A stretch of DNA of 62,251 bases, filler included, from Candidatus Eiseniibacteriota bacterium (GTDB taxonomy: Bacteria; Orphanbacterota; Orphanbacteria; Orphanbacterales; Orphanbacteraceae), in NCBI GenBank assembly GCA_043809585.1. It is 5 parts of 5 records of this genome, joined end to end, with 100 filler letters (N's around TTAATTAATTAA, not from the genome) between each part and the next. Parts side by side here need not be neighbours in the genome. Positions count along the whole stretch, not along the records: positions 16,483 to 33,712 come from JBDROZ010000060.1; 4 more parts are not named here. The stretch is one strand, 5' to 3'. Positions 1 to 62,251 of this stretch are shown piece after piece (within the stretch, counting starts at the first letter, position 1; each line of letters begins with the position of its first letter). The notes beneath the pieces are model-generated. The model did no database searches and was not told the origin of the DNA. It saw nothing but the letters and a program-made list of their open reading frames with translations. Position numbers and translations under genes: made by a program.

Positions 1-265
1 GGTATCCGATCCGCAGGTCCCGGCTGCGGTGGACGTTTCCTCCCGTCGGGTCCAGTTCGCCGGCGATGAGCCGCAGGAGCGTGGTCTTGCCCTCGCCGTT
101 GGGCCCGACCAGGCTGACGCGCTGCCCCCGGGCAAGGCGGAAGGACGCGTTGCGGACCACTTCCACGGCCCTCTCGTCGTCGCCGTGAAAGGCGTCCGAC
201 GGGCAAACGGTCACACAGTCGGTGAATCGGCACATGTGGCAGTTCTCGGTGACTACGTGCGGCAT
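1..265 (-). CDS. 5' part of an ABC-F-like ATPase with an N-terminal ferredoxin-like Cys motif (runs off the window edge)
   Basis: Not in the ORF track. My translation from ATG 265 (RBS GAGGAG upstream): MPHVVTENCHMCRFTDCVTVCPSDAFHGDDERAVEVVRNASFRLARGQRVSLVGPNGEGKTTLLRLIAGELDPTGGNVHRSRDLRIGY. It has Walker A GPNGEGKT and the ABC-F-like 'LRIGY'. Confidence 0.8.
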   Translation of the reverse strand, partial: MPHVVTENCHMCRFTDCVTVCPSDAFHGDDERAVEVVRNASFRLARGQRVSLVGPNGEGKTTLLRLIAGELDPTGGNVHRSRDLRIGY

Positions 266-443
266 CCTTCTCTCCTCGCATCCTCCGCCCGGGCGCCGGG
301 CGTAACCGTGTCATCGTCCCCTCCCCCGGGGGAGAGGGACATCCACTTCGACCCGCCGGGGACAAGCCGGTTGGGGAAGAGAATAGCCGAAGACCCCCTT
401 CATGACCAGGGTCAATCTCACGGGCGGGCTCTCTTTTGCGGCG

Positions 444-884
444 CTATTTCCGGCGCTTCGATTCCCCCGCCTCGAGGGATCGCCGCACCGCCAGCGTCGC
501 TCCTCCGAAGAGGAGGGCGCCGGCGAAGAAGAAGATGGCCAGCCCCGAGGCCGGAGGCGAGTCGAACCGGACCGCCACGTTCCGGCCGGCCACTTCCACG
601 CCTTCCGAGTCGGTCAAGACGAGGCGCGTGATGCCGGCATCCCGGGGCGTCCAGAGAAGGGTCCCCGTCTCGTCGAGGAAGCCGAGTTCCTCGGTCTTCT
701 CGGTCCGGCTCTCCGGCCGGTAGACGGCGCGAAGCCGATGAGGCCCCCCATCCCCGACGCCCGCGAAGGTCACGGTGACCGGCTCCCCCCGGGTCGGATT
801 CGGAAGCTCCAGCTCGAGATCGACCGCCTCCGCCGCCGCGGCGGCGAGGAAGATCGCGAAGAGGAGGGTCGCGGCGGTTCGCAT
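444..884 (-). CDS. Exported membrane-anchored hypothetical protein (146 aa)
   Basis: C-terminal part of ORF 444..2597 from MRTAATLLFAIFLAAAAAEA (signal peptide). Beta-rich middle, C-terminal TM helix and basic tail. ATG overlaps the transporter stop (TGATG). Confidence 0.7.
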   Translation of the reverse strand: MRTAATLLFAIFLAAAAAEAVDLELELPNPTRGEPVTVTFAGVGDGGPHRLRAVYRPESRTEKTEELGFLDETGTLLWTPRDAGITRLVLTDSEGVEVAGRNVAVRFDSPPASGLAIFFFAGALLFGGATLAVRRSLEAGESKRRK

Positions 885-2440
885 CAATCCACTCCGTCCA
901 GCAGCGAGGGACCGCGTCCCCGGCGCCTTTGATAGATGCCGGCGCCGGTCAGAAGAAGCGCTCCTCCCGCCGTGAAGAGGATCCAGAGGGCGAGGACGAG
1001 CACGTGGAGGTTGGTCAGTGATCCGGTCACCATGGCGTTTCCGTAGAGCCCTCTTGCGAACTCGGCGCGGATCGAGAACCCGAGGATCACGAGGATCACC
1101 ACGGGGATGACGACCTTGATCATCCAGTCCCAGACCGGTCCGATCCGGAGCCGGGAGGTGGCGTTCATGTGGGCCCGCAGCTTGTCCGCGCCGAGCACCC
1201 AGCCGACGAAGACGCACTCGAGGAACCCGCAGATCAGCAGCCCGTAGGAGAAGGCCCAGTGATCGAAGAGATCCAGGAGGGAGAGACCGAGGGTGCCGTT
1301 CGACTCGAGGGCGGGGTCGATGATCTTCGGCAGGGCGAAGCAGCACGATCCGACGGTCCCGAGGAGGAAGATCACGATGACGGTCTTCTTCCGGGAGACG
1401 CCGAACTTGTCGATGACGCCCGCCCCGACCGCCTCGACGAGGGAGACCGACGAGGTGAGGCCGGCGGTCAGGAGCAGCGTGAAGAAGAGAACGCCGAAGA
1501 GGCGCACGCCGACCGGGAACGAACCGATGCCCTCGGGGATGACGAAGAAGGTCATGCTGAGCGTCGACGCCCGGGGCACGATGGCGAAACAGAAGAGGAG
1601 CGAGAAGATCGCGAGGCCCGCGATGTACTCGAAGGAGCAGTTGAGGAAACTGATCGAAAGGGCGTTCGTCGGCTGGTCCGACTTCTTCGGAAGATACGAC
1701 GCGTAGGTCGCCATGATGCCGAAGCCGAGGGAAAGGGTGAAGAACATCTGGGAGAACGCCCCCTGCCACACTTCGGGATCCTTCATCACCTCGAAGTCGG
1801 GGGTGAAGAGGAGCATCAGCCCTTGGGAGCCGTTCGGGAGGGTCAGCCCCCGGAGAATCAGCACGATCATGAAGAGCCACATGAGAGGGACGAAGATCTT
1901 GACCGCCTTCTCGATCGACTTGGTCCCCCACCAGACAATGAGGGCGTTCATGAGCCAGACCACGATCACGTAGGCGATGGTGTCGAATTTGGAGACCATG
2001 TCGAAGAAGAACGACATGGAACGGGAGAGGACGCCCGCCTCGATGCCGAAGGCGGGGACCGCCGACGGCTCCCACAGGGACCCGAAGGCGCCGATCCACA
2101 TCCCGAGCACCCAGGCGAGGATCGTGATGTAGTACATGGTGATGACCGAGGCGTTCAGGAGGCCGAACCAGCCGACCCACTCCCCCTTGACGCCCGCCGC
2201 CCGGTACATCGCTTCCGGGAATCCGCGCTGGGCCCGGTGGCCGAGACCGAGTTCGAGCATCATCACGGGAATGCCGAGGAGGAAGAGGGCGACCAGATAG
2301 GGGATGTAGAAGGCGCCGGCGCCGAATCTGTAGGCGTTGGCGCTGAAGAAGACGATGTTGCCGAGACCGATGGCCGACCCGGACGCGGCGAGGATGAACC
2401 CGAGTTTCGACTTCCACTGACCACGATCGGCATCGGACAT
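884..2440 (-). CDS. Sodium-dependent transporter, NSS/SLC6 (LeuT-like) family
   Basis: RGQWKSKLGFILAASGSAIGLGN, GAGAFYIPY and QMFFTLSLGFG signatures; about 12 hydrophobic helices; likely start MSDADRGQW at 2440. Confidence 0.93.
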   Translation of the reverse strand: MSDADRGQWKSKLGFILAASGSAIGLGNIVFFSANAYRFGAGAFYIPYLVALFLLGIPVMMLELGLGHRAQRGFPEAMYRAAGVKGEWVGWFGLLNASVITMYYITILAWVLGMWIGAFGSLWEPSAVPAFGIEAGVLSRSMSFFFDMVSKFDTIAYVIVVWLMNALIVWWGTKSIEKAVKIFVPLMWLFMIVLILRGLTLPNGSQGLMLLFTPDFEVMKDPEVWQGAFSQMFFTLSLGFGIMATYASYLPKKSDQPTNALSISFLNCSFEYIAGLAIFSLLFCFAIVPRASTLSMTFFVIPEGIGSFPVGVRLFGVLFFTLLLTAGLTSSVSLVEAVGAGVIDKFGVSRKKTVIVIFLLGTVGSCCFALPKIIDPALESNGTLGLSLLDLFDHWAFSYGLLICGFLECVFVGWVLGADKLRAHMNATSRLRIGPVWDWMIKVVIPVVILVILGFSIRAEFARGLYGNAMVTGSLTNLHVLVLALWILFTAGGALLLTGAGIYQRRRGRGPSLLDGVD

Positions 2441-2598
2441 AGAACGCCCCCGTCTGGCCCGCCTGGTGGGATTCGCGGGCAAGGGTAGGAACTGGGGAAC
2501 GATCTGTCAACCGTGGCATTCCCGCCCCGTGCGGCGCGGCCGATCCGGCGGGCAAGGTGCTCCTCGTCAATTGATCCGCGCCCGACCATGAACTCACC

Positions 2599-2625
2599 GC
2601 CCCCGGCCGACGCCGGGGGCTTTTT
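2599..2625 (+). terminator. Intrinsic terminator-like hairpin
   Basis: GCCCCCGGC-CGAC-GCCGGGGGC perfect 9-bp stem followed by TTTTT. Confidence 0.55.
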
Positions 2626-2701
2626 CGTCACGCCCGTTCCCTGGTGACTGTCGCCGCGAGTCCTGTAGAATGGATCGATCCCGAGCGGAGGTGATGGGCC
2701 C

Positions 2702-4204
2702 GTGACGACAAGGAGCGGAGTCGGCCGGCGAGCGGCGGCCTTGGGGTTCGCGGGGCTGCTCGCCCTCTCGTGCGGCGCCCGGGAGAGACCGTCCGGGCCG
2801 CCCCCCGTCATCCTGATCAGCTTCTGCTCGATGAGGGCCGATCACATGGGCTGCTACGGCTACGGCCGGGAGACGTCGCCCGTCCTCGACGCCCTCGCCC
2901 GGAAGGGCGTTCTCTTCGAACGGGCCGTCAGCCCCTGGCCCAAGACGTCACCCGCCTTCTCGTCGATCATGACCGGCGCCTATCCCCACACCACCGGCGT
3001 GATGTGGAAGACCGCCGGCGTCCGCCTCGCCGACGAGCACCTCACCCTCGCCGAGATCCTCCGGGAGAAGGGGTACGCGACGGCGGCCTTCACCTCTTCC
3101 GGCGCCCTCGGCCCCCCGTTGAACATCGGCCAGGGCTTCGACGTCTACGAAGAGACCTGGAAGGAGAACCGGAACCGCTCCTACCGGCTCGAAATCCGCT
3201 ACGACCGGACCGCAACGGAAGCGCTCCGCTGGATCGACGCCCACGAGGGGGGTCCGTTTCTTCTTTGGGTGCACTTCAACAACGCCCACTACCCGTACAA
3301 GGCGCCGGACGAGTTGGCCGCCCCCTTCGAGGGGGACTCCCTCTACGCGGACACCCTGCGCGCGCCGATCGGCTACGACCAGAACCGGGTCCTCGACCTC
3401 CCGCCGGGCCATCCGAACGCCGCCCAGGTCCTCCACAACGATCTCGGCGTGATCCCGGAGCGGGGGGCCCTTCCGGTCCGCCCGGGTTCCCGGGAGTTCC
3501 GGCGGGACCTCGCCCACTACGTCGCCCGTTACGACGCCGGCATTCGGTGGGCGGATCGCTCGGCGGCGATTCTGCTCGAAGGCCTCGAGGAGCGGGGCCT
3601 TCTCGACCGGTCCCTGACGGTCCTCTTCGCCGACCACGGGGAGGCCCTCGGGGATCACGACTTCTTCTTCGAGCACGGCCGGTTCGTCTACGACGACTGC
3701 ATGAAGGTACCCCTGATTCTCCACGATCCGGCCCGCGTCCCCGGGGGACGGAGAATCGCCGCGCCGGTCGGCGTCTTCAGCATCCTTCCCACGATCCTCG
3801 AACTGCTCGGCGAAGAAGTGCCCGGCTCCGTCGAGAGCCCGAGCCTCCTCCCCCTCCTCGAAGGAAGGGGGGAGATTCGTCCCGTCTTCGCCGAAGGGGG
3901 CTACGAGGTCGATTTTCTTACGATGATCCGGGATGGGGAATGGAAGATGATCCATGCGCCGAACGGCCGGGACCGGGCGGTCATGACGGGCGCCGAGTTC
4001 GAACTCTACCGGCCCGCCGACGACCCCGGCGAAACCAGGAATCTGGCGGACACGGAGCCGTCCACGGCGGACCGTCTACGGAGGGAACTCCTCGCTTGGG
4101 AAGCGACCTGGCGGGCCGGCGTCGCGGGCGCCGAGGCCCCCCCGGACCTCGACATCGACGAGGCGACCTTGAAAGACCTCCGCTCCATGGGGTATGTGCG
4201 TTAG
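2702..4204 (+). CDS. Sulfatase-like / alkaline phosphatase superfamily lipoprotein
   Basis: Lipoprotein-like signal (LALSC); MRADHMGCYGY, KTSPAFSSIMTG, WVHFNNAHYPY, ADHGE, EHG, ELY..DDPGETRNL and LRSMGYV motifs. Confidence 0.88.
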   Translation: MTTRSGVGRRAAALGFAGLLALSCGARERPSGPPPVILISFCSMRADHMGCYGYGRETSPVLDALARKGVLFERAVSPWPKTSPAFSSIMTGAYPHTTGVMWKTAGVRLADEHLTLAEILREKGYATAAFTSSGALGPPLNIGQGFDVYEETWKENRNRSYRLEIRYDRTATEALRWIDAHEGGPFLLWVHFNNAHYPYKAPDELAAPFEGDSLYADTLRAPIGYDQNRVLDLPPGHPNAAQVLHNDLGVIPERGALPVRPGSREFRRDLAHYVARYDAGIRWADRSAAILLEGLEERGLLDRSLTVLFADHGEALGDHDFFFEHGRFVYDDCMKVPLILHDPARVPGGRRIAAPVGVFSILPTILELLGEEVPGSVESPSLLPLLEGRGEIRPVFAEGGYEVDFLTMIRDGEWKMIHAPNGRDRAVMTGAEFELYRPADDPGETRNLADTEPSTADRLRRELLAWEATWRAGVAGAEAPPDLDIDEATLKDLRSMGYVR

Positions 4205-4231
4205 CCGCCGATCCCCCAGGAAGGACCGGCC

Positions 4232-6745
4232 ATGACCGCGCTCTTCGCCTGGCTTCTCTTTTTCGGCGCCCTTCTTCTTGGATACCGCCTTCGCGTGCGG
4301 ACTCCGGAGGAGACCGCCCGGCGCATGATGTTCGCCTTCGTGCTGGCGTTTCTCGGCCGGTTCGTCGGCTTCCTGGCGAAGGGCGTCGATGCCGAAGCGA
4401 CCGTCCCCCTGATCGGACTCCGGGGGGTAGTGGTCATCAGCGCGGCCATCGAGACCGCGGCGCTGGTCTTCGCCGCCGCCATCGTCACGCTCTCGATCCT
4501 CGATCTCTCGGGGAAGAGGCTGCGCAAGATCCGGTTCGGCCTCCTCGGCCTCGGACTCGCGATCATGTTCACCTCTCCTCTTCACGGCGCCGAGTGGAGC
4601 TCGTTCGTCTTCTTCATCCTTTTCGCCCTCTCCTCGCGGTGGACACGGGATGTGCACGGCTTCGCCCGCCTCGGCGCCGCCCTGCCCGCATTCCTGTTCG
4701 CCATTACGGCCGCCGTCTCCCGGGATTGGCCGGAGGCCTTCGCGGGACCCTTTCTCCGCAACACCGGCACCTTCCGCGCCCCCGCGACGCTCCTCCTCGC
4801 GATCCACGGGCTCGCCGCCGCCCCCCGTCTCGTCTTCGGCTTTCGTCTCGAGGTGCGGCGCATCGGGCGTCGTCTTCTCGTCTCCCACCTTCTCGGGATA
4901 CTCGTCCCCACGATCCTCGCCGTTTCTTTCGTCTTCCTTCTCGCGCTCGTGAGCATCGCCGAGAGCCGGGCCGCGTCGGCGAAGCGGTTGATCAACGAAC
5001 GGGGGACGGCGATCCGGACCGGATTGGAGCGGGCGCTGATCGCATCGGGCGCGGCCCGGGACGGGGTCCCGTCCGATCCCGCGGCGGCGGGAGCCACCAT
5101 GCTCGCCCTCTTCGACGAGCCCCCCGGCGGATCGGCCTTGATCCTCTCCCGCGTCGGGGGCGAGGGGACGGCCGAACTTCTCTCGCTCACCCTCTCCGGC
5201 GGCGCAGGGGCGGAGAGGGAACGGGACCCCGTCCCCGGCGATCCCGAGGCGTGGGTACTGCCCACCGCCACGTGGCTCGCCCGCCCGCCATCGACCGAAG
5301 ATCCGATCCTCTTCGCGGAAGGCAAGGTCCTTCTGGGCGTGCGGGCGAGTGCGCCCCTCGGGGATGGATCGCACCTCCGGGCCGATTTTTTCCGGGAGAT
5401 TCCCCTCGGCCGGCTGGTGGAAGCGGAGAGGATCCTCGGCGCGCCCGCACGGATCAATCCTCTCGTCCGGGTCATGACCGATGGGAACGGCGTCACGATC
5501 GGCCCCATCGACACGGAGACCCGGGACCGGGCCCTCGCCGACCGGGAGCGTTGGGAGGAGGCGGGGCTCGAGGCGGAATCGGAGGAACTGGGAGCCGGCC
5601 GGTGGATGCCGGGGGCCGCGCTGATTCTGCTCGCATCCTTCGACGACGAGGAAGGCGCGTGGTCCGAGCGGCTCGCCCTCGTCACCTCCCGCGCGGCGCC
5701 CCGGGACATTTGGACGGGCGTCTCCTCGTGGGAGCGAAACCGGCTCAGCCTGGCGGGACTGATCGCCCTTCTGTTCATCGCGCTCCTCTTTCTTCTCGTC
5801 GTGAGCGGTGTGCTCGGGACCGTGCTCACCATGAACCGGGCGATCGCGGTCGCTCTGGGCCTCCTCACCCGGGGCACGCGCCGCCTCCGGGACGGCGACT
5901 TCGATCACCGCATCGAGGTGCCCGGCGAAGACGAACTGGCCCAGCTCGGCGACGAATTCAACCGCATGGCCGAGGGCCTCGAAGAGGGCCGCCGTCTCGC
6001 CATCGAGAAGGAGCGGGTCGAGCAGGAGCTGGCCATCGCGAAAGAGATCCAGCAGAAACTCCTTCCCGAGTCGCCCCCGGTAGTCCCCGGGCTCGAACTG
6101 GCGGGGATCAGCATCCCCGCCCGAGAGGTGGGGGGCGATTACTTCGATTTTCTCCTCCTCGACACCGGAATCCTCGCGGTGGTGATCGCGGACGTCTCGG
6201 GAAAGGGTGTTCCCGCGGCTCTCCTCATGTCCTCCCTCCGGGCCTCCCTCCATGCCGGCCTGTCGGCGGACCTCGAACCGGCGGCGACGGCGGTCCGCCT
6301 GAACGGGTTCGTATACGCGAGCACGAAATCGGAGAACTTCATCACCGGTTTCCTGGGAGTCGTGAACGCCGAGAGCGGCGAGGTCCGGTTCGCGAATGCC
6401 GGGCACGAGTCTCCTCTGCTCCTCCGGAACGGCGGCGGGGTGGAAGCGGTCGAAGGGGGAGGATTGATGCTCGGCGCGTTCGCCGAAGCGCCCTACGACG
6501 AAATCCGCTTCCGGTTGGAGACGGGAGACCTGATGCTGCTCTACACGGACGGCGTCACGGAGGCGATGGACCGGAGCGGGGCTTTTTACGGCGAGGACAG
6601 ACTGCGCGGGACCCTCGCCGGGTCGGCGGGGTCGGCCGCTTCCGAGGTCCTCCGGGATCTGGTCGAAGACGTGCGGCGCTTCACGGCCGGCGCGGAACCG
6701 TCCGACGACATCACACTCGTCGCGATCCGACGGGTCGGCGTTTGA
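4232..6745 (+). CDS. Membrane HAMP-domain PP2C/SpoIIE (RsbU-like) Ser phosphatase
   Basis: Multiple N-terminal TMs, HAMP (DELAQLGDEFNRMA), ELAIAKEIQQKLLP, VGGDYFD, ADVSGKG, NAGH, YTDGVTEA, DDIT. Confidence 0.92.
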   Translation: MTALFAWLLFFGALLLGYRLRVRTPEETARRMMFAFVLAFLGRFVGFLAKGVDAEATVPLIGLRGVVVISAAIETAALVFAAAIVTLSILDLSGKRLRKIRFGLLGLGLAIMFTSPLHGAEWSSFVFFILFALSSRWTRDVHGFARLGAALPAFLFAITAAVSRDWPEAFAGPFLRNTGTFRAPATLLLAIHGLAAAPRLVFGFRLEVRRIGRRLLVSHLLGILVPTILAVSFVFLLALVSIAESRAASAKRLINERGTAIRTGLERALIASGAARDGVPSDPAAAGATMLALFDEPPGGSALILSRVGGEGTAELLSLTLSGGAGAERERDPVPGDPEAWVLPTATWLARPPSTEDPILFAEGKVLLGVRASAPLGDGSHLRADFFREIPLGRLVEAERILGAPARINPLVRVMTDGNGVTIGPIDTETRDRALADRERWEEAGLEAESEELGAGRWMPGAALILLASFDDEEGAWSERLALVTSRAAPRDIWTGVSSWERNRLSLAGLIALLFIALLFLLVVSGVLGTVLTMNRAIAVALGLLTRGTRRLRDGDFDHRIEVPGEDELAQLGDEFNRMAEGLEEGRRLAIEKERVEQELAIAKEIQQKLLPESPPVVPGLELAGISIPAREVGGDYFDFLLLDTGILAVVIADVSGKGVPAALLMSSLRASLHAGLSADLEPAATAVRLNGFVYASTKSENFITGFLGVVNAESGEVRFANAGHESPLLLRNGGGVEAVEGGGLMLGAFAEAPYDEIRFRLETGDLMLLYTDGVTEAMDRSGAFYGEDRLRGTLAGSAGSAASEVLRDLVEDVRRFTAGAEPSDDITLVAIRRVGV

Positions 6746-6762
6746 GTCCGGAAGGAGATCCC

Positions 6763-6936
6763 ATGTTCCATCAATTGCAAGATCCGGGGTACGTCGTGGG
6801 CTGGGGCACCCTCGCCCTCATCAACGCCGGGCTCGCCCAGGGAAAGAACCGGAGCGGGCTCGTCTGGTTCCTGCTCTCCCTTCCGCTCGGACCGATCGCC
6901 ACGCTTCTCTTGGTCGTCGTCTCGAAGAGAGACTAG
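6763..6936 (+). CDS. Small two-TM membrane protein (57 aa)
   Basis: RBS GAAGGAG then MFHQLQDPGYVVGWGTLALINAGLAQGKNRSGLVWFLLSLPLGPIATLLLVVVSKRD. Confidence 0.75.
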   Translation: MFHQLQDPGYVVGWGTLALINAGLAQGKNRSGLVWFLLSLPLGPIATLLLVVVSKRD

Positions 6937-7115
6937 CCTGGATTATGCACAAGTCTCCTACTGCGATCTCGGATCGCCGCCTGCGAAGCCTCCTTTCCGT
7001 CGCCGCCTCCTCGACGTAGTGCATGACTACGCCTCCGGTGGCGGCTCGTCCAAGTCGGCTTCTCGTCAGGCGATCCGAGCCCTCGTGACGGAGATTCATG
7101 CATAATCCAGGCTAG
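6933..7115. mobile_element. MITE-like repeat family A, complete 183-bp copy
   Basis: Terminal inverted repeat CTAGCCTGGATTATGCA...TGCATAATCCAGGCTAG; self-complementary interior; five copies in the window. Confidence 0.85.
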
Positions 7116-9277
7116 AAATCCACGTCCATGTCGAGCACCGAGGCGAGGAAGGCGTAGCGGTCCGCCCGCTCCTGGATCCGCTTGCTCGTCGGCATGCCCG
7201 CACCATGCCCCGCCTTCGTTTCCACCCGGAGGAGGATCGGCCCGTCCCCCCCCTGCGCCGCCTGAAGGGCGGCGGCGAACTTGAACGAGTGGCTCGGCAC
7301 CACCCGGTCGTCATGGTCCGCCGTCAGGATCAACGTGGCCGGATAGCTCGTGCCCGGCTTCAGATTGTGGAGGGGGGAATAGGCCCGGAGGAAGCGGAAC
7401 TGCTCCGGATCGTCCGATGTGCCGAAGTCCGGCGCCCACGCCCAGCCGATCGTCCAGAGATGGTAGCGGAGCATGTCCGCCACCGGGACCGCGCAGAGAA
7501 CACCCCCCACGAGGTCCGGCCGCTGTTCGAGCACGGCCGCCACCATAAGGCCCCCGTTGCTCCCCCCGCCGATGGAGAGCTTGTCCGGCCGCGTGTACTT
7601 CTCGGCGATCATGTACTCGCAGGCGGCGATGAAATCGTCGATACCGTTCTGCTTCTTTTCGAGTATGCCCGCCCGGTGCCACGGCTCCCCGTACTCCCCC
7701 CCGCCCCGGAGGCTCGGTACGGCGAGAACGCCCCCCATCTCGAGCCAGACCACGTGATAGGGACGGAAGTAGGGGGTCATGTTGATGTTGAACCCGCCGT
7801 AGGCGTAGATGTGCGTGGGCAGGTCGCCGGCCATCTCGAGCCTCTTCTCGTGGATGATGAACATCGGGATCTTCGTGCCGTCCCGGCTCGGGTAGAAGAC
7901 CTGCTTCGTCTCGTAGGCGGAGGGATCGAAGTCCACCTCGGGCGCCCAGAGGGGCTCGGCCCGCCCCTCGATGAAGTCGTAACGGAAGATCGTGTTCGGG
8001 TAGGTCCAGGAGCCGAAGTCGAAGAAGAACTCGTTCCCGTCGGGGCGGCCGATCAGCCCGCCGAGGCTCTCGAGGGACCCGTGGGAGTACTCCTCGACGC
8101 TGCCGGGAACGGGAAGAGCGACGTCTTTCACCATCGTTCCGTCCCGGTCGTAGATGGTGAGCTTCGACTTCACGTCGACCAGGGTATGGACGACGAGCTG
8201 GTCGTGGATCACCTTGGCCTCGATGATCACGCCCCCCCCCTCGGGAACCACATCGCGCCAATGCTCGTACCCCGGCTTCCCGTAGTCGATCTCCACGACC
8301 CGGAAACGGGGCGCGTCCCTGTCGGTGGCGAAGTAGAGCTTGTTCCCCACGTTCCCGGCGAAGCGGTAGCCGGCCTCCAGAACGGGAAGGAGCGGGAGGG
8401 GAATGTCCATCCGCTTCCGGAGATCGGCGATCGCGAGTCCCGCCCGGCGGTCGGTCCCCTTGGCGAAAGTTACCAGGAGAAAGCGGCCGTCGGGGGTGAC
8501 CGCTACGTCCAACCCGAGGTCCGGGTCGTCGGGCCGGGCATACACGAGTCGGTCCATCTCCTGGGGCGTGCCGACGGTGTGATGGTAGATCTTCTGGTTC
8601 CGGTTTTGCTCCTCGAAGTCCTTCCCCTCGGCCGGCTCGTCGAACCGGGCGTAGTAGAAGCCGTTCCCGCTCGGGTCCCAGGCGGCCGCGGCGAACTTGA
8701 TCCAGCGGAGCTCGTCCTCCAGGTCCTTTCCCTTCGCGAGGTCCCGCACATGAAATGTCTGCCAGTCCGAGCCGCTCTCGCTCACGCCGTACATCATGTA
8801 CCGGCCGTCGTCGCTGAAGGCGAGACCCGCGAGGGCCACCGTGCCATCCTCGGAGAGCGTATTCGGGTCGAGAAGAACTTCCGGCTCCCCGTCCAATCGA
8901 TCGAGGGAGTAGAGGACCGACTGATTTTGGAGCCCGTCGTTCTTGCCGAACACGTACCGCCCGCCGAGGGGGTAGGGGATGGTGTACCTCTCGTAGTTCC
9001 AGAGTTCGGTCATGCGCCGGGCGATCGCCTCCCGGGAGGGCTCGGCTCCCAGAAAGCGGAAGGTGATCTCGTTCTGGGCCTCCACGAACGCGGCGGTCTC
9101 GTCCGAATCAAGGTCCTCGAGCCACCGATAGGGGTCGGCCACCTTCGTGCCGTGATAATCATCCACCACATCCGTCCGGCGGACTTCCGGGTACTCGATC
9201 TTTCCCGAAAGGGCGGGCGCGGCGACGAGCAGCGCCGCGGCAAAGGTCAGCGTCCATCTCTTCAGCATCGTTGGCAT
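7112..9277 (-). CDS. Secreted prolyl oligopeptidase (S9A)
   Basis: Signal peptide, DPYRWLED, YGGF, LRGGGEYG, GGSNGG (catalytic Ser), DHDDRV, KAGHGAG. Start at 9277 or 9268. Confidence 0.95.
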   Translation of the reverse strand: MPTMLKRWTLTFAAALLVAAPALSGKIEYPEVRRTDVVDDYHGTKVADPYRWLEDLDSDETAAFVEAQNEITFRFLGAEPSREAIARRMTELWNYERYTIPYPLGGRYVFGKNDGLQNQSVLYSLDRLDGEPEVLLDPNTLSEDGTVALAGLAFSDDGRYMMYGVSESGSDWQTFHVRDLAKGKDLEDELRWIKFAAAAWDPSGNGFYYARFDEPAEGKDFEEQNRNQKIYHHTVGTPQEMDRLVYARPDDPDLGLDVAVTPDGRFLLVTFAKGTDRRAGLAIADLRKRMDIPLPLLPVLEAGYRFAGNVGNKLYFATDRDAPRFRVVEIDYGKPGYEHWRDVVPEGGGVIIEAKVIHDQLVVHTLVDVKSKLTIYDRDGTMVKDVALPVPGSVEEYSHGSLESLGGLIGRPDGNEFFFDFGSWTYPNTIFRYDFIEGRAEPLWAPEVDFDPSAYETKQVFYPSRDGTKIPMFIIHEKRLEMAGDLPTHIYAYGGFNINMTPYFRPYHVVWLEMGGVLAVPSLRGGGEYGEPWHRAGILEKKQNGIDDFIAACEYMIAEKYTRPDKLSIGGGSNGGLMVAAVLEQRPDLVGGVLCAVPVADMLRYHLWTIGWAWAPDFGTSDDPEQFRFLRAYSPLHNLKPGTSYPATLILTADHDDRVVPSHSFKFAAALQAAQGGDGPILLRVETKAGHGAGMPTSKRIQERADRYAFLASVLDMDVDF

Positions 9278-9505
9278 CCCTTCGGTGTTCGGGTTCCGTA
9301 GGCGTTCCGGGCCGGTGGGCAGGGCCCCGCCGCTCTTCCAGCATCATAGCACCGGCGCCGGCTCCGATCACGGACCGGGAGCGGAGACGCTGGAAAACCG
9401 GGCCGGGGTATGATAAACTGTTGATTGGCAAAACGCTAGGTTTCTTGTTCGGATTCAACCCGGCGATCTGCGAGCCCCTTCATCCCACCATCGGGGAGGT
9501 CCGTC

Positions 9506-11749
9506 ATGTTCCGAATCCCGTCCCCCCGTCCGATCCTTCTCCCGGTCCTCGGCGCCCTCGTGATCTTTCTCTTCGCCGCCCCCGCGGCCGCGGACGACAC
9601 GCCTTCCGCCGCCCCCACGAGCGTCCGGGGAATGACGAATCCCGCGATTCTCCTGGAGGGAGGATGGGAGGCCGCGCCGGACGGCGCCGTGCGCCGGGCG
9701 ATCACCGCGGAACCGGACCACGCCCCCTCGCTCATCGACCGGACGTGGGACCTGATCGACTCCCGGAGCTTCACGGCCCGCCTCCCCGCCGGCGAGGCGT
9801 TCACGCTCTCCTTCGTCTATCCCGGCGCCGACACCCTCGTGCCGGCGGCGCCCGGCGAGGGGATCACGGCCAAGGCGTGGCAGGCGATCGACTACGCGCC
9901 CGATTGGATGCACGAGGACCTCCGGGATGTCTTCCGCCGGCACGCCGCCGCGGACCAGGACACGCTCGCCGGGTTGATTCTCGCGGCGGTCGACCCGATC
10001 GTGGACGAAGTGGCGTTCACCGTCGCCCATACGGCGCCCGAAGTCCTCTCGTCACCCGGTCTCTACTATCAGATGATCGTGGAGAACGCGGAGGACGTGT
10101 ACGCCTTCGACCCGTTCCTCGACTACGTGGAGATCGTCGACTACGGCTCCGCCGCGGCGGGGGGCGACTACTACTCGACGACGCAGTACTACACGGCGGC
10201 GGACCGGGGGACGACGCTCGTCGAGCTCCCCCGGGAACGATACTACTGGGACATCGTCCACCCGAAGATCACCGACGAATTCCCGACCTACATCGACCCG
10301 GCCGACGGCGACCCTTCGGACCCGCCGGTCGGGCGGTTCTGGCGGGAGTTCCTCCTCACCCACGCCGACTCGGGCTTCACGCCCCTCGCCGACTATCTGG
10401 CCGGGATCGGCGTGCTCTGGGAGGGGAACGTGGACAGCCAGACGAACGGCGCCGTGGGCGAGATCACCCGCTGGATCCTGGACGTGCTCGACTTCGGGTC
10501 CGGCGCGGAGCGGCCGATCCAGCCGGTGCGGATCTACCGGCTCCATCTCGGGCGGTGCGGCGAGCACGCCGACATCACGTGCGGCGCGGCGCGGGCGGCG
10601 CTCATCCCGTGCAACTCGGCGTCGGCGCCCGACGAAGACCACACGTGGAACGAATTCTGGGACCGGCGCTGGGTGGCGTGGGAGCCGGTGAACAATTACG
10701 TCGACTCGGGCTGGCATTACGAGGGATGGGGCAAATCGTTCATGGGGATCTTCGATTGGCGGGGGGATGGGTGGACGTGGACCGTGACGGAGCGGTACAC
10801 GCCGGCCTGCACGCTGACCGTGGAGGCCCTCGACTCGCTCGGCTATCCGGTGGACGGCGCCATCGTCCGGATCGGCATCAGCAACTACGTCCAGTCGTGC
10901 TGGGGGTACACGGGCTACGACGGGCGCGCGACATTCATTCTGGGCGACGTGAACGACATTTTCGGGCGCATCGACTCGCCGGCCGGATCGTGGCCCGCCG
11001 GGGGGATCATGCGGAAGTTCGTCACCGCCGCCGTGGCGGACACCCACTACACGGTGACGAAGAACATCTTCGGCGCCCGGCCCTCGCTCCCCGTATCGCC
11101 GATGAACTGGCCGACGCCCACATGGGACACGTACCGTCTCCACATCACGTGGAATGTGGACGAGGAGATCGGCTACGGGGGGAACCAGTACGCGACGGGA
11201 ACCTTCGCCGATCGGCGGGAGGGGGGAACCATCGAGTTCTTCGTCTGCGACGAGGAGAACTTCGCGATCTACCAGGCGGGGCAGCCGTTCTGGGCGTACG
11301 AGATCACCGAGGAGGCGGCCTCCGGGGACGTGGATTTCGTGTTCCCCACGATCGGTTCATGGCATGCCGTGATCTCGAACGAGGAACACCTGACGGACAA
11401 GATGATCGTTTCGGGAACGGCGGAGCTGTACTACCAGGAGACGACGAACATCGCGGCGGGAGACGCGCCGGCGAGGGTGATGCTCGGCGGGAACCGGCCG
11501 AACCCGTTCAACCCGGCGACGACGATCGACTTCACTCCGGCGAGGAAGGGGAATGTGACGCTCGCAGTGTACGACGTGGCGGGGCGGCTCGTGCGGACGC
11601 TCGTCGAGGGGGTGCGCGAGGCGGGGCCCCAGAGCGTGTCGTGGGACGGGACGGACGGCTCGGGAAGGCCGGCGGCGGGGGGAGTCTACTTCGCGAGGTT
11701 GAACGCGGACGGTGTGACGATGCAGAGAAAGATGGTGCTGGTGAAGTAG
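9506..11749 (+). CDS. Secreted transglutaminase-like (PNGase-type core) protein with C-terminal FlgD-Ig domain
   Basis: Signal peptide; GRCGEH...DHTWNEFW Cys/His motifs; C-terminus NRPNPFNPATTI...YDVAGRLVRTL...WDG...GVYF...KMVLVK. Confidence 0.8.
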   Translation: MFRIPSPRPILLPVLGALVIFLFAAPAAADDTPSAAPTSVRGMTNPAILLEGGWEAAPDGAVRRAITAEPDHAPSLIDRTWDLIDSRSFTARLPAGEAFTLSFVYPGADTLVPAAPGEGITAKAWQAIDYAPDWMHEDLRDVFRRHAAADQDTLAGLILAAVDPIVDEVAFTVAHTAPEVLSSPGLYYQMIVENAEDVYAFDPFLDYVEIVDYGSAAAGGDYYSTTQYYTAADRGTTLVELPRERYYWDIVHPKITDEFPTYIDPADGDPSDPPVGRFWREFLLTHADSGFTPLADYLAGIGVLWEGNVDSQTNGAVGEITRWILDVLDFGSGAERPIQPVRIYRLHLGRCGEHADITCGAARAALIPCNSASAPDEDHTWNEFWDRRWVAWEPVNNYVDSGWHYEGWGKSFMGIFDWRGDGWTWTVTERYTPACTLTVEALDSLGYPVDGAIVRIGISNYVQSCWGYTGYDGRATFILGDVNDIFGRIDSPAGSWPAGGIMRKFVTAAVADTHYTVTKNIFGARPSLPVSPMNWPTPTWDTYRLHITWNVDEEIGYGGNQYATGTFADRREGGTIEFFVCDEENFAIYQAGQPFWAYEITEEAASGDVDFVFPTIGSWHAVISNEEHLTDKMIVSGTAELYYQETTNIAAGDAPARVMLGGNRPNPFNPATTIDFTPARKGNVTLAVYDVAGRLVRTLVEGVREAGPQSVSWDGTDGSGRPAAGGVYFARLNADGVTMQRKMVLVK

Positions 11750-11794
11750 GGCGGACGGCGCCCCGCTGCTTGCATACACGTACGGGCGGGACCT

Positions 11795-12102
11795 GGGGCC
11801 CTCGGGGGCCTTCCCGCAGGACACGGCTCCGATTTTTCGCACGGGCAGGTCCTGTCCGGGGCGTGGGTGGGGGGATGGCGGCTCAGACAAGCCGTCCGCG
11901 CCTACTCGATCATCCGGTGGCCGGCTCGAAGCTCACCGGCGCTCCCGGCAACTCGCCGCTTCATCCCCCCACCCAACACCCCGGCCACCCGCCCGTGGCT
12001 GGGAATGATCAGCAAGGACTGCCGGAGGAGAGGGAACCCCCTCCCCGTTCGTCCTGAGTGCCGCCCGGTTCCCCCGGGCGGTGTATCGAAGGATGAACCG
12101 GG
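11795..12102. repeat. Structured intergenic repeat family C, copy 1
   Basis: Shares GGGGCCCTCGGGGG..CAGGACACGG..ACGGGCAGGTCCTG, CGGCCACCCGCCCGTGGC..TCAGCAAGGACT and CCTCCCCGTTCGTCCTGAGT..GTATCGAAGG with 31191-31502. Confidence 0.75.
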
Positions 12103-12245
12103 AGATGTGCCTTGTCACGCCGTCCGTAGGGGGGGGAAAGGAAGTTTCGTCCGCCTTCCCGGGTCTGTGGGCTCTTCACCAGCCTCACCGCGCTTAGTGG
12201 GAAGTGGGGACGTTCCCCGATGTTCCCCGGCCGGCCACGATTATC

Positions 12246-12495
12246 GGCGGGTGGGGGGGGCGGCTGAGGGAGGGATAGAGGGGCAGACTTGAACGCTCGT
12301 CGCACGGCGGGAGAGAGCCCTCCCTTTCTCCGGGCTCGTAGAGGAGGCGTCGCGAAAGACGGCAACAACTCCCCGGTCATGCCCCCGTCCCTCCCGAAGC
12401 CGGACCACCGTCCCGCCCTCCTCGGACGGATACCGCACGTGAGCACGACCATTCCAGGGTGCAGAGGAGGAGTCTGAGGAAAATGGCCACTTCGG
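12246..12495 (+). repeat. Structured intergenic repeat family B, copy 1
   Basis: About 250 bp closely similar to the reverse complement of 23491-23740; its 3' end recurs inverted at 31114-31160. Confidence 0.85.
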
Positions 12496-12530
12496 GCTCC
12501 AACCCTTATATTCACTCCCGGAGGCATTTC

Positions 12531-13319
12531 ATGATCGGTTGGCTCAAGAAGCGCCGGCGGGAGAAGGTGAAGGCCCGGCCGTTCCCGCCGGGATGGGCAC
12601 GGATCCTCGAGCGGAACGTGCCGTACGTCCGGTGCCTGACCGAGGAGAACCGGGAGGAGCTCCACGGGTTGATCCAGGTCTTCCTGGAGGAGAAGAACTT
12701 CGAGGGGGCGGGGGGTCTCGAAATGACCGACGAGATCCGGGTGACCATCGCCGCCCAGGCGTGCGTCCTTCTCCTCCGACGGCAGACGGACGTCTACCCG
12801 AAACTGAGTTCGATCATCGTCTATCCCTCGGCCTACGTCGGCACCCATCGGCGTGCCCTCCCGGGGGGGGCGGTGGAGGAAGGGGCGCAGGTCCGTCTCG
12901 GCGAGTCGTGGACATCGGGCGCCGTCGTCCTCTCCTGGAACGACGTTCTCCGGGGGGCGTCGGACATCGCCGACGGGCGGAACGTGGCGTTTCATGAGTT
13001 CGCCCATCAGCTGGACGGGGAGACGGGCCCTACCGACGGAGCGCCCCGGCTCGGGAGGGGATCCATGTACGTCGCCTGGGCGCGGGTGCTCGGCAGGGAG
13101 TATGAGCGGCTCGTCGCCCGGCTCCAGCGGCACCAGCCCACCTTCCTCGACCCTTACGCGGCCACGAACCCCGCCGAGTTCTTCGCCGTCGCCACCGAGT
13201 TCTTCTTCGAAAAACCCCTCGGCCTCCGGGACCGCTGCCCGGAGCTGTACGATCAGCTGAAGGAGTTTTACCGCCAAGATCCGGCGGCCGGCATCGTGCG
13301 GGGCGAACGCCCCTGCTGA
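12531..13319 (+). CDS. Zinc-dependent peptidase, M90/MtfA family
   Basis: IAAQAC, GESW..GAVVLSW, HEFAHQLD, YAATNPAEFFAVATEFFFEKP; start MIGWLKK after GGAGG. Confidence 0.92.
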   Translation: MIGWLKKRRREKVKARPFPPGWARILERNVPYVRCLTEENREELHGLIQVFLEEKNFEGAGGLEMTDEIRVTIAAQACVLLLRRQTDVYPKLSSIIVYPSAYVGTHRRALPGGAVEEGAQVRLGESWTSGAVVLSWNDVLRGASDIADGRNVAFHEFAHQLDGETGPTDGAPRLGRGSMYVAWARVLGREYERLVARLQRHQPTFLDPYAATNPAEFFAVATEFFFEKPLGLRDRCPELYDQLKEFYRQDPAAGIVRGERPC

Positions 13320-13689
13320 GAAGCACTTCCCCCGGGCCGCTCTCGATTCCGCTCTTCCCGGGGGCGGTTCCCCCCATCAGTCGACCACCCCACATCCATT
13401 AAGAACTCGCTTGACATCACGAGACTAAATAAGGGACGCTAATTCTCGGTGGTCTGCTCCCGGCGCTGAGATCCGAGGAAGTCGGGCATCCGGAGTGTCT
13501 CCGTCGCCGGTTGAATTCGACCGGCCGGCTCACCACGAACGGCACCCGCATCCTCGATAACTTCGAACAGGTCACCGACGCATCCGAACGGCCTCACCGA
13601 GAGAGAACGGCCCGCGCACGCTCGGCCGGTCCGATCCGGTCCGCCCCATCCCCGGCCCGACCCGCACGACTCCGATCGGGAGGTGTGTC

Positions 13690-14202
13690 ATGTCTTTCAT
13701 CAGCCGCCGGGAGTTCCTGGAGTGGATCGGACAGGCGGGGGTTGCGGCGACACTGCTGCAAGCCATGCCGCCGGGAATCGCTCGGGCTATGGACGAGGCG
13801 ATCAAGGAATACCCTCTTCTCTGGCTCCAGCTATCCAACTGCTCCGGGTGCTCCTCCCACCCGGACTGGTTCATAGGCACCGTCGCCCACGTGCTTCTTC
13901 TCGGCCTCCCGAAGCCGAAGGAGGTGGACGCCCACGGCCGGATGAAGCTCTTCTTCGGGACCACCGTCCACCGGGCGTGCACGAACCGGGACTACATGGA
14001 CGAGGGGATCATGGCCCAGAAGCCGGGAGACATCGGGTGTCTGCTCGAGTTGGGGTGCAAGGGCCCCTTCACGATGGCCGATTGCCCTAGACGATCTTGG
14101 AACTCCGGCGTGAACTGGTGCATCGGGTCCGGCGGACCCTGCATCGGCTGCACGGAACCCGGGTTCCCCGACGAATTCTGTCCCTTCCTCACCCTGACAT
14201 AA
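13690..14202 (+). CDS. [NiFe]-hydrogenase small subunit, Tat-exported, with large in-frame internal deletion (possible pseudogene)
   Basis: SRREFL Tat motif; WLQ..CSGCS joined directly to HPDW; intact C-terminal H..C, GCL..LGCKGP, CP...WN..WC....PCIGC. Only 170 aa. Confidence 0.85.
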   Translation: MSFISRREFLEWIGQAGVAATLLQAMPPGIARAMDEAIKEYPLLWLQLSNCSGCSSHPDWFIGTVAHVLLLGLPKPKEVDAHGRMKLFFGTTVHRACTNRDYMDEGIMAQKPGDIGCLLELGCKGPFTMADCPRRSWNSGVNWCIGSGGPCIGCTEPGFPDEFCPFLTLT

Positions 14203-14214
14203 AGGAGGGAGGCC

Positions 14215-15705
14215 ATGTCCGTACCGGTGACCATCAAGCTGGACCCCATCACACGGATCGAGGGGCACCTCAGCGTCGAGACGACCGTCGACGACGGCGT
14301 GGTCAAGGAGGCCCACGTCTCCGGCACCCTCTACCGCGGCTTCGAAACCATGCTCCAGGGGCACTCGCCCCTCGACGTCATCCAATTCGCGCAGCGCTTC
14401 TGCGGCGTCTGCCCGACGGCCCACGGGATCGCGAGCGCCCAGGCCCTCGACAGCGCGTTCGGCATCGTCCCGACCGAGAACGGCCGGGTGATTCGGAATC
14501 TCGTGGGCGGGGCGAATTGGATCCAGTCGCACCTGCTCCACTTCTACACGCTCTCGGCGCTCGACTATTTCCCGGGCCCCTACTCCCCACCGTTCTCCCC
14601 CCGCTTCGAGGGGGACTACCGCCTGCCCAAGGCGCTGAACGATGACCTGCTCAACCACTACATCACGGCCCTCTCCATGCGCCTCGAGGCCCACGAACTC
14701 TCGGCGGTCTTCTCGGGCAAGATGCCCCACAGCGCGTCGATCGTGCCCGGCGGCGTGACGATTCAGCCGACGGTGGACAAGATCACCACCTTTCTCTGGC
14801 GTCTCCGGGAGCTGCGCGACTTCATCGACAACTACTACCTGCCCGACGTCATTGCCGTCGCCCGCGTCTACCAGGACGGGCTGGAACTGGGCCGGGGGTG
14901 CGACAACCTGCTCACCTACGGGTCGTACGATCTCTCCTCGGAGCCCGACGTCACGAAGCGCAAGAGGCTGCTCCGCATGGGCCGCTACACCGGCGGGCAA
15001 CTCCATGACTTCGACCCGGAGCAGATCGCCGAAGAGGTGCGTCACAGCTGGTACACCGACGCCGGCCCGACCCACCCGGACAAGGGAAGGACCGTCCCGA
15101 TCCCGGGCAAGGACGGCGCCTATAGCTGGGTGAAGGCCCCCCGCTACGGCGGCGAGGTGTACGAGGTGGGTCCCACGGCCCGCGTGATCTGTACGGCGAT
15201 CTCGGGCGAAGCCCCCGCGATGACCGCCGTGGCCAACCAGGTGCTTTCCGAAGTGAACGGCGGTCTCGATTCGCTCCACTCGACCATGGGGCGCCATCTG
15301 GCCCGGGCCATCGAGACCAAGTTCGTGGCCGACGCGATGAGCCAGTGGATGCTCGAGTTCAAGCTCGGCGATCCGGTGTGCGCCGAGTTCCGGGTTCCGG
15401 ATCGCGCGAGCGGGTACGGGCTCTGGTGCGCCCCCCGGGGGGCGCTCGGGCACTGGATCGACATCGAAGAGGGAAAGGTGGCCCGGTACCAGGCGATCGT
15501 TCCCACCACGTGGAACTGCTCGCCCCGGGACGACCAGGACCGGCCCGGGCCCCTCGAGGTGGCGCTCGCGGGGATCCCGGTGCGGGACACGGACAACCCG
15601 ATCGAAATCCTCCGAGTCGTCCACTCCTACGACCCGTGCGTCGCATGCGCCATTCACGTGGTGGACGGGAGAGGAAATTCGAAGGCCCGGATTCGCGCAG
15701 TATAG
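14215..15705 (+). CDS. [NiFe]-hydrogenase large subunit (group 1, group 1a-like)
   Basis: DPITRIEGH, RFCGVCP..H (L1), YSWVKAPRY, APRGALGHW, PTTWN, SYDPCVACAIH (L2) with a cleavable C-terminal extension. Confidence 0.95.
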   Translation: MSVPVTIKLDPITRIEGHLSVETTVDDGVVKEAHVSGTLYRGFETMLQGHSPLDVIQFAQRFCGVCPTAHGIASAQALDSAFGIVPTENGRVIRNLVGGANWIQSHLLHFYTLSALDYFPGPYSPPFSPRFEGDYRLPKALNDDLLNHYITALSMRLEAHELSAVFSGKMPHSASIVPGGVTIQPTVDKITTFLWRLRELRDFIDNYYLPDVIAVARVYQDGLELGRGCDNLLTYGSYDLSSEPDVTKRKRLLRMGRYTGGQLHDFDPEQIAEEVRHSWYTDAGPTHPDKGRTVPIPGKDGAYSWVKAPRYGGEVYEVGPTARVICTAISGEAPAMTAVANQVLSEVNGGLDSLHSTMGRHLARAIETKFVADAMSQWMLEFKLGDPVCAEFRVPDRASGYGLWCAPRGALGHWIDIEEGKVARYQAIVPTTWNCSPRDDQDRPGPLEVALAGIPVRDTDNPIEILRVVHSYDPCVACAIHVVDGRGNSKARIRAV

Positions 15706-15738
15706 GCGGATCGATTCCGCCCCGATGAGAGAGAAAGG

Positions 15739-16210
15739 TCAACCGCCCTGGAGGCGCCGCGCTTCCCGGAGCGCGGCTTCCATGAGGCCGGGGAGCGCGG
15801 CGGCGACCGCCGGGCTGAGTTCATCTCCCGGGGGCTCGAGACGGGCGGGTTCGACGCCCAGCAGAAACCCTCGGATCGGCCGGCCAAGGAGGCGGGCCTC
15901 CCGCAGAAGCTCGCCGATCCCGAGGTCATGGAGGGAGAGGGGCACGGCACCGGTCTCTTCGAGGTCTTCGAGGGCGATGCGGTGGATCGCGCCCGGCTCT
16001 TCGTCCCCCCCGGACCGCGTCCAAAATCACCACCACCTCCCCCTCGTTCAACAGGGCGAGCGCGTCCGGCCCCATCGTCCCGATCTCGAAGACCCGAACG
16101 CCTTCGGGCAGGTCCGGATCCGCGAGCAGGCCCTGAACGGCCCGGACGCCGACTCCGTCATCCGCGGCGAGAGTGTTTCCGGCGCCGAGGATGACGACGG
16201 ATTTCGGCAT
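15739..16210 (-). pseudogene. Hydrogenase maturation protease (HyaD/HybD family), frameshifted in a G7 run
   Basis: N-part LGAGNTLAADDGVG...ILDAV (ORF 15926..16237) and C-part SLHDLG...LLGVEP...ELSPAV (ORF 15739..15945) become one frame if the homopolymer at 16005-16011 is one base shorter. Confidence 0.85.
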
Positions 16211-16382
16211 GGTCTCCTCCTGAAAGAACCTCCTCACCAGTCTAGAACCGGTTTCACAACCTCCATTCTACTGCGATCGGCTGCAAGGCCCGGCGGCTGC
16301 GTACTCGGGTAAAAACGTCCTCAATGGCCTTCTTAGGCCACCTCCGGGCGTTTTCCCCCTTGATCCTTGCCGCCGGACCTTT

Positions 16383-16482
16383 NNNNNNNNNNNNNNNNNN
16401 NNNNNNNNNNNNNNNNNNNNNNNNNNTTAATTAATTAANNNNNNNNNNNNNNNNNNNNNNNNNNNNNNNNNNNNNNNNNNNN
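16383..16482. other. Artificial contig linker
   Basis: N44-TTAATTAATTAA-N44, with stops in all six frames. Confidence 0.97.
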
Positions 16483-16752
16483 CTTTCCTTCGCCGCCTCC
16501 TCGATGGGGCCCGTCGGGCGCTTGGACTTATCGCGACGGCTAGGAGCGATAAGTGGTAGCGCCCGGGGGGAGGCTCTCATGACTACACCTCCGGTGGCGG
16601 AAGTCCGACCGCGCCGGGGTACCTGCCGGAACGAAGCGACGGCGGGTCGGCGCCGGGAGTACCCGGAGCGCGGCAGCGCGAAGGGTGAAAGTCAGCTTCT
16701 CGGCAGGCGATCCGAGCCCTCGCGACGGAGATTCATGCATAATCCAGGCTAG
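16483..16752. mobile_element. Family A repeat, expanded variant with two inserted hairpins (left end lost in gap)
   Basis: Colinear family A blocks (CGCCGCCTCCTCGA; CATGACTAC.CCTCCGGTGGCGG; CAGGCGATCCGAGCCCTCG; TGCATAATCCAGGCTAG) separated by two insertions. Confidence 0.8.
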
Positions 16753-16916
16753 CCTGGGCTACCTTTAGAAAACGAAGAAACCAATCCAGTATGGCCCCGT
16801 AATAGAACTGTCTGGTCGGCTTCGAGTCCGAGTCTTCTTGGCCGGACCGGCCGGTTCCGTTACAATGCTCGAGTCACCGAAAACCGCCTGTCCCGCGCGA
16901 AGGAGGATCGCCTGCC

Positions 16917-19466
16917 ATGCGTTCATGGATCGTTCTCACCCTGTCGCTCGTCCTCGCCGCTGGCGCCGCGCTTGCCGACGGCACGGCCTTTCTCGACTAC
17001 CACCGAGGCACGGGCTATCTCCCCCAGACGCCGAGCGTGACCGGCGGCGGGGCCGCCGCCTTCGCCAACCCGGCCGCGTGGGCGACCACGGGCGACGGCA
17101 TGATGGACTTCTGGTGGAATGACCTCAGTGTCCGGGACGACCATCTCGACAACTGGGGATTCTCCTTCGGGCGCAACATCGGCTTCGCGATGCAGAGAAA
17201 CATCGATTGGACAAGCCCCTCCAGGGAGGGGTCGTACCGGGTCGACGACTATCAGATCGGCTTCGCGGGAGGGGATCGGCGCGGTTTCGTCGGCGCGGCC
17301 TGGCGCTGGTCCGGGGGTGAGTCGGGGCGGCTCGGCCGGGAGAACTCTTTCGTCGCGGGCGCCATGAAGCGCCCGAACCGGTACGTCTCCTTCGGTATGG
17401 CCTCGACCATCTCCGTGCAGTCCGATGCGCGTCTCGGCGTGGTCGACCTCGGCCTTCGCCCCCTCGGAAAGCCGTGGGTCACCGTTTTCGGCGACTACTC
17501 ACTTACGGACCGGGACAATCTCGAGGCGGGCCGATGGGGCGGCGGCGTCGAGGTCCGTCCGTGGCGGGGCATCCATCTCGGCTTCAAGGCCCGCGAGGCG
17601 GAGGACGAGACCGGCGACGACTACGATTACAGCCTGAACTTCGGCGTCACCCTGAACGGAACGGGATTCCACGCGCTCCCCGGATATGACCAAGACGGCG
17701 ACCGGGGCGCGACCACCTATCTCGTGCGGAGCAACCCCCCCTACGCGGGGATTCCCGTCGACCGGTGGCTGCGGAAGATCTTCGAGAAGCCCCGCTACGT
17801 GCCGGTGGATCTCGAGAACAAGCGGATCACCTATCAGAAGGCGCAGTGGTTCGAGGATGAAAGGGTCGCGTGGCTCGATCTGGCGGTCGAGCTCGACCGG
17901 ATCGGCGACGATCCGGCGGTCCGGGGCGTGGTCTTCAACCTGGCGGGCACGGCGCTCTCCCCTTCGATCACCTGGGAGTTCCGGCGGAAGATGGACGATC
18001 TCCGGGCGGGGGGCAAAGAGATCGTCGTCCACATCGACAGGATGACGAACCTCGGTTACTACCTCGCCTGCGGCGCCGACCGGATCAGCATCGATCCCCA
18101 GGGGAATGTGTTCATCCCCGGTCTTGCCGCCCACCGGACCTACATGCGGGGTCTGTTCGACAAGTTCGGCGTCGGTGTCGAAGAGTGGCGCTACTTTACC
18201 CACAAGTCCGCCTTCGAGGGGTTCACCCGGACCGACATGTCCGACGCGGACCGGGAGCAGATCGGCCGTGCCATCGACGTGATCTACGAGACCATGCGGG
18301 AGGGGGTTTGCGAAACCCGGGACATGACCCCCGGCGGGTTCGACGCCCTCGTGGACGGGCAGGCGATCTTCACCGCCCCTCTGGCCCTCGAGGCGGGTCT
18401 CGTCGACACCCTCGCCCGGTGGGACGGGATGGGCGACTGGATCGAGGAGAACCGGGACGGCGCGCGGTTCGCGTCCCGCGCCCCCTACCCGGACGAGAGG
18501 ATTCTCTATGACGAAGCGTGGGGCCGCCCGAAGGAACTCGCCATCGTCTACGCGCTCGGCCAGTGCGCCATGGACACGGGGATCCGGGGGAGGGCGACGT
18601 CGAAGCACATGCGGGAACTCGCGGAGCGCGGCGACGTGGCCGCCGTGGTTCTTCGGGCCGACTCGCCCGGAGGGGACGCGCTTCCGAGCGATCTGATCGC
18701 CGAGGCGACGATGAAGCTCAGGGACGCGGAGAAGCCGGTGGTCGTCTCCCAGGGAGACGTGGCCGGGTCGGGGGGGTATTGGATCAGCATGCGGGGGACC
18801 AAGATCCTCACCACGCCCGTCACGATCACCGGATCGATCGGCGTGATCGGCGGCTGGTTCTGGGACGACGGGATCGGCGGCAAGACGGGCTTCAGCGCCG
18901 ACGGTGTTCAACGGGGCGAACACGCCGATCTCTTCACCGGCATCCGGTTCCCCCTCCTCGGGCGGCTCCCGGAGAGGAATCTGAACGACGAGGAGAAAGC
19001 GGCCATCCGGGGTCTTTTCATGGACCTGTACGGAGATTTCGTGCGGCAGGTCGCCGAGGGCCGCGGGGTTTCGGAAGAGCATGTCCGCGAAGTGGGGGAA
19101 GGCCGGATCTGGATGGGGGACGATGCCGTCGAGCGGAAGCTGGCGGACGAGATCGGAGGACTTCAAGATGCCGTCGCCGAGGCGCGGCGTCTCGCCGGCG
19201 TGGACGAAGAGGAGGAGATGATCGTCACCGAGTTCCCCCCCCGGCCCCGGTTCCGGTTTCCGAACATGGGCGGGAGCCCCTTGGACCTGCTCCTCTCGCC
19301 GCTCGCCGCCCGGCTGGGCGTCGCCCATGCCGCGCCCGGGGAAGAGACCGCCTCCTACGAGGAGACCTATCTGAGGGCCCTCGCCGAATCGCCCGGCGTG
19401 CCCCTCCTTCTGACGCCGCCCGAGTGGATGCCGGAGGAGTACTCGTCGACGGGGGGGAAGCCTTGA
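16917..19466 (+). CDS. sppA: Signal peptide peptidase SppA (S49, tandem domains) with long N-terminal beta-rich extension
   Basis: YYLACGAD, KSAFEGFTR, RADSPGGDA, VAGSGGYWIS, TITGSIGV, GRIWMG, DEIGGL. Signal peptide plus about 270 aa N-terminal domain. Confidence 0.9.
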   Translation: MRSWIVLTLSLVLAAGAALADGTAFLDYHRGTGYLPQTPSVTGGGAAAFANPAAWATTGDGMMDFWWNDLSVRDDHLDNWGFSFGRNIGFAMQRNIDWTSPSREGSYRVDDYQIGFAGGDRRGFVGAAWRWSGGESGRLGRENSFVAGAMKRPNRYVSFGMASTISVQSDARLGVVDLGLRPLGKPWVTVFGDYSLTDRDNLEAGRWGGGVEVRPWRGIHLGFKAREAEDETGDDYDYSLNFGVTLNGTGFHALPGYDQDGDRGATTYLVRSNPPYAGIPVDRWLRKIFEKPRYVPVDLENKRITYQKAQWFEDERVAWLDLAVELDRIGDDPAVRGVVFNLAGTALSPSITWEFRRKMDDLRAGGKEIVVHIDRMTNLGYYLACGADRISIDPQGNVFIPGLAAHRTYMRGLFDKFGVGVEEWRYFTHKSAFEGFTRTDMSDADREQIGRAIDVIYETMREGVCETRDMTPGGFDALVDGQAIFTAPLALEAGLVDTLARWDGMGDWIEENRDGARFASRAPYPDERILYDEAWGRPKELAIVYALGQCAMDTGIRGRATSKHMRELAERGDVAAVVLRADSPGGDALPSDLIAEATMKLRDAEKPVVVSQGDVAGSGGYWISMRGTKILTTPVTITGSIGVIGGWFWDDGIGGKTGFSADGVQRGEHADLFTGIRFPLLGRLPERNLNDEEKAAIRGLFMDLYGDFVRQVAEGRGVSEEHVREVGEGRIWMGDDAVERKLADEIGGLQDAVAEARRLAGVDEEEEMIVTEFPPRPRFRFPNMGGSPLDLLLSPLAARLGVAHAAPGEETASYEETYLRALAESPGVPLLLTPPEWMPEEYSSTGGKP

Positions 19467-19560
19467 TTTCGGTGGGCCGCGATTCGATGCCCGCAACTTC
19501 ACTTGTCGGTCTGTCCGGCTTCGTGCTATGATCCTCCCGAACTCTCACGGGGGGACATCC

Positions 19561-20733
19561 ATGATCAGGGCACCGGAGACCGAGGAGACCGGCGTGAGAG
19601 GGGATCTCTTCGACGGGCACCGCCGCGGCGTCGCCCTCCTCCGGCGGCTTCTGATCAGCCCCGCTCGGGACGACCGGGACCGTTTCGCTTCCTACTGCCT
19701 CGTCTATGTGCGCGCCTACCTGCAGAGAAACTGGCACCGCTGGGCGTCGGGATTCGATTTCGAGTTCGCCACCGCCCTCCTTTCCGCCGCCCACATGGCC
19801 GTCGCCGGCCTTCTGCGTGAGGAAGAAGAGCCGTACCGTCTCGTCCGGCTCGACGCCGAGATGGCGAAACTCTGGCGGCGGAGACCGCCCGTCCCGGGGG
19901 CCCTTCTCGGCGATCCGCCCGATTGGGCGGCCTCTCTCCCGCCGGTCGACGACGAGTACCTCCTTCAGCAACTTCGCCACCTCCTCCGCCTCGAGAGCGG
20001 TCAGGCGATGATCTTGGAATGGAAGAAGACGAACCCGGAGAAGTGGAGGGTGTGGAGCCAATTCAAGAGCCACGCCGCGCGGAGGGAAGATCTCCGCATC
20101 GTGAGGGACGCCCGGGGGTGGTTCGTCTGCGGGCCGGAGTCCGACATGTCCCTCCGGCCCATGAGTCGTGAGGTCGTCGGGGATCTTCTCGGCGCGGGTT
20201 GCTCCACCGTGAGGCGGGCCCTCGAGCTGCTCTCGGCGGAACTCTCTCCGTTGAACGCACACGGCGGGTACTGTGTCCTTTCCGACCTCGTGCTCGTTTA
20301 CATCGATCTCGTGACGAAGAGGCTTCTTTTCGAGGGGAACGGGACGGGAGCGCTCCCGCGCGATCTGGGGCCGCGGTTGACGAGGACCGGTCTTCCCGAG
20401 TCGGTGTGGAGCGAGGGGGTGCGGGAGGATGTTCGTGCCATGGCGGAGGAGTATCTCGAGAGAGACGCCCGCAAGAACGGCGCCTCTCTCGAGTCGGGTT
20501 GTCGTCTCGCCGTGGGGGCCGTCGTGGTCGAGATGATCTCACGGAACTTCGATCTGGGCCGGCCCGCCTGGGCCGGGCTCTCCCAAAAGGGCCTGGCCCT
20601 CTTCCTCGTCCCCGCCCTCACGGGGGAGAGCTACGAGAAGGGCATACGGGAGCGCATCGACTATACGGTTCGGCGGATTCGGAATGATCTGGCGATGACG
20701 GGCGCCCGCCGCCACGGAAGAGAGGGAGCATGA
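19561..20733 (+). CDS. Hypothetical protein, possibly a divergent sigma-70/ECF-like factor
   Basis: Soluble, helical-looking 390 aa ORF with RBS GGGGGA. Basic C-terminal helix (IRERIDYTVRRIRNDL) recalls sigma region 4.2. Translationally coupled to an HxxxCxxC protein. The sigma call is an inference. Confidence 0.45.
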   Translation: MIRAPETEETGVRGDLFDGHRRGVALLRRLLISPARDDRDRFASYCLVYVRAYLQRNWHRWASGFDFEFATALLSAAHMAVAGLLREEEEPYRLVRLDAEMAKLWRRRPPVPGALLGDPPDWAASLPPVDDEYLLQQLRHLLRLESGQAMILEWKKTNPEKWRVWSQFKSHAARREDLRIVRDARGWFVCGPESDMSLRPMSREVVGDLLGAGCSTVRRALELLSAELSPLNAHGGYCVLSDLVLVYIDLVTKRLLFEGNGTGALPRDLGPRLTRTGLPESVWSEGVREDVRAMAEEYLERDARKNGASLESGCRLAVGAVVVEMISRNFDLGRPAWAGLSQKGLALFLVPALTGESYEKGIRERIDYTVRRIRNDLAMTGARRHGREGA

Positions 20734-21287
20734 TGGCGTCCGGCCCCTGCTGGGAAGAACAGCGGATCGAGAGGGCGGCTCTCCGTCTGGTCGACCGGGA
20801 ATCGGCGTCCGGCGGGGGGGACCTCCCCGCGGAGCTGGACTCAATCGTCACCCACGGGAAGGAGTGCGCCCGGTGCCGCGATCTCCTCGCCCTCTTCCTC
20901 GATGTGGAGCGGCAGGTCCGGATCGAGCCTGCGGAGATCGACATGGACCGGATCGTCCTCCTCGAAGTCCGGGAGGGCCCCGAGATCCGCCTCACCGAGA
21001 GGGATCGGGAAGAGGCGCCCTCTGCGCTCGCCGCGGACGCTTCGCCGGCGGTTTCCGGCGGGAGCGAACTCGCCCCCCGCTCCTACGCCAGCGAAGACGG
21101 CCGGTACCGGATCCGGGTGATGCCCAATCGCTCGGGGACGGGCGCGACGGCGATCCTGGTCCAGGGCCCCGGAAGCGATCGGATGCCCTTTCTCCGCGGG
21201 CCGGGCGGGGATCACGAATTCCACGACGGCATTCACGCGGCCCTCCCCGGCCTCCCGGGACCCCGGGTCGAGATCCGTTTCCGTTAA
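20730..21287 (+). CDS. Zinc-binding anti-sigma-like protein (ZAS/zf-HC2-type motif)
   Basis: H42-GKE-C46-AR-C49 plus upstream Cys7; linker with ALAADAS; beta-rich C-terminal domain; no TM; ATGA overlap with upstream gene. Confidence 0.65.
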   Translation: MMASGPCWEEQRIERAALRLVDRESASGGGDLPAELDSIVTHGKECARCRDLLALFLDVERQVRIEPAEIDMDRIVLLEVREGPEIRLTERDREEAPSALAADASPAVSGGSELAPRSYASEDGRYRIRVMPNRSGTGATAILVQGPGSDRMPFLRGPGGDHEFHDGIHAALPGLPGPRVEIRFR

Positions 21288-21302
21288 ACCAGTCGGGGAC
21301 CG

Positions 21303-23471
21303 ATGGACGCAGGGGAAATCCGGGACCTCTACGAAAACATGCGGGCCCTTCTCGAAACGGGTCAGCCCCCGGTCCTCCGGGTGCTGCTCCGCGTCCGGTT
21401 CTTGGAAATCGCCCTCCCCGAAAGCCCCGCCGTCTGGAGCGCCTACGGCTACGAAACCGCCTCCGCCCTCGCTTCGGACCTCGTCGCCGCCGGTCCCGGC
21501 GGTCTCTCTCCCCGCGATCGGATCGCGACCCTCGGTGTGTTCGATCGATGCGCGGCGCTCCCCGTGCCGCCCCACGGAGACCGGGTTTCGTGGGAGAAGG
21601 AGATCGATGGCGCCCGCCGGTTCCTTGCGGGCCCGGAAGCCGGGGATCGCGATCGCCGCGGGTGGGACCGTCTGGAGGAGAGGCCGTCCCGGCTACCGGG
21701 GGATGTCATCGTGCCCGGCGTCGCCCGCCTCCGGGGGAACGATTCCGCCCATCCCCGCCTTCGCGACCTGACCGCCGGCGGTCTCATCCCCGTAACGGTC
21801 CGGGCCGAGGGGGTCCTCCGGGCGAACCCCTCCGGCCGGCGCATGTCGGGGCCGGTGCGACGAGGCCCCGGCGAGGAGTCGCTCCGCCGCGTGCCGGAGG
21901 AGGCGGCCCGTCTTCGCGTGTGGGGCGCTCCTTCCCCCTCCCGCACCCGTTTCGAACTGGAGATGGACCGGACTCCGGCGTCCCTCGACGGGAGATCGTG
22001 CGAACTCGCCCTCGTCCTCGGGGCGGCCGCCGCCTGGTCCGTCCTGGCCCCTCGGTTCCGGTACCGGCGAATCCGGGAGGGCGTCGCGATGACCGGCGTC
22101 GTCTCGAACGGGGAGGTTCGGCCGGTCGAGGGAACGACCCTCGCCGCCAAGGTGGAGGCCTGCTTCCACGGCCCCGTGCGATTCCTCTGCGTGCCCATCT
22201 CCGAGGAGGAGCACGCCTCTTCGATCGCCCGGAATCTCCGGGCCGAGCACCCGGAAAGAGGACTGGGGATCCGGGGGGTCGGGGCGATCCGGGATGTCTG
22301 GGAAGACCGGGACATCTGCGAGGATGTGCGGCGGTCCTTCTTCGGTTGGCTCGTGACCCTCTTCCGCCGGATCGCCGTCAGCCGGACCCTCACCGGGATC
22401 CTCCTGCTGATCGCCGTGCTGCTCGCCTCCCTCGTCGGCCGGGAGTGGTACTTGAACCGGCCTCTCCCCGCCGCCGCCCATTGGGAGGGGGACCGCGTCT
22501 TCGTCGCCAACAGGCACGGCCGGGTCATCTTCGTGATCGACGAGCCGGGCCGGTACCGTCCCCACAACGTCGAGAATGCCACGTTCGACAAGATCGGCGC
22601 CCGCCTCGCCGTCTGGGACCTCGACGGCGACGGCGTGAGCGAAATCCTCGTGATGTTCCGGGGGAACGGCGCGCTGATCGAGCGAATGTCCGCATACGAT
22701 TGTCACGGGCGTCGCCTCTGGTCCCACGACGCGCCGGGTTTCGGGTTTCCGCCGGGCATCACCGAGGATTCCTTTCAGTGGATCGCTTTCTACTCCGCCG
22801 GGACCCGGGAGAGAGGGTCGTTGCAGTTGATGGCCGTCCGCCGGTCCGCCCTCGGTTCCCTCTCGATCGCCGACCGGATCGACGGCGCCACGGGGGAGCA
22901 CCGGGGAATGCTCGCGAACGACGGGCACATGGAAGGGGTCTACCCCCTCGACGCCGACGGAGACGGATCCCTCGAGCTACTCATGAGCGCGACCCACAAC
23001 CCCTCCGGCATGGGGCTCCTCGCGGTGATCCGCCTCGACGGATGGAGGCCCTCCGCCGAGCCCCTCCCGCCCGGCCGAATCCCGCACCTCACGGATCCGA
23101 GCGTCCTGAACGCCGGGGTCGTCGCGGCGATCCGTTTCCCCCTGGACGACCATTCCGTGACCCGTGCCCACGCGCGGGAGATCGGTAAGCGGGGAGGGTT
23201 CGTTCACGTCTGCGTCATCGGCGGCTGGGGAGAGCGGAGCCTGCCCACGGAAAGGGCGGAGTTTCGCTGCGTTCTCTATTATCTCGATTGTTCGGTTCTT
23301 CGCCGGCCGGTGCTGGAGCGGGTGGCCTTCGTCGACTCCTACAGGGCCCTCATCATGGGGTACCACCCGGAATTCACCAATGACGATCTGGACGCGGAGG
23401 CGGAGCGCCTCGCCCGGGGGACCGAGTACCTGACCTCGGAAGGGTGGAGGCCGGTCCCGAGGCGGGAGTGA
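21303..23471 (+). CDS. Single-pass membrane protein: Lon/S16-type protease domain, TM, FG-GAP-like domain
   Basis: LDGRS(232)CELA, VAMTGVVSNGEVRPVEG and LAAK(283)VEA match the Lon DGPSAG/AMTGE/K pattern. No AAA+ Walker motifs seen. TM about aa 362-379, then WDLDGDGVSEIL and LDADGDGSLELL. Confidence 0.75.
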   Translation: MDAGEIRDLYENMRALLETGQPPVLRVLLRVRFLEIALPESPAVWSAYGYETASALASDLVAAGPGGLSPRDRIATLGVFDRCAALPVPPHGDRVSWEKEIDGARRFLAGPEAGDRDRRGWDRLEERPSRLPGDVIVPGVARLRGNDSAHPRLRDLTAGGLIPVTVRAEGVLRANPSGRRMSGPVRRGPGEESLRRVPEEAARLRVWGAPSPSRTRFELEMDRTPASLDGRSCELALVLGAAAAWSVLAPRFRYRRIREGVAMTGVVSNGEVRPVEGTTLAAKVEACFHGPVRFLCVPISEEEHASSIARNLRAEHPERGLGIRGVGAIRDVWEDRDICEDVRRSFFGWLVTLFRRIAVSRTLTGILLLIAVLLASLVGREWYLNRPLPAAAHWEGDRVFVANRHGRVIFVIDEPGRYRPHNVENATFDKIGARLAVWDLDGDGVSEILVMFRGNGALIERMSAYDCHGRRLWSHDAPGFGFPPGITEDSFQWIAFYSAGTRERGSLQLMAVRRSALGSLSIADRIDGATGEHRGMLANDGHMEGVYPLDADGDGSLELLMSATHNPSGMGLLAVIRLDGWRPSAEPLPPGRIPHLTDPSVLNAGVVAAIRFPLDDHSVTRAHAREIGKRGGFVHVCVIGGWGERSLPTERAEFRCVLYYLDCSVLRRPVLERVAFVDSYRALIMGYHPEFTNDDLDAEAERLARGTEYLTSEGWRPVPRRE

Positions 23472-23490
23472 TGGGGTGGGGGTTCCGGCG

Positions 23491-23740
23491 CGAAGTCGGG
23501 TCTTTCTCGGACTCCTCCTCTGCACCTTGGAGCAGTCGTGCTCGTGGGCGGTATCCGTCCGGAGTGGGCGGGTCGGGGGAGCGGCTTCGGGAGTGATGGG
23601 GGCATAGCCGGGGAGTTGTTGCCGCCTTTCTGGGCGCCTCCTCTACGAGCCCGGAGAAAGGGAGGGTTCTCTCCCGCCGTTCGACGAGCGTTCAAGTCTG
23701 CCCCTCTATCCCTCCCTCAGCCGCCCCCCCGCCCCGCCGG
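23491..23740 (-). repeat. Structured intergenic repeat family B, copy 2 (inverted)
   Basis: Reverse complement aligns with 12246-12495. Confidence 0.85.
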
Positions 23741-23785
23741 GGCTCCACTCTCACTCCGAAGTGCCAAGGGAGTCGGTGAGGTGCC

Positions 23786-23887
23786 GCCTTTCGGTACCAG
23801 ATTCTCCCGGAGCGAAGCGAAGGGGTTTCTGGTTCCGAAAGGCCACTCCCGGGGCGAAGCGAAGGGGTTTCTGGTTCCGAAAGGCCG
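23786..23887. repeat. REP-like hairpin with a 42-bp tandem duplication
   Basis: CTCCCGGRGCGAAGCGAAGGGGTTTCTGGTTCCGAAAGGCC at 23804 and 23846; upstream GCCTTTCGGTACCAGA is its imperfect inverted complement. Confidence 0.8.
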
Positions 23888-23932
23888 CGTATCAGGTAAG
23901 ACGGGCGGAGCGTTTTCTTGTATGCTCAATCC

Positions 23933-24838
23933 ATGGTCAAAAAGAGAAAACCGCTTGGCGAGGAGCGGTTCTGGATCAATGGCCGGTTCGTCGGGGACGA
24001 CGGGGCGACCATCTCCCTTCTCGACCGGGGTGTTCTCTTCGGCGACGCCCTTTACGAGGTGGTGCGCTTCTACCGCCGCCGGCTCTTCCTCCTGGACGGG
24101 CATCTCGACCGTCTCTTCGAAGAAGCGGCGACGATCGGGCTTCCGGCCCCCTGCGGCCGGGAGGAGATCGGACGGGCCATCGAAGGGCTCGCGGCCCGCG
24201 GCGAGGAGGAGGATGGACTGGTGCTTCTCCATTGGACCCGGGGGGAAGGCCCGCGAAGACTGGCGCCTCCGCCGGGGCTTCGGGGGAATCTCTTCGCCAT
24301 CCGGCTCCCCCTGCCCGCGCTCCCGCGGAGGGCCCGCCGCGAAGGGGTTTCGGTCGTGACCCTCCCCGATCGACGCTGGCCGGGCGCGGACATCAAGAGC
24401 GTCAACCTCCTCGCGAATGTCCTCGCGCGGAAGGTCGCGGAAGAGCAGGGGGCCCACGAAGCCCTCCTCTACCGGGGGAAGGGCGACCGCGCCCGCCTCA
24501 CGGAAGGCACGTCGTCCTCCTTCTTCTTCGTCCTCGGCGGCGTTCTGGTGACGCCCGCCGTGCGGGGGCTTCTCCCCGGCATCACCCGGGACGCGGTGCT
24601 CCGGGTCGCCCGGGAATCGGAGATCCCCTTCGAAGAGAGGACGGTCCGGCTCGGCGAACTCCCCTCCGCGTGGGAGGTGTTCCTGACCGCCACATCCGCC
24701 GAGATCCTCCCGGTCCGCTCCATCGACGGCCGCACGCCGGCGTCAGCCACGCCCGGCCCCCTCACGATCCGCCTGATCGAGGGTTTCCGGCGCTACCGGC
24801 GGCGGATCCTCCGGGCCGTTCCCCCCGCCCGGCCCTAG
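23933..24838 (+). CDS. Aminotransferase class IV (D-amino acid / branched-chain aminotransferase-like)
   Basis: DRGVLFGDALYEV, HLDRL, IKSVNLL (PLP Lys), EGTSSSFF, LLPGITR, EVFLTAT. Confidence 0.92.
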   Translation: MVKKRKPLGEERFWINGRFVGDDGATISLLDRGVLFGDALYEVVRFYRRRLFLLDGHLDRLFEEAATIGLPAPCGREEIGRAIEGLAARGEEEDGLVLLHWTRGEGPRRLAPPPGLRGNLFAIRLPLPALPRRARREGVSVVTLPDRRWPGADIKSVNLLANVLARKVAEEQGAHEALLYRGKGDRARLTEGTSSSFFFVLGGVLVTPAVRGLLPGITRDAVLRVARESEIPFEERTVRLGELPSAWEVFLTATSAEILPVRSIDGRTPASATPGPLTIRLIEGFRRYRRRILRAVPPARP

Positions 24839-24969
24839 CCTTCGCTCCCGGCGTTTGGCCCCTCCCCATCGAATTCCGGGGACCCTGGACAGGGGGGATG
24901 GGTTCCGGCATACTTTCATGTCCCTCTCGAAGTCGGAAAACGGAGCCCGGATTGGGGAGAGTCGGAATC

Positions 24970-26457
24970 ATGAACGTGGTCTACGTTTCCTCCGAAGTCG
25001 TGCCCTTCGCCAAGACCGGCGGTCTCGCCGACGTGGCGGGGGCCCTACCGCCCGCCCTGGCCGCCCGGGGCCACCGGGTGTCGGTGGTCATGCCCTTCTA
25101 CCGATGCGTGCGGGACGGCGGATATCCCCTGACGGAGACGGAGCGGGCCGTCGTCGTTTCCATGGAAGATCGCGAAGAGACGGCCCGGATTCGCACCATG
25201 CCCATGGAAGGCGCGAAGAGGGGGGCCTACTTCTTCGTCGAGCACCCGCGCTTCTTCGAGAGGGGGAGCGGGCTCTACGGAACGGCGGATGGGGACTATC
25301 CGGACAACGACGAGCGCTTCGCCTTCTTCTCGAAGGCGGTGGCCAAGTGGCTCGCCGGGCAGGGCGAGCCGGTCGACATCGTGCACGTCAACGATTGGCA
25401 ATCGGCGCTCCTCCCGATCTATCTCAAACTTTGGTACGGCGGGAAGCCACCGCTCGCGAACGTCCGGTCGGTCCTGACCATCCACAATCTCGCCTATCAG
25501 GGCCTCTTCGATCCCCGGCGGTACACGATCACCGGCCTCCCCTACGGTCTCTACAAGCCCCACGGCGGCCTCGAGTTCTGGGGACGGATGAACTACCTGA
25601 AGGGGGGCATCCTCTACGCCGACGCGATCACCACCGTGAGCCGCCGGTACGCCGAGGAGATCCGGACCGAGGAGTTCGGCGCGGGATTGGACGGCGTACT
25701 CCGGGACCGGGAGGGGGCGGTGTTCGGCATCCAGAACGGGATCGATCCGGAGGTGTGGAATCCGGCGGCGGACGAACTCATCCCCGCGATCTACTCCGCC
25801 CAGAACCTGGGAGGAAAGGCGAACTGCAAGAGGGCCCTCCAGGAGGAGTGCGGTCTGGAGAGGGACCCGGCGATTCCGCTCTTCGCCATGATCTCCCGCC
25901 TGGCCGACCAGAAGGGACTCGACCTACTCGTCGGCGTTCTGGAAAAGCTGAAGCGGCGGAAGTTCCAGCTCGTTCTTCTCGGCACGGGGGACGAGAAGTA
26001 CCACCAGATCCTCGGCGCCCTCGCGAAGAGCCGGAAGAAACGCCTTTCCGTGAACCTCCGGTTCGACGACCGCCTCGCCCACCGGATCGAGGCCGGGGCG
26101 GACATCTTCCTCATGCCTTCCCGCTACGAGCCGTCGGGTCTGAACCAGCTTTACAGTCTCCGGTACGGCACGGTGCCTCTCGTGCGCGCCGTCGGGGGAC
26201 TCGCCGACACGGTGACCGACTGCACGGAGGAGACGCTCCGGACGGGGACGGCGACGGGATTTCGATTCGATGAATACTCGGTGGACGCATTCGCGGAAGC
26301 GTGGCTTCGTGCCCTCGAACTCTTCCGGGACCGGAAAGCGTGGGGCCGGCTCATGGCGGCCGGGATGAAGCAGGACTGGTCGTGGGACCGGAGCGCCGCG
26401 GAGTACGAGGAGCTTTACGAGAGGGTGCGCGCCCGGCGCGGCGCCCCGACATCTTGA
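24970..26457 (+). CDS. glgA: Glycogen synthase
   Basis: SEVVPFAKTGGLADV, HVNDWQ, TIHNLAYQG, SRLADQKG, MPSRYEPSGLNQ, GGLADTV. Confidence 0.96.
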   Translation: MNVVYVSSEVVPFAKTGGLADVAGALPPALAARGHRVSVVMPFYRCVRDGGYPLTETERAVVVSMEDREETARIRTMPMEGAKRGAYFFVEHPRFFERGSGLYGTADGDYPDNDERFAFFSKAVAKWLAGQGEPVDIVHVNDWQSALLPIYLKLWYGGKPPLANVRSVLTIHNLAYQGLFDPRRYTITGLPYGLYKPHGGLEFWGRMNYLKGGILYADAITTVSRRYAEEIRTEEFGAGLDGVLRDREGAVFGIQNGIDPEVWNPAADELIPAIYSAQNLGGKANCKRALQEECGLERDPAIPLFAMISRLADQKGLDLLVGVLEKLKRRKFQLVLLGTGDEKYHQILGALAKSRKKRLSVNLRFDDRLAHRIEAGADIFLMPSRYEPSGLNQLYSLRYGTVPLVRAVGGLADTVTDCTEETLRTGTATGFRFDEYSVDAFAEAWLRALELFRDRKAWGRLMAAGMKQDWSWDRSAAEYEELYERVRARRGAPTS

Positions 26458-26477
26458 GAGGAGCGGGCCGAGCCACG

Positions 26478-28628
26478 ATGCCCCAGAAAACGATTCACTT
26501 CGCCATGGCCCTTCACGCGCACCAGCCGACGGGCAACTTCGACCACGTCTTCCGGGAGTCTTTCGAGAAGTGCTACGCCCCGCTCCTCGAGGAGCTGGAC
26601 CGGCATCCCGGCATTCCCATGACGCTCCATTACAGCGGCATCCTCCTCGAGTGGCTGGAGGAGAACGAGCCCGGCTACCTGGACCGCCTGAAGGGGATGG
26701 TCGGTCGGGGGCAGGTGGAACTCCTCGGGGGCGGCTTCGGCGAGCCGATCCTCGTCATGCTCTCCGACCGGGACCGCCTCGGCCAGATCCGGACGATGAG
26801 CGCGTGGCTCGAGAGGCGCTTCGGGGTCCGGCCCCGGGGGGCGTGGCTCACCGAGCGGGTCTGGGAGCAGTGTCTCGCCCACGATCTGGGGGAGGCGGGC
26901 GTCGAGTTCGCCATCGTCGACGACTCCCACTTCCGCCTCTCCGGCCTCCGGGACGAAGACCTGCTCGGGTCGTACGTCACCGAGGACCGGGGGCGGACGA
27001 TCCGGCTCTTCCCCTCGAGCGAGGCGCTCCGCTATCACATCCCTTTCCGGACCGTGGAGGAGACGATCGAATTCTTCGCTTCCCGGGCGACGACATCGGG
27101 GGACCGGCTCCTCGTCTACGGCGACGACACCGAGAAATTCGGCTCCTGGCCCGGCACCCATGAACATGTCTACGAGAGAGGATGGCTCTCCCGGTTCTTC
27201 ACGGCCCTCGAGGAGAACCGGGAGTGGCTCCGGGTCCACCGGCTCTCCGACACCCTGCCGATCCCGCCCCTCGGACGGGCGTACATTCCCGACGCGAGCT
27301 ACCGGGAGATGACCGAGTGGGCGCTCCCGACGAAGGCCCGGGAGGAGTTCGAGGCGCTCCGCCGCGATCTCGGCGAGTCGATGATGAAGCGGGCCGCCCC
27401 CTTCTTCCGGGGGGGGAACTGGAGGACCTTCCTCTCCAAGTATCCCGAGTCGGGCGAGATGTACGGCAAGATGATGGACGTGAGCCGCCGCGTGGCGGCC
27501 CTCCCGGAGGGGGATCCCGCGCGGGGGGAGGCGGAGAGGGAGCTCTACCGGGGGCAGACGAACTGCGCTTACTGGCACGGTGTCTTCGGCGGCCTCTATC
27601 TGCCCCACCTCCGGTTCGCCCTCTATCGGAAACTGATCGCCGCGGAGAACCTCGCCGACCGGGCGACCCGGGGGACGAAGAGCTGGGCCTCGGTGGAGAC
27701 CGGCGACTACGACTTCGACGGCGCCGACGAGGCCTGCCTCGGGTCGGACAAACTCGCGCTCTACCTGCACGCCCGCCGGGGGGGGCACGCGTGGGAAATC
27801 GACGACCGGGAGCGGGCCGTCAATCTCACCGCGGGAATGACCCGGCGGCGGGAGCCGTACCACGCCGAGGTGGCGGACGCGGCAACGCCCGCCGAGGGGG
27901 ACGTGGCGAGCATCCACGATCGTACGACGGCGAAAGAGGAGGGTCTCGAGGCCCTTCTCGTCTACGACCGGAACCGCCGGGAAAGCCTGGTCGATCACTT
28001 CTTCGCCCCCGGCGCGACCCTCGATGACGTCGCGGGGGCGGCGGATTCGGAGCGGGGGGACTTCCACTCGTCGCCGTACGAGATGAAGACGGCCGCCGGG
28101 AAGGGGGCCGCGTCGGTTCGCTTCGCCCGGAGCGGTTCGGTCCTTGTCGAGGGGGCGGGGGGGGCGCCCGCGCGCGTCGAACCCGTGCGCGTCGAAAAGG
28201 AAGTCACGCTGGAGCGGGGCGGGTCCGCCTTCACCGTACGCTACCTCGTCCGGAACGAGGGGAAGAAGCGACTGAAGACGGTATTCGCCGTCGAGTTCGC
28301 CTTCGCCCTCCTCGCCGGGAACGCGCCGGACCGCTATCTCCTCCGGGAAGGGGAGAACGTGGGGCCCCTCGAGAGCCGCCTCGATCTACCGGCGGCGAAG
28401 CGGTACTCCGCCCGGGACGAGTGGCTCGGCCTCGAGGCGGGGATCGTCCTGGAGAAGGAGGCGCCCGCCTGGATCTTCCCCATCATGACGGTCTCCCTCT
28501 CCGAAGGGGGATTCGAAGCGGTGTACCAGAGCACGATCGTTCTTCCCCGCTGGAAACTGGAACTGGGGGCCGGCGAGGAGTGGAGTGTCGCGATCGAGCA
28601 CTTCCTCATCCCGGCGAAACGGGGCTGA
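26478..28628 (+). CDS. GH57 4-alpha-glucanotransferase / alpha-amylase
   Basis: HAHQPTGNF, GAWLTERVWE, YGDDTEKFG, SYREMTEW, YWHGVFGGLYLPHLR, SLSEGGFEAVYQ. Confidence 0.92.
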   Translation: MPQKTIHFAMALHAHQPTGNFDHVFRESFEKCYAPLLEELDRHPGIPMTLHYSGILLEWLEENEPGYLDRLKGMVGRGQVELLGGGFGEPILVMLSDRDRLGQIRTMSAWLERRFGVRPRGAWLTERVWEQCLAHDLGEAGVEFAIVDDSHFRLSGLRDEDLLGSYVTEDRGRTIRLFPSSEALRYHIPFRTVEETIEFFASRATTSGDRLLVYGDDTEKFGSWPGTHEHVYERGWLSRFFTALEENREWLRVHRLSDTLPIPPLGRAYIPDASYREMTEWALPTKAREEFEALRRDLGESMMKRAAPFFRGGNWRTFLSKYPESGEMYGKMMDVSRRVAALPEGDPARGEAERELYRGQTNCAYWHGVFGGLYLPHLRFALYRKLIAAENLADRATRGTKSWASVETGDYDFDGADEACLGSDKLALYLHARRGGHAWEIDDRERAVNLTAGMTRRREPYHAEVADAATPAEGDVASIHDRTTAKEEGLEALLVYDRNRRESLVDHFFAPGATLDDVAGAADSERGDFHSSPYEMKTAAGKGAASVRFARSGSVLVEGAGGAPARVEPVRVEKEVTLERGGSAFTVRYLVRNEGKKRLKTVFAVEFAFALLAGNAPDRYLLREGENVGPLESRLDLPAAKRYSARDEWLGLEAGIVLEKEAPAWIFPIMTVSLSEGGFEAVYQSTIVLPRWKLELGAGEEWSVAIEHFLIPAKRG

Positions 28629-28654
28629 TCCGAGGCGGGAGACGGGGGACGCAG

Positions 28655-31102
28655 TTGGCGAAGAAGCGCAAGTCCGATGGCGACATCTACCTGATTCTCC
28701 ACGGGCACTTCTATCAGCCCCCCCGGGACAACCCGTGGCTCCGGGTCATCGAGACCCAGGAGAGCGCCTCCCCTCACCACGACTGGAACGCCCGGATCCA
28801 CGCCGAGTGTTACCGCCCGAACATCCGCTCCCGCCGCATGGACGGCGACGGGCGGATCCGGGACATCGTCAACAATCTCGAGCAGATCAGCTTCAACTTC
28901 GGACCGACCCTGCTCACGTGGATCGAGCGGGAAGACCCGGAGGTGTACGAGAGGATTCTGGAGGCGGACCGGAAGAGCGCCGCGGCGAGGGGCGGCCACG
29001 GGAACGCGATCGCCCAAGCGTACCACCACGTCATTCTCCCCCTCGCGGGGCGGGAAGACCGGCGCCTCCAGATCCGGTGGGGATTGGGGGATTTCGAGCG
29101 CCGCTTCGGACGGAAGTCGGAAGGGCTCTGGCTTCCGGAGACGGCGATTCACGGCGGCGCGGCGATCGACCTCGCCCGCGCGGGGATCCGGTTTCTCCTT
29201 CTCTCCCCCCATCAGGCCGGGGCTTTTCGCCCGATCGGGGGAGAGGCGTGGGCGGACGTCACGGACGGTTCCATCGACCCCCGCCGCCCGTACCGCCTCT
29301 TTCCCGACCCGGAAGACCCCGCCCTCTCGATCGACGTCTTCTTCTACGACGGGGGGCTCGCGACGGGGATCAGCTTCGAGCACTTTCTCCGGAACGCGGA
29401 CGATTTGGGGCGCCGGCTTCGGGCCTCGGCGGGGGCGCCCGACTTCGGCCCCCGGCTCGTGAGCGTGGCGACCGACGGCGAGGTGTACGGCCACCACGAG
29501 CCTTTCGCCGACATGTGCCTGGCCGCCCTCTACGGCGGCGTCACCGAGCGGGAGGGGCTGACGCCGACGAACCCGGGCGAGTACCTCGATCTGGTGCCGC
29601 CGGTCCACGAGGTGGCTCTGAAACCGGGGCCGGAGGGGGAAGGGACGGCGTGGAGCTGCGCCCACGGCGTCGGCCGCTGGTACCGGGACTGCGGGTGCGC
29701 CATGGCGCCGAAGCCCGGCTGGACCCAGCAGTGGCGGACCCCTTTCCGGGAGGCGGTGGACGGTCTCCGGAGCGACCTCGGCGCGATCTTCGACGTCGAG
29801 GGGGGGCGGATCTTCACCGAACCCGCGGAGGCCCTCGGCCGGTTCGTCCGCGCCCGGGGGGAGGCGACGGAGCCCAGCTGGCGGGTCTTCCTCGAGGAGC
29901 AGGGGAGGCCGGACGTCGGCTTCGACGACGGCGGGGCGGAGAGGGCTTATCTTCTCCTCGAGATGATGTACGGCGCGGAGCGGATGGCGACGAGCTGCGG
30001 CTGGTTCTTCGACGACGTGGCGGGCATCGAGGCGTCCCAGAACCTCATGTTCGCCGGCCACGCCATCGACCTCGCGCGGACGCTCGATCCGGAGAGGGCT
30101 TCTTCGGCGGAGAACCGGTTCCGGAAGAAGATGCGCGCCGCCCGATCGAATGTGCCGGAGGAAGGGGATGGGCAGAGCGTCTTCGACGAGCGGACGGCGG
30201 GGGCCCGGGCGACGCTCGACGACTGGGTCGCCTTCGCGGCCACGGCGCGGCTCCTCGACGTGGACGTGCCGGAGCGCCTTCTCGGCGGGCGCCGCATGGA
30301 GGCGGAGGGGGAGGAGCGATGGAAGGGGGAACGGTTCCGGGCCCTCCGGGGCGTGATCCGGGTGAGGGAGTTTTTCTATCGCAGCCCTGAGGATCGCCGC
30401 TTCCTCGCCGTTCTCGGGGTCGGGCCCCGGGTGGCGGTCTGGGTGGGCGATCCGGAAATGGATACGTCGGTGGTGGAGAGGGCGTCGGACATGGAGGATG
30501 TGGAGGGGATGATGCCCTTCGCGCCCCGGCGTCTCGTCGACCTGCCCGGCGAACTCCGCCGCCTTCTCGTCGACGATCTGGTGGAGGAGGAGAAGAGGAC
30601 GTTCGTGGACGAGGAGGAGGCGTTCTTCGGTTGGATCGGCGCCCTCGCGACGCTGATCGAGAGGGCGGGGCTCACGGGACCTCCATGGTTCCGGCGAAGC
30701 GTCCCGCTGCTTCTCGAGCGGCGGCTCCGCCGGGCGGTGGCGGCGCTCCTCCGGCCGGGCCCGGACGGGGATCGGGAGGCCACGCTCGGTGAGATGAAGG
30801 ATACGCGCCGCCTCGCGGAGCGTTTCGGGGTGGAGGTGGACGCGTCGGTGATCGAGGAGGATGTGGGGGGTGAGGCGCTCCGCCGTCTTCGTCTCCGGCG
30901 GGAGGGGGATCCGGAAGCGTCGGCCGCTTCGGCCCTCGAGATCCTCCGGGCCGTCTCGGACAACGGCTTCCCCGTCCTCGGCCTCGGCGAACTTCAAGAC
31001 GAGTTCTTCGATCAGCTGAAGAGCGGGATCGGCACGCCGCTCAGAGAGCAGTCCCGCGACCTCGGTTTGTGGTTGGACTTCTCGCCCTCGATTCTCGGGT
31101 AA
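28655..31102 (+). CDS. GH57-family glycoside hydrolase (DUF3536-type)
   Basis: HGHFYQPPRDNPW, SFNFGPTL, WLPETA, ATDGEVYGHH, WSCAHGVGRW, SCGWFFDD; TTG start after GGGGGA. Confidence 0.9.
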   Translation: MAKKRKSDGDIYLILHGHFYQPPRDNPWLRVIETQESASPHHDWNARIHAECYRPNIRSRRMDGDGRIRDIVNNLEQISFNFGPTLLTWIEREDPEVYERILEADRKSAAARGGHGNAIAQAYHHVILPLAGREDRRLQIRWGLGDFERRFGRKSEGLWLPETAIHGGAAIDLARAGIRFLLLSPHQAGAFRPIGGEAWADVTDGSIDPRRPYRLFPDPEDPALSIDVFFYDGGLATGISFEHFLRNADDLGRRLRASAGAPDFGPRLVSVATDGEVYGHHEPFADMCLAALYGGVTEREGLTPTNPGEYLDLVPPVHEVALKPGPEGEGTAWSCAHGVGRWYRDCGCAMAPKPGWTQQWRTPFREAVDGLRSDLGAIFDVEGGRIFTEPAEALGRFVRARGEATEPSWRVFLEEQGRPDVGFDDGGAERAYLLLEMMYGAERMATSCGWFFDDVAGIEASQNLMFAGHAIDLARTLDPERASSAENRFRKKMRAARSNVPEEGDGQSVFDERTAGARATLDDWVAFAATARLLDVDVPERLLGGRRMEAEGEERWKGERFRALRGVIRVREFFYRSPEDRRFLAVLGVGPRVAVWVGDPEMDTSVVERASDMEDVEGMMPFAPRRLVDLPGELRRLLVDDLVEEEKRTFVDEEEAFFGWIGALATLIERAGLTGPPWFRRSVPLLLERRLRRAVAALLRPGPDGDREATLGEMKDTRRLAERFGVEVDASVIEEDVGGEALRRLRLRREGDPEASAASALEILRAVSDNGFPVLGLGELQDEFFDQLKSGIGTPLREQSRDLGLWLDFSPSILG

Positions 31103-31113
31103 ACTCCCACTCA

Positions 31114-31160
31114 CTCCGAAGCCATATCTTCCTCGGACTCCTCCTCTGCACCCTGGAATG
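31114..31160 (-). repeat. Family B 3'-end fragment
   Basis: TTCCTCGGACTCCTCCTCTGCACCCTGGAATG is the near-exact reverse complement of 12450-12481. Confidence 0.75.
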
Positions 31161-31190
31161 AAGATTCTCGCGCGCGATACCCTCCCGGAG

Positions 31191-31502
31191 GGGGCCCTCG
31201 GGGGTTTTCCCGGCAGGACACGGTAGAGTACGGGCAGGTCCTGACCGCTCCTGTCCACTGCGGTGCTCGGCAGTCGCGGCTTTGTCCTCGATGGTCCGAT
31301 TCTCGTGAACCGCACGTATCGTCTTCTGCTGATGCTTGGGTCCATCGGGATCTGGCGCTTGGTACCTGCGCGCCTCGTGGACTCCTGTCGCGGCCACCCG
31401 CCCGTGGCGGGGAGTCTTCAGCAAGGACTACCGAGGGAGAGATCCTCCCTCCCCGTTCGTCCTGAGTAGGACCGAAGGTCCGTATCGAAGGGCGGGCCGG
31501 GG
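31191..31502. repeat. Structured intergenic repeat family C, copy 2
   Basis: Same flanking blocks as 11795-12102 around a different, self-complementary core. Confidence 0.75.
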
Positions 31503-31561
31503 GAAAGGCACCTCCCCACTTGTGATATACTTAATGCGTAACTTCTTACCCCCGAGGTGCC

Positions 31562-32749
31562 GTGGTGCATCGAGCCGTCCTTATCGTTGCTGCGTTTCTC
31601 CTCATCGCCTGGATGCCCGCCCTCGCCACGACCTGGTATGTCCTCCCCGATTCCACCGGTGATGCGCCGACCATTCAGGCGGCGATTGATTCGAGTTCGG
31701 ATGGGGACACGGTGCTGGTGGCGGCGGGGACGTATTACGTTAATCTGGTAATCCTGTTGAAGGCCAACATCAGTCTCATCGGGGAATCGGGGCCGGAGTG
31801 GACGATCCTAGATGGGACTTATCCGACGGGTGGAGCGCAGAGCAGAAGGGTCGTCATTCGCGCTCAGGGATCCGACAATCTCTTAATCGAAGGCTTCACG
31901 ATCCGTGAAGGAAGGCCGAACGGGTATCATGCGTTCTATGGGGGTGGCATACATGTATACGAGGGGCGATGCACGATTCGGGGGAACATCCTTCGTGACA
32001 ATGAAAACACGTTTGGGGCCGCCATATGTTTTGGATGGAGATCGTCGGAAACGGGGGGATCTGTAATCGAGGAAAACTGGGTTGCCGACAATCTCTCAGA
32101 TACTTGTGTCGCTGGTGCTTACATGGAGGGTATTGAAGGGCCGATCTGGGTCAGAAACAACGTCTTCACCGGAAATGTGGGCAGGTATGCTGCCGTGAGA
32201 TCATTAGACACTGAGCTGTTCGTCCAAGCGAACTTGTGCACGGCAAATGTAGCGGAGAAATACTGCGTGAGGAACGAGTACGGGGTCTTTTGGGCTGAGG
32301 GCAACCTCTTGATTCATAATGATGCGTCGGGCATTGCGAGCCGTGAGGGGACTATTCGGGGAAACACATGTGTGGAGAATACGGGCTATGGCCTTGTTGT
32401 GGGTTACGGGAATCTCTACAACAACATCTCTGCAGGGAATGGCCTTGATGGCATTAGCGCCTATAACGCGGGCAATGTAACCTGCAATGATTCCTGGGGT
32501 AATGGAGGACAGGAATATTCCTTTCTCGGGACGATCTCAGATACCACCGGGAATAATTCTGCCGATCCTCTTTTCTGCAATCCCCTAGCGGGCGACTACT
32601 CCATCGCCTCCGAATCTCCTTGCGCTCCGGGGAATTCGGGCGGCTGCGGCCTGATCGGGGCACTCCCGGTCGGGTGCACGGCAACTTCGGTGCCGGCCGG
32701 TTCCTTCGAGCCCTCCTCTTGGGGAAGGGTGAAGAAGCTGTTCAGGTGA
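31562..32749 (+). CDS. Secreted right-handed beta-helix protein with C-terminal 'SWGRVKKLFR' tail
   Basis: Signal peptide, TIQAAID...GDTVLVAAGTY, IEGFTI..G, Asn-rich repeats, ADPLFC, SPC...CGLIGA. Visibly lower GC than neighbours. Confidence 0.85.
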   Translation: MVHRAVLIVAAFLLIAWMPALATTWYVLPDSTGDAPTIQAAIDSSSDGDTVLVAAGTYYVNLVILLKANISLIGESGPEWTILDGTYPTGGAQSRRVVIRAQGSDNLLIEGFTIREGRPNGYHAFYGGGIHVYEGRCTIRGNILRDNENTFGAAICFGWRSSETGGSVIEENWVADNLSDTCVAGAYMEGIEGPIWVRNNVFTGNVGRYAAVRSLDTELFVQANLCTANVAEKYCVRNEYGVFWAEGNLLIHNDASGIASREGTIRGNTCVENTGYGLVVGYGNLYNNISAGNGLDGISAYNAGNVTCNDSWGNGGQEYSFLGTISDTTGNNSADPLFCNPLAGDYSIASESPCAPGNSGGCGLIGALPVGCTATSVPAGSFEPSSWGRVKKLFR

Positions 32750-33712
32750 GTGCCCAGCTAAGGGTGCGTCTTTCTAGTCGGCTGGAAGGTGCCGACCGGG
32801 GCAACTGTCTGTCAGCCCCGTAGCGAGGGGTCGGGGTCGGAGCGGTGACGCGCCGGGCCTAAGCGATCCGACGAAGTCTCTTCAAGGAGGCGACGCGAAC
32901 CGGCAGGCCGTAACGCGAGTGAACCTACATGTAGCCTCGTTAGCTTCCATTGAGGAGGGCGACCCGCTATCTGAACGGGGAAGCCAGCACCTCGGGGTCT
33001 AGGACAGACGAACTCCCGAGGCTCCTCCGGGGTCTCAGGGGCGGCATGCCGGGACAGAGGACGCATCAACTGGGGAGGCCCTTTTCGGCCCTTGTGCGAG
33101 CAAGGAGGAGACCCACGGTATAAGGCGGAGCCGAAATCCGTGGGAGCCGGGGAGGGAGTCGGATGGGGCCATAGTACCGTTGATTCCGGAGACAACAGAA
33201 CTCCGGAGGAGGGAAGGGCCCCTGCTGTGGGTGTTTCGGAAGAAGGTCAGGATGAGCGCATTGCGAGAGCTGGAAAGCGCGGACAAGGTTCGGGACCTTC
33301 GGAAGAAGCTAGGGGCGAAGGCGGCGGCGAATTCCACGTTCCGCTTCTACGCTCTCTACGACAAGATTCATCGGTGGGATGTACTGTCCGAAGCGTGGCG
33401 TCGCGTGCGTGCGAACGGCGGGGCTCCCGGTGTGGACGGCGTGACGATCGACGAGATCCGGTCGAGGGGAGAGCGGGAGTTCCTCGCGGAACTTCAAGAG
33501 GAACTGCGCGCGAAGCGGTACGAGCCGCAGCCGGTACGTCGGGAGTACATCCCGAAGCCGGATGGGCGACTCCGGCCCTTGGGAATTCCCTGTGTTCGCG
33601 ACCGGGTGGTCCAGCAAGCCGCGTTGATGGTGATCGAGCCGATCTTCGAGGCGGACTTCACGGATGCGAGTTGGGGATTTCGACCGGGGCGGGGCGCACA
33701 GAAGGCGGTGGC
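32748..33712 (+). mobile_element. Group II intron (IIB-like, EBS1+EBS2), 5' portion, truncated by the gap
   Basis: 5' end GAGTGCCCAGCTAAGGGTGCG. DI basal stem GTGCGTC/GACGCAT, then AACTGGGGAGG. DIII-like GGAGTCGGATGGGGCCATAGTACC...GGAGGGAAGGGCCCCTG. EBS1/EBS2 complementary to the flanking exon. RT ORF follows. Confidence 0.92.
33252..33712 (+). CDS. ltrA: Group II intron reverse transcriptase/maturase, N-terminal part
   Basis: [55 protein letters not shown]...SWGFRPGR; cut before YADD. Confidence 0.93.
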
Positions 33713-33812
33713 NNNNNNNNNNNNNNNNNNNNNNNNNNNNNNNNNNNNNNNNNNNNTTAATTAATTAANNNNNNNNNNNNNNNNNNNNNNNNNNNNNNNN
33801 NNNNNNNNNNNN
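33713..33812. other. Artificial contig linker
   Basis: N44-TTAATTAATTAA-N44. Confidence 0.97.
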
Positions 33813-33972
33813 TCCGTCACGAGGGCTCGGATCGCCTGACGAGAAGCTGACTTGGACGAGCCGCCACCGGAGGCGTAGTCATGCACTACGTCGAGGAGGC
33901 GGCGACGGAAAGGAGGCTTCGCAGGCGGCGATCCGAGATCGCAGTAGGAGATTCGTGCATAATCCAGGCTAG
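33813..33972 (-). mobile_element. Family A repeat, inverted, truncated by gap
   Basis: Reverse complement of most of 6933-7115 with few substitutions; ends in TGCATAATCCAGGCTAG. Confidence 0.85.
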
Positions 33973-34000
33973 GATGTAAGGAAGAGAGGCGGTTCGAAGA

Positions 34001-35452
34001 ATGAGCGACAAGAAGGGGACGCGGATCGAGCGGGATTCCCTCGGCGAGGTGACGGTTCCGGGCGATGCGCTGTACGGCGCCCAGACCGTGCGGGCGGCGC
34101 GGAACTTCCCCGTCTCCGGCCTCCGCCCGTGGCGCGCCTTCATCCGGTCCATGGCGTCGATCAAGCGGGCGGCGGCGGACGTGAACCGCGATCTCGGCCT
34201 CCTGGACCCGGAAAGGGCCGGCGCCATCGCGAAGGCGGCGGAAGAGGTGGAGGCCGGGATGTGGGACGACCAGTTCGTGGTCGACCCGTTCCAGGCGGGC
34301 GCCGGGACGAGCCATCACATGAACGTGAACGAAGTGATCGCCAACCGGGCGACGGTTCTCCTGGGCGGGAAGCCGGGCGAGTACCGGGTCCACCCGAACG
34401 ATCACGTCAACATGGCCCAGTCGACGAACGACACGATCCCGACGGCGATCCGACTCGGCTGTCTCTGGCGGTTGGACGAACTGCTCGGCGCCCTGCGGAG
34501 GCTCGCCTCCGCCCTTCGCGAGAAGGCGGACGAGTTCGACGGCGTCGTGAAGTCGGGGCGCACCCACCTTCAGGACGCGGTGCCGGTCCGGCTCGGCCAG
34601 GAATTCGGCGCCTACGCCACGGCCGTGGAGCGGGACGCCGGGCGGATCGAGGCGGCGGCCGCCGGCCTCCGGCGCATCGGTATCGGCGGCACCGCCGCGG
34701 GGACCGGCCTGAACGCCCATCCCGAGTACCACGCCCGCATGGTGAAGCGCCTCGGCGAGATCACGGGGCTCGGGCTCCAGGAGTCCGACGACCTCTTCGA
34801 GTCGATGCAGTCCCTTGCCGACGCGGCCCACTTCAGCGCCTCCCTCCGCACCCTCGCCCTCACGCTGATCCGGATCGCGAACGACTTCCGCCTCCTCTCG
34901 AGCGGGCCCTCCACGGGCCTTGACGAGATCCGGCTTCCGGCGGTGCAGCCGGGTTCTTCCATCATGCCGGGCAAGGTGAACCCGGTCCTCGCGGAGATGC
35001 TCGACCAGGCCATGTTCCACGTCATCGGCTGCGATACGACGGTCGCCCTCGCCGCCCAGGCGGGGCAGCTCGAGCTGAACGTGATGATGCCGGTCCTCGC
35101 CCACAACCTTTTCGAGGCGATGCAGGTCGTGATCGGCTCGGTGAACGCCTTCACCGAGAAGTGCGTGAAGGGGGTCCGGGCGAACCGGGAGAAGGCGGAG
35201 GGGTGGCTTTCGAAGAACGCCGTCGTCGTCACCGCTCTCAATCCCCTCATCGGATACAAGCAGGGGGCGGAGCTCGTCAAGGAAGCGGTGGCGAAGAACC
35301 TCTCCATCCGTGACCTCGCCGTGAGCCGCGCGAAGGCCGGGGCATTGAAGCGCCTGGGCGAAGACCGCCCGGTCTCGGCGGAGGAAGTCGAGAACGCTCT
35401 GTCCGATCTCAGAAAACTGACGGACGGGGGAATCGTGGGAGAGTGGCCTTGA
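34001..35452 (+). CDS. aspA: Aspartate ammonia-lyase / class II fumarase family
   Basis: RIERDSLGE, YGAQT.RA..NF, QAGAGTS, HPNDHVN..QSTND, GRTHLQDA, GSSIMPGKVNP. aspA versus fumC not resolved. Confidence 0.85.
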   Translation: MSDKKGTRIERDSLGEVTVPGDALYGAQTVRAARNFPVSGLRPWRAFIRSMASIKRAAADVNRDLGLLDPERAGAIAKAAEEVEAGMWDDQFVVDPFQAGAGTSHHMNVNEVIANRATVLLGGKPGEYRVHPNDHVNMAQSTNDTIPTAIRLGCLWRLDELLGALRRLASALREKADEFDGVVKSGRTHLQDAVPVRLGQEFGAYATAVERDAGRIEAAAAGLRRIGIGGTAAGTGLNAHPEYHARMVKRLGEITGLGLQESDDLFESMQSLADAAHFSASLRTLALTLIRIANDFRLLSSGPSTGLDEIRLPAVQPGSSIMPGKVNPVLAEMLDQAMFHVIGCDTTVALAAQAGQLELNVMMPVLAHNLFEAMQVVIGSVNAFTEKCVKGVRANREKAEGWLSKNAVVVTALNPLIGYKQGAELVKEAVAKNLSIRDLAVSRAKAGALKRLGEDRPVSAEEVENALSDLRKLTDGGIVGEWP

Positions 35453-35513
35453 TCCAGCACAAAATCGCGCGAGCGTCAGCGATTTGCACCGGGATTTTTT
35501 GCCGGATTAAGGT
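35447..35513. repeat. MITE-like family D, internally deleted mini copy between convergent genes
   Basis: CCTTGATCCAGCACAAAATC...GATTTTTTGCCGGATTAAGG imperfect inverted ends; 35464-35513 matches the reverse complement of 41376-41425 at 49/50 nt. Confidence 0.8.
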
Positions 35514-35516
35514 CAG

Positions 35517-36953
35517 TTACCCGCTCACCAACCTCCACACCTGGGCCACGAGAAACGTCATCACGAATCCCATCGCCACGGGCAGGAGCGTCGCGACGAC
35601 GGTCCACCTGCGGCTCCCCGTCTCCTTGAAGATCGTGTAGATCGTCGTGCTGCACGGATTATGGAGGAGACTGAACAGCATCAGATTGACGGCGGTGAGC
35701 AGCGTCCACCCTCCCGCGTGGAAGAGGGCGAGGGTGTCCTGGCGCGAGTCGAGTTCGAACATGACACCCGCCCCCTGCCCCAAGTCGTGGGAGCCGGTGA
35801 CGAGGACCGTGAGCATCAGGATCGTGGGCACGACGATCTCGTTCGCCGGGATCGCCACGATGTAGGCGACGAGGATCACGCCGTTCAATCCGAGGAAGAG
35901 CCCGAACGGATCGAGGGAGCCGACCAGGTGCCCGGCCAGGCTCTCCCCCCCGATCCGGATGTTGGAGATGAGCCAGATGACGCCCCCCGCCGGAAGGGCG
36001 AAGACGACCGCCCGCCAGAGAACGAAGAGAGTGCGGTCGATCAGGGATGTGTAGATCGTTCGGAGAATGCGCGGCGGCCGGTAGGGGGGCAGTTCGAGGC
36101 TGAACGTCGAAACCTGCCCCCGGAGCCATGTGCGCGAGAGGAACCACGACACGATCAGGCTGAAGATGACGCCGAGGAGCGCCACGGCCACCACCGAGAG
36201 GGCCGAGATCATGCCGGCGAGATGGGCGGGCACGAGGGCCCCCATGAAGAGGGAGGCGAGGAGGATCTGGGTCGGCCACCGGCCGTTGCAGAGGGCGAAG
36301 TTGTTCGTGATGATGGCGATCAACCGTTCCCTCTGGCTGTCGATGATGCGCGTCGCGATCACCCCCGCCGCGTTGCACCCGAACCCCATCATCATGCTGA
36401 GCGATTGCTTCCCGTGGGCGCCGACGCGCCGGAAGAAGTTGTCCAGGTTAAAGGCCACCCGCGGGAGGTAGCCGAAATCCTCGAGCAGCGTGAAGAGGGG
36501 GAAGAAGATCGCCATGGGGGGGAGCATGACGCTCACCACCCACGCCGTGGCGAGGTACATGCCGTCGACCAGGAGGCCCGAGAGCCACCAGGGGAAATGG
36601 GCCCCCTCCGCGAGCCCCTTCAGGAAGGGATGCCCCCGGTCGAGCAGGACCGACGCGATCCAAGCCGACGGGACGTTGGCCCCCGAGATGGTGACCCAGA
36701 ACACGAGAGTGAAGAGCAGGAGCATGAGGGGGAAGCCCCAGAGCCGGCTCGTCACGAGGCGGTCGATGGTCCGGTCGAGGTCGAATCCCGGCTTCCCACC
36801 TCCCGCAGTGACGGCCCGTCCCGCGAGCCGGGCCGCCTCGGTGTAGACGGTTTCCATCAACTGCTCGTGAAAGTCGGCCCCCAGTTCCCAGCGCAGGTTC
36901 TCGGCGGTGGCGAGGACTTCCTCCCGGAGGTCGCGGCGGGGCGATTCCATCAA
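35517..36953 (-). CDS. feoB: Ferrous iron transporter FeoB, membrane half (split FeoB)
   Basis: [48 protein letters not shown]. Confidence 0.93.
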
Positions 36954-37762
36954 TCGGCCCCCACGGACTCGCCCGGCGTGAGATCGCCCAGTTCACCGCT
37001 TCGCACCGCTTCGGCGATGCGCCGGTCACCGTCGAGGAGGCGTAGCGCCACCCATCGCGCGTTCGGCAGCCCGGGAAAAGCCGCCTCGACCTTCCCCGTG
37101 AGTTCCGAGATCACCCGTTTCATCACCTTCGGTTCGTTTCCCATCTTCCGCGGCTTCGGGGCGGTTTCGCCCGTGGCGACGGCGTGGATCTCCTTCAGGA
37201 GGCGGGGAATCCCTTCCCCGTACCGGGCGGTGGCGGGGACCACCGGGATCCCGAGGTCACGGGCGAGGCGCCGGTCGTCGACGACGAGCTTGTGGCGGCG
37301 CGCCTCGTCCATCAGGTTGACGCAAAGGACGACGCGGTCCGTGATCTCCGTGACTTGCAGGAGGAGGTTCAGGTTCCGCTCGAGACGGGTGCCGTCCACG
37401 ACGACCACCGTCACGTCCGGACTGCCGAAGAGGATGAAGTCCCGGGCGATCTCCTCGTCCGTGCTCGTGGCGAGGAGCGAGTACGTCCCCGGCAGGTCGA
37501 CGATCTTGAACCGCCGGCCGCCGAAGACGAATCCCCCCTCGGCGCGGCTCACCGTCTTGCCCGGCCAGTTGCCGGTGTGCTGCCGGAGCCCGGTGAGGGC
37601 GTTGAACACCGTGCTCTTCCCGACGTTCGGGTTGCCCGCGAGGGCGACCACGTAGTCCCAATCCTCCATGTTCACGCCGAGTTTCTCGAGGTTCCCCGCG
37701 TGGTGGGCCGCCGGGCACGCTTCGCATCCGGAGGCGCCGGAGCCCTTCGCCGATCGCTTCAT
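36950..37762 (-). CDS. feoB: FeoB N-terminal GTPase half (split FeoB)
   Basis: [29 protein letters not shown]; overlaps both neighbours by 4 nt. Confidence 0.93.
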
Positions 37763-38814
37763 CGCGCCGCCTCTTTCTCTTCCGTTTCATCCGCGCCCCC
37801 CCGGCGGACGTGGATTTGGACCGCCTGGTCGTCGCGGAGGGCGATGAGGGCGCCCCGGATCCGGTACGCCGAAGCGCCCCCCGAGGGGCTCGTGATCTCC
37901 CGGGTGATCCTGGTGCCGGGGAGCACCCCGAGATCCATCAGGCGGCGGCGCTCCGGACCGCGGCTCGCCCGGGCGATGCGGATCACCTCCGCCGTCTCCC
38001 CCCGGTCGATCGCCGAGAGGCGCTCTTCCCGGGCGAACTCCACTTCCTGTTCGTCCGGGAGGGGCGCCACGGCGATGTTCGCCGCCACGATCGGCGCGAG
38101 CACGTGCTCGTTCCCGTCCGCCCAGAAGCGGATGCGCTCCTTCGTCCTCTCCGTGACGAGCACGGTCATGCCCGGGCGGAGACCGATCGCCGCGATCTGG
38201 GCGTAGACCGTCTCCGGTTCGTCCTCGAGGTGAACGATCCGGAGGGGCCCGCCCGTGCTCACCGTGGTGAGGGGCCGGCCACCGTGGAAGACGAGGTCCC
38301 TGGTGGGGGTGGGGATCGGATCCCCGTGAGGATCGTGGGTCGGACTTCCGAGACGCCGGTCGAGTTCGTCCACCTCCGCCGGCGTGAGGCGGTGCTCCCG
38401 CCGCTCCGCCCGCTCGTGCCACTCCTCCTCGCGGTAACCGGTCTTCTCGGCGAGGAAATGCTCGTAAAGGCGGTGGGCGCGGATGATGTTCAGCGCGTAC
38501 TGCCGGCCGTTGTCGGTGAGCCGAAAGTGCTGCCCGTCCTCGAAGAGCATCCGCCTCTCTTCGAGCTGCTGGAGAATCTCGGCCACGTCGTTGACCGAGG
38601 TATTCAAGTTGCCGGCGATGCCCTGCACGGTCGCCGGCTCCCCTTTCGCTTCGCACTTGCAGATGTACTTGAGGGCGTCCTCGGAAAGGACCCGCCTGTT
38701 CGCCCTCATACCCCTCCGCCACCGGGCAAAGAGACCCGTGCCGGGCCAGAAGAAGAAGATCCCGACGGCGGTCCCTCCCACCACCACGAGCAGGGAGGTC
38801 AACGGATCGGCCAT
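37759..38814 (-). CDS. Membrane-tethered DtxR-like protein with two FeoA domains
   Basis: N-terminal [34 protein letters not shown]-terminal [11 protein letters not shown]...IRGALIALR. Confidence 0.88.
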
Positions 38815-38841
38815 GGTCGTCCTCCGCGCGGGCGCGAGCCT

Positions 38842-39558
38842 CTACGGCGCGTCCGGATCATCATCTTGAGCCTTCCCGGGATAAAGGTAAACCTTCGACG
38901 CGAGATTCCGGCCGAGGGCGTGCTCCTCTCCGTTCGCGGTCCGCACCGTGACCGGTCCATCGAAGGGTCCCCGGCCGACGACGGTCACCTCGGCGCCGGG
39001 GACGAGCCCGATCCCGCCGAGATAGCGGAAGACCTCCCGCTCCCCGTCCTTGACACGGGAGACGACGCCCGCGGCGCCGGGGTAGACGGAGATGAGGGCC
39101 ACATCCCCGAGCTCCGGCAAGGAGCCGTCCTTCGCGGGAATCGGGTCGCCGTGAGGATCGACGGTCGGGTGGCCGAGCCTCTCGGCGATCCGGTCTTCGA
39201 GAGTCTCGGAGATGACATGTTCGAGATTCTCCGCCTCCTCGTGCACCTCGTCCCAGCCGAACCCGAGGACTTTGTGGAGGAAGAGTTCGATGAGCCGGTG
39301 GTGCCGAAGGGTCTCCAAGGCGCGGAGCCGGCCGGCCCCGGTCAGGGTGGCGCCCCGGTGCTTCTCGTAGTCGACCAAAGGCGGGTCGTGCGTCGAGAGT
39401 CGCCGGAGCATACCCGTCACCGACGCCGGGGAGAGCTCGAGAAGGGCGGCGATGCGACCGGTCGTCGGGACCTCTTCGTCCGCTTCGATCTTGTAAATTA
39501 CTTTGAGATAATCATCTATGGACCGGGACCCGATCGGTCCGCTCACTATTTTCATCAT
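38842..39558 (-). CDS. DtxR/MntR-family metal-dependent regulator with FeoA domain
   Basis: [45 protein letters not shown]. Confidence 0.93.
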   Translation of the reverse strand: MMKIVSGPIGSRSIDDYLKVIYKIEADEEVPTTGRIAALLELSPASVTGMLRRLSTHDPPLVDYEKHRGATLTGAGRLRALETLRHHRLIELFLHKVLGFGWDEVHEEAENLEHVISETLEDRIAERLGHPTVDPHGDPIPAKDGSLPELGDVALISVYPGAAGVVSRVKDGEREVFRYLGGIGLVPGAEVTVVGRGPFDGPVTVRTANGEEHALGRNLASKVYLYPGKAQDDDPDAP

Positions 39559-39578
39559 GACTAAAATCTAATTTAGCC
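39559..39578. promoter_or_regulatory. Possible operator palindrome directly upstream of the dtxR-feo operon
   Basis: AT-rich imperfect palindrome GACTAAA-ATCTAA-TTTAGCC abutting the start codon in a GC-rich background. Confidence 0.3.
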
Positions 39579-39694
39579 CGGCCGGAAAATCAAGCCCCCG
39601 ATGACGGGGGAGAACAGCGGAGGGAACCTCGGGAGGATGGGGTGGGGCCGGGGCGCCGTGTTGGATATGTTCAAGGCGACGAGGGGAGAAGGGA

Positions 39695-41362
39695 ATGACG
39701 AATCTCGACACCGGCGGAGATCCGGTGGAGCGCATCCTCCGATATCACGACCGGACGAAACACCACTTTCACGGTTTCGCCCGTTCCCTCGGATACATGG
39801 ACTGGGCGAACGAGCCCGATCCCTTCCGAAGGTACGGCGGGACGCCTCTGGTTTCTCTCCCCCTGCCGGAGGGGGACAAGACGCCGCCCTACGACCGGAT
39901 CTTCGAACCCCGATCGGCGCCGGATCGTCCCCTCGATCTCTCCTTCGTCTCCGAACTCCTCTTCGACAGTCTCGCGATCTCGGCTTGGAAGTCCTTCGGC
40001 GGAAACACGTGGGCCCTCCGGGTAAACCCGTCGAGCGGCAATCTCCATCCGACCGAGGGGTACCTGCTCGCTCCGGCGATCGAGGGGCTTCCGGGAGGGC
40101 CCGGGGTCTGGCACTACGCACCGAAGGAGCATGGGCTCGAAAGGCGGGCGGAGTGGACGGAAGAAACCTGGGGGGGGCTTACGGACGGCTTTCCGGAGGG
40201 GACGGTCTTCGTCGCCCTCACGTCGATTCTCTGGCGGGAGGCGTGGAAGTACGGTGAGCGGGCGTTCCGTTACTGCCAGCACGACATCGGCCACGCCCTC
40301 GCCGCGCTACGCATCGCCGCCGCCGCCCTCGGCCGGGATCTGCGCGTGTTGGACGGCCTCTCGGACGAAGAGATCGGCGCGCTGACCGGGGTGGACCGGG
40401 AGGCGGACTACGTGGGCGGGGAACGGGAGGAGCCGGATCTCGTCGCGGCGATCGTGCCCGCCGGCGAGGCGGCTCCCGCCCGGATGGCGGCGGAGGCCGC
40501 GGGGAGGGCGGCGAACGCCCATTGGACGGGAAAAGCGAACCGGCTCTCCGCGGAGAGGGCGGAGTGGCGGGTGATCGACGTGGCCGCGGAGGCGTGCCGG
40601 AAGAGGACGGAGACGCCTCTCTTCGATCGGGCCGGCACCGCCGCGGCCGAGGCCGCAAGCCCGATCGCCGCCGGGAAGTGCCGCCTCTTCACGACCCGGG
40701 GGATCGTGCGGCGCCGGAGGAGCGCCATGGCCATGGACGGGGAGACGTCGATCGATCGGGAGACCTTCGTTCGGATGCTTGCCCGAACCGTGCCCGCCCT
40801 CTGCCCGGTCCCGTGGGACTCGGCGGCCTGGCCCGTCTCCGTTCATCTCGGGCTCTTCGTTCATCGCGTGGATGGGCTCGACCCGGGACTCTACGTTCTC
40901 GCGAGAGACACGGGGGACGAGGGGGCTCTTCGTGAAGCGTTCCGGGAGGACTTCGCCTGGATGAGGCCGGAGGGAGTGCCCGGGGAACTGCCCCTCTTCC
41001 TCCTCGCCCCCCAGGATCTTCGCGCCCTCTCCGCTTCGGTCAGCTGCCGGCAGGCGATCGCCTCGGACGGCGCGTTCAGCCTCGCCATGCTCGCCCGTTT
41101 CGAGGAGCCGATCCGGGAGCGGGGCGCCCCCGTCTACCGGCGGCTTTTCTGGGAGACGGGAATGATCGGCCAGGTTCTCTATCTGGAGGCGGAAGCGGCG
41201 GGAATCCGGGGGACGGGCATCGGCTGCTATTTCGACGAGCCGGTCCACGAGATCTTCGGCCTCCGGGGACGCGCCTACCAGAGCCTCTATCACTTCACCG
41301 TCGGCGGCCCCGTCGAGGACCCCCGCCTCACCACCCTCCCCCCCTACGGGGACAGACAATAG
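39695..41362 (+). CDS. SagB/ThcOx-like two-domain nitroreductase family protein
   Basis: YHDRTKH, DWANEPDPFR, LRVNPSSGNLHPTE, REAWKYGERAFRY, RRRSA, GQVLYLEAEA, GIGCYFD. Confidence 0.9.
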   Translation: MTNLDTGGDPVERILRYHDRTKHHFHGFARSLGYMDWANEPDPFRRYGGTPLVSLPLPEGDKTPPYDRIFEPRSAPDRPLDLSFVSELLFDSLAISAWKSFGGNTWALRVNPSSGNLHPTEGYLLAPAIEGLPGGPGVWHYAPKEHGLERRAEWTEETWGGLTDGFPEGTVFVALTSILWREAWKYGERAFRYCQHDIGHALAALRIAAAALGRDLRVLDGLSDEEIGALTGVDREADYVGGEREEPDLVAAIVPAGEAAPARMAAEAAGRAANAHWTGKANRLSAERAEWRVIDVAAEACRKRTETPLFDRAGTAAAEAASPIAAGKCRLFTTRGIVRRRRSAMAMDGETSIDRETFVRMLARTVPALCPVPWDSAAWPVSVHLGLFVHRVDGLDPGLYVLARDTGDEGALREAFREDFAWMRPEGVPGELPLFLLAPQDLRALSASVSCRQAIASDGAFSLAMLARFEEPIRERGAPVYRRLFWETGMIGQVLYLEAEAAGIRGTGIGCYFDEPVHEIFGLRGRAYQSLYHFTVGGPVEDPRLTTLPPYGDRQ

Positions 41363-41373
41363 AACCGCTTCCC

Positions 41374-41529
41374 TAACCTTAATCCGGCAAAAAATCCCGG
41401 TGCCAATCGCTGACGCTCGCGCGATAGCACGCCATCTGCCGCAGTGCTCGCATTCACCAATGCTCACATATCGTTGGATATGCTCCGCTTGGTGAATGCT
41501 CCGCGCTGCAGCATCTGACGCACTCTCGC
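41374..41529. mobile_element. MITE-like family D, long copy truncated by gap
   Basis: Starts TAACCTTAATCCGG; internal hairpin GCATTCACCAA..CATATC-GTTG-GATATG..TTGGTGAATGC. Confidence 0.78.
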
Positions 41530-41629
41530 NNNNNNNNNNNNNNNNNNNNNNNNNNNNNNNNNNNNNNNNNNNNTTAATTAATTAANNNNNNNNNNNNNNN
41601 NNNNNNNNNNNNNNNNNNNNNNNNNNNNN
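41530..41629. other. Artificial contig linker
   Basis: N44-TTAATTAATTAA-N44. Confidence 0.97.
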
Positions 41630-41630
41630 T

Positions 41631-41837
41631 GATCTTTACGGAGACAGTCGGAGTGACTATGGGGCGTCCTTCGAGGGTGCCAATGACGGCCCCGAGGAGT
41701 GGAAGCAGAAGAGTCTACAGGCCTTCAGCGCCAGGGTAAAGAACCACCTTAGCCCTGGTGTGTCGAAAGATCTCGACGACGAGATCCACGATGTGGGCAC
41801 GAGACTGGTTGAGCAGTTCTGGCCTGAGATACTTTAG
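41631..41837 (+). CDS. 3' fragment of an unknown lower-GC gene
   Basis: Open frame from the gap: DLYGDSRSDYGASFEG...HDVGTRLVEQFWPEIL*; not in the ORF track. Confidence 0.4.
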   Translation, partial: DLYGDSRSDYGASFEGANDGPEEWKQKSLQAFSARVKNHLSPGVSKDLDDEIHDVGTRLVEQFWPEIL

Positions 41838-42045
41838 ATATCGAGCCGGTGCTCTTCAGAGGTGCTTGGCAAGCTTTGTTGCCAGGTTTAATGGGCGGAA
41901 CGGCCTCTGCCCACCGGGCTCGCGGGGCGAAGCGGCCAGCACAGCCTGCCGACCGGGCTCGCTGCCGGAGCGGCCAGCACATGCTGCCGACCGCACCTGC
42001 GCGGGTGGATGGGCGCGGCTACTTTGTAGTGATAAAGGAGGCAGC

Positions 42046-42234
42046 ATGAAACCGCTTTCCAAAACATATGCACGATGGCTTGAGAAAACTGGCGACCGGC
42101 TTCAGAAAGGTTTTGCCGATCGCATTAGGGATCCCCGCATTCGATGGCTAGTTGACGAAGGTGCCTGGGAAACCGACACTTTAGGTTGGGGACTAACCTT
42201 GATCTTTCATAAAATCTCGAGAACAAACGCGTGA
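42046..42234 (+). pseudogene. Short ORF probably truncated by a family D insertion
   Basis: Strong RBS AAGGAGG then MKPLSKTYARWLE...; the last codons and stop lie inside the repeat starting at 42194. Confidence 0.45.
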
Positions 42235-42293
42235 GAGTGCGTCAGATGCGGCAGCGCGCGGCATTCACCAAGCAGAGCATATCCAACGATATG
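42194..42293 (-). mobile_element. MITE-like family D, half copy
   Basis: TAACCTTGATC end, then GAGAGTGCGTCAGATGC..GCATTCACCAAGC.GAGCATATCCAACGATATG, matching the reverse complement of about 41466-41527. Confidence 0.78.
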
Positions 42294-42451
42294 CCGATTC
42301 CGGGGACACGATACCGGTTCCGAAGGGACCCGTAGGAGGACTCCACCGAGCCGAAGGTGCGCCCCTTCGTCCGCACGCGAGAAAGCGGCCGCCGGATCGT
42401 CCTCCGGCGGCCGTTGCGTGATGCAGTTCGCAGAACTCGTACGATCGCTCC

Positions 42452-45400
42452 TCAGCGGATCAGGACCATCTTCTTCGTGATTCTCACATCCCCCGCCTCG
42501 AGCCGGTAGAAGTAGACGCCGGAGGCGGTCTCGGTCCCCGCGCCGTTTCTCCCGTCCCACGCCGCCTCGTGCCGGCCGGGGTCCAGCCGCCCCTCGTCCA
42601 TGAGTGTCCGCACCAGCCGGCCGCCGACATCGTAGACGCGGAGCCGGGCTTCGCCCGCCACCGCAAGATCAAACCGAATCGTCGTCGTCGGATTGAACGG
42701 GTTCGGCACGTTGGCGTAAAGAACCGGGGCCGACGGGACGGCGCCCCCGTCCGCCACGGACACTATGGAGGAGACGTCCTCGACGATTTCGATCGTCTGG
42801 TTTGCGGCCGGGGCGGAGATTACCTGACGGATCCCGCTCGGCCAGAAGACGACGATCGAGTCGATCTCCGTGGCGTAGCCAATGCCGAAGTGCGCCAGCA
42901 GGGGGGAGCCGCCGGTGCCCGCCCCGTGATCGCCCATCTCCTGCCGCTGCGTATGATAGCCGTTCAGGGTGTAGACGAAGATGCTCGCACCGATCCCGTC
43001 CCGGTTGGAGACGACCCCTTCCAGATCGACCTTCACCCAAGCCTGGAGGCCGCAGAGGTCGTTCCTTATGTACTGGTTGACACCCGAGCCGATGAAGCCG
43101 TTCGTCGCGACATAAAGATCGAGATCGCCGTCTTCGTCCGCATCCGCCCACGCCGCCGCACTCGTGTGATCCGCCGGCGAAAGGGGGGACGGGAAGATCT
43201 CGTACAGATTGTAGCCGGATCCGTAACTGCCGAAGAGACGATTTGAGCCGCCGAACTCGAAGGTGAAAAGCCCCGCGTTCCCGTTGTTGTCGTAGTCGAC
43301 CCAGACGCCCCCCCTCGTGTCGGAGGGAAGGTCGAGTTCCGAAGGAGTCGCGTCCGAGAATACGAGTCCGCCGTCGTTTCGAAAGACGCGATTCGTTCCC
43401 GGATAGAAGTTCTCGTTGGCGAGGAACAGGTCGAAATCCCCGTCGTTGTCGTAATCCCTCGACGCCGCCTCGTAGCCGTCCCCCGAGTCGTTCAAGGGAG
43501 GCGTCGTCACGTCCGAAAAGGCTCCACCTCCGTCGTTCCGGAGTAGATGGTTCGGGCCCCCGCCGACGGCGTAGAGATCGAGATCTCCGTCGCCGTCGAA
43601 ATCCGACCACTCGGCGCTACGGGTATGGATCGTGTCCATGATCGCGGGCGTCACGTCGGTGAACTGCCCGTCGCCGCTCCCCCGGAAGAGCCGGCTGTTG
43701 AAGCTGTTCGCGAGATAGAGGTCGAGGTAACCGTCGTTGTCGTAGTCGACCCAGCTGACGTCGAGACCGCCGTAGCTCGAGTCGAAGAGGGCGGGGGAGA
43801 CGTCGCTGAAGCCGGCGCCGTTCTCGTTCCTAAAGAGGGAGAGACGGTTGTAATTGGCGGAGATCGCCACGTCCGGGTCGCCGTCGTTGTCGTAGTCCGC
43901 CCATCCCGCGTCCGGGTAGTTAAGAAAAGGGTCGAGGGCCGGCGGTGTCCCGTCGGAGAAGTTGCCGGACCCGTCGTTCACGAAGAGACGGTTCGGCTGA
44001 TAGGAGTTCGTGACGTGCAGATCGAGGTCGCCGTCTCCGTCGTAGTCGACCCACGAGCAGCTCCGCCCATCGGCGACATTTTGGAGAAGTGTGTCCGCCG
44101 CGTCCTGGAACGTCTCCGTTACGAGGACTTCGTAAGTCGTGGATGATCCGTCGAAGTTGAGCACCCCGAGCCCGTGGTAGCCCGTCGAATCGGGAATGAA
44201 CGTCTGGCAAAGCCCTCCGGGCGTCGGAATCCCCAACGAGAGGGCCATGGTTCCGTAGTTCACGTCCCGCCAGAAAAGCACCGGGTAGGGCATCGCCGAC
44301 CCGGCCGCATCGAGCATCACATTGAAGGGCACGCGCCGGTTCAAGTAGATGTCCCAGACGTCGATCACGTCGGCGACGTCGAAGTCCCGGAGAACAGGCG
44401 TGTCGAAGAAGAGAAGGTCGGCGCCGTCGTCCCACTCGAAATATGCGCTGCTCGGGTCGGTCGAATCCGGATAGGCGTGGATGTAGTACTCGCCGAGACC
44501 GAGCCCCCCCGCGTTGAAGTCCAGTGCGGTGAATATGATCCATTGCCCATCATACCCGATGCCTTGGACCGACCATGGAGAGTCGGTGAAGCAGGTGGGC
44601 CAGGGACTCCCCGAAGGAGTGGCATAGGGGAAGAATCCCCACCGAGTGCCCGGAATGTCGGAGCGAATCGCGAGGCCGGCCCAGTAGCCCGTCTGCTGAT
44701 CGAAGGAGAGGGAGTATTCGGCGTTCGGGAGGAAGAAGGGCGTATCGCTCACGAGCGCGATCGGTGTCGTGCAGGTGCCGGCCTCGAGCCGGTAGTCGGC
44801 GGTCCCGCCGTTCTCGTTCACGACGACGATGCCGCGCCATCCGTTGAACGAGGGCGTGAACGTCACGTAGTAGGTCGAATCCACGACGGCGCCGGTCCGC
44901 CCCGCGGAGTAGGGGATCCCCCCGGGGTTTTCGAAGAGAAGGAACCGGAGATCGGCCGCGCCGGTCCAGTATAGATGGATCCCGTACTCCACTCCGGCGT
45001 ACAGATAGATGTCCCAGATCTCGAGAACGTCATCGGGGCCGGTGGTCCGGAAAACCGCGCCGCCGTTCGGGTACAGGATGTCCGCGCCGTCGTCCCATTC
45101 GATGACGGCGTCACCCGCCCCCGCCCACAGGTTCGCCTTCAAGTATCGCGCTTCCGGCGTCGCGAAGTTGAAATCGCCGACCACCACGTCCACGCCGCTC
45201 GAGAGATTCGAATAGGTGAGCAGCGTCTCCACGCACGCCGGGTCGGCTCCGACGTCGGCGTACATCTCGATGTCCCAGTCGTCTCCCGGTAGGGATCGTA
45301 TCCCGACGGCGGTCCAGTACCCGTACGCTTGATTGGCGATGAAGAACTCGGGGGACGATGTCACCGCCTCGGAGATGCCGCTCGAGAGGCCGGTGTACGT

Positions 45401-45730
45401 GCACACCCGAGAGTCTTTGCCGGTCTCCGATTTCGCGTAACGGCTCCCCGGTCCGGAAATCGGATGAAGAACCGACGGAAGGGCGGGCGCATTGAAAACG
45501 GATGTCGAGAAGCGCGCCTTCTCCGGACCAGGCGCGGGGATGCCGGCCGGCGGATAGACGAAGGGCACTCCGGGCGACGGCTTCCCCACACCCGGCCGGA
45601 TCACGATCTGACCCTCCCGGACATGGCTCGGATATTCACCTGCTGTTCGTGATTCGAATACCGGATCGGATCCGGTCGAGGCGAAGGCCATGACGGGTAC
45701 GAGCACCCAGAGGAGTAGGGACTTCTTCAT
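42452..45730 (-). CDS. Secreted FG-GAP / ASPIC-UnbV (CRTAC1-like) protein with C-terminal FlgD-Ig domain
   Basis: Signal peptide; about seven DYDxDGDxD repeats; SNRDGIGA...AHFGIG...WPSG; NVPNPFNPTTTI...SGVYF...KMVLIR. Confidence 0.88.
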   Translation of the reverse strand: MKKSLLLWVLVPVMAFASTGSDPVFESRTAGEYPSHVREGQIVIRPGVGKPSPGVPFVYPPAGIPAPGPEKARFSTSVFNAPALPSVLHPISGPGSRYAKSETGKDSRVCTYTGLSSGISEAVTSSPEFFIANQAYGYWTAVGIRSLPGDDWDIEMYADVGADPACVETLLTYSNLSSGVDVVVGDFNFATPEARYLKANLWAGAGDAVIEWDDGADILYPNGGAVFRTTGPDDVLEIWDIYLYAGVEYGIHLYWTGAADLRFLLFENPGGIPYSAGRTGAVVDSTYYVTFTPSFNGWRGIVVVNENGGTADYRLEAGTCTTPIALVSDTPFFLPNAEYSLSFDQQTGYWAGLAIRSDIPGTRWGFFPYATPSGSPWPTCFTDSPWSVQGIGYDGQWIIFTALDFNAGGLGLGEYYIHAYPDSTDPSSAYFEWDDGADLLFFDTPVLRDFDVADVIDVWDIYLNRRVPFNVMLDAAGSAMPYPVLFWRDVNYGTMALSLGIPTPGGLCQTFIPDSTGYHGLGVLNFDGSSTTYEVLVTETFQDAADTLLQNVADGRSCSWVDYDGDGDLDLHVTNSYQPNRLFVNDGSGNFSDGTPPALDPFLNYPDAGWADYDNDGDPDVAISANYNRLSLFRNENGAGFSDVSPALFDSSYGGLDVSWVDYDNDGYLDLYLANSFNSRLFRGSGDGQFTDVTPAIMDTIHTRSAEWSDFDGDGDLDLYAVGGGPNHLLRNDGGGAFSDVTTPPLNDSGDGYEAASRDYDNDGDFDLFLANENFYPGTNRVFRNDGGLVFSDATPSELDLPSDTRGGVWVDYDNNGNAGLFTFEFGGSNRLFGSYGSGYNLYEIFPSPLSPADHTSAAAWADADEDGDLDLYVATNGFIGSGVNQYIRNDLCGLQAWVKVDLEGVVSNRDGIGASIFVYTLNGYHTQRQEMGDHGAGTGGSPLLAHFGIGYATEIDSIVVFWPSGIRQVISAPAANQTIEIVEDVSSIVSVADGGAVPSAPVLYANVPNPFNPTTTIRFDLAVAGEARLRVYDVGGRLVRTLMDEGRLDPGRHEAAWDGRNGAGTETASGVYFYRLEAGDVRITKKMVLIR

Positions 45731-45996
45731 GATATTTCTCCGTGTTTTCGCTCGATCGTGGAGACGCCATTATCGGGAAAAGCAATGGAACAGCGATGCA
45801 CTGCGAATGGATGAGTCACACCGGAATCCCACCCTGGTCCCCTCGGTGCTTCGAGGACCATGGTCGCATGAAAGGTCGAAATGGTGCTTAATCAGAAACG
45901 CATTATACCAGAACGAGTTGTCGATGTCAAACGAAGGATGTCCCCGAAGGTCTCCGGGGGGCAACGTCCCGGCGCGATCCACGCCTCGGGGACGAA

Positions 45997-47142
45997 TCAG
46001 CCGCCCGGCCGGCTCAGGATGCGATCGTACAGATCGAGGTAGTCCCGGGAGACGCCCTCCCAGCTCATTTGCTCCGCCCGTTCCCTCGATCGTTCTCCGT
46101 GCCGGCGGAGGAGCTCCGGGTCCCGAAGGTACCGGCGGATGGCGTCGGCGATCGCGCCGGGATCGCTCCGGGGGACCACGAAACCGTTCTCGTCGAGGAT
46201 TTCCGCCACGCCCGTGTCCGTCGTGATGATGGGGAGCCCGGAGGCCATCGCCTCGAGGGCGGCGTTGCTCATCGCCTCCTCGTGGGCGGGAAGAACGAAA
46301 AGGCTCGCCTCCCGGTAGATCTCGGGGAGACCGGACCAGTTCGTCGCCCCCCGGAACATGACCCGTTCCGCCACGCCCCGCCGCCGGGCGAGATCCTCGA
46401 GGGCGTTCCGGGCGGGCCCGTCGCCGACGATCACGAGCCGGGCGCCGCCTCTCTCCTCGCCGAGGGAGGCAAAGGCCTCGATGAGGTGATCCACTCCCTT
46501 GCGGTGGATGAGCCGGCCGACGAAGAGCACCGTGAACACTTCCGGATCGGGCCCGGGGTGGAAGACCGTCGTGTCCACACCGTTCGGGATCAGACGGAAC
46601 TCGACGGACCGGTCCGTTCGTTCCGCGAGCGCCACCTGGCTCCGGCTCACGCACGTGACGGCGCTCGCGCTCCGCCAGATCCGGCGGGAGACGTGGCGGA
46701 AGAGGAGGGGGTCGAGAAGGCGGAGCCGGCTGCTGTACCCGGGGACGTCCGACCCCCGGAGGGCGATCAGATAGGGGAGCTTCCGGCGAAGGGTGTAACC
46801 GATGATTCCGGAGGGCCAGCCGGACCAGCAGTGGCAGAGATCGTAATCGCGCTCGGCGGCGAGGCGCCGGGAGAATCCGAGGGCGTGCCGGGACCAGGTC
46901 GCGAGCTCCCGGACCGTCCAGTACTGCCGTTTCGCCTTGCGCACCGGAATCTTGAAGAGGCCGACGTTTTCGCCGATCCGGCCCGTCTCGAGTCGATCCG
47001 AGGGGCCGCTCGTCACCAGGTCGACGCGGAGGCCCGCCTTCCTTCCGATCTCCCGGAGCATGTGAAACGTGGCGTTCGCCGACCCGCCGCCGAGGGGCGG
47101 AAACTCGTAGTTCACCATCAGAACCCGCGGTCGACGACTCAA
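45997..47142 (-). CDS. Glycosyltransferase family 4
   Basis: NYEFPPLGGG, IPNGVD, FVGRLIHRKG, IVGDGP, EAMSNAALEAMASGLPII; probable TTG start at 47142 after GGAGG. Confidence 0.92.
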   Translation of the reverse strand: MSRRPRVLMVNYEFPPLGGGSANATFHMLREIGRKAGLRVDLVTSGPSDRLETGRIGENVGLFKIPVRKAKRQYWTVRELATWSRHALGFSRRLAAERDYDLCHCWSGWPSGIIGYTLRRKLPYLIALRGSDVPGYSSRLRLLDPLLFRHVSRRIWRSASAVTCVSRSQVALAERTDRSVEFRLIPNGVDTTVFHPGPDPEVFTVLFVGRLIHRKGVDHLIEAFASLGEERGGARLVIVGDGPARNALEDLARRRGVAERVMFRGATNWSGLPEIYREASLFVLPAHEEAMSNAALEAMASGLPIITTDTGVAEILDENGFVVPRSDPGAIADAIRRYLRDPELLRRHGERSRERAEQMSWEGVSRDYLDLYDRILSRPGG

Positions 47143-47291
47143 AAAACTACCCTCCTGCCCGCGATTCCTCTCTAGTATACTCGGCGAGGTTCGAGGAGCG
47201 ATAGCACTTCCACCACGCCCTCTCGACTCCTCGAAATCCGGCACGGACCGGGACGGGCGGCCGCCCGAAATCCGCCCGGAGGAGATGTCTT

Positions 47292-48923
47292 ATGGGGCTC
47301 GTCGGAGACATCGTGATGTACGGGCGGTTCGCCCGCGGCCTCGGGAAATTCCTACGGGAACGGCTGACCCTCGAGGAGGCCCGGGAGATCGTCCGCCGCC
47401 GCCTCCGGGAGAGGGAGACCAACTTCCTCCTTCTGCTCGAGCGGGGCGTTTTCGGATACCCGAAGAGTCCCTACCTCCCCCTCCTGAAAGAGGCCGGGTG
47501 CGGGTTCGAGGATATCCGGAAGATGGTCGGCAGGGACGGTCTCGAGTCGACCCTGATCTCCCTCCGGGACGCCGGCGTCCGCGTCACCTTCGAGCAGTTC
47601 AAGGGCCGGGAGCCGATGAACGTCGGGGGGACGAGCCGCCTCGTGGACCCTCGGAGCTTCGACAACCCCTTTACGCGTGAGTGTTATCACGGCGAAACCG
47701 GCGGCAGCACCGGCGCCGGGACCCGAATCCTCCACGACTTGGACTACCTCCGGGCCCGGGCGCCCCAGAACATGATCTCCCAGCATACCCACGGCGTTCT
47801 CGACTTCCCGCGGGCCGTCTGGCGGGGGACCCTTCCCGACGCGGTGGGCGTGAACCACATGCTCGTCTCCGCGAGGATGGGCCGCGTGCCGGTGAAGTGG
47901 TTCTGCCCGACATCGAAGAAGGACAGAAAGAGGTCGCTCAAATTCCGCCTGGCGAACCGGTACGTCGTGGAGGTGGCGCGCCTTCACGGAGTACGGATTC
48001 CCCGTCCCGAGACGGTGCGTTTGGACGAAGCGGAGGTCATCGCCCGCTGGGCGAGGGAGACGGCGCGGCGGTCGGGAGGTGCCTTCCTCAGCACCTCGGC
48101 GAGCCTCGCCCTCAGGATCGCCGTGGCGGCGCTGGACGAGGGGATCGACCTGACCGGGCTTTTCGTCAGCGGCGGAGGGGAACCGCCGACGGACGCGAAG
48201 GTGAACACGATTCGGAAATCCGGGGCGCGGACCGTGCCGAGTTACTACTTCGCCGAAGTGGGCCCCGTCGGTCACGGCTGCGCCAACCCGATCGGGTACA
48301 ACGACCATCATTTCATGAGGGACCACCTCGCCCTCATCCAGGGGCCGCGAACCGTGCCCGGGATGGACATCACCGTCGAGGCCTTCACCTTCACGACCTT
48401 GCTCTCCACGGCGCCGAAGCTTCTCCTGAACGTGGAGATCGACGACTACGGAGTTCTCGAGACGCGCTCCTGCGGCTGCCCGTGGGAAAAGCTCGGCTTC
48501 GACCTCCACGTCCGGGACATCCGGAGTTACCGGAAGCTGACGGGCGAGGGCATGACCCTCGTCGGGAGCGACATGGAGCGCATCCTCGGGGAGCGGCTCC
48601 CGGCGAGGTTCGGCGGCTCCGCGCTCGATTACCAACTCATGGAGGAGGAAGACGAGCGGGGATTCACCAAGATGAGCATCATCGTCAGCCCCCGCATCGT
48701 CATCGAGGACGAATCCGATGTGGTCCGGGAAGTGCTGGAAGGGCTCCGCCGGGGCACCCACTGCGCCGAGGGGGCCCGTTCGATCTGGTCCCAGGCGGAA
48801 TCGCTCCGGGTGAAGAGGATGGAGCCGATCTGGACCGCCCGGGGGAAACTGCTCCCCCTGCATCTGGTGAAGCGGATTCCCGAGGCGGAGAAGAGCGGCG
48901 CGGCCGGAGGGAGAAAGTCATGA
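47292..48923 (+). CDS. Divergent adenylate-forming (PaaK/ANL-like) protein
   Basis: P-loop-like ETGGSTGAG, GGGEP, YYFAEVG, DDYG, CGC motif; first gene of a 4-nt-overlap operon. Confidence 0.6.
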   Translation: MGLVGDIVMYGRFARGLGKFLRERLTLEEAREIVRRRLRERETNFLLLLERGVFGYPKSPYLPLLKEAGCGFEDIRKMVGRDGLESTLISLRDAGVRVTFEQFKGREPMNVGGTSRLVDPRSFDNPFTRECYHGETGGSTGAGTRILHDLDYLRARAPQNMISQHTHGVLDFPRAVWRGTLPDAVGVNHMLVSARMGRVPVKWFCPTSKKDRKRSLKFRLANRYVVEVARLHGVRIPRPETVRLDEAEVIARWARETARRSGGAFLSTSASLALRIAVAALDEGIDLTGLFVSGGGEPPTDAKVNTIRKSGARTVPSYYFAEVGPVGHGCANPIGYNDHHFMRDHLALIQGPRTVPGMDITVEAFTFTTLLSTAPKLLLNVEIDDYGVLETRSCGCPWEKLGFDLHVRDIRSYRKLTGEGMTLVGSDMERILGERLPARFGGSALDYQLMEEEDERGFTKMSIIVSPRIVIEDESDVVREVLEGLRRGTHCAEGARSIWSQAESLRVKRMEPIWTARGKLLPLHLVKRIPEAEKSGAAGGRKS

Positions 48924-49933
48924 GACTCCGGACTCCGGCCCTCCTTCTCTTCGCGATCCTCGCCGGCGCGGCGCCGGTTCTCGCGGAAGGCCGTCCCGTC
49001 AAGGTGGTGATCGCCCCGTTCCTCTCCTTCGCGCCGATCCTGATCGCCGACGAAGAGGGGTTCTTCACTGGGCGGGGGCTGGACATCGAGTTCGTCAAGC
49101 TGAACATGACCGCCGAGGCTTTCCCCGTCCTCGCCCAGGGGAAGATCGACGTTCTCGCCGGGCACATGGCCCCGAGCCCGATGAACCTCATCGCCCGGGG
49201 GGGGCGGGTCCGCATCGTCGCGGACAAGGGGCGGCACGATCCGGAAGGGTGCACGTACGCGGCGCTCATGGCGTCGAAGGAGCTGCTCGCTTCGGGGCGG
49301 TTGAACGAGCCGGGCGGCCTCCGGGGCCTCCGGTTCACGACCGAGCGAACGGACCCGAGCTTCTACATGATCGGCACCGTGCTCCGGAGGGCGGGGCTCG
49401 GGATCGAGGACATCCGGATCCTCGATGTCCCCCAGGTCGCGAAGCGGAAGGCCTTCGAAGACGGGGCGATCGACGTGGCGAGCGCCTCCGAGCCTTGGCT
49501 CACGATCATCGCCGACGGAGGGCGCGCCGCCCCGTGGAAGCCGAACCGGGAGATCCTGCCCGGCTTTCAGATGGGCGTCGTCATCTTCGGTCCGACCCTG
49601 CTCGACGAAGACCCGGAGACGGGCGTCCGGTTCATGACCGCCTACCTGGAAGGGGTCCGGCGGTATCACGAGGGGAAGACGGAGAGGAATGTGGAGATCC
49701 TCGCCCGCCGAACCGGTCTCGACCCGGAGCTCGTGCGCCGGACCTGCTGGATTTCGGTCCGGGAGGACGGAATGATCGACGGGGAGAGCATCGTCGCTTA
49801 TCAGGAGTGGGCGTTCGAAGAAGGGCTCGTCGACCGGGTCGTTCCCGTTTCGGAGTTCTGGGAGCCCCGGTTCGCCCGGGAGGCCGCGGCCCGTCTCGAC
49901 CGGGGGGACGGGGTCGCCGGAGAGGGACGATGA
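48920..49933 (+). CDS. ABC transporter substrate-binding protein (SsuA/NMT1-like)
   Basis: Signal peptide MRLRTPALLL; APILIADEEGFF...GLDIE, GAIDVA...EPW. Confidence 0.88.
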   Translation: MRLRTPALLLFAILAGAAPVLAEGRPVKVVIAPFLSFAPILIADEEGFFTGRGLDIEFVKLNMTAEAFPVLAQGKIDVLAGHMAPSPMNLIARGGRVRIVADKGRHDPEGCTYAALMASKELLASGRLNEPGGLRGLRFTTERTDPSFYMIGTVLRRAGLGIEDIRILDVPQVAKRKAFEDGAIDVASASEPWLTIIADGGRAAPWKPNREILPGFQMGVVIFGPTLLDEDPETGVRFMTAYLEGVRRYHEGKTERNVEILARRTGLDPELVRRTCWISVREDGMIDGESIVAYQEWAFEEGLVDRVVPVSEFWEPRFAREAAARLDRGDGVAGEGR

Positions 49934-50706
49934 GTTTCGAGTGCCGGAATCTGGGGGTCACCTACACGACGCGCCGGGGGGAGACCCGCGCCCTCCGGGA
50001 GATCACCTTCTCCGTGGAGGAGGAGGAGTTCGTCTGCATCGTGGGGCCGAGCGGCTGCGGCAAGACGACGCTCCTCAAGATCGTCGCCGGCCTTATCGAG
50101 CCCACGTCGGGGGAGATCCTCTTCCGCCGGGGAAAGGGAAACGGACAGGGGCTCCATGCGATGGTCTTTCAGGAGCACGGAGTCTTCCCCTGGATGACGG
50201 TGCTCGAGAACGTCTCCTTCGGACTGGAGATGGGCGGCGTCCCCCGCCTGGTGCGACACGAGCGGGCGAAGGTCTTCATCGACCAGGTCGGTCTCGGCGG
50301 GTTCGCGAAGAGTTACCCCCACGAGCTTTCGGTCGGCATGCGGCAGCGGGTGAGCATCGCGAGGGCCTTCGCCTCGAACCCGGGAATCCTCCTCATGGAC
50401 GAGCCCTTCGGTTCCCTCGACGCGATGACCAAGCTGATCCTCCAGGAAGAGCTGCTGAAGATCTGGCGGGAGCATCGGAAGCTCGTGCTCTACGTCACCC
50501 ATGACATCGGAGAGGCGATCGTCCTCGGTGACCGGATCCTCGTCATGACCGGGCACCCGGGCCGGATCCGGGAGGAGATCCCCGTCCCCCTCGGACGCCC
50601 GCGGAACCTGATCGACCGGGACCATCCGGAAATCCTGAAGATCAAGGAGCACGTCTGGTCGATCTTGGAGGACGAGGTCCGCCTGACCTTGGAGGGAAAG
50701 GCGTGA
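49930..50706 (+). CDS. ABC transporter ATP-binding protein (TauB/SsuB-like)
   Basis: GPSGCGKT, VFQE, LSVGMRQR, LLMDEPFGSLD, VTHD. Confidence 0.95.
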   Translation: MSFECRNLGVTYTTRRGETRALREITFSVEEEEFVCIVGPSGCGKTTLLKIVAGLIEPTSGEILFRRGKGNGQGLHAMVFQEHGVFPWMTVLENVSFGLEMGGVPRLVRHERAKVFIDQVGLGGFAKSYPHELSVGMRQRVSIARAFASNPGILLMDEPFGSLDAMTKLILQEELLKIWREHRKLVLYVTHDIGEAIVLGDRILVMTGHPGRIREEIPVPLGRPRNLIDRDHPEILKIKEHVWSILEDEVRLTLEGKA

Positions 50707-51488
50707 GAGGCCGCCGGAGATTGGACGAAAAGAAGCGATGGCGCCTCGCGCCGCTCGCGATCCTGTTCACTCTTCTCGCGATCGGTGAGGGGGCGTCCCG
50801 GAGCGGGCTCATCCCGGCGCTCTTCTTTCCGGCGCCCACCACCGTCCTGGCGACCATCCTTCGCCTCGTCGAGAGCGGGGAGATGGGAACGCACATCGGC
50901 GCGACGCTCGGCCGGGTGCTCGCCGGCGTACTTCTCGGCGGCGTGCCGGGCGTCCTGTTCGGGTGGATCATGGGGTGGTCCCGCCCGCTCCGGCGCCTCC
51001 TCGATCCCTTCGTCGCCGCCGCCCACCCGATTCCGAAAATCTCGATCTTCCCTCTCGTCCTGATCATCTTCGGCATCGGCGCCTTCTCGAAGGTCCTCGT
51101 GGTGGCGATCGCGGTCTTCTTCCCCCTCCTCATCAACACCATGACCGGCGTTCGCCAGATCCATCCGATCTACTTCGAGGTGGCGAACAACTACGGCGCC
51201 GGGAGGAGGAAGACCTTTTTCCGGGTCGTCGTCCCTGGTAGTCTTCCGCTGGTGATGGCGGGCCTGCGCATTGCCCTCAACGTGGCGCTCACGCTGACCA
51301 TCGCCGTCGAATTGATCACCGCCCAGGAAGGGCTCGGAGCCATGATCTGGCTTTCCTGGCAAACCCTGCGGACGGAGAACCTTTACGCCGGTATCGTCAT
51401 GACCGCCCTCCTCGGTATCGGGTTTCGGTACCTGGTCCATTACATGACGGTTCGTTTCGTGCCGTGGCAAACGGAAGCGTCTCACTAG
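50703..51488 (+). CDS. ABC transporter permease (TauC/SsuC-like)
   Basis: FPAP, TLGRV, PIPKISIFPL, FFPLLINT..GV, AGLRIA, GLG.MI. Confidence 0.93.
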   Translation: MRGRRRLDEKKRWRLAPLAILFTLLAIGEGASRSGLIPALFFPAPTTVLATILRLVESGEMGTHIGATLGRVLAGVLLGGVPGVLFGWIMGWSRPLRRLLDPFVAAAHPIPKISIFPLVLIIFGIGAFSKVLVVAIAVFFPLLINTMTGVRQIHPIYFEVANNYGAGRRKTFFRVVVPGSLPLVMAGLRIALNVALTLTIAVELITAQEGLGAMIWLSWQTLRTENLYAGIVMTALLGIGFRYLVHYMTVRFVPWQTEASH

Positions 51489-51622
51489 TGAGTAACGCAT
51501 AAATAAAGTCCTATTGAGAGGAAAAAAAGAGTCCGGTTCGATGCAAGAAGGAACGGAGGAGTCCCTGATCCCCTTGGATCTTTTGCGTGGAAGAGCGTGC
51601 CCGGCGACTGAGTTCGATCGCA

Positions 51623-51722
51623 NNNNNNNNNNNNNNNNNNNNNNNNNNNNNNNNNNNNNNNNNNNNTTAATTAATTAANNNNNNNNNNNNNNNNNNNNNN
51701 NNNNNNNNNNNNNNNNNNNNNN
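51623..51722. other. Artificial contig linker
   Basis: N44-TTAATTAATTAA-N44. Confidence 0.97.
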
Positions 51723-51861
51723 CCGCCTGCGAAGCCTCCTTTCCGTCGCCGCCTCCTCGACGTAGTGCATGACTACGCCTCCGGTGGCGGCTCGTCCAAG
51801 TCGGCTTCTCGTCAGGCGATCCGAGCCCTCGTGACGGAGATTCATGCATAATCCAGGCTAG
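51723..51861 (+). mobile_element. Family A repeat, truncated by gap
   Basis: Matches 6977-7115. Confidence 0.87.
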
Positions 51862-51982
51862 CCCTTGGGGACCCGATCCGGCAAAGACCCCACATGTGGT
51901 GCTCCTTTGCCCGGTCCCCGCGAATCCGATCCAGCGTAACTATATCTGACCACGATGGTTAGGTCCTGGTGCGGAAAAAGCC

Positions 51983-52011
51983 TTGACACCTCGGGGGGCA
52001 ATGGGTAGTTT
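51983..52011 (+). promoter_or_regulatory. Sigma70-type promoter
   Basis: TTGACA-N17-TAGTTT upstream of the M23 gene. Confidence 0.55.
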
Positions 52012-52054
52012 CGTCGGGACTTTGATTCCCCAACAACTAGTCAGAGGGTTGAGC

Positions 52055-53014
52055 TTGTTCCATTCCTGGTTGCAGAGTTTTGTCATCGGGCGCATCACCA
52101 TCGTGGTGGTCCCTCATGCGGGCAAGGACGTCCGGTCGTACCGGATCCCGGTGGGCTTGATTCACGGCGCCCTCCTCGCGGTCCTGCTCGGCACTCTTGC
52201 CACGGGAAACGCCCTTCTCCGGACGGCCGATCTGGCGCGCGCGAAGGGGAAGGTCGTCCGGCTGAGCGAGGAGAACGGCCTCCTCGCCGGGGAACTCGAC
52301 CAGGTGAAGCGGCGGCTCGACGGATTGTCCGGTGAAATGGAGACGCTCGTCGCCTTCGAAGGGCGGATCCGGACCGTCGCCGATCTCGACCCGATCGACG
52401 ACGACGTGCGCCAGGTCGGTGTCGGCGGTCCCGTGATCGGCCAGCGCACGGACCTGATCGCCTACCGTGAGGAAAGCCCCAAAGAAGCCTTCGCCCTCGA
52501 CCGCGTCGTCCTCGACGCGTCGACCCTCTCCCGTCAGGCCCGCCTGCTCGAGGAGAGCTTCTCCCAGGTTCTCGAGACCCTCGAGGAGCGGAAGGACGAA
52601 CTCGCCCGCACGCCGTCGGTCATGCCCGTGGCGAACTGCTGGATAACCACCGGCTACGGGTATCGGAGCGACCCCTTCACGGGCCGCCGGGCGATGCACT
52701 ACGGCGTCGACCTTTCCGCCCGCCGCGGGGAGCCGGTAATGGCGACGGCCGACGGCAAGGTGGTTTTCACCGGCCGGAAGGCCTCCCTCGGGAACACGGT
52801 GGAAATCGACCACGGGAACGGCCTCGTCACCCGGTACGGTCACAACCACCGCATCTTCGTCGAGCGGGGCCAGGAAGTGGTCCGGGGGCAGGTGATCGCC
52901 GCCGTCGGATCCTCCGGGCGGTCGACGAACCCGCACCTGCATTACGAGGTTCGCGTCGATCGCCGGTCCGTCGATCCCCTCAAGTACATCATCGGTCCCG
53001 TCGCTTCCCGCTGA
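52055..53014 (+). CDS. M23 family peptidoglycan endopeptidase with TM and coiled coil
   Basis: GYRSDPFTG, HYGVD, TRYGH, GRSTNPHLHYEV. Start uncertain: the ORF is open from 51983, but that codon lies in the -35 box. Confidence 0.9.
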   Translation: MFHSWLQSFVIGRITIVVVPHAGKDVRSYRIPVGLIHGALLAVLLGTLATGNALLRTADLARAKGKVVRLSEENGLLAGELDQVKRRLDGLSGEMETLVAFEGRIRTVADLDPIDDDVRQVGVGGPVIGQRTDLIAYREESPKEAFALDRVVLDASTLSRQARLLEESFSQVLETLEERKDELARTPSVMPVANCWITTGYGYRSDPFTGRRAMHYGVDLSARRGEPVMATADGKVVFTGRKASLGNTVEIDHGNGLVTRYGHNHRIFVERGQEVVRGQVIAAVGSSGRSTNPHLHYEVRVDRRSVDPLKYIIGPVASR

Positions 53015-53083
53015 TCGGAACTCATTTCAAAACCCCTTCCTGCTGCGGGCGGCTGCAGGGACGGCCGACTTCCGCCCCCTGCC

Positions 53084-53112
53084 TTGACAGCCCGGAACCC
53101 CTTTGGCACACT
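53084..53112 (+). promoter_or_regulatory. Sigma70-type promoter
   Basis: TTGACA-N17-CACACT with TGn extension, upstream of the amidase operon. Confidence 0.5.
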
Positions 53113-53202
53113 ACGCGCGAATCGGGAGGCCGGGCCATGATGAACGTCATCGGAGTGTCCCGTCCGACTCGTCCAACGCCGTACCGACAGGAAGGCCTCG
53201 TC

Positions 53203-54462
53203 ATGAAGCGGTTCCGCGGGCTCGTCGGCATCCTTCTTCTCTTGACCGCCGCCGGTGCCGACGCCGCGCCCAGGACGCTCACCAGCATCCGGTACTACAC
53301 CGCCCCCGATCACACGCGAATCGTGGCCGACCTCTCCGGTCCCTCGACGTTCACCCATCGGGTGCTCGGCGGCCCGGATCGGATCGCGGTCGACATCAAG
53401 GAGACCCGGTTCCGGTCGAACACGCGAAAGATCGCCGTCGACGACGGGCTTGTCCGGGCGATCCGGATGAACGTCCTCAGAAACGGCACGGCCCAGGTCG
53501 TGCTCGATCTCGTGAGGCCCTCCCGTTTCCAGGTCTTCGCCCTCGCCCCCGTCGCGGGCAAGCCCGACCGGGTCGTGATCGACGTCTATCGGGAGGTGAA
53601 GGCCCCCCCGCCGCCGGTCGCGGCCGATGACGGCGTCCGGCGCATCGTGATCGATCCGGGGCACGGCGGGGACGACCCGGGCGCGGCCGGTCTCTTCAAG
53701 CTGCGGGAGAAGGACCTCACCCTGGACCTCGCGCGGCGCCTGGCCCGGCTGACCGATGCGGCGCCCGGTTACGAAGCGCTCCTCACCCGCAAGGGGGATT
53801 ACTTCGTGAAACTCCGGGACCGGCAGGTCTTCGCTCGGCGGGAAGGGGCGGACCTCTTCATCAGCCTTCACGCGAACTCGGCCCGGTCGGCCCGCCCGAA
53901 CGGGTTCGAGATCTTCTTCCTTTCCCTCGGCGGGGCGACGGACAAGATGGCCCGGGAGCTCGCGGACAAGGAGAACGCCTCCGATCTGGTCGGCGGGGTT
54001 CCTTCGGACGCGGAGGACGAGGTCCTCTCGATTCTTTTCGACTACCTCACGGAGGAGGGGATGAAAAAGAGCGAGGTCCTCGCCGAGGAGCTGTACAACG
54101 CGTTCCGGGCGGAGAAGGGGATGGCCGTGCGCAACGTGAAACAGGCCGGCTTCGCCGTGCTGAAGTCGATCGAGGTGCCGGCGGTGCTCGTCGAAGTCGG
54201 CTTCTTGAGCAACCGCAGCGACGCCGCCCTGCTCGCCGACGACGGCTTCCGCGATCGCCTCGTCCACCGCCTCTTCGAGGGGATCGAGAACTATTACGCC
54301 CGCGCGGGCCAGGAGACCGTGGTCTTTCACGTGGTCAAGCGGGGCGAAACCGCCTGGAGCATCGCCGAGAAGTACTGCGTGAACGTGAGGGATCTGCTCG
54401 ACCGGAACGGGCTCCGGCCCGACTCGATGCTCGAAGTGGGCCAGCGGCTCCGAATCCCCTGA
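53203..54462 (+). CDS. N-acetylmuramoyl-L-alanine amidase (AMIN + Amidase_3 + LysM)
   Basis: Signal peptide, TRIVADL/PDRIAVD (AMIN), IDPGHGGDDPGA, EKD, FISLHANS, VLVEVGFLSN, HVVKRGET (LysM). Confidence 0.93.
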   Translation: MKRFRGLVGILLLLTAAGADAAPRTLTSIRYYTAPDHTRIVADLSGPSTFTHRVLGGPDRIAVDIKETRFRSNTRKIAVDDGLVRAIRMNVLRNGTAQVVLDLVRPSRFQVFALAPVAGKPDRVVIDVYREVKAPPPPVAADDGVRRIVIDPGHGGDDPGAAGLFKLREKDLTLDLARRLARLTDAAPGYEALLTRKGDYFVKLRDRQVFARREGADLFISLHANSARSARPNGFEIFFLSLGGATDKMARELADKENASDLVGGVPSDAEDEVLSILFDYLTEEGMKKSEVLAEELYNAFRAEKGMAVRNVKQAGFAVLKSIEVPAVLVEVGFLSNRSDAALLADDGFRDRLVHRLFEGIENYYARAGQETVVFHVVKRGETAWSIAEKYCVNVRDLLDRNGLRPDSMLEVGQRLRIP

Positions 54463-54470
54463 GGGGACCC

Positions 54471-55544
54471 ATGAACCTCGAAGGATACGTCAAGAAGCTC
54501 GCCGCGGGGGAGTGGGACCCGCCGCGGGCGGTGGTCTACGGCAAGGAGAGTCTCGGTGTCGGCGAGACGGCCTCCAAGATCCTCGCGGCCGTCGAGAGGG
54601 GCGGGGCGAACCGGATCACCCTGGACGGGAAGAAGCTCGATGCGGGGGCCTTGGGGGACGAACTCGCCCAGATGCCCCTCTTCGCCGAGAGGCGGGTCGT
54701 CTTCGTCGACGGGGCCGGCTCGAAAGACGAAATGAACGACCTCGTGGAGCGGGTGGAGAACGAGCCCGATCTTTTCCTGCTGGTCCGCCATTACGGGGAA
54801 ACGGACAAGCGGCACCGATGGTACAAGAAGTGCTCCGCCGGAGGGGCCGCCTTCGAATTCCCCGAGCCGAAGCAGAGGGACATGCCGAAGCGGATCCGGG
54901 AGGTGGCCCGCTCCCTCGATGTCGATCTTCCCGAGGCGAGCGCCCTCGCCCTCGCGGCCCTCGTCGGGCTCAATCTCCTCACCGCCCGCAACGAGCTGCG
55001 GAAGCTCCGGCTCTTCGTCAGCCCCCGAACGTCCGTGACTCCGGAGGACGTGGAGGCGGTGGTCGGCCGCTCCCGGGACACCCTGATCTACGAGATCACC
55101 CGCGCCGTCGCCGGGGATGATCCTTCCCGGTCCTTCGCGGACCTGAAGGACCTTCTCCGCCAGGGCGTGTCCGCGGGGGCGATCCTCACCCTTCTCGCCC
55201 GGGAGGTACGATTTCTCCTCCAGGCGAAGATCCTCCTCCGGGAGGACCGCGGAATCCGGACGGCGTCCCGGGCCTACGAATCCCTCACGCCCTACCTTCG
55301 GGACCGGCTGCCTCGGGAAGTGAAGGACCGGTTCGGGAAGGGGAGATCGAATCTGGTCACCCAGAATCCCTACGTCGTGTTCCTCCATCTGAAAGAGGCG
55401 CCGAAGTACGAAGGGGCGGCCCTCGCCGGACTTCTCGCCGCGTTTTCCCGGGCGGACCGGGCGGTGAAACGGGGGGCCGGTTCGCCGGAGACCGTTCTCT
55501 ACGCCACGGTCGCGGCGGCGGCGTCGAAGGGGAGACGGCCGTGA
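54471..55544 (+). CDS. holA: DNA polymerase III subunit delta
   Basis: YGKE, MPLFAERRVVFV, NELRKL, EDVEAVV...IYEI, ADRAVKRG. Confidence 0.82.
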   Translation: MNLEGYVKKLAAGEWDPPRAVVYGKESLGVGETASKILAAVERGGANRITLDGKKLDAGALGDELAQMPLFAERRVVFVDGAGSKDEMNDLVERVENEPDLFLLVRHYGETDKRHRWYKKCSAGGAAFEFPEPKQRDMPKRIREVARSLDVDLPEASALALAALVGLNLLTARNELRKLRLFVSPRTSVTPEDVEAVVGRSRDTLIYEITRAVAGDDPSRSFADLKDLLRQGVSAGAILTLLAREVRFLLQAKILLREDRGIRTASRAYESLTPYLRDRLPREVKDRFGKGRSNLVTQNPYVVFLHLKEAPKYEGAALAGLLAAFSRADRAVKRGAGSPETVLYATVAAAASKGRRP

Positions 55545-56842
55545 TCGGCGGGAGGGAAGCGCTCCGCCGGAGCGTCCGGGAGCGTCTCGGGGAAGGCGTG
55601 TTCGCCCACGGGGTGCTTCTTCTCGGTCCCCGGGGGGTGGGGGCGGAGGAGACGGCTCTCTGGATCGCGAAGGCCTCCGTCTGCGAGGGGGAGGGGGAGA
55701 TCCCCTGCGGCGGCTGCGGCCCGTGCCTCTCCTTCGCCTCGGCGGGGGATCTCGACCTCTCGATCATCCGTCCCGTGGACCATCCGGTCTGGGCCCACCG
55801 GGACGATCTGGAGAGGCACTTTCCCGAGGGGATCGGGCCGGCCCTCGAGGAATTGCAGGCCGAGGGCTTTCTGCTCTCCCCGCTGCCGGCGGCGGCCGGG
55901 CGCCGCCTCGTCCCCCTCCGCTTCGATCCCGCCGCCCTCTTCCGGAAGGGGAGGGGGACCGCCCGCTTCGACCGGAGCGCCTTTGCGAGACGCCTCGACG
56001 GATCGGGGGTCGGCGAGGGGGCGAAGGCATTCCTCAGGGAGACTTTTCTCGCCCCCCATTCGGTGGAGTGGTATCTCTCGAGCATCGGGATCGGCTTCAT
56101 GACCGGCTCCGACGAACCGGCGGCGACGGCCGGCCGCGCCGCGGTGATCCCCTTCCTCGGGCGGCGCCCGGCGGCGAGACGGCGCAAGGTGGTGATCGTG
56201 GAGGAGGCGGAGAGGATGACCGAGGAGGCGCAAAACGCGCTCCTCAAGACTCTCGAGGAACCGCCCCCCGACTCGCTCCTCCTTCTCACCTGCTCCCGCC
56301 GGGAGGGTCTGCTCGACACGATCCGATCCCGCTGCGAGCAGGTGAAGATCGGGTCGCCGGGCCCCGCGGAACGGGCGGAGGCGGCGGGGAGATTCTTCGT
56401 CGACATCGCCCCCGACGAGTGGGAGGCCCTCCTCCTGCTCGGCGAAGGGGCCCCGGGGCAGGCCGCGGAATTCGACCTCGAACTTCTCCGGGAAGAGAGG
56501 GAGCAGGCCGAGTCGCTCCTCCGGTCGGCGGAGGGGGGCTCCCTGGCCGCCTTCTTTCCCGATCTCGAATCTTGGGTGGACGGGCTGGAAGAAGGAGGGG
56601 AGAATGAGTTCCAGAAGGCGGCCCGCCTCCTCTCTCTCTTCCTGGTCGTCGCCAGGGAGAGGGCGGTGGAGGCGTCGGCGGAGGGGGGCGGGGCGGATCT
56701 CGCCCGGGCCCGGCGGCTTTTCCGGGCGGCCCACGGGGCGCTCGCGTCGATCCGGCCGGGGGCGAATCTCCGGTTGCTTCTCGAGGAGTTCGGCGTGAAT
56801 CTCTGGAGGTCCGCGGCGCCCGCGGAAGGGGATCCGGCATGA
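55541..56842 (+). CDS. holB: DNA polymerase III subunit delta' with a large insertion
   Basis: HGVLLLGPRGVG, C...CGGCGPC, KVVIVEEAERMTEEAQNALLKTLEEPP, TIRSRC. Confidence 0.88.
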   Translation: MIGGREALRRSVRERLGEGVFAHGVLLLGPRGVGAEETALWIAKASVCEGEGEIPCGGCGPCLSFASAGDLDLSIIRPVDHPVWAHRDDLERHFPEGIGPALEELQAEGFLLSPLPAAAGRRLVPLRFDPAALFRKGRGTARFDRSAFARRLDGSGVGEGAKAFLRETFLAPHSVEWYLSSIGIGFMTGSDEPAATAGRAAVIPFLGRRPAARRRKVVIVEEAERMTEEAQNALLKTLEEPPPDSLLLLTCSRREGLLDTIRSRCEQVKIGSPGPAERAEAAGRFFVDIAPDEWEALLLLGEGAPGQAAEFDLELLREEREQAESLLRSAEGGSLAAFFPDLESWVDGLEEGGENEFQKAARLLSLFLVVARERAVEASAEGGGADLARARRLFRAAHGALASIRPGANLRLLLEEFGVNLWRSAAPAEGDPA

Positions 56843-57864
56843 AACGCGTGTCCGTAAACGTCGGCGTTCGGGCCGTGGCGTTCGTCATCGCCCTCCTGGT
56901 CTGCTTCAACGCGGAGACGGAGCGCATGGTGGACGTGGAGACCGACGTTCCGATCCAGTACATCAATCTCCCCGATTCGCTCGTGCGAATGGGCACGGCC
57001 CCCGCGGAGGTGCGGGTCCGGGCGACCTTCAACCGGAAGTTCTGGCAGACCGCCCCCACCTATCTCTCGGTGACCCTCGATCTCTCCCGGGCGAAGCCCG
57101 GCCTCCAGCGATTCGCCGTGACCCCCGATCTGATCCTGGTCCCGCCGAACCGGAAGGCCCGGGTCGTGGAGATCGTGGAGCCCCGGCGCATTCCCCTCGA
57201 GTTCGAACCCCGGATCCGGCGGCGGGTCGCCGTGGCGCCCGGGTTCGACGGTTTCCCGGCGGACGGCTTCGTGCTGTACGGGGAGCCCCAGGTCGAACCT
57301 CCCGAGGTGGTTCTGGCCGGTCCCGAATCGGTGGTGGAGTCGATCGAGGAGGTCGTCTCGGTGACGGTCGACCTGACCGGGGCGAGAGAGGACGTGGCGA
57401 TCGACCGGATGGTGGATCTGACCGGGCATGATCAGGTGACGAGCGAGCCGCCGGAGGTGCAGGTCCTCTTCGACATCGAACGAATCGAGGACCGCATCCT
57501 CCAGAAGAGGCCGATCCGGACCGCCCCGAGCTACCGCATCGAAGTGGAGCCCGATTCGCTCGACGTGGTGGTGCGGGGGCCGGCGGCCGTGCTCGCCGAG
57601 ATCCGGGAGAGCCGAACCCGTCTCTATCTCGACGTCTCCCTGCTCCCCGTGGGGGAGCACCCGTACATCACGGAGGTGGTGGAGGGGAACCTGATCCACT
57701 TCTTCCCGCGTCAGCCGACGGTGGACCTCGCATCGCCCGGTTCCAAGGGGGGAGGCGCCCTTCCCTCTCCCGAGCTCGAGGGGGAAGTTCAGAACCTTCC
57801 GGACCTCGTGGTGCTCGTCGATTCGTCCCCGAAGGTGTTCACGATCCGCCGGAAGGGGCTCTAG
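56839..57864 (+). CDS. YbbR/CdaR-like domain protein
   Basis: N-terminal TM; repeated V.P..V.V.GP..V motifs (VEPPEVVLAGPESVV, VEPDSLDVVVRGP). Confidence 0.8.
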   Translation: MKRVSVNVGVRAVAFVIALLVCFNAETERMVDVETDVPIQYINLPDSLVRMGTAPAEVRVRATFNRKFWQTAPTYLSVTLDLSRAKPGLQRFAVTPDLILVPPNRKARVVEIVEPRRIPLEFEPRIRRRVAVAPGFDGFPADGFVLYGEPQVEPPEVVLAGPESVVESIEEVVSVTVDLTGAREDVAIDRMVDLTGHDQVTSEPPEVQVLFDIERIEDRILQKRPIRTAPSYRIEVEPDSLDVVVRGPAAVLAEIRESRTRLYLDVSLLPVGEHPYITEVVEGNLIHFFPRQPTVDLASPGSKGGGALPSPELEGEVQNLPDLVVLVDSSPKVFTIRRKGL

Positions 57865-58884
57865 GTGGCCCTCCTTCTCGGGGTGGAAACATCCTGCGAC
57901 GAGTCTTCGGCCGCGGTCGTACGGGACGGCCGGGAGATCCTCTCTCAGATCGTTCTCTCTCAGGACATTCACGGCGTGTACGGCGGGGTGGTGCCGGAGC
58001 TCGCCTCCCGGGAGCACATCCGGACGATCGGCCCCGTGATCCGGAGCGCCCTCCGGGAGGCGGGCGCGGAGGCCCGGGACCTGGAGGGGGTGGCCGTCAC
58101 GGTCGGGCCCGGTCTGATCGGCTCCCTGGTGGTCGGACTTTCCGCGGCCCGTGCTTTTGCGTGGTCCCTCCGGATTCCCCTTCTCCCCGTCCATCATCTC
58201 GAGGCGCACCTCTACGCCCTCCGTCTCGCCCATCCGGACCGCCCCTTCGAATTCGTCGGCCTGATCGTCTCTGGCGGGCACACGGAGATCGTCGACGTCC
58301 GGGGCGAAGGGGAGTACGAACTCCTCGGCGCCACCCGGGACGACGCGGCGGGGGAGGCGTTCGACAAGGTGGCGAAGATGACCGACCTCCCCTACCCGGG
58401 CGGGCCGTCGATCGACCGGCTCGCCCGCGCGGGCGAGCGGGACCGGTTCTCCTTCCCCCGGGCGAAACTGGAGAGGGGGAGCCTCGACTTCGGCTTCAGC
58501 GGCGTGAAGACGGCGGTCCGATACGCCCTCCGGGACGACCCCTCGTTGATGGACGACAAGAACCTCCCCGACCTTCTCGCCGGGTTCCAAGAGGCGGTGG
58601 TCGGTCCCCTGGTGGAAAACACCGGCAAGGCCCTCGAGAGAACCGGGGCCCGGGCGGTCGGTCTTTGCGGCGGCGTCGCGGCCAACTCCCGTCTCCGTGA
58701 AGCTTTCGCGGAAATGGCCGGACGCCGGGGCGCGGAACTCCTCCTCGCGCCGGTGACCCTCTGCACGGACAATGCCGCCATGGTGGCCGCCGCCGGCGAA
58801 GCCGCCCTCCGGCGGGGTAGAATCGCCCCTCCCGACCAGGGGGCGAGCGCCGACATCCCCCTCCCCTTCCGCCGCCGGTCCTGA
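57865..58884 (+). CDS. tsaD: tRNA threonylcarbamoyltransferase TsaD
   Basis: GVETSCDE, GGVVPELASREH, GPGL, HHLEAH, SGGHT, DDAAGEAFDK, GGVAAN, TDNAAM. Confidence 0.97.
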   Translation: MALLLGVETSCDESSAAVVRDGREILSQIVLSQDIHGVYGGVVPELASREHIRTIGPVIRSALREAGAEARDLEGVAVTVGPGLIGSLVVGLSAARAFAWSLRIPLLPVHHLEAHLYALRLAHPDRPFEFVGLIVSGGHTEIVDVRGEGEYELLGATRDDAAGEAFDKVAKMTDLPYPGGPSIDRLARAGERDRFSFPRAKLERGSLDFGFSGVKTAVRYALRDDPSLMDDKNLPDLLAGFQEAVVGPLVENTGKALERTGARAVGLCGGVAANSRLREAFAEMAGRRGAELLLAPVTLCTDNAAMVAAAGEAALRRGRIAPPDQGASADIPLPFRRRS

Positions 58885-59050
58885 GAGCTCCGGACCCGCC
58901 GCAAAGTGCGTCCTTCTCTCGCAATCCGCGAGGGAAGCGGCCCTTCCCCCGGGGGGAGCCGCCCCGGCCCCCGGAAATCGCCGGTTTTCAATCTGCCTAA
59001 AATCAACTTGTTACGGCCTTTCTCCTCTCCGCGTCTCCGCAACTCCGGCG

Positions 59051-59066
59051 TGGCACGCTCTTTGCC
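59051..59066 (+). promoter_or_regulatory. Sigma54 (-24/-12) promoter
   Basis: TGGCAC-GCTCT-TTGC matches TGGCAC-N5-TTGC, 35 nt upstream of the first candidate start codon. Confidence 0.7.
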
Positions 59067-59101
59067 GTATTTGCGCAGAAGAAGAACAGACCCGGGGCGA
59101 A

Positions 59102-60169
59102 ATGAACAGGCCCCGGGAGGTGGCCGGGAGCGGGTATCGACGAAAGGACCGGGCGGTGGAAAAGCCGGCGCTCGAGCGCATCTTGGTGGTGGACGACGAA
59201 GAGATGATCCGGCGGGTCATTTCTCTCCATCTCAACAAAGGGGGATTCGAGGTTCTCCTCGCGAAGAACGGCCGGGAGGGGATCGAGCTCGCCAAGAGCT
59301 GGCGGCCCGACTTGATTCTTCTGGACGTGATGATGCCGGAGATGGACGGCTGCGACGCGGCGCGCCGCCTGCGAAGCGATTTCGCGACGAGCCAGATCCC
59401 GATCATCATGCTCACGGCCCGGCAGGAAGTGGATGACAAGCTGTCCGGGCTCGAGGCGGGGGCGAACGACTACATCACGAAGCCCTTCGCCGTGACGGAG
59501 CTGATCGCGAGGATTCGCACCGTCCTCAACTGGAGCAAGCGGCAGCGTTCGGCCAATCCGCTGACGGGGCTTCCGGGCAACGTCTCGATCGAGGAGGCGC
59601 TGGACCGTCGGATCGAGATGGACGTTCCCTTCGCGGTGGTGTACGTCGATCTCGATCACTTCAAGGCGTACAACGATTACTACGGATACAACGAAGGGGA
59701 CGAGGCGATCAAAGAGCTCGCCCGCATTCTCGTCGCCGCGTGCGAGGAGGAGGGGAACGGGAGCGAGTTCATCGGCCACATCGGCGGCGACGATTTTCTC
59801 ATCCTCGCCTCCCCGGAAACGGCGGAGCCGGTCGCGCGCCGCGTGATCGCCCAGTTCACGGCGAGCCTCTCCCGTCTCGTACGGCCCGAGGACCTCGCGC
59901 GGGGCTTCTTGGAGGTCGAGGGACGGACCGGGGAGGTGACCCGGCATCCCATTCTCTCCGTCACGTTGGCGATGGTGACCAACGAAGGGCGCCGCATCGA
60001 CCACGTGGCTCAGGTGGGCGACCTCGCGTCGGAGGTGAAGAGGTACGGCAAGGCGATCGACGGCAGTGTCCTCGTCCGCGACCGGCGGCGGGGCGAATCG
60101 TCGGCCACGCCCCTCGTGGTGGAGGGGGCCGACGGGGAGATTCGCGGTGGCGAAATCGAGAACCCCTGA
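59102..60169 (+). CDS. Response regulator-diguanylate cyclase (REC + GGDDF)
   Basis: LVVDDE, LLDVMMP, LTA, KPF; NPLTGLPGN, DLDHFKAYNDYYG, HIGGDDF. Start at 59102 or GTG 59156. Confidence 0.92.
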   Translation: MNRPREVAGSGYRRKDRAVEKPALERILVVDDEEMIRRVISLHLNKGGFEVLLAKNGREGIELAKSWRPDLILLDVMMPEMDGCDAARRLRSDFATSQIPIIMLTARQEVDDKLSGLEAGANDYITKPFAVTELIARIRTVLNWSKRQRSANPLTGLPGNVSIEEALDRRIEMDVPFAVVYVDLDHFKAYNDYYGYNEGDEAIKELARILVAACEEEGNGSEFIGHIGGDDFLILASPETAEPVARRVIAQFTASLSRLVRPEDLARGFLEVEGRTGEVTRHPILSVTLAMVTNEGRRIDHVAQVGDLASEVKRYGKAIDGSVLVRDRRRGESSATPLVVEGADGEIRGGEIENP

Positions 60170-60548
60170 GAACGGGAAGCCGGTCGTGCTGGTCGCGGAG
60201 GACGAGCGGGGAATGCTCGGCGCCCTCGTCGAGGTCCTCAGCCGGCACGGATTCACGGCGCTCTCCGCCCGGACCGGAGACGAAGCGGTCGCGATCGCCC
60301 TTCAGGCGAGACCGGATGTCATCCTCATGGATGTGATGATGCCCCTCCTCGACGGCTACGCCGCGGCCCGGATCTTAAAGAGGGACCCCAGGACCGAAAA
60401 CATACCGATCATCGCCTTCCACGCTCCCCCCGTTTCGGGCGGTGGTCGTCGGGGCCGGTGCATCAAGGGATATGACGAAAAGCATCTCCTGGAGCGGATT
60501 CACGGCGCCCTGGAGAAACACAGCGTGGGAGACGGCATCGGGGCGTGA
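60147..60548 (+). CDS. Single-domain response regulator, degenerate C-terminal half
   Basis: LVAEDE, PDVILMDVMMP..DG; the conserved Thr/Ser and KP positions read FHA and IKG. Confidence 0.75.
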   Translation: MAKSRTPENGKPVVLVAEDERGMLGALVEVLSRHGFTALSARTGDEAVAIALQARPDVILMDVMMPLLDGYAAARILKRDPRTENIPIIAFHAPPVSGGGRRGRCIKGYDEKHLLERIHGALEKHSVGDGIGA

Positions 60549-60575
60549 CTCCCTGACCGGGAGGAGGTGTGAACG

Positions 60576-60944
60576 TTGGCGAAGAAGATTCTGGTAGTCG
60601 ACGACGAAGTGTACATCCTTCATATCCTCGACTTCAGTTTGGGGGCCGAAGGATACGAGGTGATCACCGCCGCGGACGGCGAGGAAGCGATCGACCGCGC
60701 CCGGGTGGAGAAGCCTGACCTCGTGGTGCTCGACATCATGATGCCCAAAGTGGACGGCTTCGAAGCGTGCCGGCGGCTGAAGGCCGATCCCGAAACGAGC
60801 CAGATTCCGGTGATTCTCCTGACCGCCAAGGGGCGCGAGGTGGATCGCCAGATGGGCATGGAGGTCGGCGCGGACGACTACATCGTGAAGCCCTTCAGCC
60901 CAACCAAGCTGATCGAAAAGATCGGCAGCTTCCTGAGCGTATGA
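60576..60944 (+). CDS. Single-domain response regulator
   Basis: KILVVDDE, LDIMMP, LTAKG, KPF; RBS GGAGGAGG. Confidence 0.93.
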   Translation: MAKKILVVDDEVYILHILDFSLGAEGYEVITAADGEEAIDRARVEKPDLVVLDIMMPKVDGFEACRRLKADPETSQIPVILLTAKGREVDRQMGMEVGADDYIVKPFSPTKLIEKIGSFLSV

Positions 60945-60954
60945 TCCGGAGAGG

Positions 60955-62115
60955 GTGGGAGACGATTCCTTGCGCCCGACGTTGAACGATACCGAAAGGG
61001 TCCGCACCGAAGTGGCCCCGGCGCCCGCCCCCCCGGCGGAGCGGCACGTCCGCATCGGTGAGAATCTCGCCCCCTGGGCCGAGTTTCTCAGGGGCGAGCG
61101 GTCCGGTAGCCCCCGGGGGACGGAGGCGCTGGTCTGGGACGCGGTGGAGACCCTCGCCCGCGTGGCCGGCGCGGACGCCTGCTCGGTGGCCCTCTCCGGG
61201 TGGGAGGTCGAGATGGCCGCGGAGAGGGTGAACGGGAGCTTCCGCCGCCGAACCACCCTGAAGGACACCATGGCGGGCCGGGGCACCGCCGGCCACGAGG
61301 CGATCCGCACCGGAACGGCCCTCTCCATCCCGCTCATCGCCGACGACCGGTTCCACCACTACCCGGAGCCGGTCCGGAAGAGTCGCTACGAGTCGGTGGC
61401 CTGCTTCCCCCTCGGGGACCGGGCGAAGCCCCTCGGCGTCCTCACCTTCTTCTACGGCCGCCCCCGCACCCTCGACCGCCGGGAAAAGGAACTCGGTCTC
61501 GTTCTCGCCCAGTCGACGGCCCTGGCGATCGACAACTCCCTCCTCATCATGGAGGGGAAGCAGAACGTGATGGTCACCGTGCAGGCCCTGATCCGCTCCC
61601 TGGAGGCGAAGGACTCGGAGACGTCCTACCACTCCCTCCGGGTCACCCAGCACGTGACGGTCCTCGCGGAGCAGCTCGGGCTTCCGGCGGACGAGGTCGA
61701 GACTTTCCAGTACGGCGCGACCCTCCACGATCTCGGCAAGATCGGCATCCTCGGGCCGGTTCTGAACAAACGGGGGAAGCTGAACCCGGACGAGTACGAC
61801 GTGGTGAAGAAGCACCCGCTGATCGGGGCGCGCATCGTGGAGGCGGTCGACTACCTCACGGACGCCGTGCCGATCATCAAACACCACCACGAGCGCTGGG
61901 ACGGGTCCGGGTATCCCGACCGGCTCGAAGGGGAGGCGATCCCCCTCGGGGCCCGCGTCGTGGCGGTGCCCGACTTTTATGACGCCCTCACGTCCGAGCG
62001 CCCCTACCGGCCGGCCTACAGCCACGACCGCACGATCGCCATGATCGGGCAGCGGGTCGGCACGGCGTTCGACCCGAAAGTCGCCGAACTCTTCCTGAAG
62101 ATTCAGGGGCGCTAG
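60955..62115 (+). CDS. GAF + HD-GYP phosphodiesterase
   Basis: GAF-like N-terminus; HSLRV, LHDLGKIG, HHHERWDGSGYP, RPYR. Confidence 0.93.
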   Translation: MGDDSLRPTLNDTERVRTEVAPAPAPPAERHVRIGENLAPWAEFLRGERSGSPRGTEALVWDAVETLARVAGADACSVALSGWEVEMAAERVNGSFRRRTTLKDTMAGRGTAGHEAIRTGTALSIPLIADDRFHHYPEPVRKSRYESVACFPLGDRAKPLGVLTFFYGRPRTLDRREKELGLVLAQSTALAIDNSLLIMEGKQNVMVTVQALIRSLEAKDSETSYHSLRVTQHVTVLAEQLGLPADEVETFQYGATLHDLGKIGILGPVLNKRGKLNPDEYDVVKKHPLIGARIVEAVDYLTDAVPIIKHHHERWDGSGYPDRLEGEAIPLGARVVAVPDFYDALTSERPYRPAYSHDRTIAMIGQRVGTAFDPKVAELFLKIQGR

Positions 62116-62251
62116 CCTGGATTATGCATGAATCTCCGTCACGAGGGCTCGGATCGCCTGACGAGAAGCCGACTTGGACGAGCCGCCACCGGAGGCGTAG
62201 TCATGCACTACGTCGAGGAGGCGGCGACGGAAAGGAGGCTTCGCAGGCGGC
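62112..62251 (-). mobile_element. Family A repeat, inverted, running off the window end
   Basis: CTAGCCTGGATTATGCATGAATCTCCG... is the reverse complement of 6976-7115; its CTAG contains the HD-GYP stop. Confidence 0.87.

Follow-up and report, generated by a model that had tools for sequence, protein, structure and literature searches.

A candidate transmembrane signalling module built on an ATPase-less Lon-type receptor-protease

Known routes from the bacterial envelope to a sigma factor depend on anti-sigma factors that span the membrane and are cut successively by dedicated site-1 and site-2 proteases. A compact locus in the genome of a Candidatus Eiseniibacteriota bacterium raises the question of whether one Lon-fold receptor-protease, together with a soluble anti-sigma-like protein, could do the same job. 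The window analysed here is a stretch of 62,251 nucleotides (five parts joined end to end, filler included), in which an initial annotation had read three adjoining genes as a sigma-like factor, a zinc-binding anti-sigma factor and a membrane receptor with a cytoplasmic Lon-type protease. The observation is confirmed and the interpretation is partly supported. We assign a probability of about 0.6 to the reading that genes 1–3 form one transmembrane signalling module, composed of a receptor-protease, an anti-sigma-type substrate and a released regulator. No description of such a module was found in the literature searched and, if the reading is true, it would represent an undescribed way of carrying a signal across the membrane.

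The membrane protein and its Lon-type domain

The three genes are co-oriented and tightly linked in the ORF call (Table 1). Direct reading of the sequence bears out the junctions first noted: genes 1 and 2 meet in an ATGA overlap, and the TAA stop of gene 2 is followed by a 15-nt gap and the ATG of gene 3. The four flanking genes scanned are housekeeping genes.

Table 1. Coordinates of the genes and their predicted features, counted along the window
Feature	Position	Strand	Description
Gene 1	19561..20733	+	390 aa ORF; candidate output regulator (sigma-like), soluble
Gene 1 residues 15-158, helical domain	19603..20034	+	sigma region-2-like fold in model
Gene 1 residues 280-389, C-terminal helical domain	20398..20727	+	best structural match, lambda Q antiterminator body
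Gene 2	20730..21287	+	185 aa ORF; soluble anti-sigma-like protein, candidate substrate
Gene 2 candidate zinc site, C7 + H42-x3-C46-x2-C49	20748..20876	+	within helical N-domain predicted to bind gene 1
Gene 2 L100-A101-A102 (ALAA|D), candidate cleavage site	21027..21035	+	would leave ssrA-like C-terminal degron
Gene 2 residues 115-185, conserved C-terminal domain	21072..21284	+	conserved blocks such as RV motif around R129, GATA segment, HAxLP
Gene 3	21303..23471	+	722 aa ORF; single-pass membrane protein, predicted cytoplasmic Lon-type protease and outward propeller
Gene 3 residues 1-125, N-terminal helical domain	21303..21677	+	helices 3-125 in AF2 model
Gene 3 residues 126-345, Lon (S16) proteolytic domain	21678..22337	+	S232 at 21996-21998, K283 at 22149-22151
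Gene 3 residues 357-384, transmembrane helix	22371..22454	+	hydrophobicity; model helix at 361-384
Gene 3 residues 385-722, predicted extracytoplasmic beta-rich domain	22455..23468	+	FG-GAP-type DxDGD motifs; model all-beta

The AF2 model of gene 3 has a pLDDT of 91.8, and its proteolytic domain adopts the Lon_C fold, which it shares with LonA, LonB and LonC along with their Ser-Lys pair. The residues on which the Lon assignment was originally founded (G230-R-S232, A262-M-T-G265 and K283) were confirmed in the sequence. Among 111 aligned family members S232 is invariant and K283 is kept in 109, while the flanking G230 and G265 are found in 111/111 each and T264 in 100/111; in A. fulgidus LonB, S232 and K283 correspond to catalytic residues (GDSAS, QKIEAA). 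The Lon-like domain of RadA/Sms is a non-catalytic scaffold, and the domain of gene 3 might likewise signal by binding alone; the conservation of the catalytic pair and its neighbours, and their alignment with LonB, make this very improbable. Computation from the sequence instead supports a Lon S16 domain with a conserved Ser-Lys pair and without an ATPase.

A Walker A pattern is absent from the gene 3 protein of the window and occurs in only 3 of its 111 relatives, at scattered positions. Gene 3 has no AAA Pfam match either, and in its model the protease domain has no more than about 125 helical residues ahead of it; on these three grounds its identification as a canonical LonA or LonB was rejected. 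Across the family the catalytic Ser lies at a median position of 272, which leaves too little room before it for a full ATPase. When gene 3 is superposed on LonA (6on2_D residues 493-774, 227 aligned, rmsd 5.7), it follows, from residue ~64-70 on, the helical part that precedes the LonA protease domain, and the N-terminal helical domain may be a vestige of the AAA+ lid. LonB is membrane-anchored too, but gene 3 differs from LonA, LonB and LonC both in lacking an AAA+ module or Walker A and in the fusion of its Lon domain to a sensor ectodomain.

The single transmembrane helix of the initial annotation, with the protease inside and the propeller outside, is also predicted here. Gene 3 contains one hydrophobic segment (357-375), the sole sliding window with a Kyte-Doolittle mean >1.6, and an N-terminal hydrophobic segment was seen in 0/111 relatives. 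The count of Lys plus Arg averages 4.3 on the N-terminal side of the helix against 1.6 on the other, and is the larger on the N-terminal side in 103/111 relatives, a charge distribution which suggests that the protease side is cytoplasmic. The FG-GAP-type repeats claimed for the outer domain are seen as motifs (DLDGD at 439 and DADGD at 550), but the corresponding Pfam family, FG-GAP_3, reaches only E 1.1e-4 and 23.1 bits, below its cut-off of 26.9. The gene 3 profile does match solved FG-GAP-type repeat proteins, namely CRTAC1 (9etn_A, 4.2e-8) and a PL11 lyase (4cag_A, 4.6e-8). No SAVED sensor was found after the Lon domain, where the transmembrane helix and the beta-rich FG-GAP-type domain lie instead.

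A soluble partner with a conserved LAA motif

Judged by its sequence, the gene 2 product is soluble: no hydrophobic segment was found, and Kyte-Doolittle means over 19 residues peak at 0.58. The codons of H42, C46 and C49, as first reported, were confirmed, and these residues and C7 are invariant in 7/7 orthologues. HxxxCxxC with a further ligand upstream is the class I pattern of the zinc-binding anti-sigma (ZAS) factors RsrA, ChrR and RsiW, and gene 2 carries it together with the upstream Cys. Both lie in its short, helical N-domain, for which binding to the sigma-2-like domain of gene 1 is predicted. In contrast, the expected membership of zf-HC2 (PF13490) did not materialize: gene 2 has no match to this Pfam family, one of the seven orthologues reaches E 3.4, and 0/2 paralogues linked to ECF sigma genes match. 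Across Pfam, gene 2 has nothing at E<=1, and nothing is significant among the seven orthologues. Of 13 metagenomic proteins resembling gene 2, only 4 keep HxxxCxxC, and many family members lack these cysteines. A further difference would lie in the release step: ZAS factors respond to redox or sense a signal directly, whereas gene 1 would be set free when gene 2 is cut at a conserved LAA.

The ALAADAS linker, initially suggested as a cleavage site, contains this motif, and the suggestion has gained weight. LAA (100-102) is invariant in 7/7 orthologues, its AA is kept in 9/9 sequences when the two ECF-linked paralogues are added, and of 22 distinct sequences of the family 21 contain [LF]AA. CCaCalpL, the Lon protease of a type III CRISPR system, cuts CalpT within LAAA, between A204 and A205, which exposes an LAA degron required for the release of CalpS (bioRxiv 10.1101/2024.05.08.593097). 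Beyond the linker, the conserved C-terminal domain of gene 2 may be where the protease docks.

It is improbable, though conceivable, that the Lon domain spares gene 2 and processes or degrades gene 1 (as a pro-factor), misfolded membrane proteins or the chain to which it belongs, with genes 1 and 2 merely co-expressed. In favour of this reading, two metagenome loci (L049 and L064, both informative in the sense given below) carry a gene 3 homologue without a gene 1-like or gene 2-like partner, and Lon domains are described as mostly broad-specificity proteases in the introduction of the same preprint (bioRxiv 10.1101/2024.05.08.593097). These points are set against the family-wide retention of [LF]AA in an otherwise variable linker, its match to the experimentally mapped site and degron of CalpT, and the tight linkage of reading frames that overlap or nearly touch. 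Gene 2 remains the candidate substrate.

The identity of gene 1 and its predicted complex with gene 2

The sigma identity of gene 1, the weakest link of the initial annotation, has found no backing in sequence or profile comparisons. Neither gene 1 nor a single one of 22 family members has a Pfam Sigma70 match, the gene 1 loci were not picked up when four genomes were scanned with Pfam Sigma70_r2, and hhalign against nine ECF sigmas gave a probability of 1.2% with 6 gene 1 sequences and 0.16% with 25. PDB sequence searches returned no sigma factor among their matches. By the Pfam, hhalign and Sigma70_r2 results, gene 1 is not recognizable by sequence as a sigma-70 or ECF sigma. In the modelled structure (AF2, pLDDT 75.4) the likeness to sigma factors is limited to the N-domain, which matches region 2 with middling Z: in an unbiased fold search sigma factors account for 20 of the best 50 rows, all aligning to residues ~14-186 and mostly to 15-158. 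No region-4 domain was identified in gene 1, the C-domain of which has lambda Q as its best match.

Modelling of the gene 1–gene 2 complex, as the initial annotation had proposed, yielded an ipSAE of 0.88 in three runs, compared with 0.00 for the best of three controls. Of 80 solved complexes 58 attain the ipSAE mark, as do 2 of 110 mismatched pairs; the counts are approximate because own alignments were used. The runs share at least 40% of their contacts, and partner pLDDT is at least 62. On gene 2 the predicted interface comprises residues 7-25 and 45-68, and on gene 1 it uses the sigma-2-like N-domain. The N-domain of gene 2 is thus predicted to bind gene 1.

That gene 1 is a true sigma factor is unproven; a sigma-like factor of a new class is one possibility. 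A rather unlikely alternative keeps the module as proposed and takes gene 1 for another transcription-related protein or adaptor, with sigma-2-like and lambda-Q-like domains, that is sequestered by gene 2. The dominance of sigma region 2 in the N-domain fold list argues against it, as does the location of the predicted gene 2 contacts on that domain. In addition, canonical ECF sigmas hold the equivalent position in two paralogous modules (G002 and G006), where the gene 3 homologue is directly followed by an ECF sigma gene (Pfam Sigma70_r4_2, 2.6e-7 and 3.4e-13) and then by a gene 2 homologue.

Gene linkage and the proposed signalling route

Linkage of the three genes, which the initial annotation had put forward as a check, holds well. 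In a survey of nine genomes from one phylum, four carry a full-length (close) gene 3 orthologue, and genes 1 and 2 adjoin it in all four, in the order 1-2-3 in three genomes and 1-3-2 in G007. A distant branch contributed 28 metagenome loci, 19 of which have a gene 1-like ORF beside the gene 3 homologue. When only the 17 informative loci are counted, defined as those with at least 1.9 kb of upstream sequence, such an ORF flanks the gene 3 homologue in 15 (14 upstream and 1 downstream) and is missing from 2. E-values of matches gained by iterating local profiles are inflated because of self-inclusion; un-iterated seed profiles retrieved gene 1-like ORFs in 5 metagenome loci and gene 2-like ORFs in 5.

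By analogy, the likeliest mechanism would be a transmembrane counterpart of CalpL-CalpT-CalpS, built on the computed domain folds, catalytic pair, topology, linkage, LAA motif and gene 1–gene 2 interface. Gene 3 would be a single-pass receptor-protease with an FG-GAP propeller outside and, inside, a Ser-Lys protease of Lon type that lacks an ATPase, together with the helical domain. The helical N-domain of gene 2, with its C/HxxxCxxC zinc site, would keep gene 1 inactive. A signal perceived by the propeller would activate the protease, probably through a changed oligomeric state, for which the initial annotation had suggested ligand-driven clustering, and the Lon domain would then cut the gene 2 linker after L100-A101-A102. 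The resulting N-terminal fragment, ending in ...ALAA, would bear an ssrA-like degron, and its removal by ClpXP or a similar housekeeping protease would free gene 1 to act on transcription, possibly as a sigma-type factor.

In the RseA pathway the anti-sigma factor itself spans the membrane and two separate proteases are at work there, whereas here the anti-sigma-like protein is predicted to be soluble and a single Lon-fold receptor-protease would cut inside the cell. The proposed route would share with that of RseA (DegS, RseP, then ClpXP, freeing sigma-E) the passage from an outside signal through an anti-sigma cut to an Ala-Ala degron: cleavage of RseA exposes a C-terminal VAA degron and a cytoplasmic protease completes the degradation (bioRxiv 10.1101/2024.05.08.593097).

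With CalpL-CalpT-CalpS the locus has in common a Lon domain that lacks an ATPase and follows an N-terminal domain, a three-gene cassette in which a soluble partner holds a sigma-type factor (here predicted), and LAA, the mapped cleavage site in CalpT and a conserved motif in gene 2. The published cleavage at LAA|A strengthens the analogy drawn by the initial annotation. The analogy is nevertheless one of logic and not of family, since CalpT is MazF-like plus DUF2080 rather than a ZAS protein (bioRxiv 10.1101/2024.05.08.593097), while gene 2 is of HxxxCxxC type and has no CalpT-type Pfam match. The sensors also differ, the cytoplasmic SAVED domain of CalpL, which binds cA4, being replaced here by a transmembrane helix and a predicted extracytoplasmic FG-GAP propeller. 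CalpS is an ECF-like sigma, which gene 1 is not recognizable as, and the CalpL system is associated with type III CRISPR, whereas no CRISPR-like repeat array was seen in the window with TRF.

If the proposed route is true, the CalpL principle (an ATPase-less Lon domain, an LAA cut and degron exposure) extends from CRISPR defence to ordinary transmembrane signalling. More tentatively, these proteins may represent a widespread and so far unstudied class of one-protein transmembrane receptor-proteases, in which an extracytoplasmic propeller governs a Lon domain that works without ATP. By cutting a soluble anti-sigma-like protein once, this domain would generate a degron of the ssrA-like LAA type. 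The partner set free, 330-390 aa long, would for the majority of members be a novel and highly divergent factor directed to RNA polymerase, in which sigma-2-like and lambda-Q-like domains are joined. The gene 3 family is large, with 758 representatives at E<=1e-3, and reaches the cultured species Gracilimonas mengyeensis; where any name is recorded for its members, it is solely 'hypothetical protein'.

Layout and conserved linkage of the three genes

The three genes described in the initial annotation are indeed co-oriented and tightly linked: a single ATGA holds the stop codon of gene 1 and the start codon of gene 2, and the TAA stop of gene 2 is followed, after 15 nt, by gene 3. All the residues singled out there are present, namely H42, C46 and C49 of gene 2, and G230-R-S232, A262-M-T-G265 and K283 of gene 3, as are the DxDGD motifs of gene 3 (DLDGD at 439 and DADGD at 550).

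Positions of the three genes and of other features along the window
Feature	Position	Strand	Description
Gene 1	19561-20733	+	ORF, 390 aa
Gene 2	20730-21287	+	ORF, 185 aa
Gene 3	21303-23471	+	ORF, 722 aa
S49 peptidase gene	16917-19466		Two-domain, SppA-type, 849 aa
Repeat	23804-23886		42-bp unit, two copies, 97% identity
Group II intron match	32786-33042	+	Domains D1-D4 (RF02005, 70.7 bits, E 9.3e-18)

Conservation of the gene order was followed in nine genomes of one phylum, to which a locus from a different MAG gave the entry. Of the nine, seven contain a gene 3 homologue at E≤1e-10 and four a full-length orthologue (E≤1e-147), and it is in exactly these four that homologues of gene 1 and gene 2 occur, adjoining gene 3 in each. 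The order is 1-2-3 in G001, G008 and G009, with gene 1 of G009 cut by a contig end, and 1-3-2 in G007 (locus L017, G007:C28, 2864-6812), where all three genes are still adjacent. Two further genomes, G002 and G006, carry more distant gene 3 homologues, immediately after which come a canonical ECF sigma factor (Sigma70_r4_2 at 2.6e-7 and 3.4e-13; Sigma70_r2 at 4.8e-4 and 9e-11) and then a protein with an HxxxCxxC motif, an Ala-Ala motif (YALAAR; IPAAAR) and a gene 2-type C-terminal domain. In the ECF-linked module of G006, the reading frame of the gene 3 homologue (L015, G006:C51, 4131-6392) is broken by one in-frame TAA, which could be a sequencing error or the mark of a pseudogene. A profile scan of genome contigs yielded one truncated locus.

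Beyond this phylum, synteny is documented by metagenome loci only. Scanning metagenomes with a three-sequence alignment gave no relative, and scanning with six distant members of the gene 3 family gave 28 loci. Five of these loci have a gene 1-like ORF, and five a gene 2-like one, that un-iterated seed profiles already recognized, all adjoining the gene 3 homologue. After two local rounds of iteration the counts rose to 19/28 and 13/28, with E-values inflated by self-inclusion, so that only the first-round matches are independent of the iteration. Upstream sequence of at least 1.9 kb is available for 17 loci; gene 1 lies upstream in 14 of them and downstream in one, and the other two, L049 and L064, have a gene 3 homologue with neither partner. 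In a sub-branch of the metagenomic loci (L068 and L069-L076) the gene 3 homologues are longer, at about 1040 aa, and in L068 (4158-10493) a gene 1-like ORF and a weak gene 2-like one are followed by two such genes in tandem.

Gene 3, a Lon-type protease domain in a predicted single-pass receptor

None of the three proteins matched an NCBIfam family at E≤1, PDB searches with single sequences gave nothing useful, and a word-indexed protein search returned just two relatives per gene besides the window's own protein, one of the two gene 3 relatives coming from a Candidatus Eisenbacteria MAG and carrying no name but hypothetical protein. PADLOC had no match for gene 1 or gene 3; its match for gene 2, to a type IIG restriction-enzyme model, was weak (E 0.011) and was dismissed as implausible. 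Gene 3 has no significant Pfam match, FG-GAP_3 (23.1 bits) falling below the cut-off. An exhaustive profile search nevertheless delineated a gene 3 family that numbers 758 proteins at E≤1e-3, of which 355 pass 1e-10 and 34 pass 1e-30. Ten representatives were looked up, and the seven with a source name, which include proteins of Gracilimonas mengyeensis and of a candidate division KSB1 MAG, are every one called 'hypothetical protein'.

The family alignment comprises the window protein and 110 of the 150 matches listed, the other 40 being fragments, of odd length, or matched over a best stretch that was short or split. S232, G230 and G265 are conserved in 111/111 sequences, K283 in 109 and T264 in 100. 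Compared with solved structures, the family profile matches Lon proteolytic domains, including Archaeoglobus fulgidus LonB (1z0e_A, E 4.3e-9) and the LonC-type peptidase TTC1975 (E 1.7e-7), with its GxS and K columns falling on GDSAS and QKIEAA of A. fulgidus LonB; its C-terminal part matches proteins with FG-GAP-type repeats. An AlphaFold model built on the 111-sequence alignment is confident (mean pLDDT 91.8), and all the Foldseek matches listed for it are Lon entries (best E 1.8e-9). Because Lon entries fill the listed structural and sequence matches of gene 3, the absence of CalpL from them carries no weight. The proposed Lon-type domain does lack an ATPase, since no more than about 125 helical residues lead up to it and the window protein shows no Walker A pattern. 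Part of these helices can be loosely superposed on those ahead of the LonA protease domain, and the region may represent a remnant of an AAA+ lid.

Gene 3 has a single hydrophobic segment (357-375; helix 361-384 in the model), and a hydrophobic N-terminal segment was found in none of the 111 relatives. Lys and Arg residues around the helix average 4.3 before it versus 1.6 after it, and are more numerous before it in 103/111 sequences. Given one transmembrane helix, the absence of an N-terminal hydrophobic segment and this charge bias, the protease should be cytoplasmic and the propeller outside.

Gene 2, gene 1 and a proposed route of signalling

Gene 2 is devoid of any hydrophobic segment, in line with its description as a soluble protein. 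In seven orthologues C7, H42, C46, C49 and L100-A101-A102 are invariant. Its assignment as a zinc-binding anti-sigma (ZAS) protein was borne out as regards the HxxxCxxC motif, but not by the anticipated zf-HC2 match, which Pfam gave for one of seven members at a non-significant E of 3.4; the ZAS reading therefore stands on motif and context. Across a wider set, [LF]AA is present in 21 of 22 distinct gene 2-type sequences, the remaining one having PAAA, and HxxxCxxC is present in 9/9 seed sequences versus 4/13 metagenomic ones. As judged from these sequences, the Ala-Ala site is the constant of the family, and the putative zinc site, missing from most metagenomic members, is optional.

A model of the gene 1-gene 2 complex, which the initial annotation had called for, was computed with residues 1-100 of gene 2; each of three runs reached an ipSAE of 0.88, compared with 0.00 for the highest-scoring of three controls. 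Of 80 solved complexes, 58 reach the mark adopted for this score, as do 2 of 110 mismatched pairs, counts that are only approximate here, the alignments being our own. At least 40% of contacts are shared between the runs, and the partner pLDDT is at least 62. The confidently predicted contacts would join residues 7-25 and 45-68 of gene 2 to residues 48-57, 132-140 and 183-199 of gene 1.

The identity of gene 1 as a sigma factor, also put forward initially, finds a lead in the fold list of its model, but all sequence methods are negative. No Sigma70 Pfam match was obtained for gene 1 or for any of 22 family members, and among the 84 Sigma70_r2 matches listed for four related genomes none lies at a gene 1 locus. 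Similarly, hhalign of gene 1 against nine ECF sigmas of these four genomes gave a probability of 1.2% (0.16% with a 25-sequence profile), and sequence and profile searches of the PDB returned no sigma factor. The protein atlas holds unnamed clusters and weak leads only, one being Sigma70_r2 on 15-19% of the members of three clusters, with scores up to 0.86. The model itself was built from six sequences (pLDDT 75.4), and Foldseek found nothing for it at E≤0.001 in either PDB or BFVD. Among its best 50 rows, 20 name a sigma factor and a further six or seven belong to initiation complexes.

The closest precedent in workings is the CalpL-CalpT-CalpS system associated with type III CRISPR. According to its description, CalpL of Candidatus Cloacimonas combines an N-domain with Lon and SAVED domains and requires oligomerisation for activity; CalpT is cut by CalpL inside LAAA (A204/A205), and its exposed LAA end, likened by the authors to the VAA end of RseA, acts as a degron, removal of the fragment by cellular proteases being needed to free CalpS (10.1101/2024.05.08.593097). 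The invariant ALAA|D of gene 2 closely fits the CalpT scheme, and a Lon-cut and degron mechanism is therefore proposed. A signal at the propeller would activate the Lon domain of gene 3, which would cut gene 2 after A102; the N-terminal fragment, ending in ALAA, would then be degraded and gene 1 released. Computation supplied the folds, the conservation, the topology, the linkage and the predicted interface, whereas we infer the trigger, the cut and its position, the degron step and an action of gene 1 on RNA polymerase.

The likeness to CalpL-CalpT-CalpS is one of workings, and the module stands outside that family: unlike CalpL, gene 3 has no SAVED domain; gene 2, unlike CalpT, is not MazF-like with DUF2080; and gene 1, unlike CalpS, is not recognisable as an ECF sigma. 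Its combination of a soluble anti-sigma-like protein with a single Lon-fold receptor-protease also sets the module apart from the sigma-E and sigma-W pathways. The initial observation is confirmed, and its interpretation is supported in its logic, gene 1 being a candidate sigma-like factor. We read the module as a case of regulated proteolysis in which an ATPase-less Lon domain, here part of a transmembrane receptor, would cut an anti-sigma-type protein. A full-text literature search found no description of a module of transmembrane Lon protease, anti-sigma and beta-propeller, the listed papers on CalpL and transmembrane proteins being covered by title and abstract.

Flanking sequence

The flanking genes scanned have housekeeping products: S49 peptidase, class IV aminotransferase, glycogen synthase and a GH57 enzyme. 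When aligned across four genomes, the regions upstream of gene 1 share no promoter-like block. Among sequencing runs, no RNA run is listed, and the four DNA runs listed each contain less than half of the sampled words. The S49 peptidase gene lies immediately upstream of gene 1; G008 has an 871-aa ORF at the equivalent position (L016, 7071-9686), likened to it by size and place, and G001 has instead a 973-aa ORF with a P-loop motif (GPGSGKT). The peptidase probably reflects a gene order common to close relatives and is not part of the module. The repeat falls within the 446 bp that separate gene 3 from the aminotransferase gene. Further downstream, the Rfam match to a group II intron sits within 32001-34000, where G+C falls to 0.57 and GC skew climbs to 0.18; a mobile group II intron is its probable identity.

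Follow-up and report, generated by a model that had tools for sequence, protein, structure and literature searches.

Results

Organization of the locus

The window, by which we mean the whole stretch of 62,251 nucleotides that was analyzed, consists of five contigs joined by spacers. At the end of one of these contigs, an open reading frame for a right-handed beta-helix protein runs into the 5' part of a group II intron. The features of the locus are listed below, with the evidence for each assignment in brackets.

31562..32749, plus strand: host gene, right-handed beta-helix protein of 395 aa, ending in SWGRVKKLFR (ORF; the stop codon is common to gene and intron)
32720..32746, plus strand: conserved C-terminal tail codons WGRVKKLFR (homologue comparison)
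32734..32739, plus strand: IBS2, GAAGCT (six Watson-Crick pairs with 32942-32947)
32741..32747, plus strand: IBS1, TTCAGGT, the last seven exon bases (pairing with 32969-32975; covariation in 7 copies)
32747..32749, plus strand: chimeric stop codon TGA, composed of exon T and intron G1 A2 (sequence and ORF)
32748..33712, plus strand: group II intron, 5' 965 bases with domains I-III, the start of domain IV and of the reverse transcriptase (RT) gene (Rfam, profile match; contig end at 33712)
32750..32767, plus strand: first domain I hairpin, GUGCCC / GGGUGC with loop AGCUAA (7-copy alignment)
32786..33042, plus strand: match to Rfam RF02005, group-II-D1D4-6 (70.7 bits, E 9.3e-18, full model 1-225)
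32942..32947, plus strand: EBS2, AGCUUC, in a domain I internal loop (RF02005 structure, pairing)
32963..32979, plus strand: EBS1 hairpin, with EBS1 AUCUGAA at 32969-32975 (RF02005 structure, pairing, covariation)
33252..33712, plus strand: intron-encoded reverse transcriptase/maturase, N-terminal part, ORF open to the contig end (TIGR04416)
33713..33812, no strand: spacer introduced between two contigs during assembly (N runs around TTAATTAATTAA), not biology (all five contigs of the window are joined in this way)

The frame of the host gene reads ..TGG GGA AGG GTG AAG AAG CTG TTC AGG TGA, with the stop codon at 32747-32749, and the intron is inserted between the first and the second base of this codon. 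Matches of the host protein to beta-helix families in profile searches were weak, and its last 100 residues matched none of the Pfam or NCBIfam families, including TIGR04183 and PF18962. Searches yielded 862 homologues, several of which are named Candidatus Eisenbacteria; among those listed, the protein ends exactly at the tail motif in 59 of 120 homologues and in 9 of the 10 closest ones.

The RF02005 match exceeds the gathering score of 49 bits, and the RT fragment matched TIGR04416 (group_II_RT_mat) with an E value of 6.9e-44 over positions 2-111 of the 353 profile positions. Homology to six metagenome copies begins at intron base 1, and in an alignment of seven copies, 100% of the cells of the first domain I hairpin were paired, with one-sided variation at two pairs.

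The 5' junction and its pairings

Group II introns start almost universally with G-U, and the consensus of their first five bases is GUGYG. The intron in the window departs from this consensus with GAGUG, in which G1, G3, Y4 and G5 are kept and U2 alone is replaced. The 5' ends of distant relatives were located with nhmmer and MAFFT, and in a 48-sequence alignment GAGTG occupied exactly the columns in which the relatives have GTGCG. L020, which starts with GAGCG, was found at a repeat site of the type that also harbors L034 and L074, both starting with GTGCG, and the place of the junction is identical.

The EBS1 hairpin consists of CCCG (32963-32966), the loop CTATCTGAA (32967-32975) and CGGG (32976-32979), and ATCTGAA within this loop forms seven pairs with IBS1, one of them G-U. 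In the RF02005 consensus structure, the EBS1 loop is a terminal loop and AGCTTC is an unpaired stretch of an internal loop; according to this model, these are the positions expected for EBS1 and EBS2 in domain I, in agreement with the original prediction. The same internal-loop position also holds EBS2 in relatives, for example in L074. Over the seven copies of the window's sub-lineage, 93.9% of the EBS1-IBS1 cells were paired and changes on both sides were observed in 5 of the 7 pairs. For the whole structure, 85.1% of the cells were paired in the seven copies, compared with 30-54% when the partners were slid by 1-3 columns. The observed values were reached by none of 500 shuffles for four of five measures and by 9 of 500 for the fifth, which counts further pair types. 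EBS2-IBS2, read in the register of the window, had only 50% of its cells paired over the seven copies; it comprises 6-7 bp in the window and 5 bp in L082 and L084, and is weak or absent in the other four.

The coordinates, the 48-sequence alignment and the five compensatory EBS1-IBS1 pairs agree that the 5' junction lies at 32747/32748, that the intron starts with GAGUG and that the stop codon is a chimeric TGA, all of which had been predicted from the window alone. If the 5' splice site were located two bases further upstream, the intron would start with GUGAG at 32746 and TGA would be wholly intronic. GTGAG at 32746-32750 is indeed near the GUGYG consensus, and CTGAAC would be able to pair with GTTCAG. 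However, the two bases before GAG vary among the copies (AT in L081, L082, L084 and L086, TT in L083; L085 alone shares the GT of the window), which excludes a GTGAG start. In addition, the homology between copies begins at GAG, the alignment with GTGCG relatives sets G1 at 32748, an A that is constant in the EBS1 loop has an equally constant exon T as its partner, and the ligated exons of nine relatives give proper stop codons only if the T belongs to the exon. We therefore regard an upstream splice site as extremely improbable. The further claim that a canonical GT start would cause read-through is correct insofar as the stop codon would become TGT, but no long extension would result in the window, where just four codons (C-V-P-S) would precede a TAA at 32759-32761.

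The intron is located at a contig end in a bin that is a chain of contigs, and assemblies break at repeats, so a repeated intron might have been misjoined to a gene end in the metagenome bin. Against such an artefact, the junction was spanned by two independent contigs from public sequencing runs, X1 record 2 (32719-32824) and X2 record 10 (32737-32940), both of which are diverged copies. Positions 32748-32750 were not among the differences listed, with cover there consisting of these two diverged contigs only; the public runs provided short contigs with shares of at most 0.32 and are taken as hints. Moreover, EBS1 and EBS2 of the intron match the exon, which would be unexpected in a chimera, and the same architecture was observed at 40-odd loci. 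Misassembly is thus a most implausible origin of the junction.

Related introns at the ends of sorting-tail genes

To sample related introns, metagenomes were scanned with an end-neutral pattern and bacterial genomes were searched. The metagenome pattern began at intron base 6 and was thus blind to the 5' end, and all six of its hits start with GAG[TC]G and are preceded by an exon T. The complete tally comprises 46 rows, 45 of them with a 5' exon. As anticipated from the window, the collected copies start with GA: a GAG start was found in 41 of the 45 copies with exon, and exon T plus two intron bases form a stop codon in 44 of the 46 rows. Two remnants with altered first bases keep the stop, with AAGCG giving TAA in L122 and AGGCG giving TAG in L128. 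By comparison, none of 44 aligned relatives without a GA start has a stop codon at or beside the junction.

In 35 of the 45 copies (34 distinct sites), the intron occupies the in-frame stop codon of a gene with a type IX secretion-like C-terminal sorting tail. This bears out the expected location at stop codons behind a conserved tail, but the relatives use the C-terminal domain of type IX secretion, ..GVYFYRL....KKMxLLK, instead of WGxxKxx(F/Y)R. All four tails compared with profiles (L082, L084, L085 and L086) passed the cut-offs of TIGR04183 (34.5-46.3 bits, cut-off 23) and PF18962 (27.3-38.3 bits, cut-off 27) and were matched to the profile end, reaching positions 69-70 of 72 in TIGR04183; the remaining 31 flagged rows were assigned by regular expression only. 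Genome G001 contains four copies that are identical across 135 bases, three of them in different sorting-tail stop codons. The sorting-tail flag was not assigned to ten of the 45 copies: L083 is situated within the RT gene of another intron, L018, L112, L119 and L124 are preceded by short frames, L104, L129 and L132 have a tail behind a broken upstream frame, the register of L121 is unclear, and the copy in the window follows a different tail.

In all nine introns with a 3' end, the 3' exon starts with GA (3), AA (5) or AG (1), so that the ligated exons read TGA, TAA or TAG. Domain V and the branch-point domain VI were detected with RF00029 in the relatives L082, L100, L105, L106, L109, L110, L111, L114 and L130, whose 3' end is ..CUACUCUAC, in accordance with the AY ending of group II introns. 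The RT of L082 has 429 aa, contains only RVT_1 and GIIM, and ends 20-odd bases upstream of domain V; the Pfam matches precomputed for it are PF00078, PF08388 and PF00680, without HNH. More than 100 RT clusters share 65-86% identity with L082. In the tree built from full-length RTs, which covers unnamed loci only, the node uniting the window's sub-lineage (L082) with an Ignavibacteria-type clade had an SH-like support of only 0.47. Information on the host range of the window's sub-lineage came from one source name (Latescibacterota, P0225) and from the homologues of the host gene.

The window intron was also used as a DNA query against 3 genomes and against 401 genomes from the class of G001; only weak matches in the domain IV region were obtained, at loci that are GA-start introns at sorting tails. 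Among 401 genomes from the phylum of G003, the L082 RT had a single distant match, with 47% identity, and the window's sub-lineage was not encountered. Viral contigs contained neither a relative of the L082 RT nor a match to the intron pattern. In the public sequencing runs, one contig (X2 record 9) stops exactly at 32747, and a further copy reads ..TGAAGT followed by GAGCGCCCAG, with loose ends at 32773; both observations are hints. Likewise, a second copy behind a WG..FR tail is only hinted at by short contigs of these runs.

Discussion

Residence of an intron clade in stop codons

The most convincing interpretation of these data, which we hold with high confidence, is that a clade of mobile group II introns with a GA start resides in stop codons, mostly of sorting-tail genes, and that the window contains the 5' part of one copy, in a beta-helix gene of the secreted type. 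The intron RNA would locate its DNA site by base pairing through EBS1 and EBS2 of domain I, whose target in the window would be the 14 bases that close the frame, i.e. the codons K-K-L-F-R and the T of the stop codon. Since exon T and intron GA form TGA, the host protein would end at its natural last residue with or without splicing, and splicing would restore the original stop codon. Members of the clade are characterized by an RT without endonuclease domain and by a GAGYG start that is always preceded by an exon T, and they are located overwhelmingly in the stop codons of sorting-tail genes, mostly those with the type IX secretion domain. A genome contains many such tails, encoded by similar codons, and these may provide numerous harmless landing sites; the copy in the window would have reached another conserved tail whose codons resemble them. 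Splicing and mobility of the window's copy are probable, A at position 2 was presumably selected for keeping the stop codon, and we infer the priming route of the endonuclease-less RT.

The GA start had originally been described as rebuilding the stop codon of the beta-helix gene. TGA is indeed rebuilt. The GA start is a trait of the whole clade rather than a local adaptation, and A2 is also found in L020 and L033 away from stop codons. Given this A2 outside gene ends and a C at position 2 in other introns (L006, L039 and Paenibacillus copies), position 2 is only loosely fixed among introns of this class, and A2 may be older than the residence in stop codons. The GA start might be explained by neutral drift of a loosely constrained position, in which case the stop-codon location would reflect surviving insertions and the similarity of tail codons, and TGA would be a by-product of the fixed exon T that is paired to the fixed A of EBS1. 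The variation among relatives, with U in most, C also in L055, L016, L027 and L063, and A in L020 and L033, is compatible with drift, as is the low cost of a GU start, which would add just four residues in the window. In contrast, GAG was kept in 41 of the 45 copies of the tail-dwelling clade, and the two degenerate remnants with a change at base 1 or 2 still read TAA or TAG. Furthermore, the stop-codon location was found in 0 of 44 relatives without GA start, and a split between the first and second stop-codon base can retain G1 only with A as second base. Taken together, we consider drift unlikely as the explanation.

Residence of the clade in stop codons may have a more specific origin, which we favor with some reservation: the clade remodelled its near-invariant 5' end (U2 to A), thereby gaining the site directly behind the first base of stop codons, and sorting tails, mostly of type IX cargo and in the window a second, undescribed WGxxKxx[FY]R tail, serve as multi-copy harmless homing sites. 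Stop-codon residence would then have arisen a second time, independently, with ribozyme sequence recruited as a coding signal of the host. As a bolder extension, a ribosome terminating on the splice junction might help to time splicing or mobility.

The conserved GUGYG start can apparently yield to a coding constraint of the host, and natural A2 ribozymes would provide material for testing the catalytic role of U2. Besides terminators, mobile elements and stop codons of the groEL type, a paralogous sorting-tail family with many members per genome represents a new niche, and because this niche recurs within a genome, several harmless copies can be present, such as the four in G001. For annotation, it is relevant that type IX cargo genes of Ignavibacteria-like and related genomes should often be trailed by an intron of about 1.9 kb, that their annotated TGA may replace a native TAA or TAG, and that assemblies should tend to break at such gene ends, as in the window. 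The introns are also candidates for retargetable elements that spare the tagged gene. In a literature search that covered few subscription journals, we found no paper joining group II introns to type IX secretion tails and no report of GAGCG, GAGUG or GAGYG starts.

Comparison with known introns

Stop-codon introns as such are already known. A specialized clade of subgroup IIB1 resides at start or stop codons of proteobacterial housekeeping genes, with Avi.groEL and EcKTE56.groEL as examples (Gomes et al., 2025, Mob DNA, PMC12584367, citing Michel et al., 2007, Biochimie, and Ferat et al., 2003, Mol Microbiol). Like the introns described here, the groEL introns lie inside a stop codon that is rebuilt by their own first base or bases, allow the host protein to be made without splicing, and retrohome site-specifically to a gene end (PMC12584367). 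However, they split the stop codon between the second and third base (UA|G), which is met by the canonical G1, whereas the split after the first base (U|GA) observed here needs A2; in a few groEL introns, the first base is A instead of G and the stop is still kept (PMC12584367). The groEL introns also carry a subdomain Ia, 300-700 nt in length, where domain I begins (PMC12584367), and this is absent here: in the window, only 38 nt separate intron base 1 (32748) from the start of the D1 match (32786), and EBS1 is located at base 222. They encode an RT of type CL1 with an endonuclease domain and occur in proteobacteria in one housekeeping gene each (PMC12584367), in contrast to the RVT_1 and GIIM architecture of the 429-aa RT of L082 and to the multi-copy sorting-tail family used here.

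Group IIC (class C) introns likewise form a lineage specialized for a repeated, harmless niche at gene ends (PMC12584367, PMC1702495). They recognize a DNA hairpin, have short EBS-IBS pairings and no EBS2, and insert downstream of the gene after the terminator (PMC12584367, PMC1702495), whereas the introns described here have a 7-bp EBS1, EBS2 in some copies and a site within the stop codon. The ribozyme resembles that of RmInt1 and class D (IIB3) introns in its IIB-like logic with EBS1, EBS2 and EBS3, and the RT, judged here from the relative L082, similarly lacks the C-terminal DNA-binding/endonuclease region; RmInt1 has a canonical start and homes into an insertion sequence (PMC3035460). 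A departure from the 5' GUGYG that is tied to the host frame was also described for C.te.I1 of Clostridium tetani and for fungal rRNA introns (PMC4424553). These introns keep GUGYG and splice 1-33 nt upstream of it (PMC4424553), while in the clade described here the splice site is homologous to that of its relatives and the motif itself was changed from U2 to A.

The stop codon of the host gene

The window, 62,251 bases in all, does not represent a single molecule: it is built of five contigs chained through spacers, which are N runs around TTAATTAATTAA, and genes on either side of a spacer are not linked. The next contig carries a 483-aa ORF (34001-35452), unrelated to the intron, whose sequence motifs resemble those of a class II fumarase/aspartase-type lyase.

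Features of the window
16383-16482, 33713-33812, 41530-41629, 51623-51722: spacers (N runs and TTAATTAATTAA)
16483-33712: second contig, carrying the finding at its end
31562-32749: host gene ORF, 395-residue product
32786-33042: Rfam RF02005 (group-II-D1D4-6), full model, 70.7 bits
32942-32947: EBS2 (guide sequence AGCUUC), pairing with GAAGCT at 32734-32739
32969-32975: EBS1 (guide sequence AUCUGAA) in the loop of a hairpin (32963-32979), its partner being the last seven exon bases, TTCAGGT
33252 to the contig end at 33712: RT/maturase ORF, still open (TIGR04416, E 6.9e-44)

The host protein shows weak beta-helix family matches and has 862 homologues, several of them named Candidatus Eisenbacteria. 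It ends in SWGRVKKLFR, followed by TGA at 32747-32749. A motif of the W-G-x-x-K-x-x-[FY]-R type lies no more than 12 residues from the end in 31 of the 120 homologues listed (of 862) and forms the exact C-terminal end in 59 others, as it does in nine of the ten closest homologues listed, indicating that R is the natural last residue of the host protein. The longer family tail ..C-G-L-I-G-A-x-P-V-x-C...[ST]-W-G-x-[IV]-K-x-x-[YF]-R-COOH is conserved (window 32720-32746; homologues P0002-P0120), and no Pfam or NCBIfam model covers it. In nine members of the family a type IX secretion-like tail takes its place, which suggests from sequence that the WG..YR tail may be an alternative sorting signal.

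A group II intron begins immediately behind the T of this stop codon. In the Rfam consensus structure EBS1 falls into a terminal loop and EBS2 into an internal loop, both of domain I, and a search for domain V/VI gave zero matches anywhere within the window. The sequences and coordinates underlying the original prediction were all correct when the window was read again.

The 5' junction and the GA start

The original prediction placed the 5' junction at 32747/32748, so that the intron starts with GAGTG and exon T plus intron GA rebuild the TGA. This is supported by alignment, by metagenome copies and by covariation between EBS1 and its exon partner IBS1. From 80 related-RT loci of bacterial genomes (52-65% identity over the RT fragment), the 5' regions of 47 were aligned with the window, and its GAGTG fell, base by base, into the same alignment columns as the GTGCG start that most relatives have. 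One GAGCG-starting relative (L020) shares the repeated target ..ATCGGCGTnATCTG with two GTGCG-starting ones (L034 and L074) and has its junction at the same place, and the A is thus intron base 2. These three are more distant relatives from planctomycete-like genomes (L074 with two copies), and their shared target may be a repeat element serving as homing site.

Metagenome contigs were scanned with a pattern that starts at intron base 6 and is consequently neutral on bases 1-5 and on the exon. All six loci returned (L081-L086) start with GAG[TC]G after an exon T and, together with the window copy, show 76-92% mutual identity from intron base 1 on. In these seven copies 93.9% of the cells of the EBS1-IBS1 helix are paired and five of its seven pairs change on both sides; the whole structure is 85.1% paired, compared with 30-54% when the partners are slid. 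Strong EBS2-IBS2 pairing is confined to the window copy; L082 and L084 have a short helix, and the remaining copies of this sub-lineage pair poorly. A GTGAG start was rejected because the two bases before GAG vary among copies (AT, TT, GT).

A or C at base 2 was also found in relatives elsewhere in the class. A GCGUG start, with C at this position and thus likewise deviating from GUGYG, was seen in L006, L039, L055, L016, L027 and L063; these relatives belong to Omnitrophota, Paenibacillus and a Nitrosotalea MAG.

Stop codons as residence in related introns

In five of the six metagenome loci, which represent four distinct sites (L081 and L086 are one site), exon T and intron GA terminate a long ORF in frame. 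The last 100 residues passed the cut-offs of TIGR04183 and PF18962, both models of the type IX secretion sorting domain, in all four tested, with matches reaching the profile end. The sixth (L083:1-406, minus strand) is a nested intron. It interrupts the RT gene of a different but related group II intron between ..NVQLVR and the YADD codons, immediately ahead of the latter, and its T|GA acts there as a premature stop. L085 (intron bases 1-274, with one mismatch in EBS1-IBS1) and L086 (1-1045) are 3'-truncated remnants followed by unrelated DNA, whose host genes end on the intron-derived TGA; they may be either decaying fossils or products of chimeric assembly.

The search was extended to the genomes carrying the two GA-starting relatives of the first set (G001 and G002). 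G001 contains four copies whose first 135 bases are identical. Three of them occupy stop codons, each of a different gene with a sorting tail (the type IX secretion C-terminal domain), and the fourth lies 147 bases beyond the 3' end of such a gene; in G002 a second copy likewise sits in a stop codon of this type. When 301 genomes from the order of G001 were searched with the first 503 intron bases of L018, 26 of them gave matches, and loci from the earlier class-wide search were likewise GA-start copies of this kind. One script tallied 46 rows, with the exon present for 45: 41 start with GAG, exon T and the first two intron bases make a stop in 44, and a type IX secretion-like tail, by the regular expression ..G-x-[YF]-x-[YF]......K-K-M-x-L-L-K, precedes 35 (34 distinct sites). 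The tail is present but the upstream frame broken in L104, L129 and L132, five rows lie away from gene ends (L018, L083, L112, L119, L124), the register of L121 is unclear, and the window was counted with its own tail. Short remnants with changed first bases still make a stop (AAGCG giving TAA in L122, AGGCG giving TAG in L128). The control set, 44 aligned relatives without GA start, contained no case of a stop codon at or beside the junction.

The EBS1 loop, located by regular expression in 18 of 26 Ignavibacteria-type copies, pairs with the exon over at least six bases counted from the junction in 13 of these 18, and it covaries with the exon (ATTTCAT with ATGAAAT, ATCGTAT with GTGCGAT).

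The finding is thus real and its interpretation supported: other copies were expected to start with GA at WG-type gene ends, and GA starts and stops at tails are indeed common, but the tail of the relatives is type IX secretion-like instead of WG. The GA start is no local adaptation at this site but occurs clade-wide, and the stop-codon trait is a strategy of the whole clade.

The 3' side

In nine introns, the window not among them, a domain V/VI match fixed the 3' end at ..CCUACUCUAC; for L106 and L110 it was read by eye, one helical turn past the end of the model. The 3' exons of the nine start with GA (3), AA (5) or AG (1), so that exon ligation yields T^GA, T^AA or T^AG. Since stops of all kinds are restored, the intron lies between bases 1 and 2 of the native stop, which it converts to TGA. 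The introns are 1,924 to 2,098 bases long. A 739-base form (L130, G832:C43) has domains I and V/VI without an RT gene; it still occupies a sorting-tail stop codon, and its 3' exon starts with GA. L082 has about 120 bases from domain V to the 3' end (2300-2420), where domain VI usually takes about 40, and its Rfam match requires a long insertion there, which may represent an extended domain VI.

Proposed mechanism

As covariation shows, recognition occurs by RNA-DNA pairing of EBS1, and of EBS2 where present, with the last tail codons and the stop T. This exon T is dictated by the A that EBS1 invariably carries at its 5' end, and with G1 kept for catalysis only an A at base 2 can then complete a stop; the clade has A there, and the host protein is therefore the same before and after splicing. 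A2 may have been selected for this or may merely have permitted the stop-codon habit; relatives elsewhere in the class also depart from U at base 2, and a GU start in the window would add only four residues.

Sorting tails occur in many genes per genome, and their codons are alike (..AAG AAR ATG NTN CTN YTN AAA T). Owing to this similarity, a single intron could spread among tails with small EBS1 changes, and the four copies in G001 fit such a spread. The tail codons of the window, AAG AAG CTG TTC AGG T, resemble the L082 target CAG AAG CTT GTT CTT TTA AGA T, a likeness that may account for the move of the window copy to a different tail. As the L082 RT (429 residues) has RT and maturase domains only, integration probably leans on host replication for priming, as described for RmInt1 (PMC3035460).

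Comparison with known systems

In a full-length RT tree, L082, representing the sub-lineage of the window, was sister to the Ignavibacteria-type GA clade (12 tips, support 1.0), with a support of only 0.47 for the joint node. Full-text literature searches returned no report linking group II introns with type IX secretion, no stop-codon insertion in Bacteroidetes and no GAGCG, GAGUG or GAGYG start, and the sorting-tail target family was not found in print in the literature searched; Michel et al. 2007, said to have defined the specialised lineages, lay outside it. Stop-codon-resident group II introns as such are already known. According to Gomes et al. (2025; PMC12584367), a monophyletic IIB1 family in proteobacteria has its sites at the start or stop codon of housekeeping genes. 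Its groEL introns insert between bases 2 and 3 of UAA, with G1 turning UAA into UAG, and a few begin with A and thereby keep UAA; all members encode an endonuclease-bearing CL1 RT and possess a subdomain Ia of 300-700 nt. The present clade is like this family, as described there, in working at stop codons, but it lacks both subdomain Ia and endonuclease and differs in codon split, hosts and targets. It is thus not a member of the IIB1 family, and what sets it apart is an unusual change in the conserved 5' end of the ribozyme, together with its target family.
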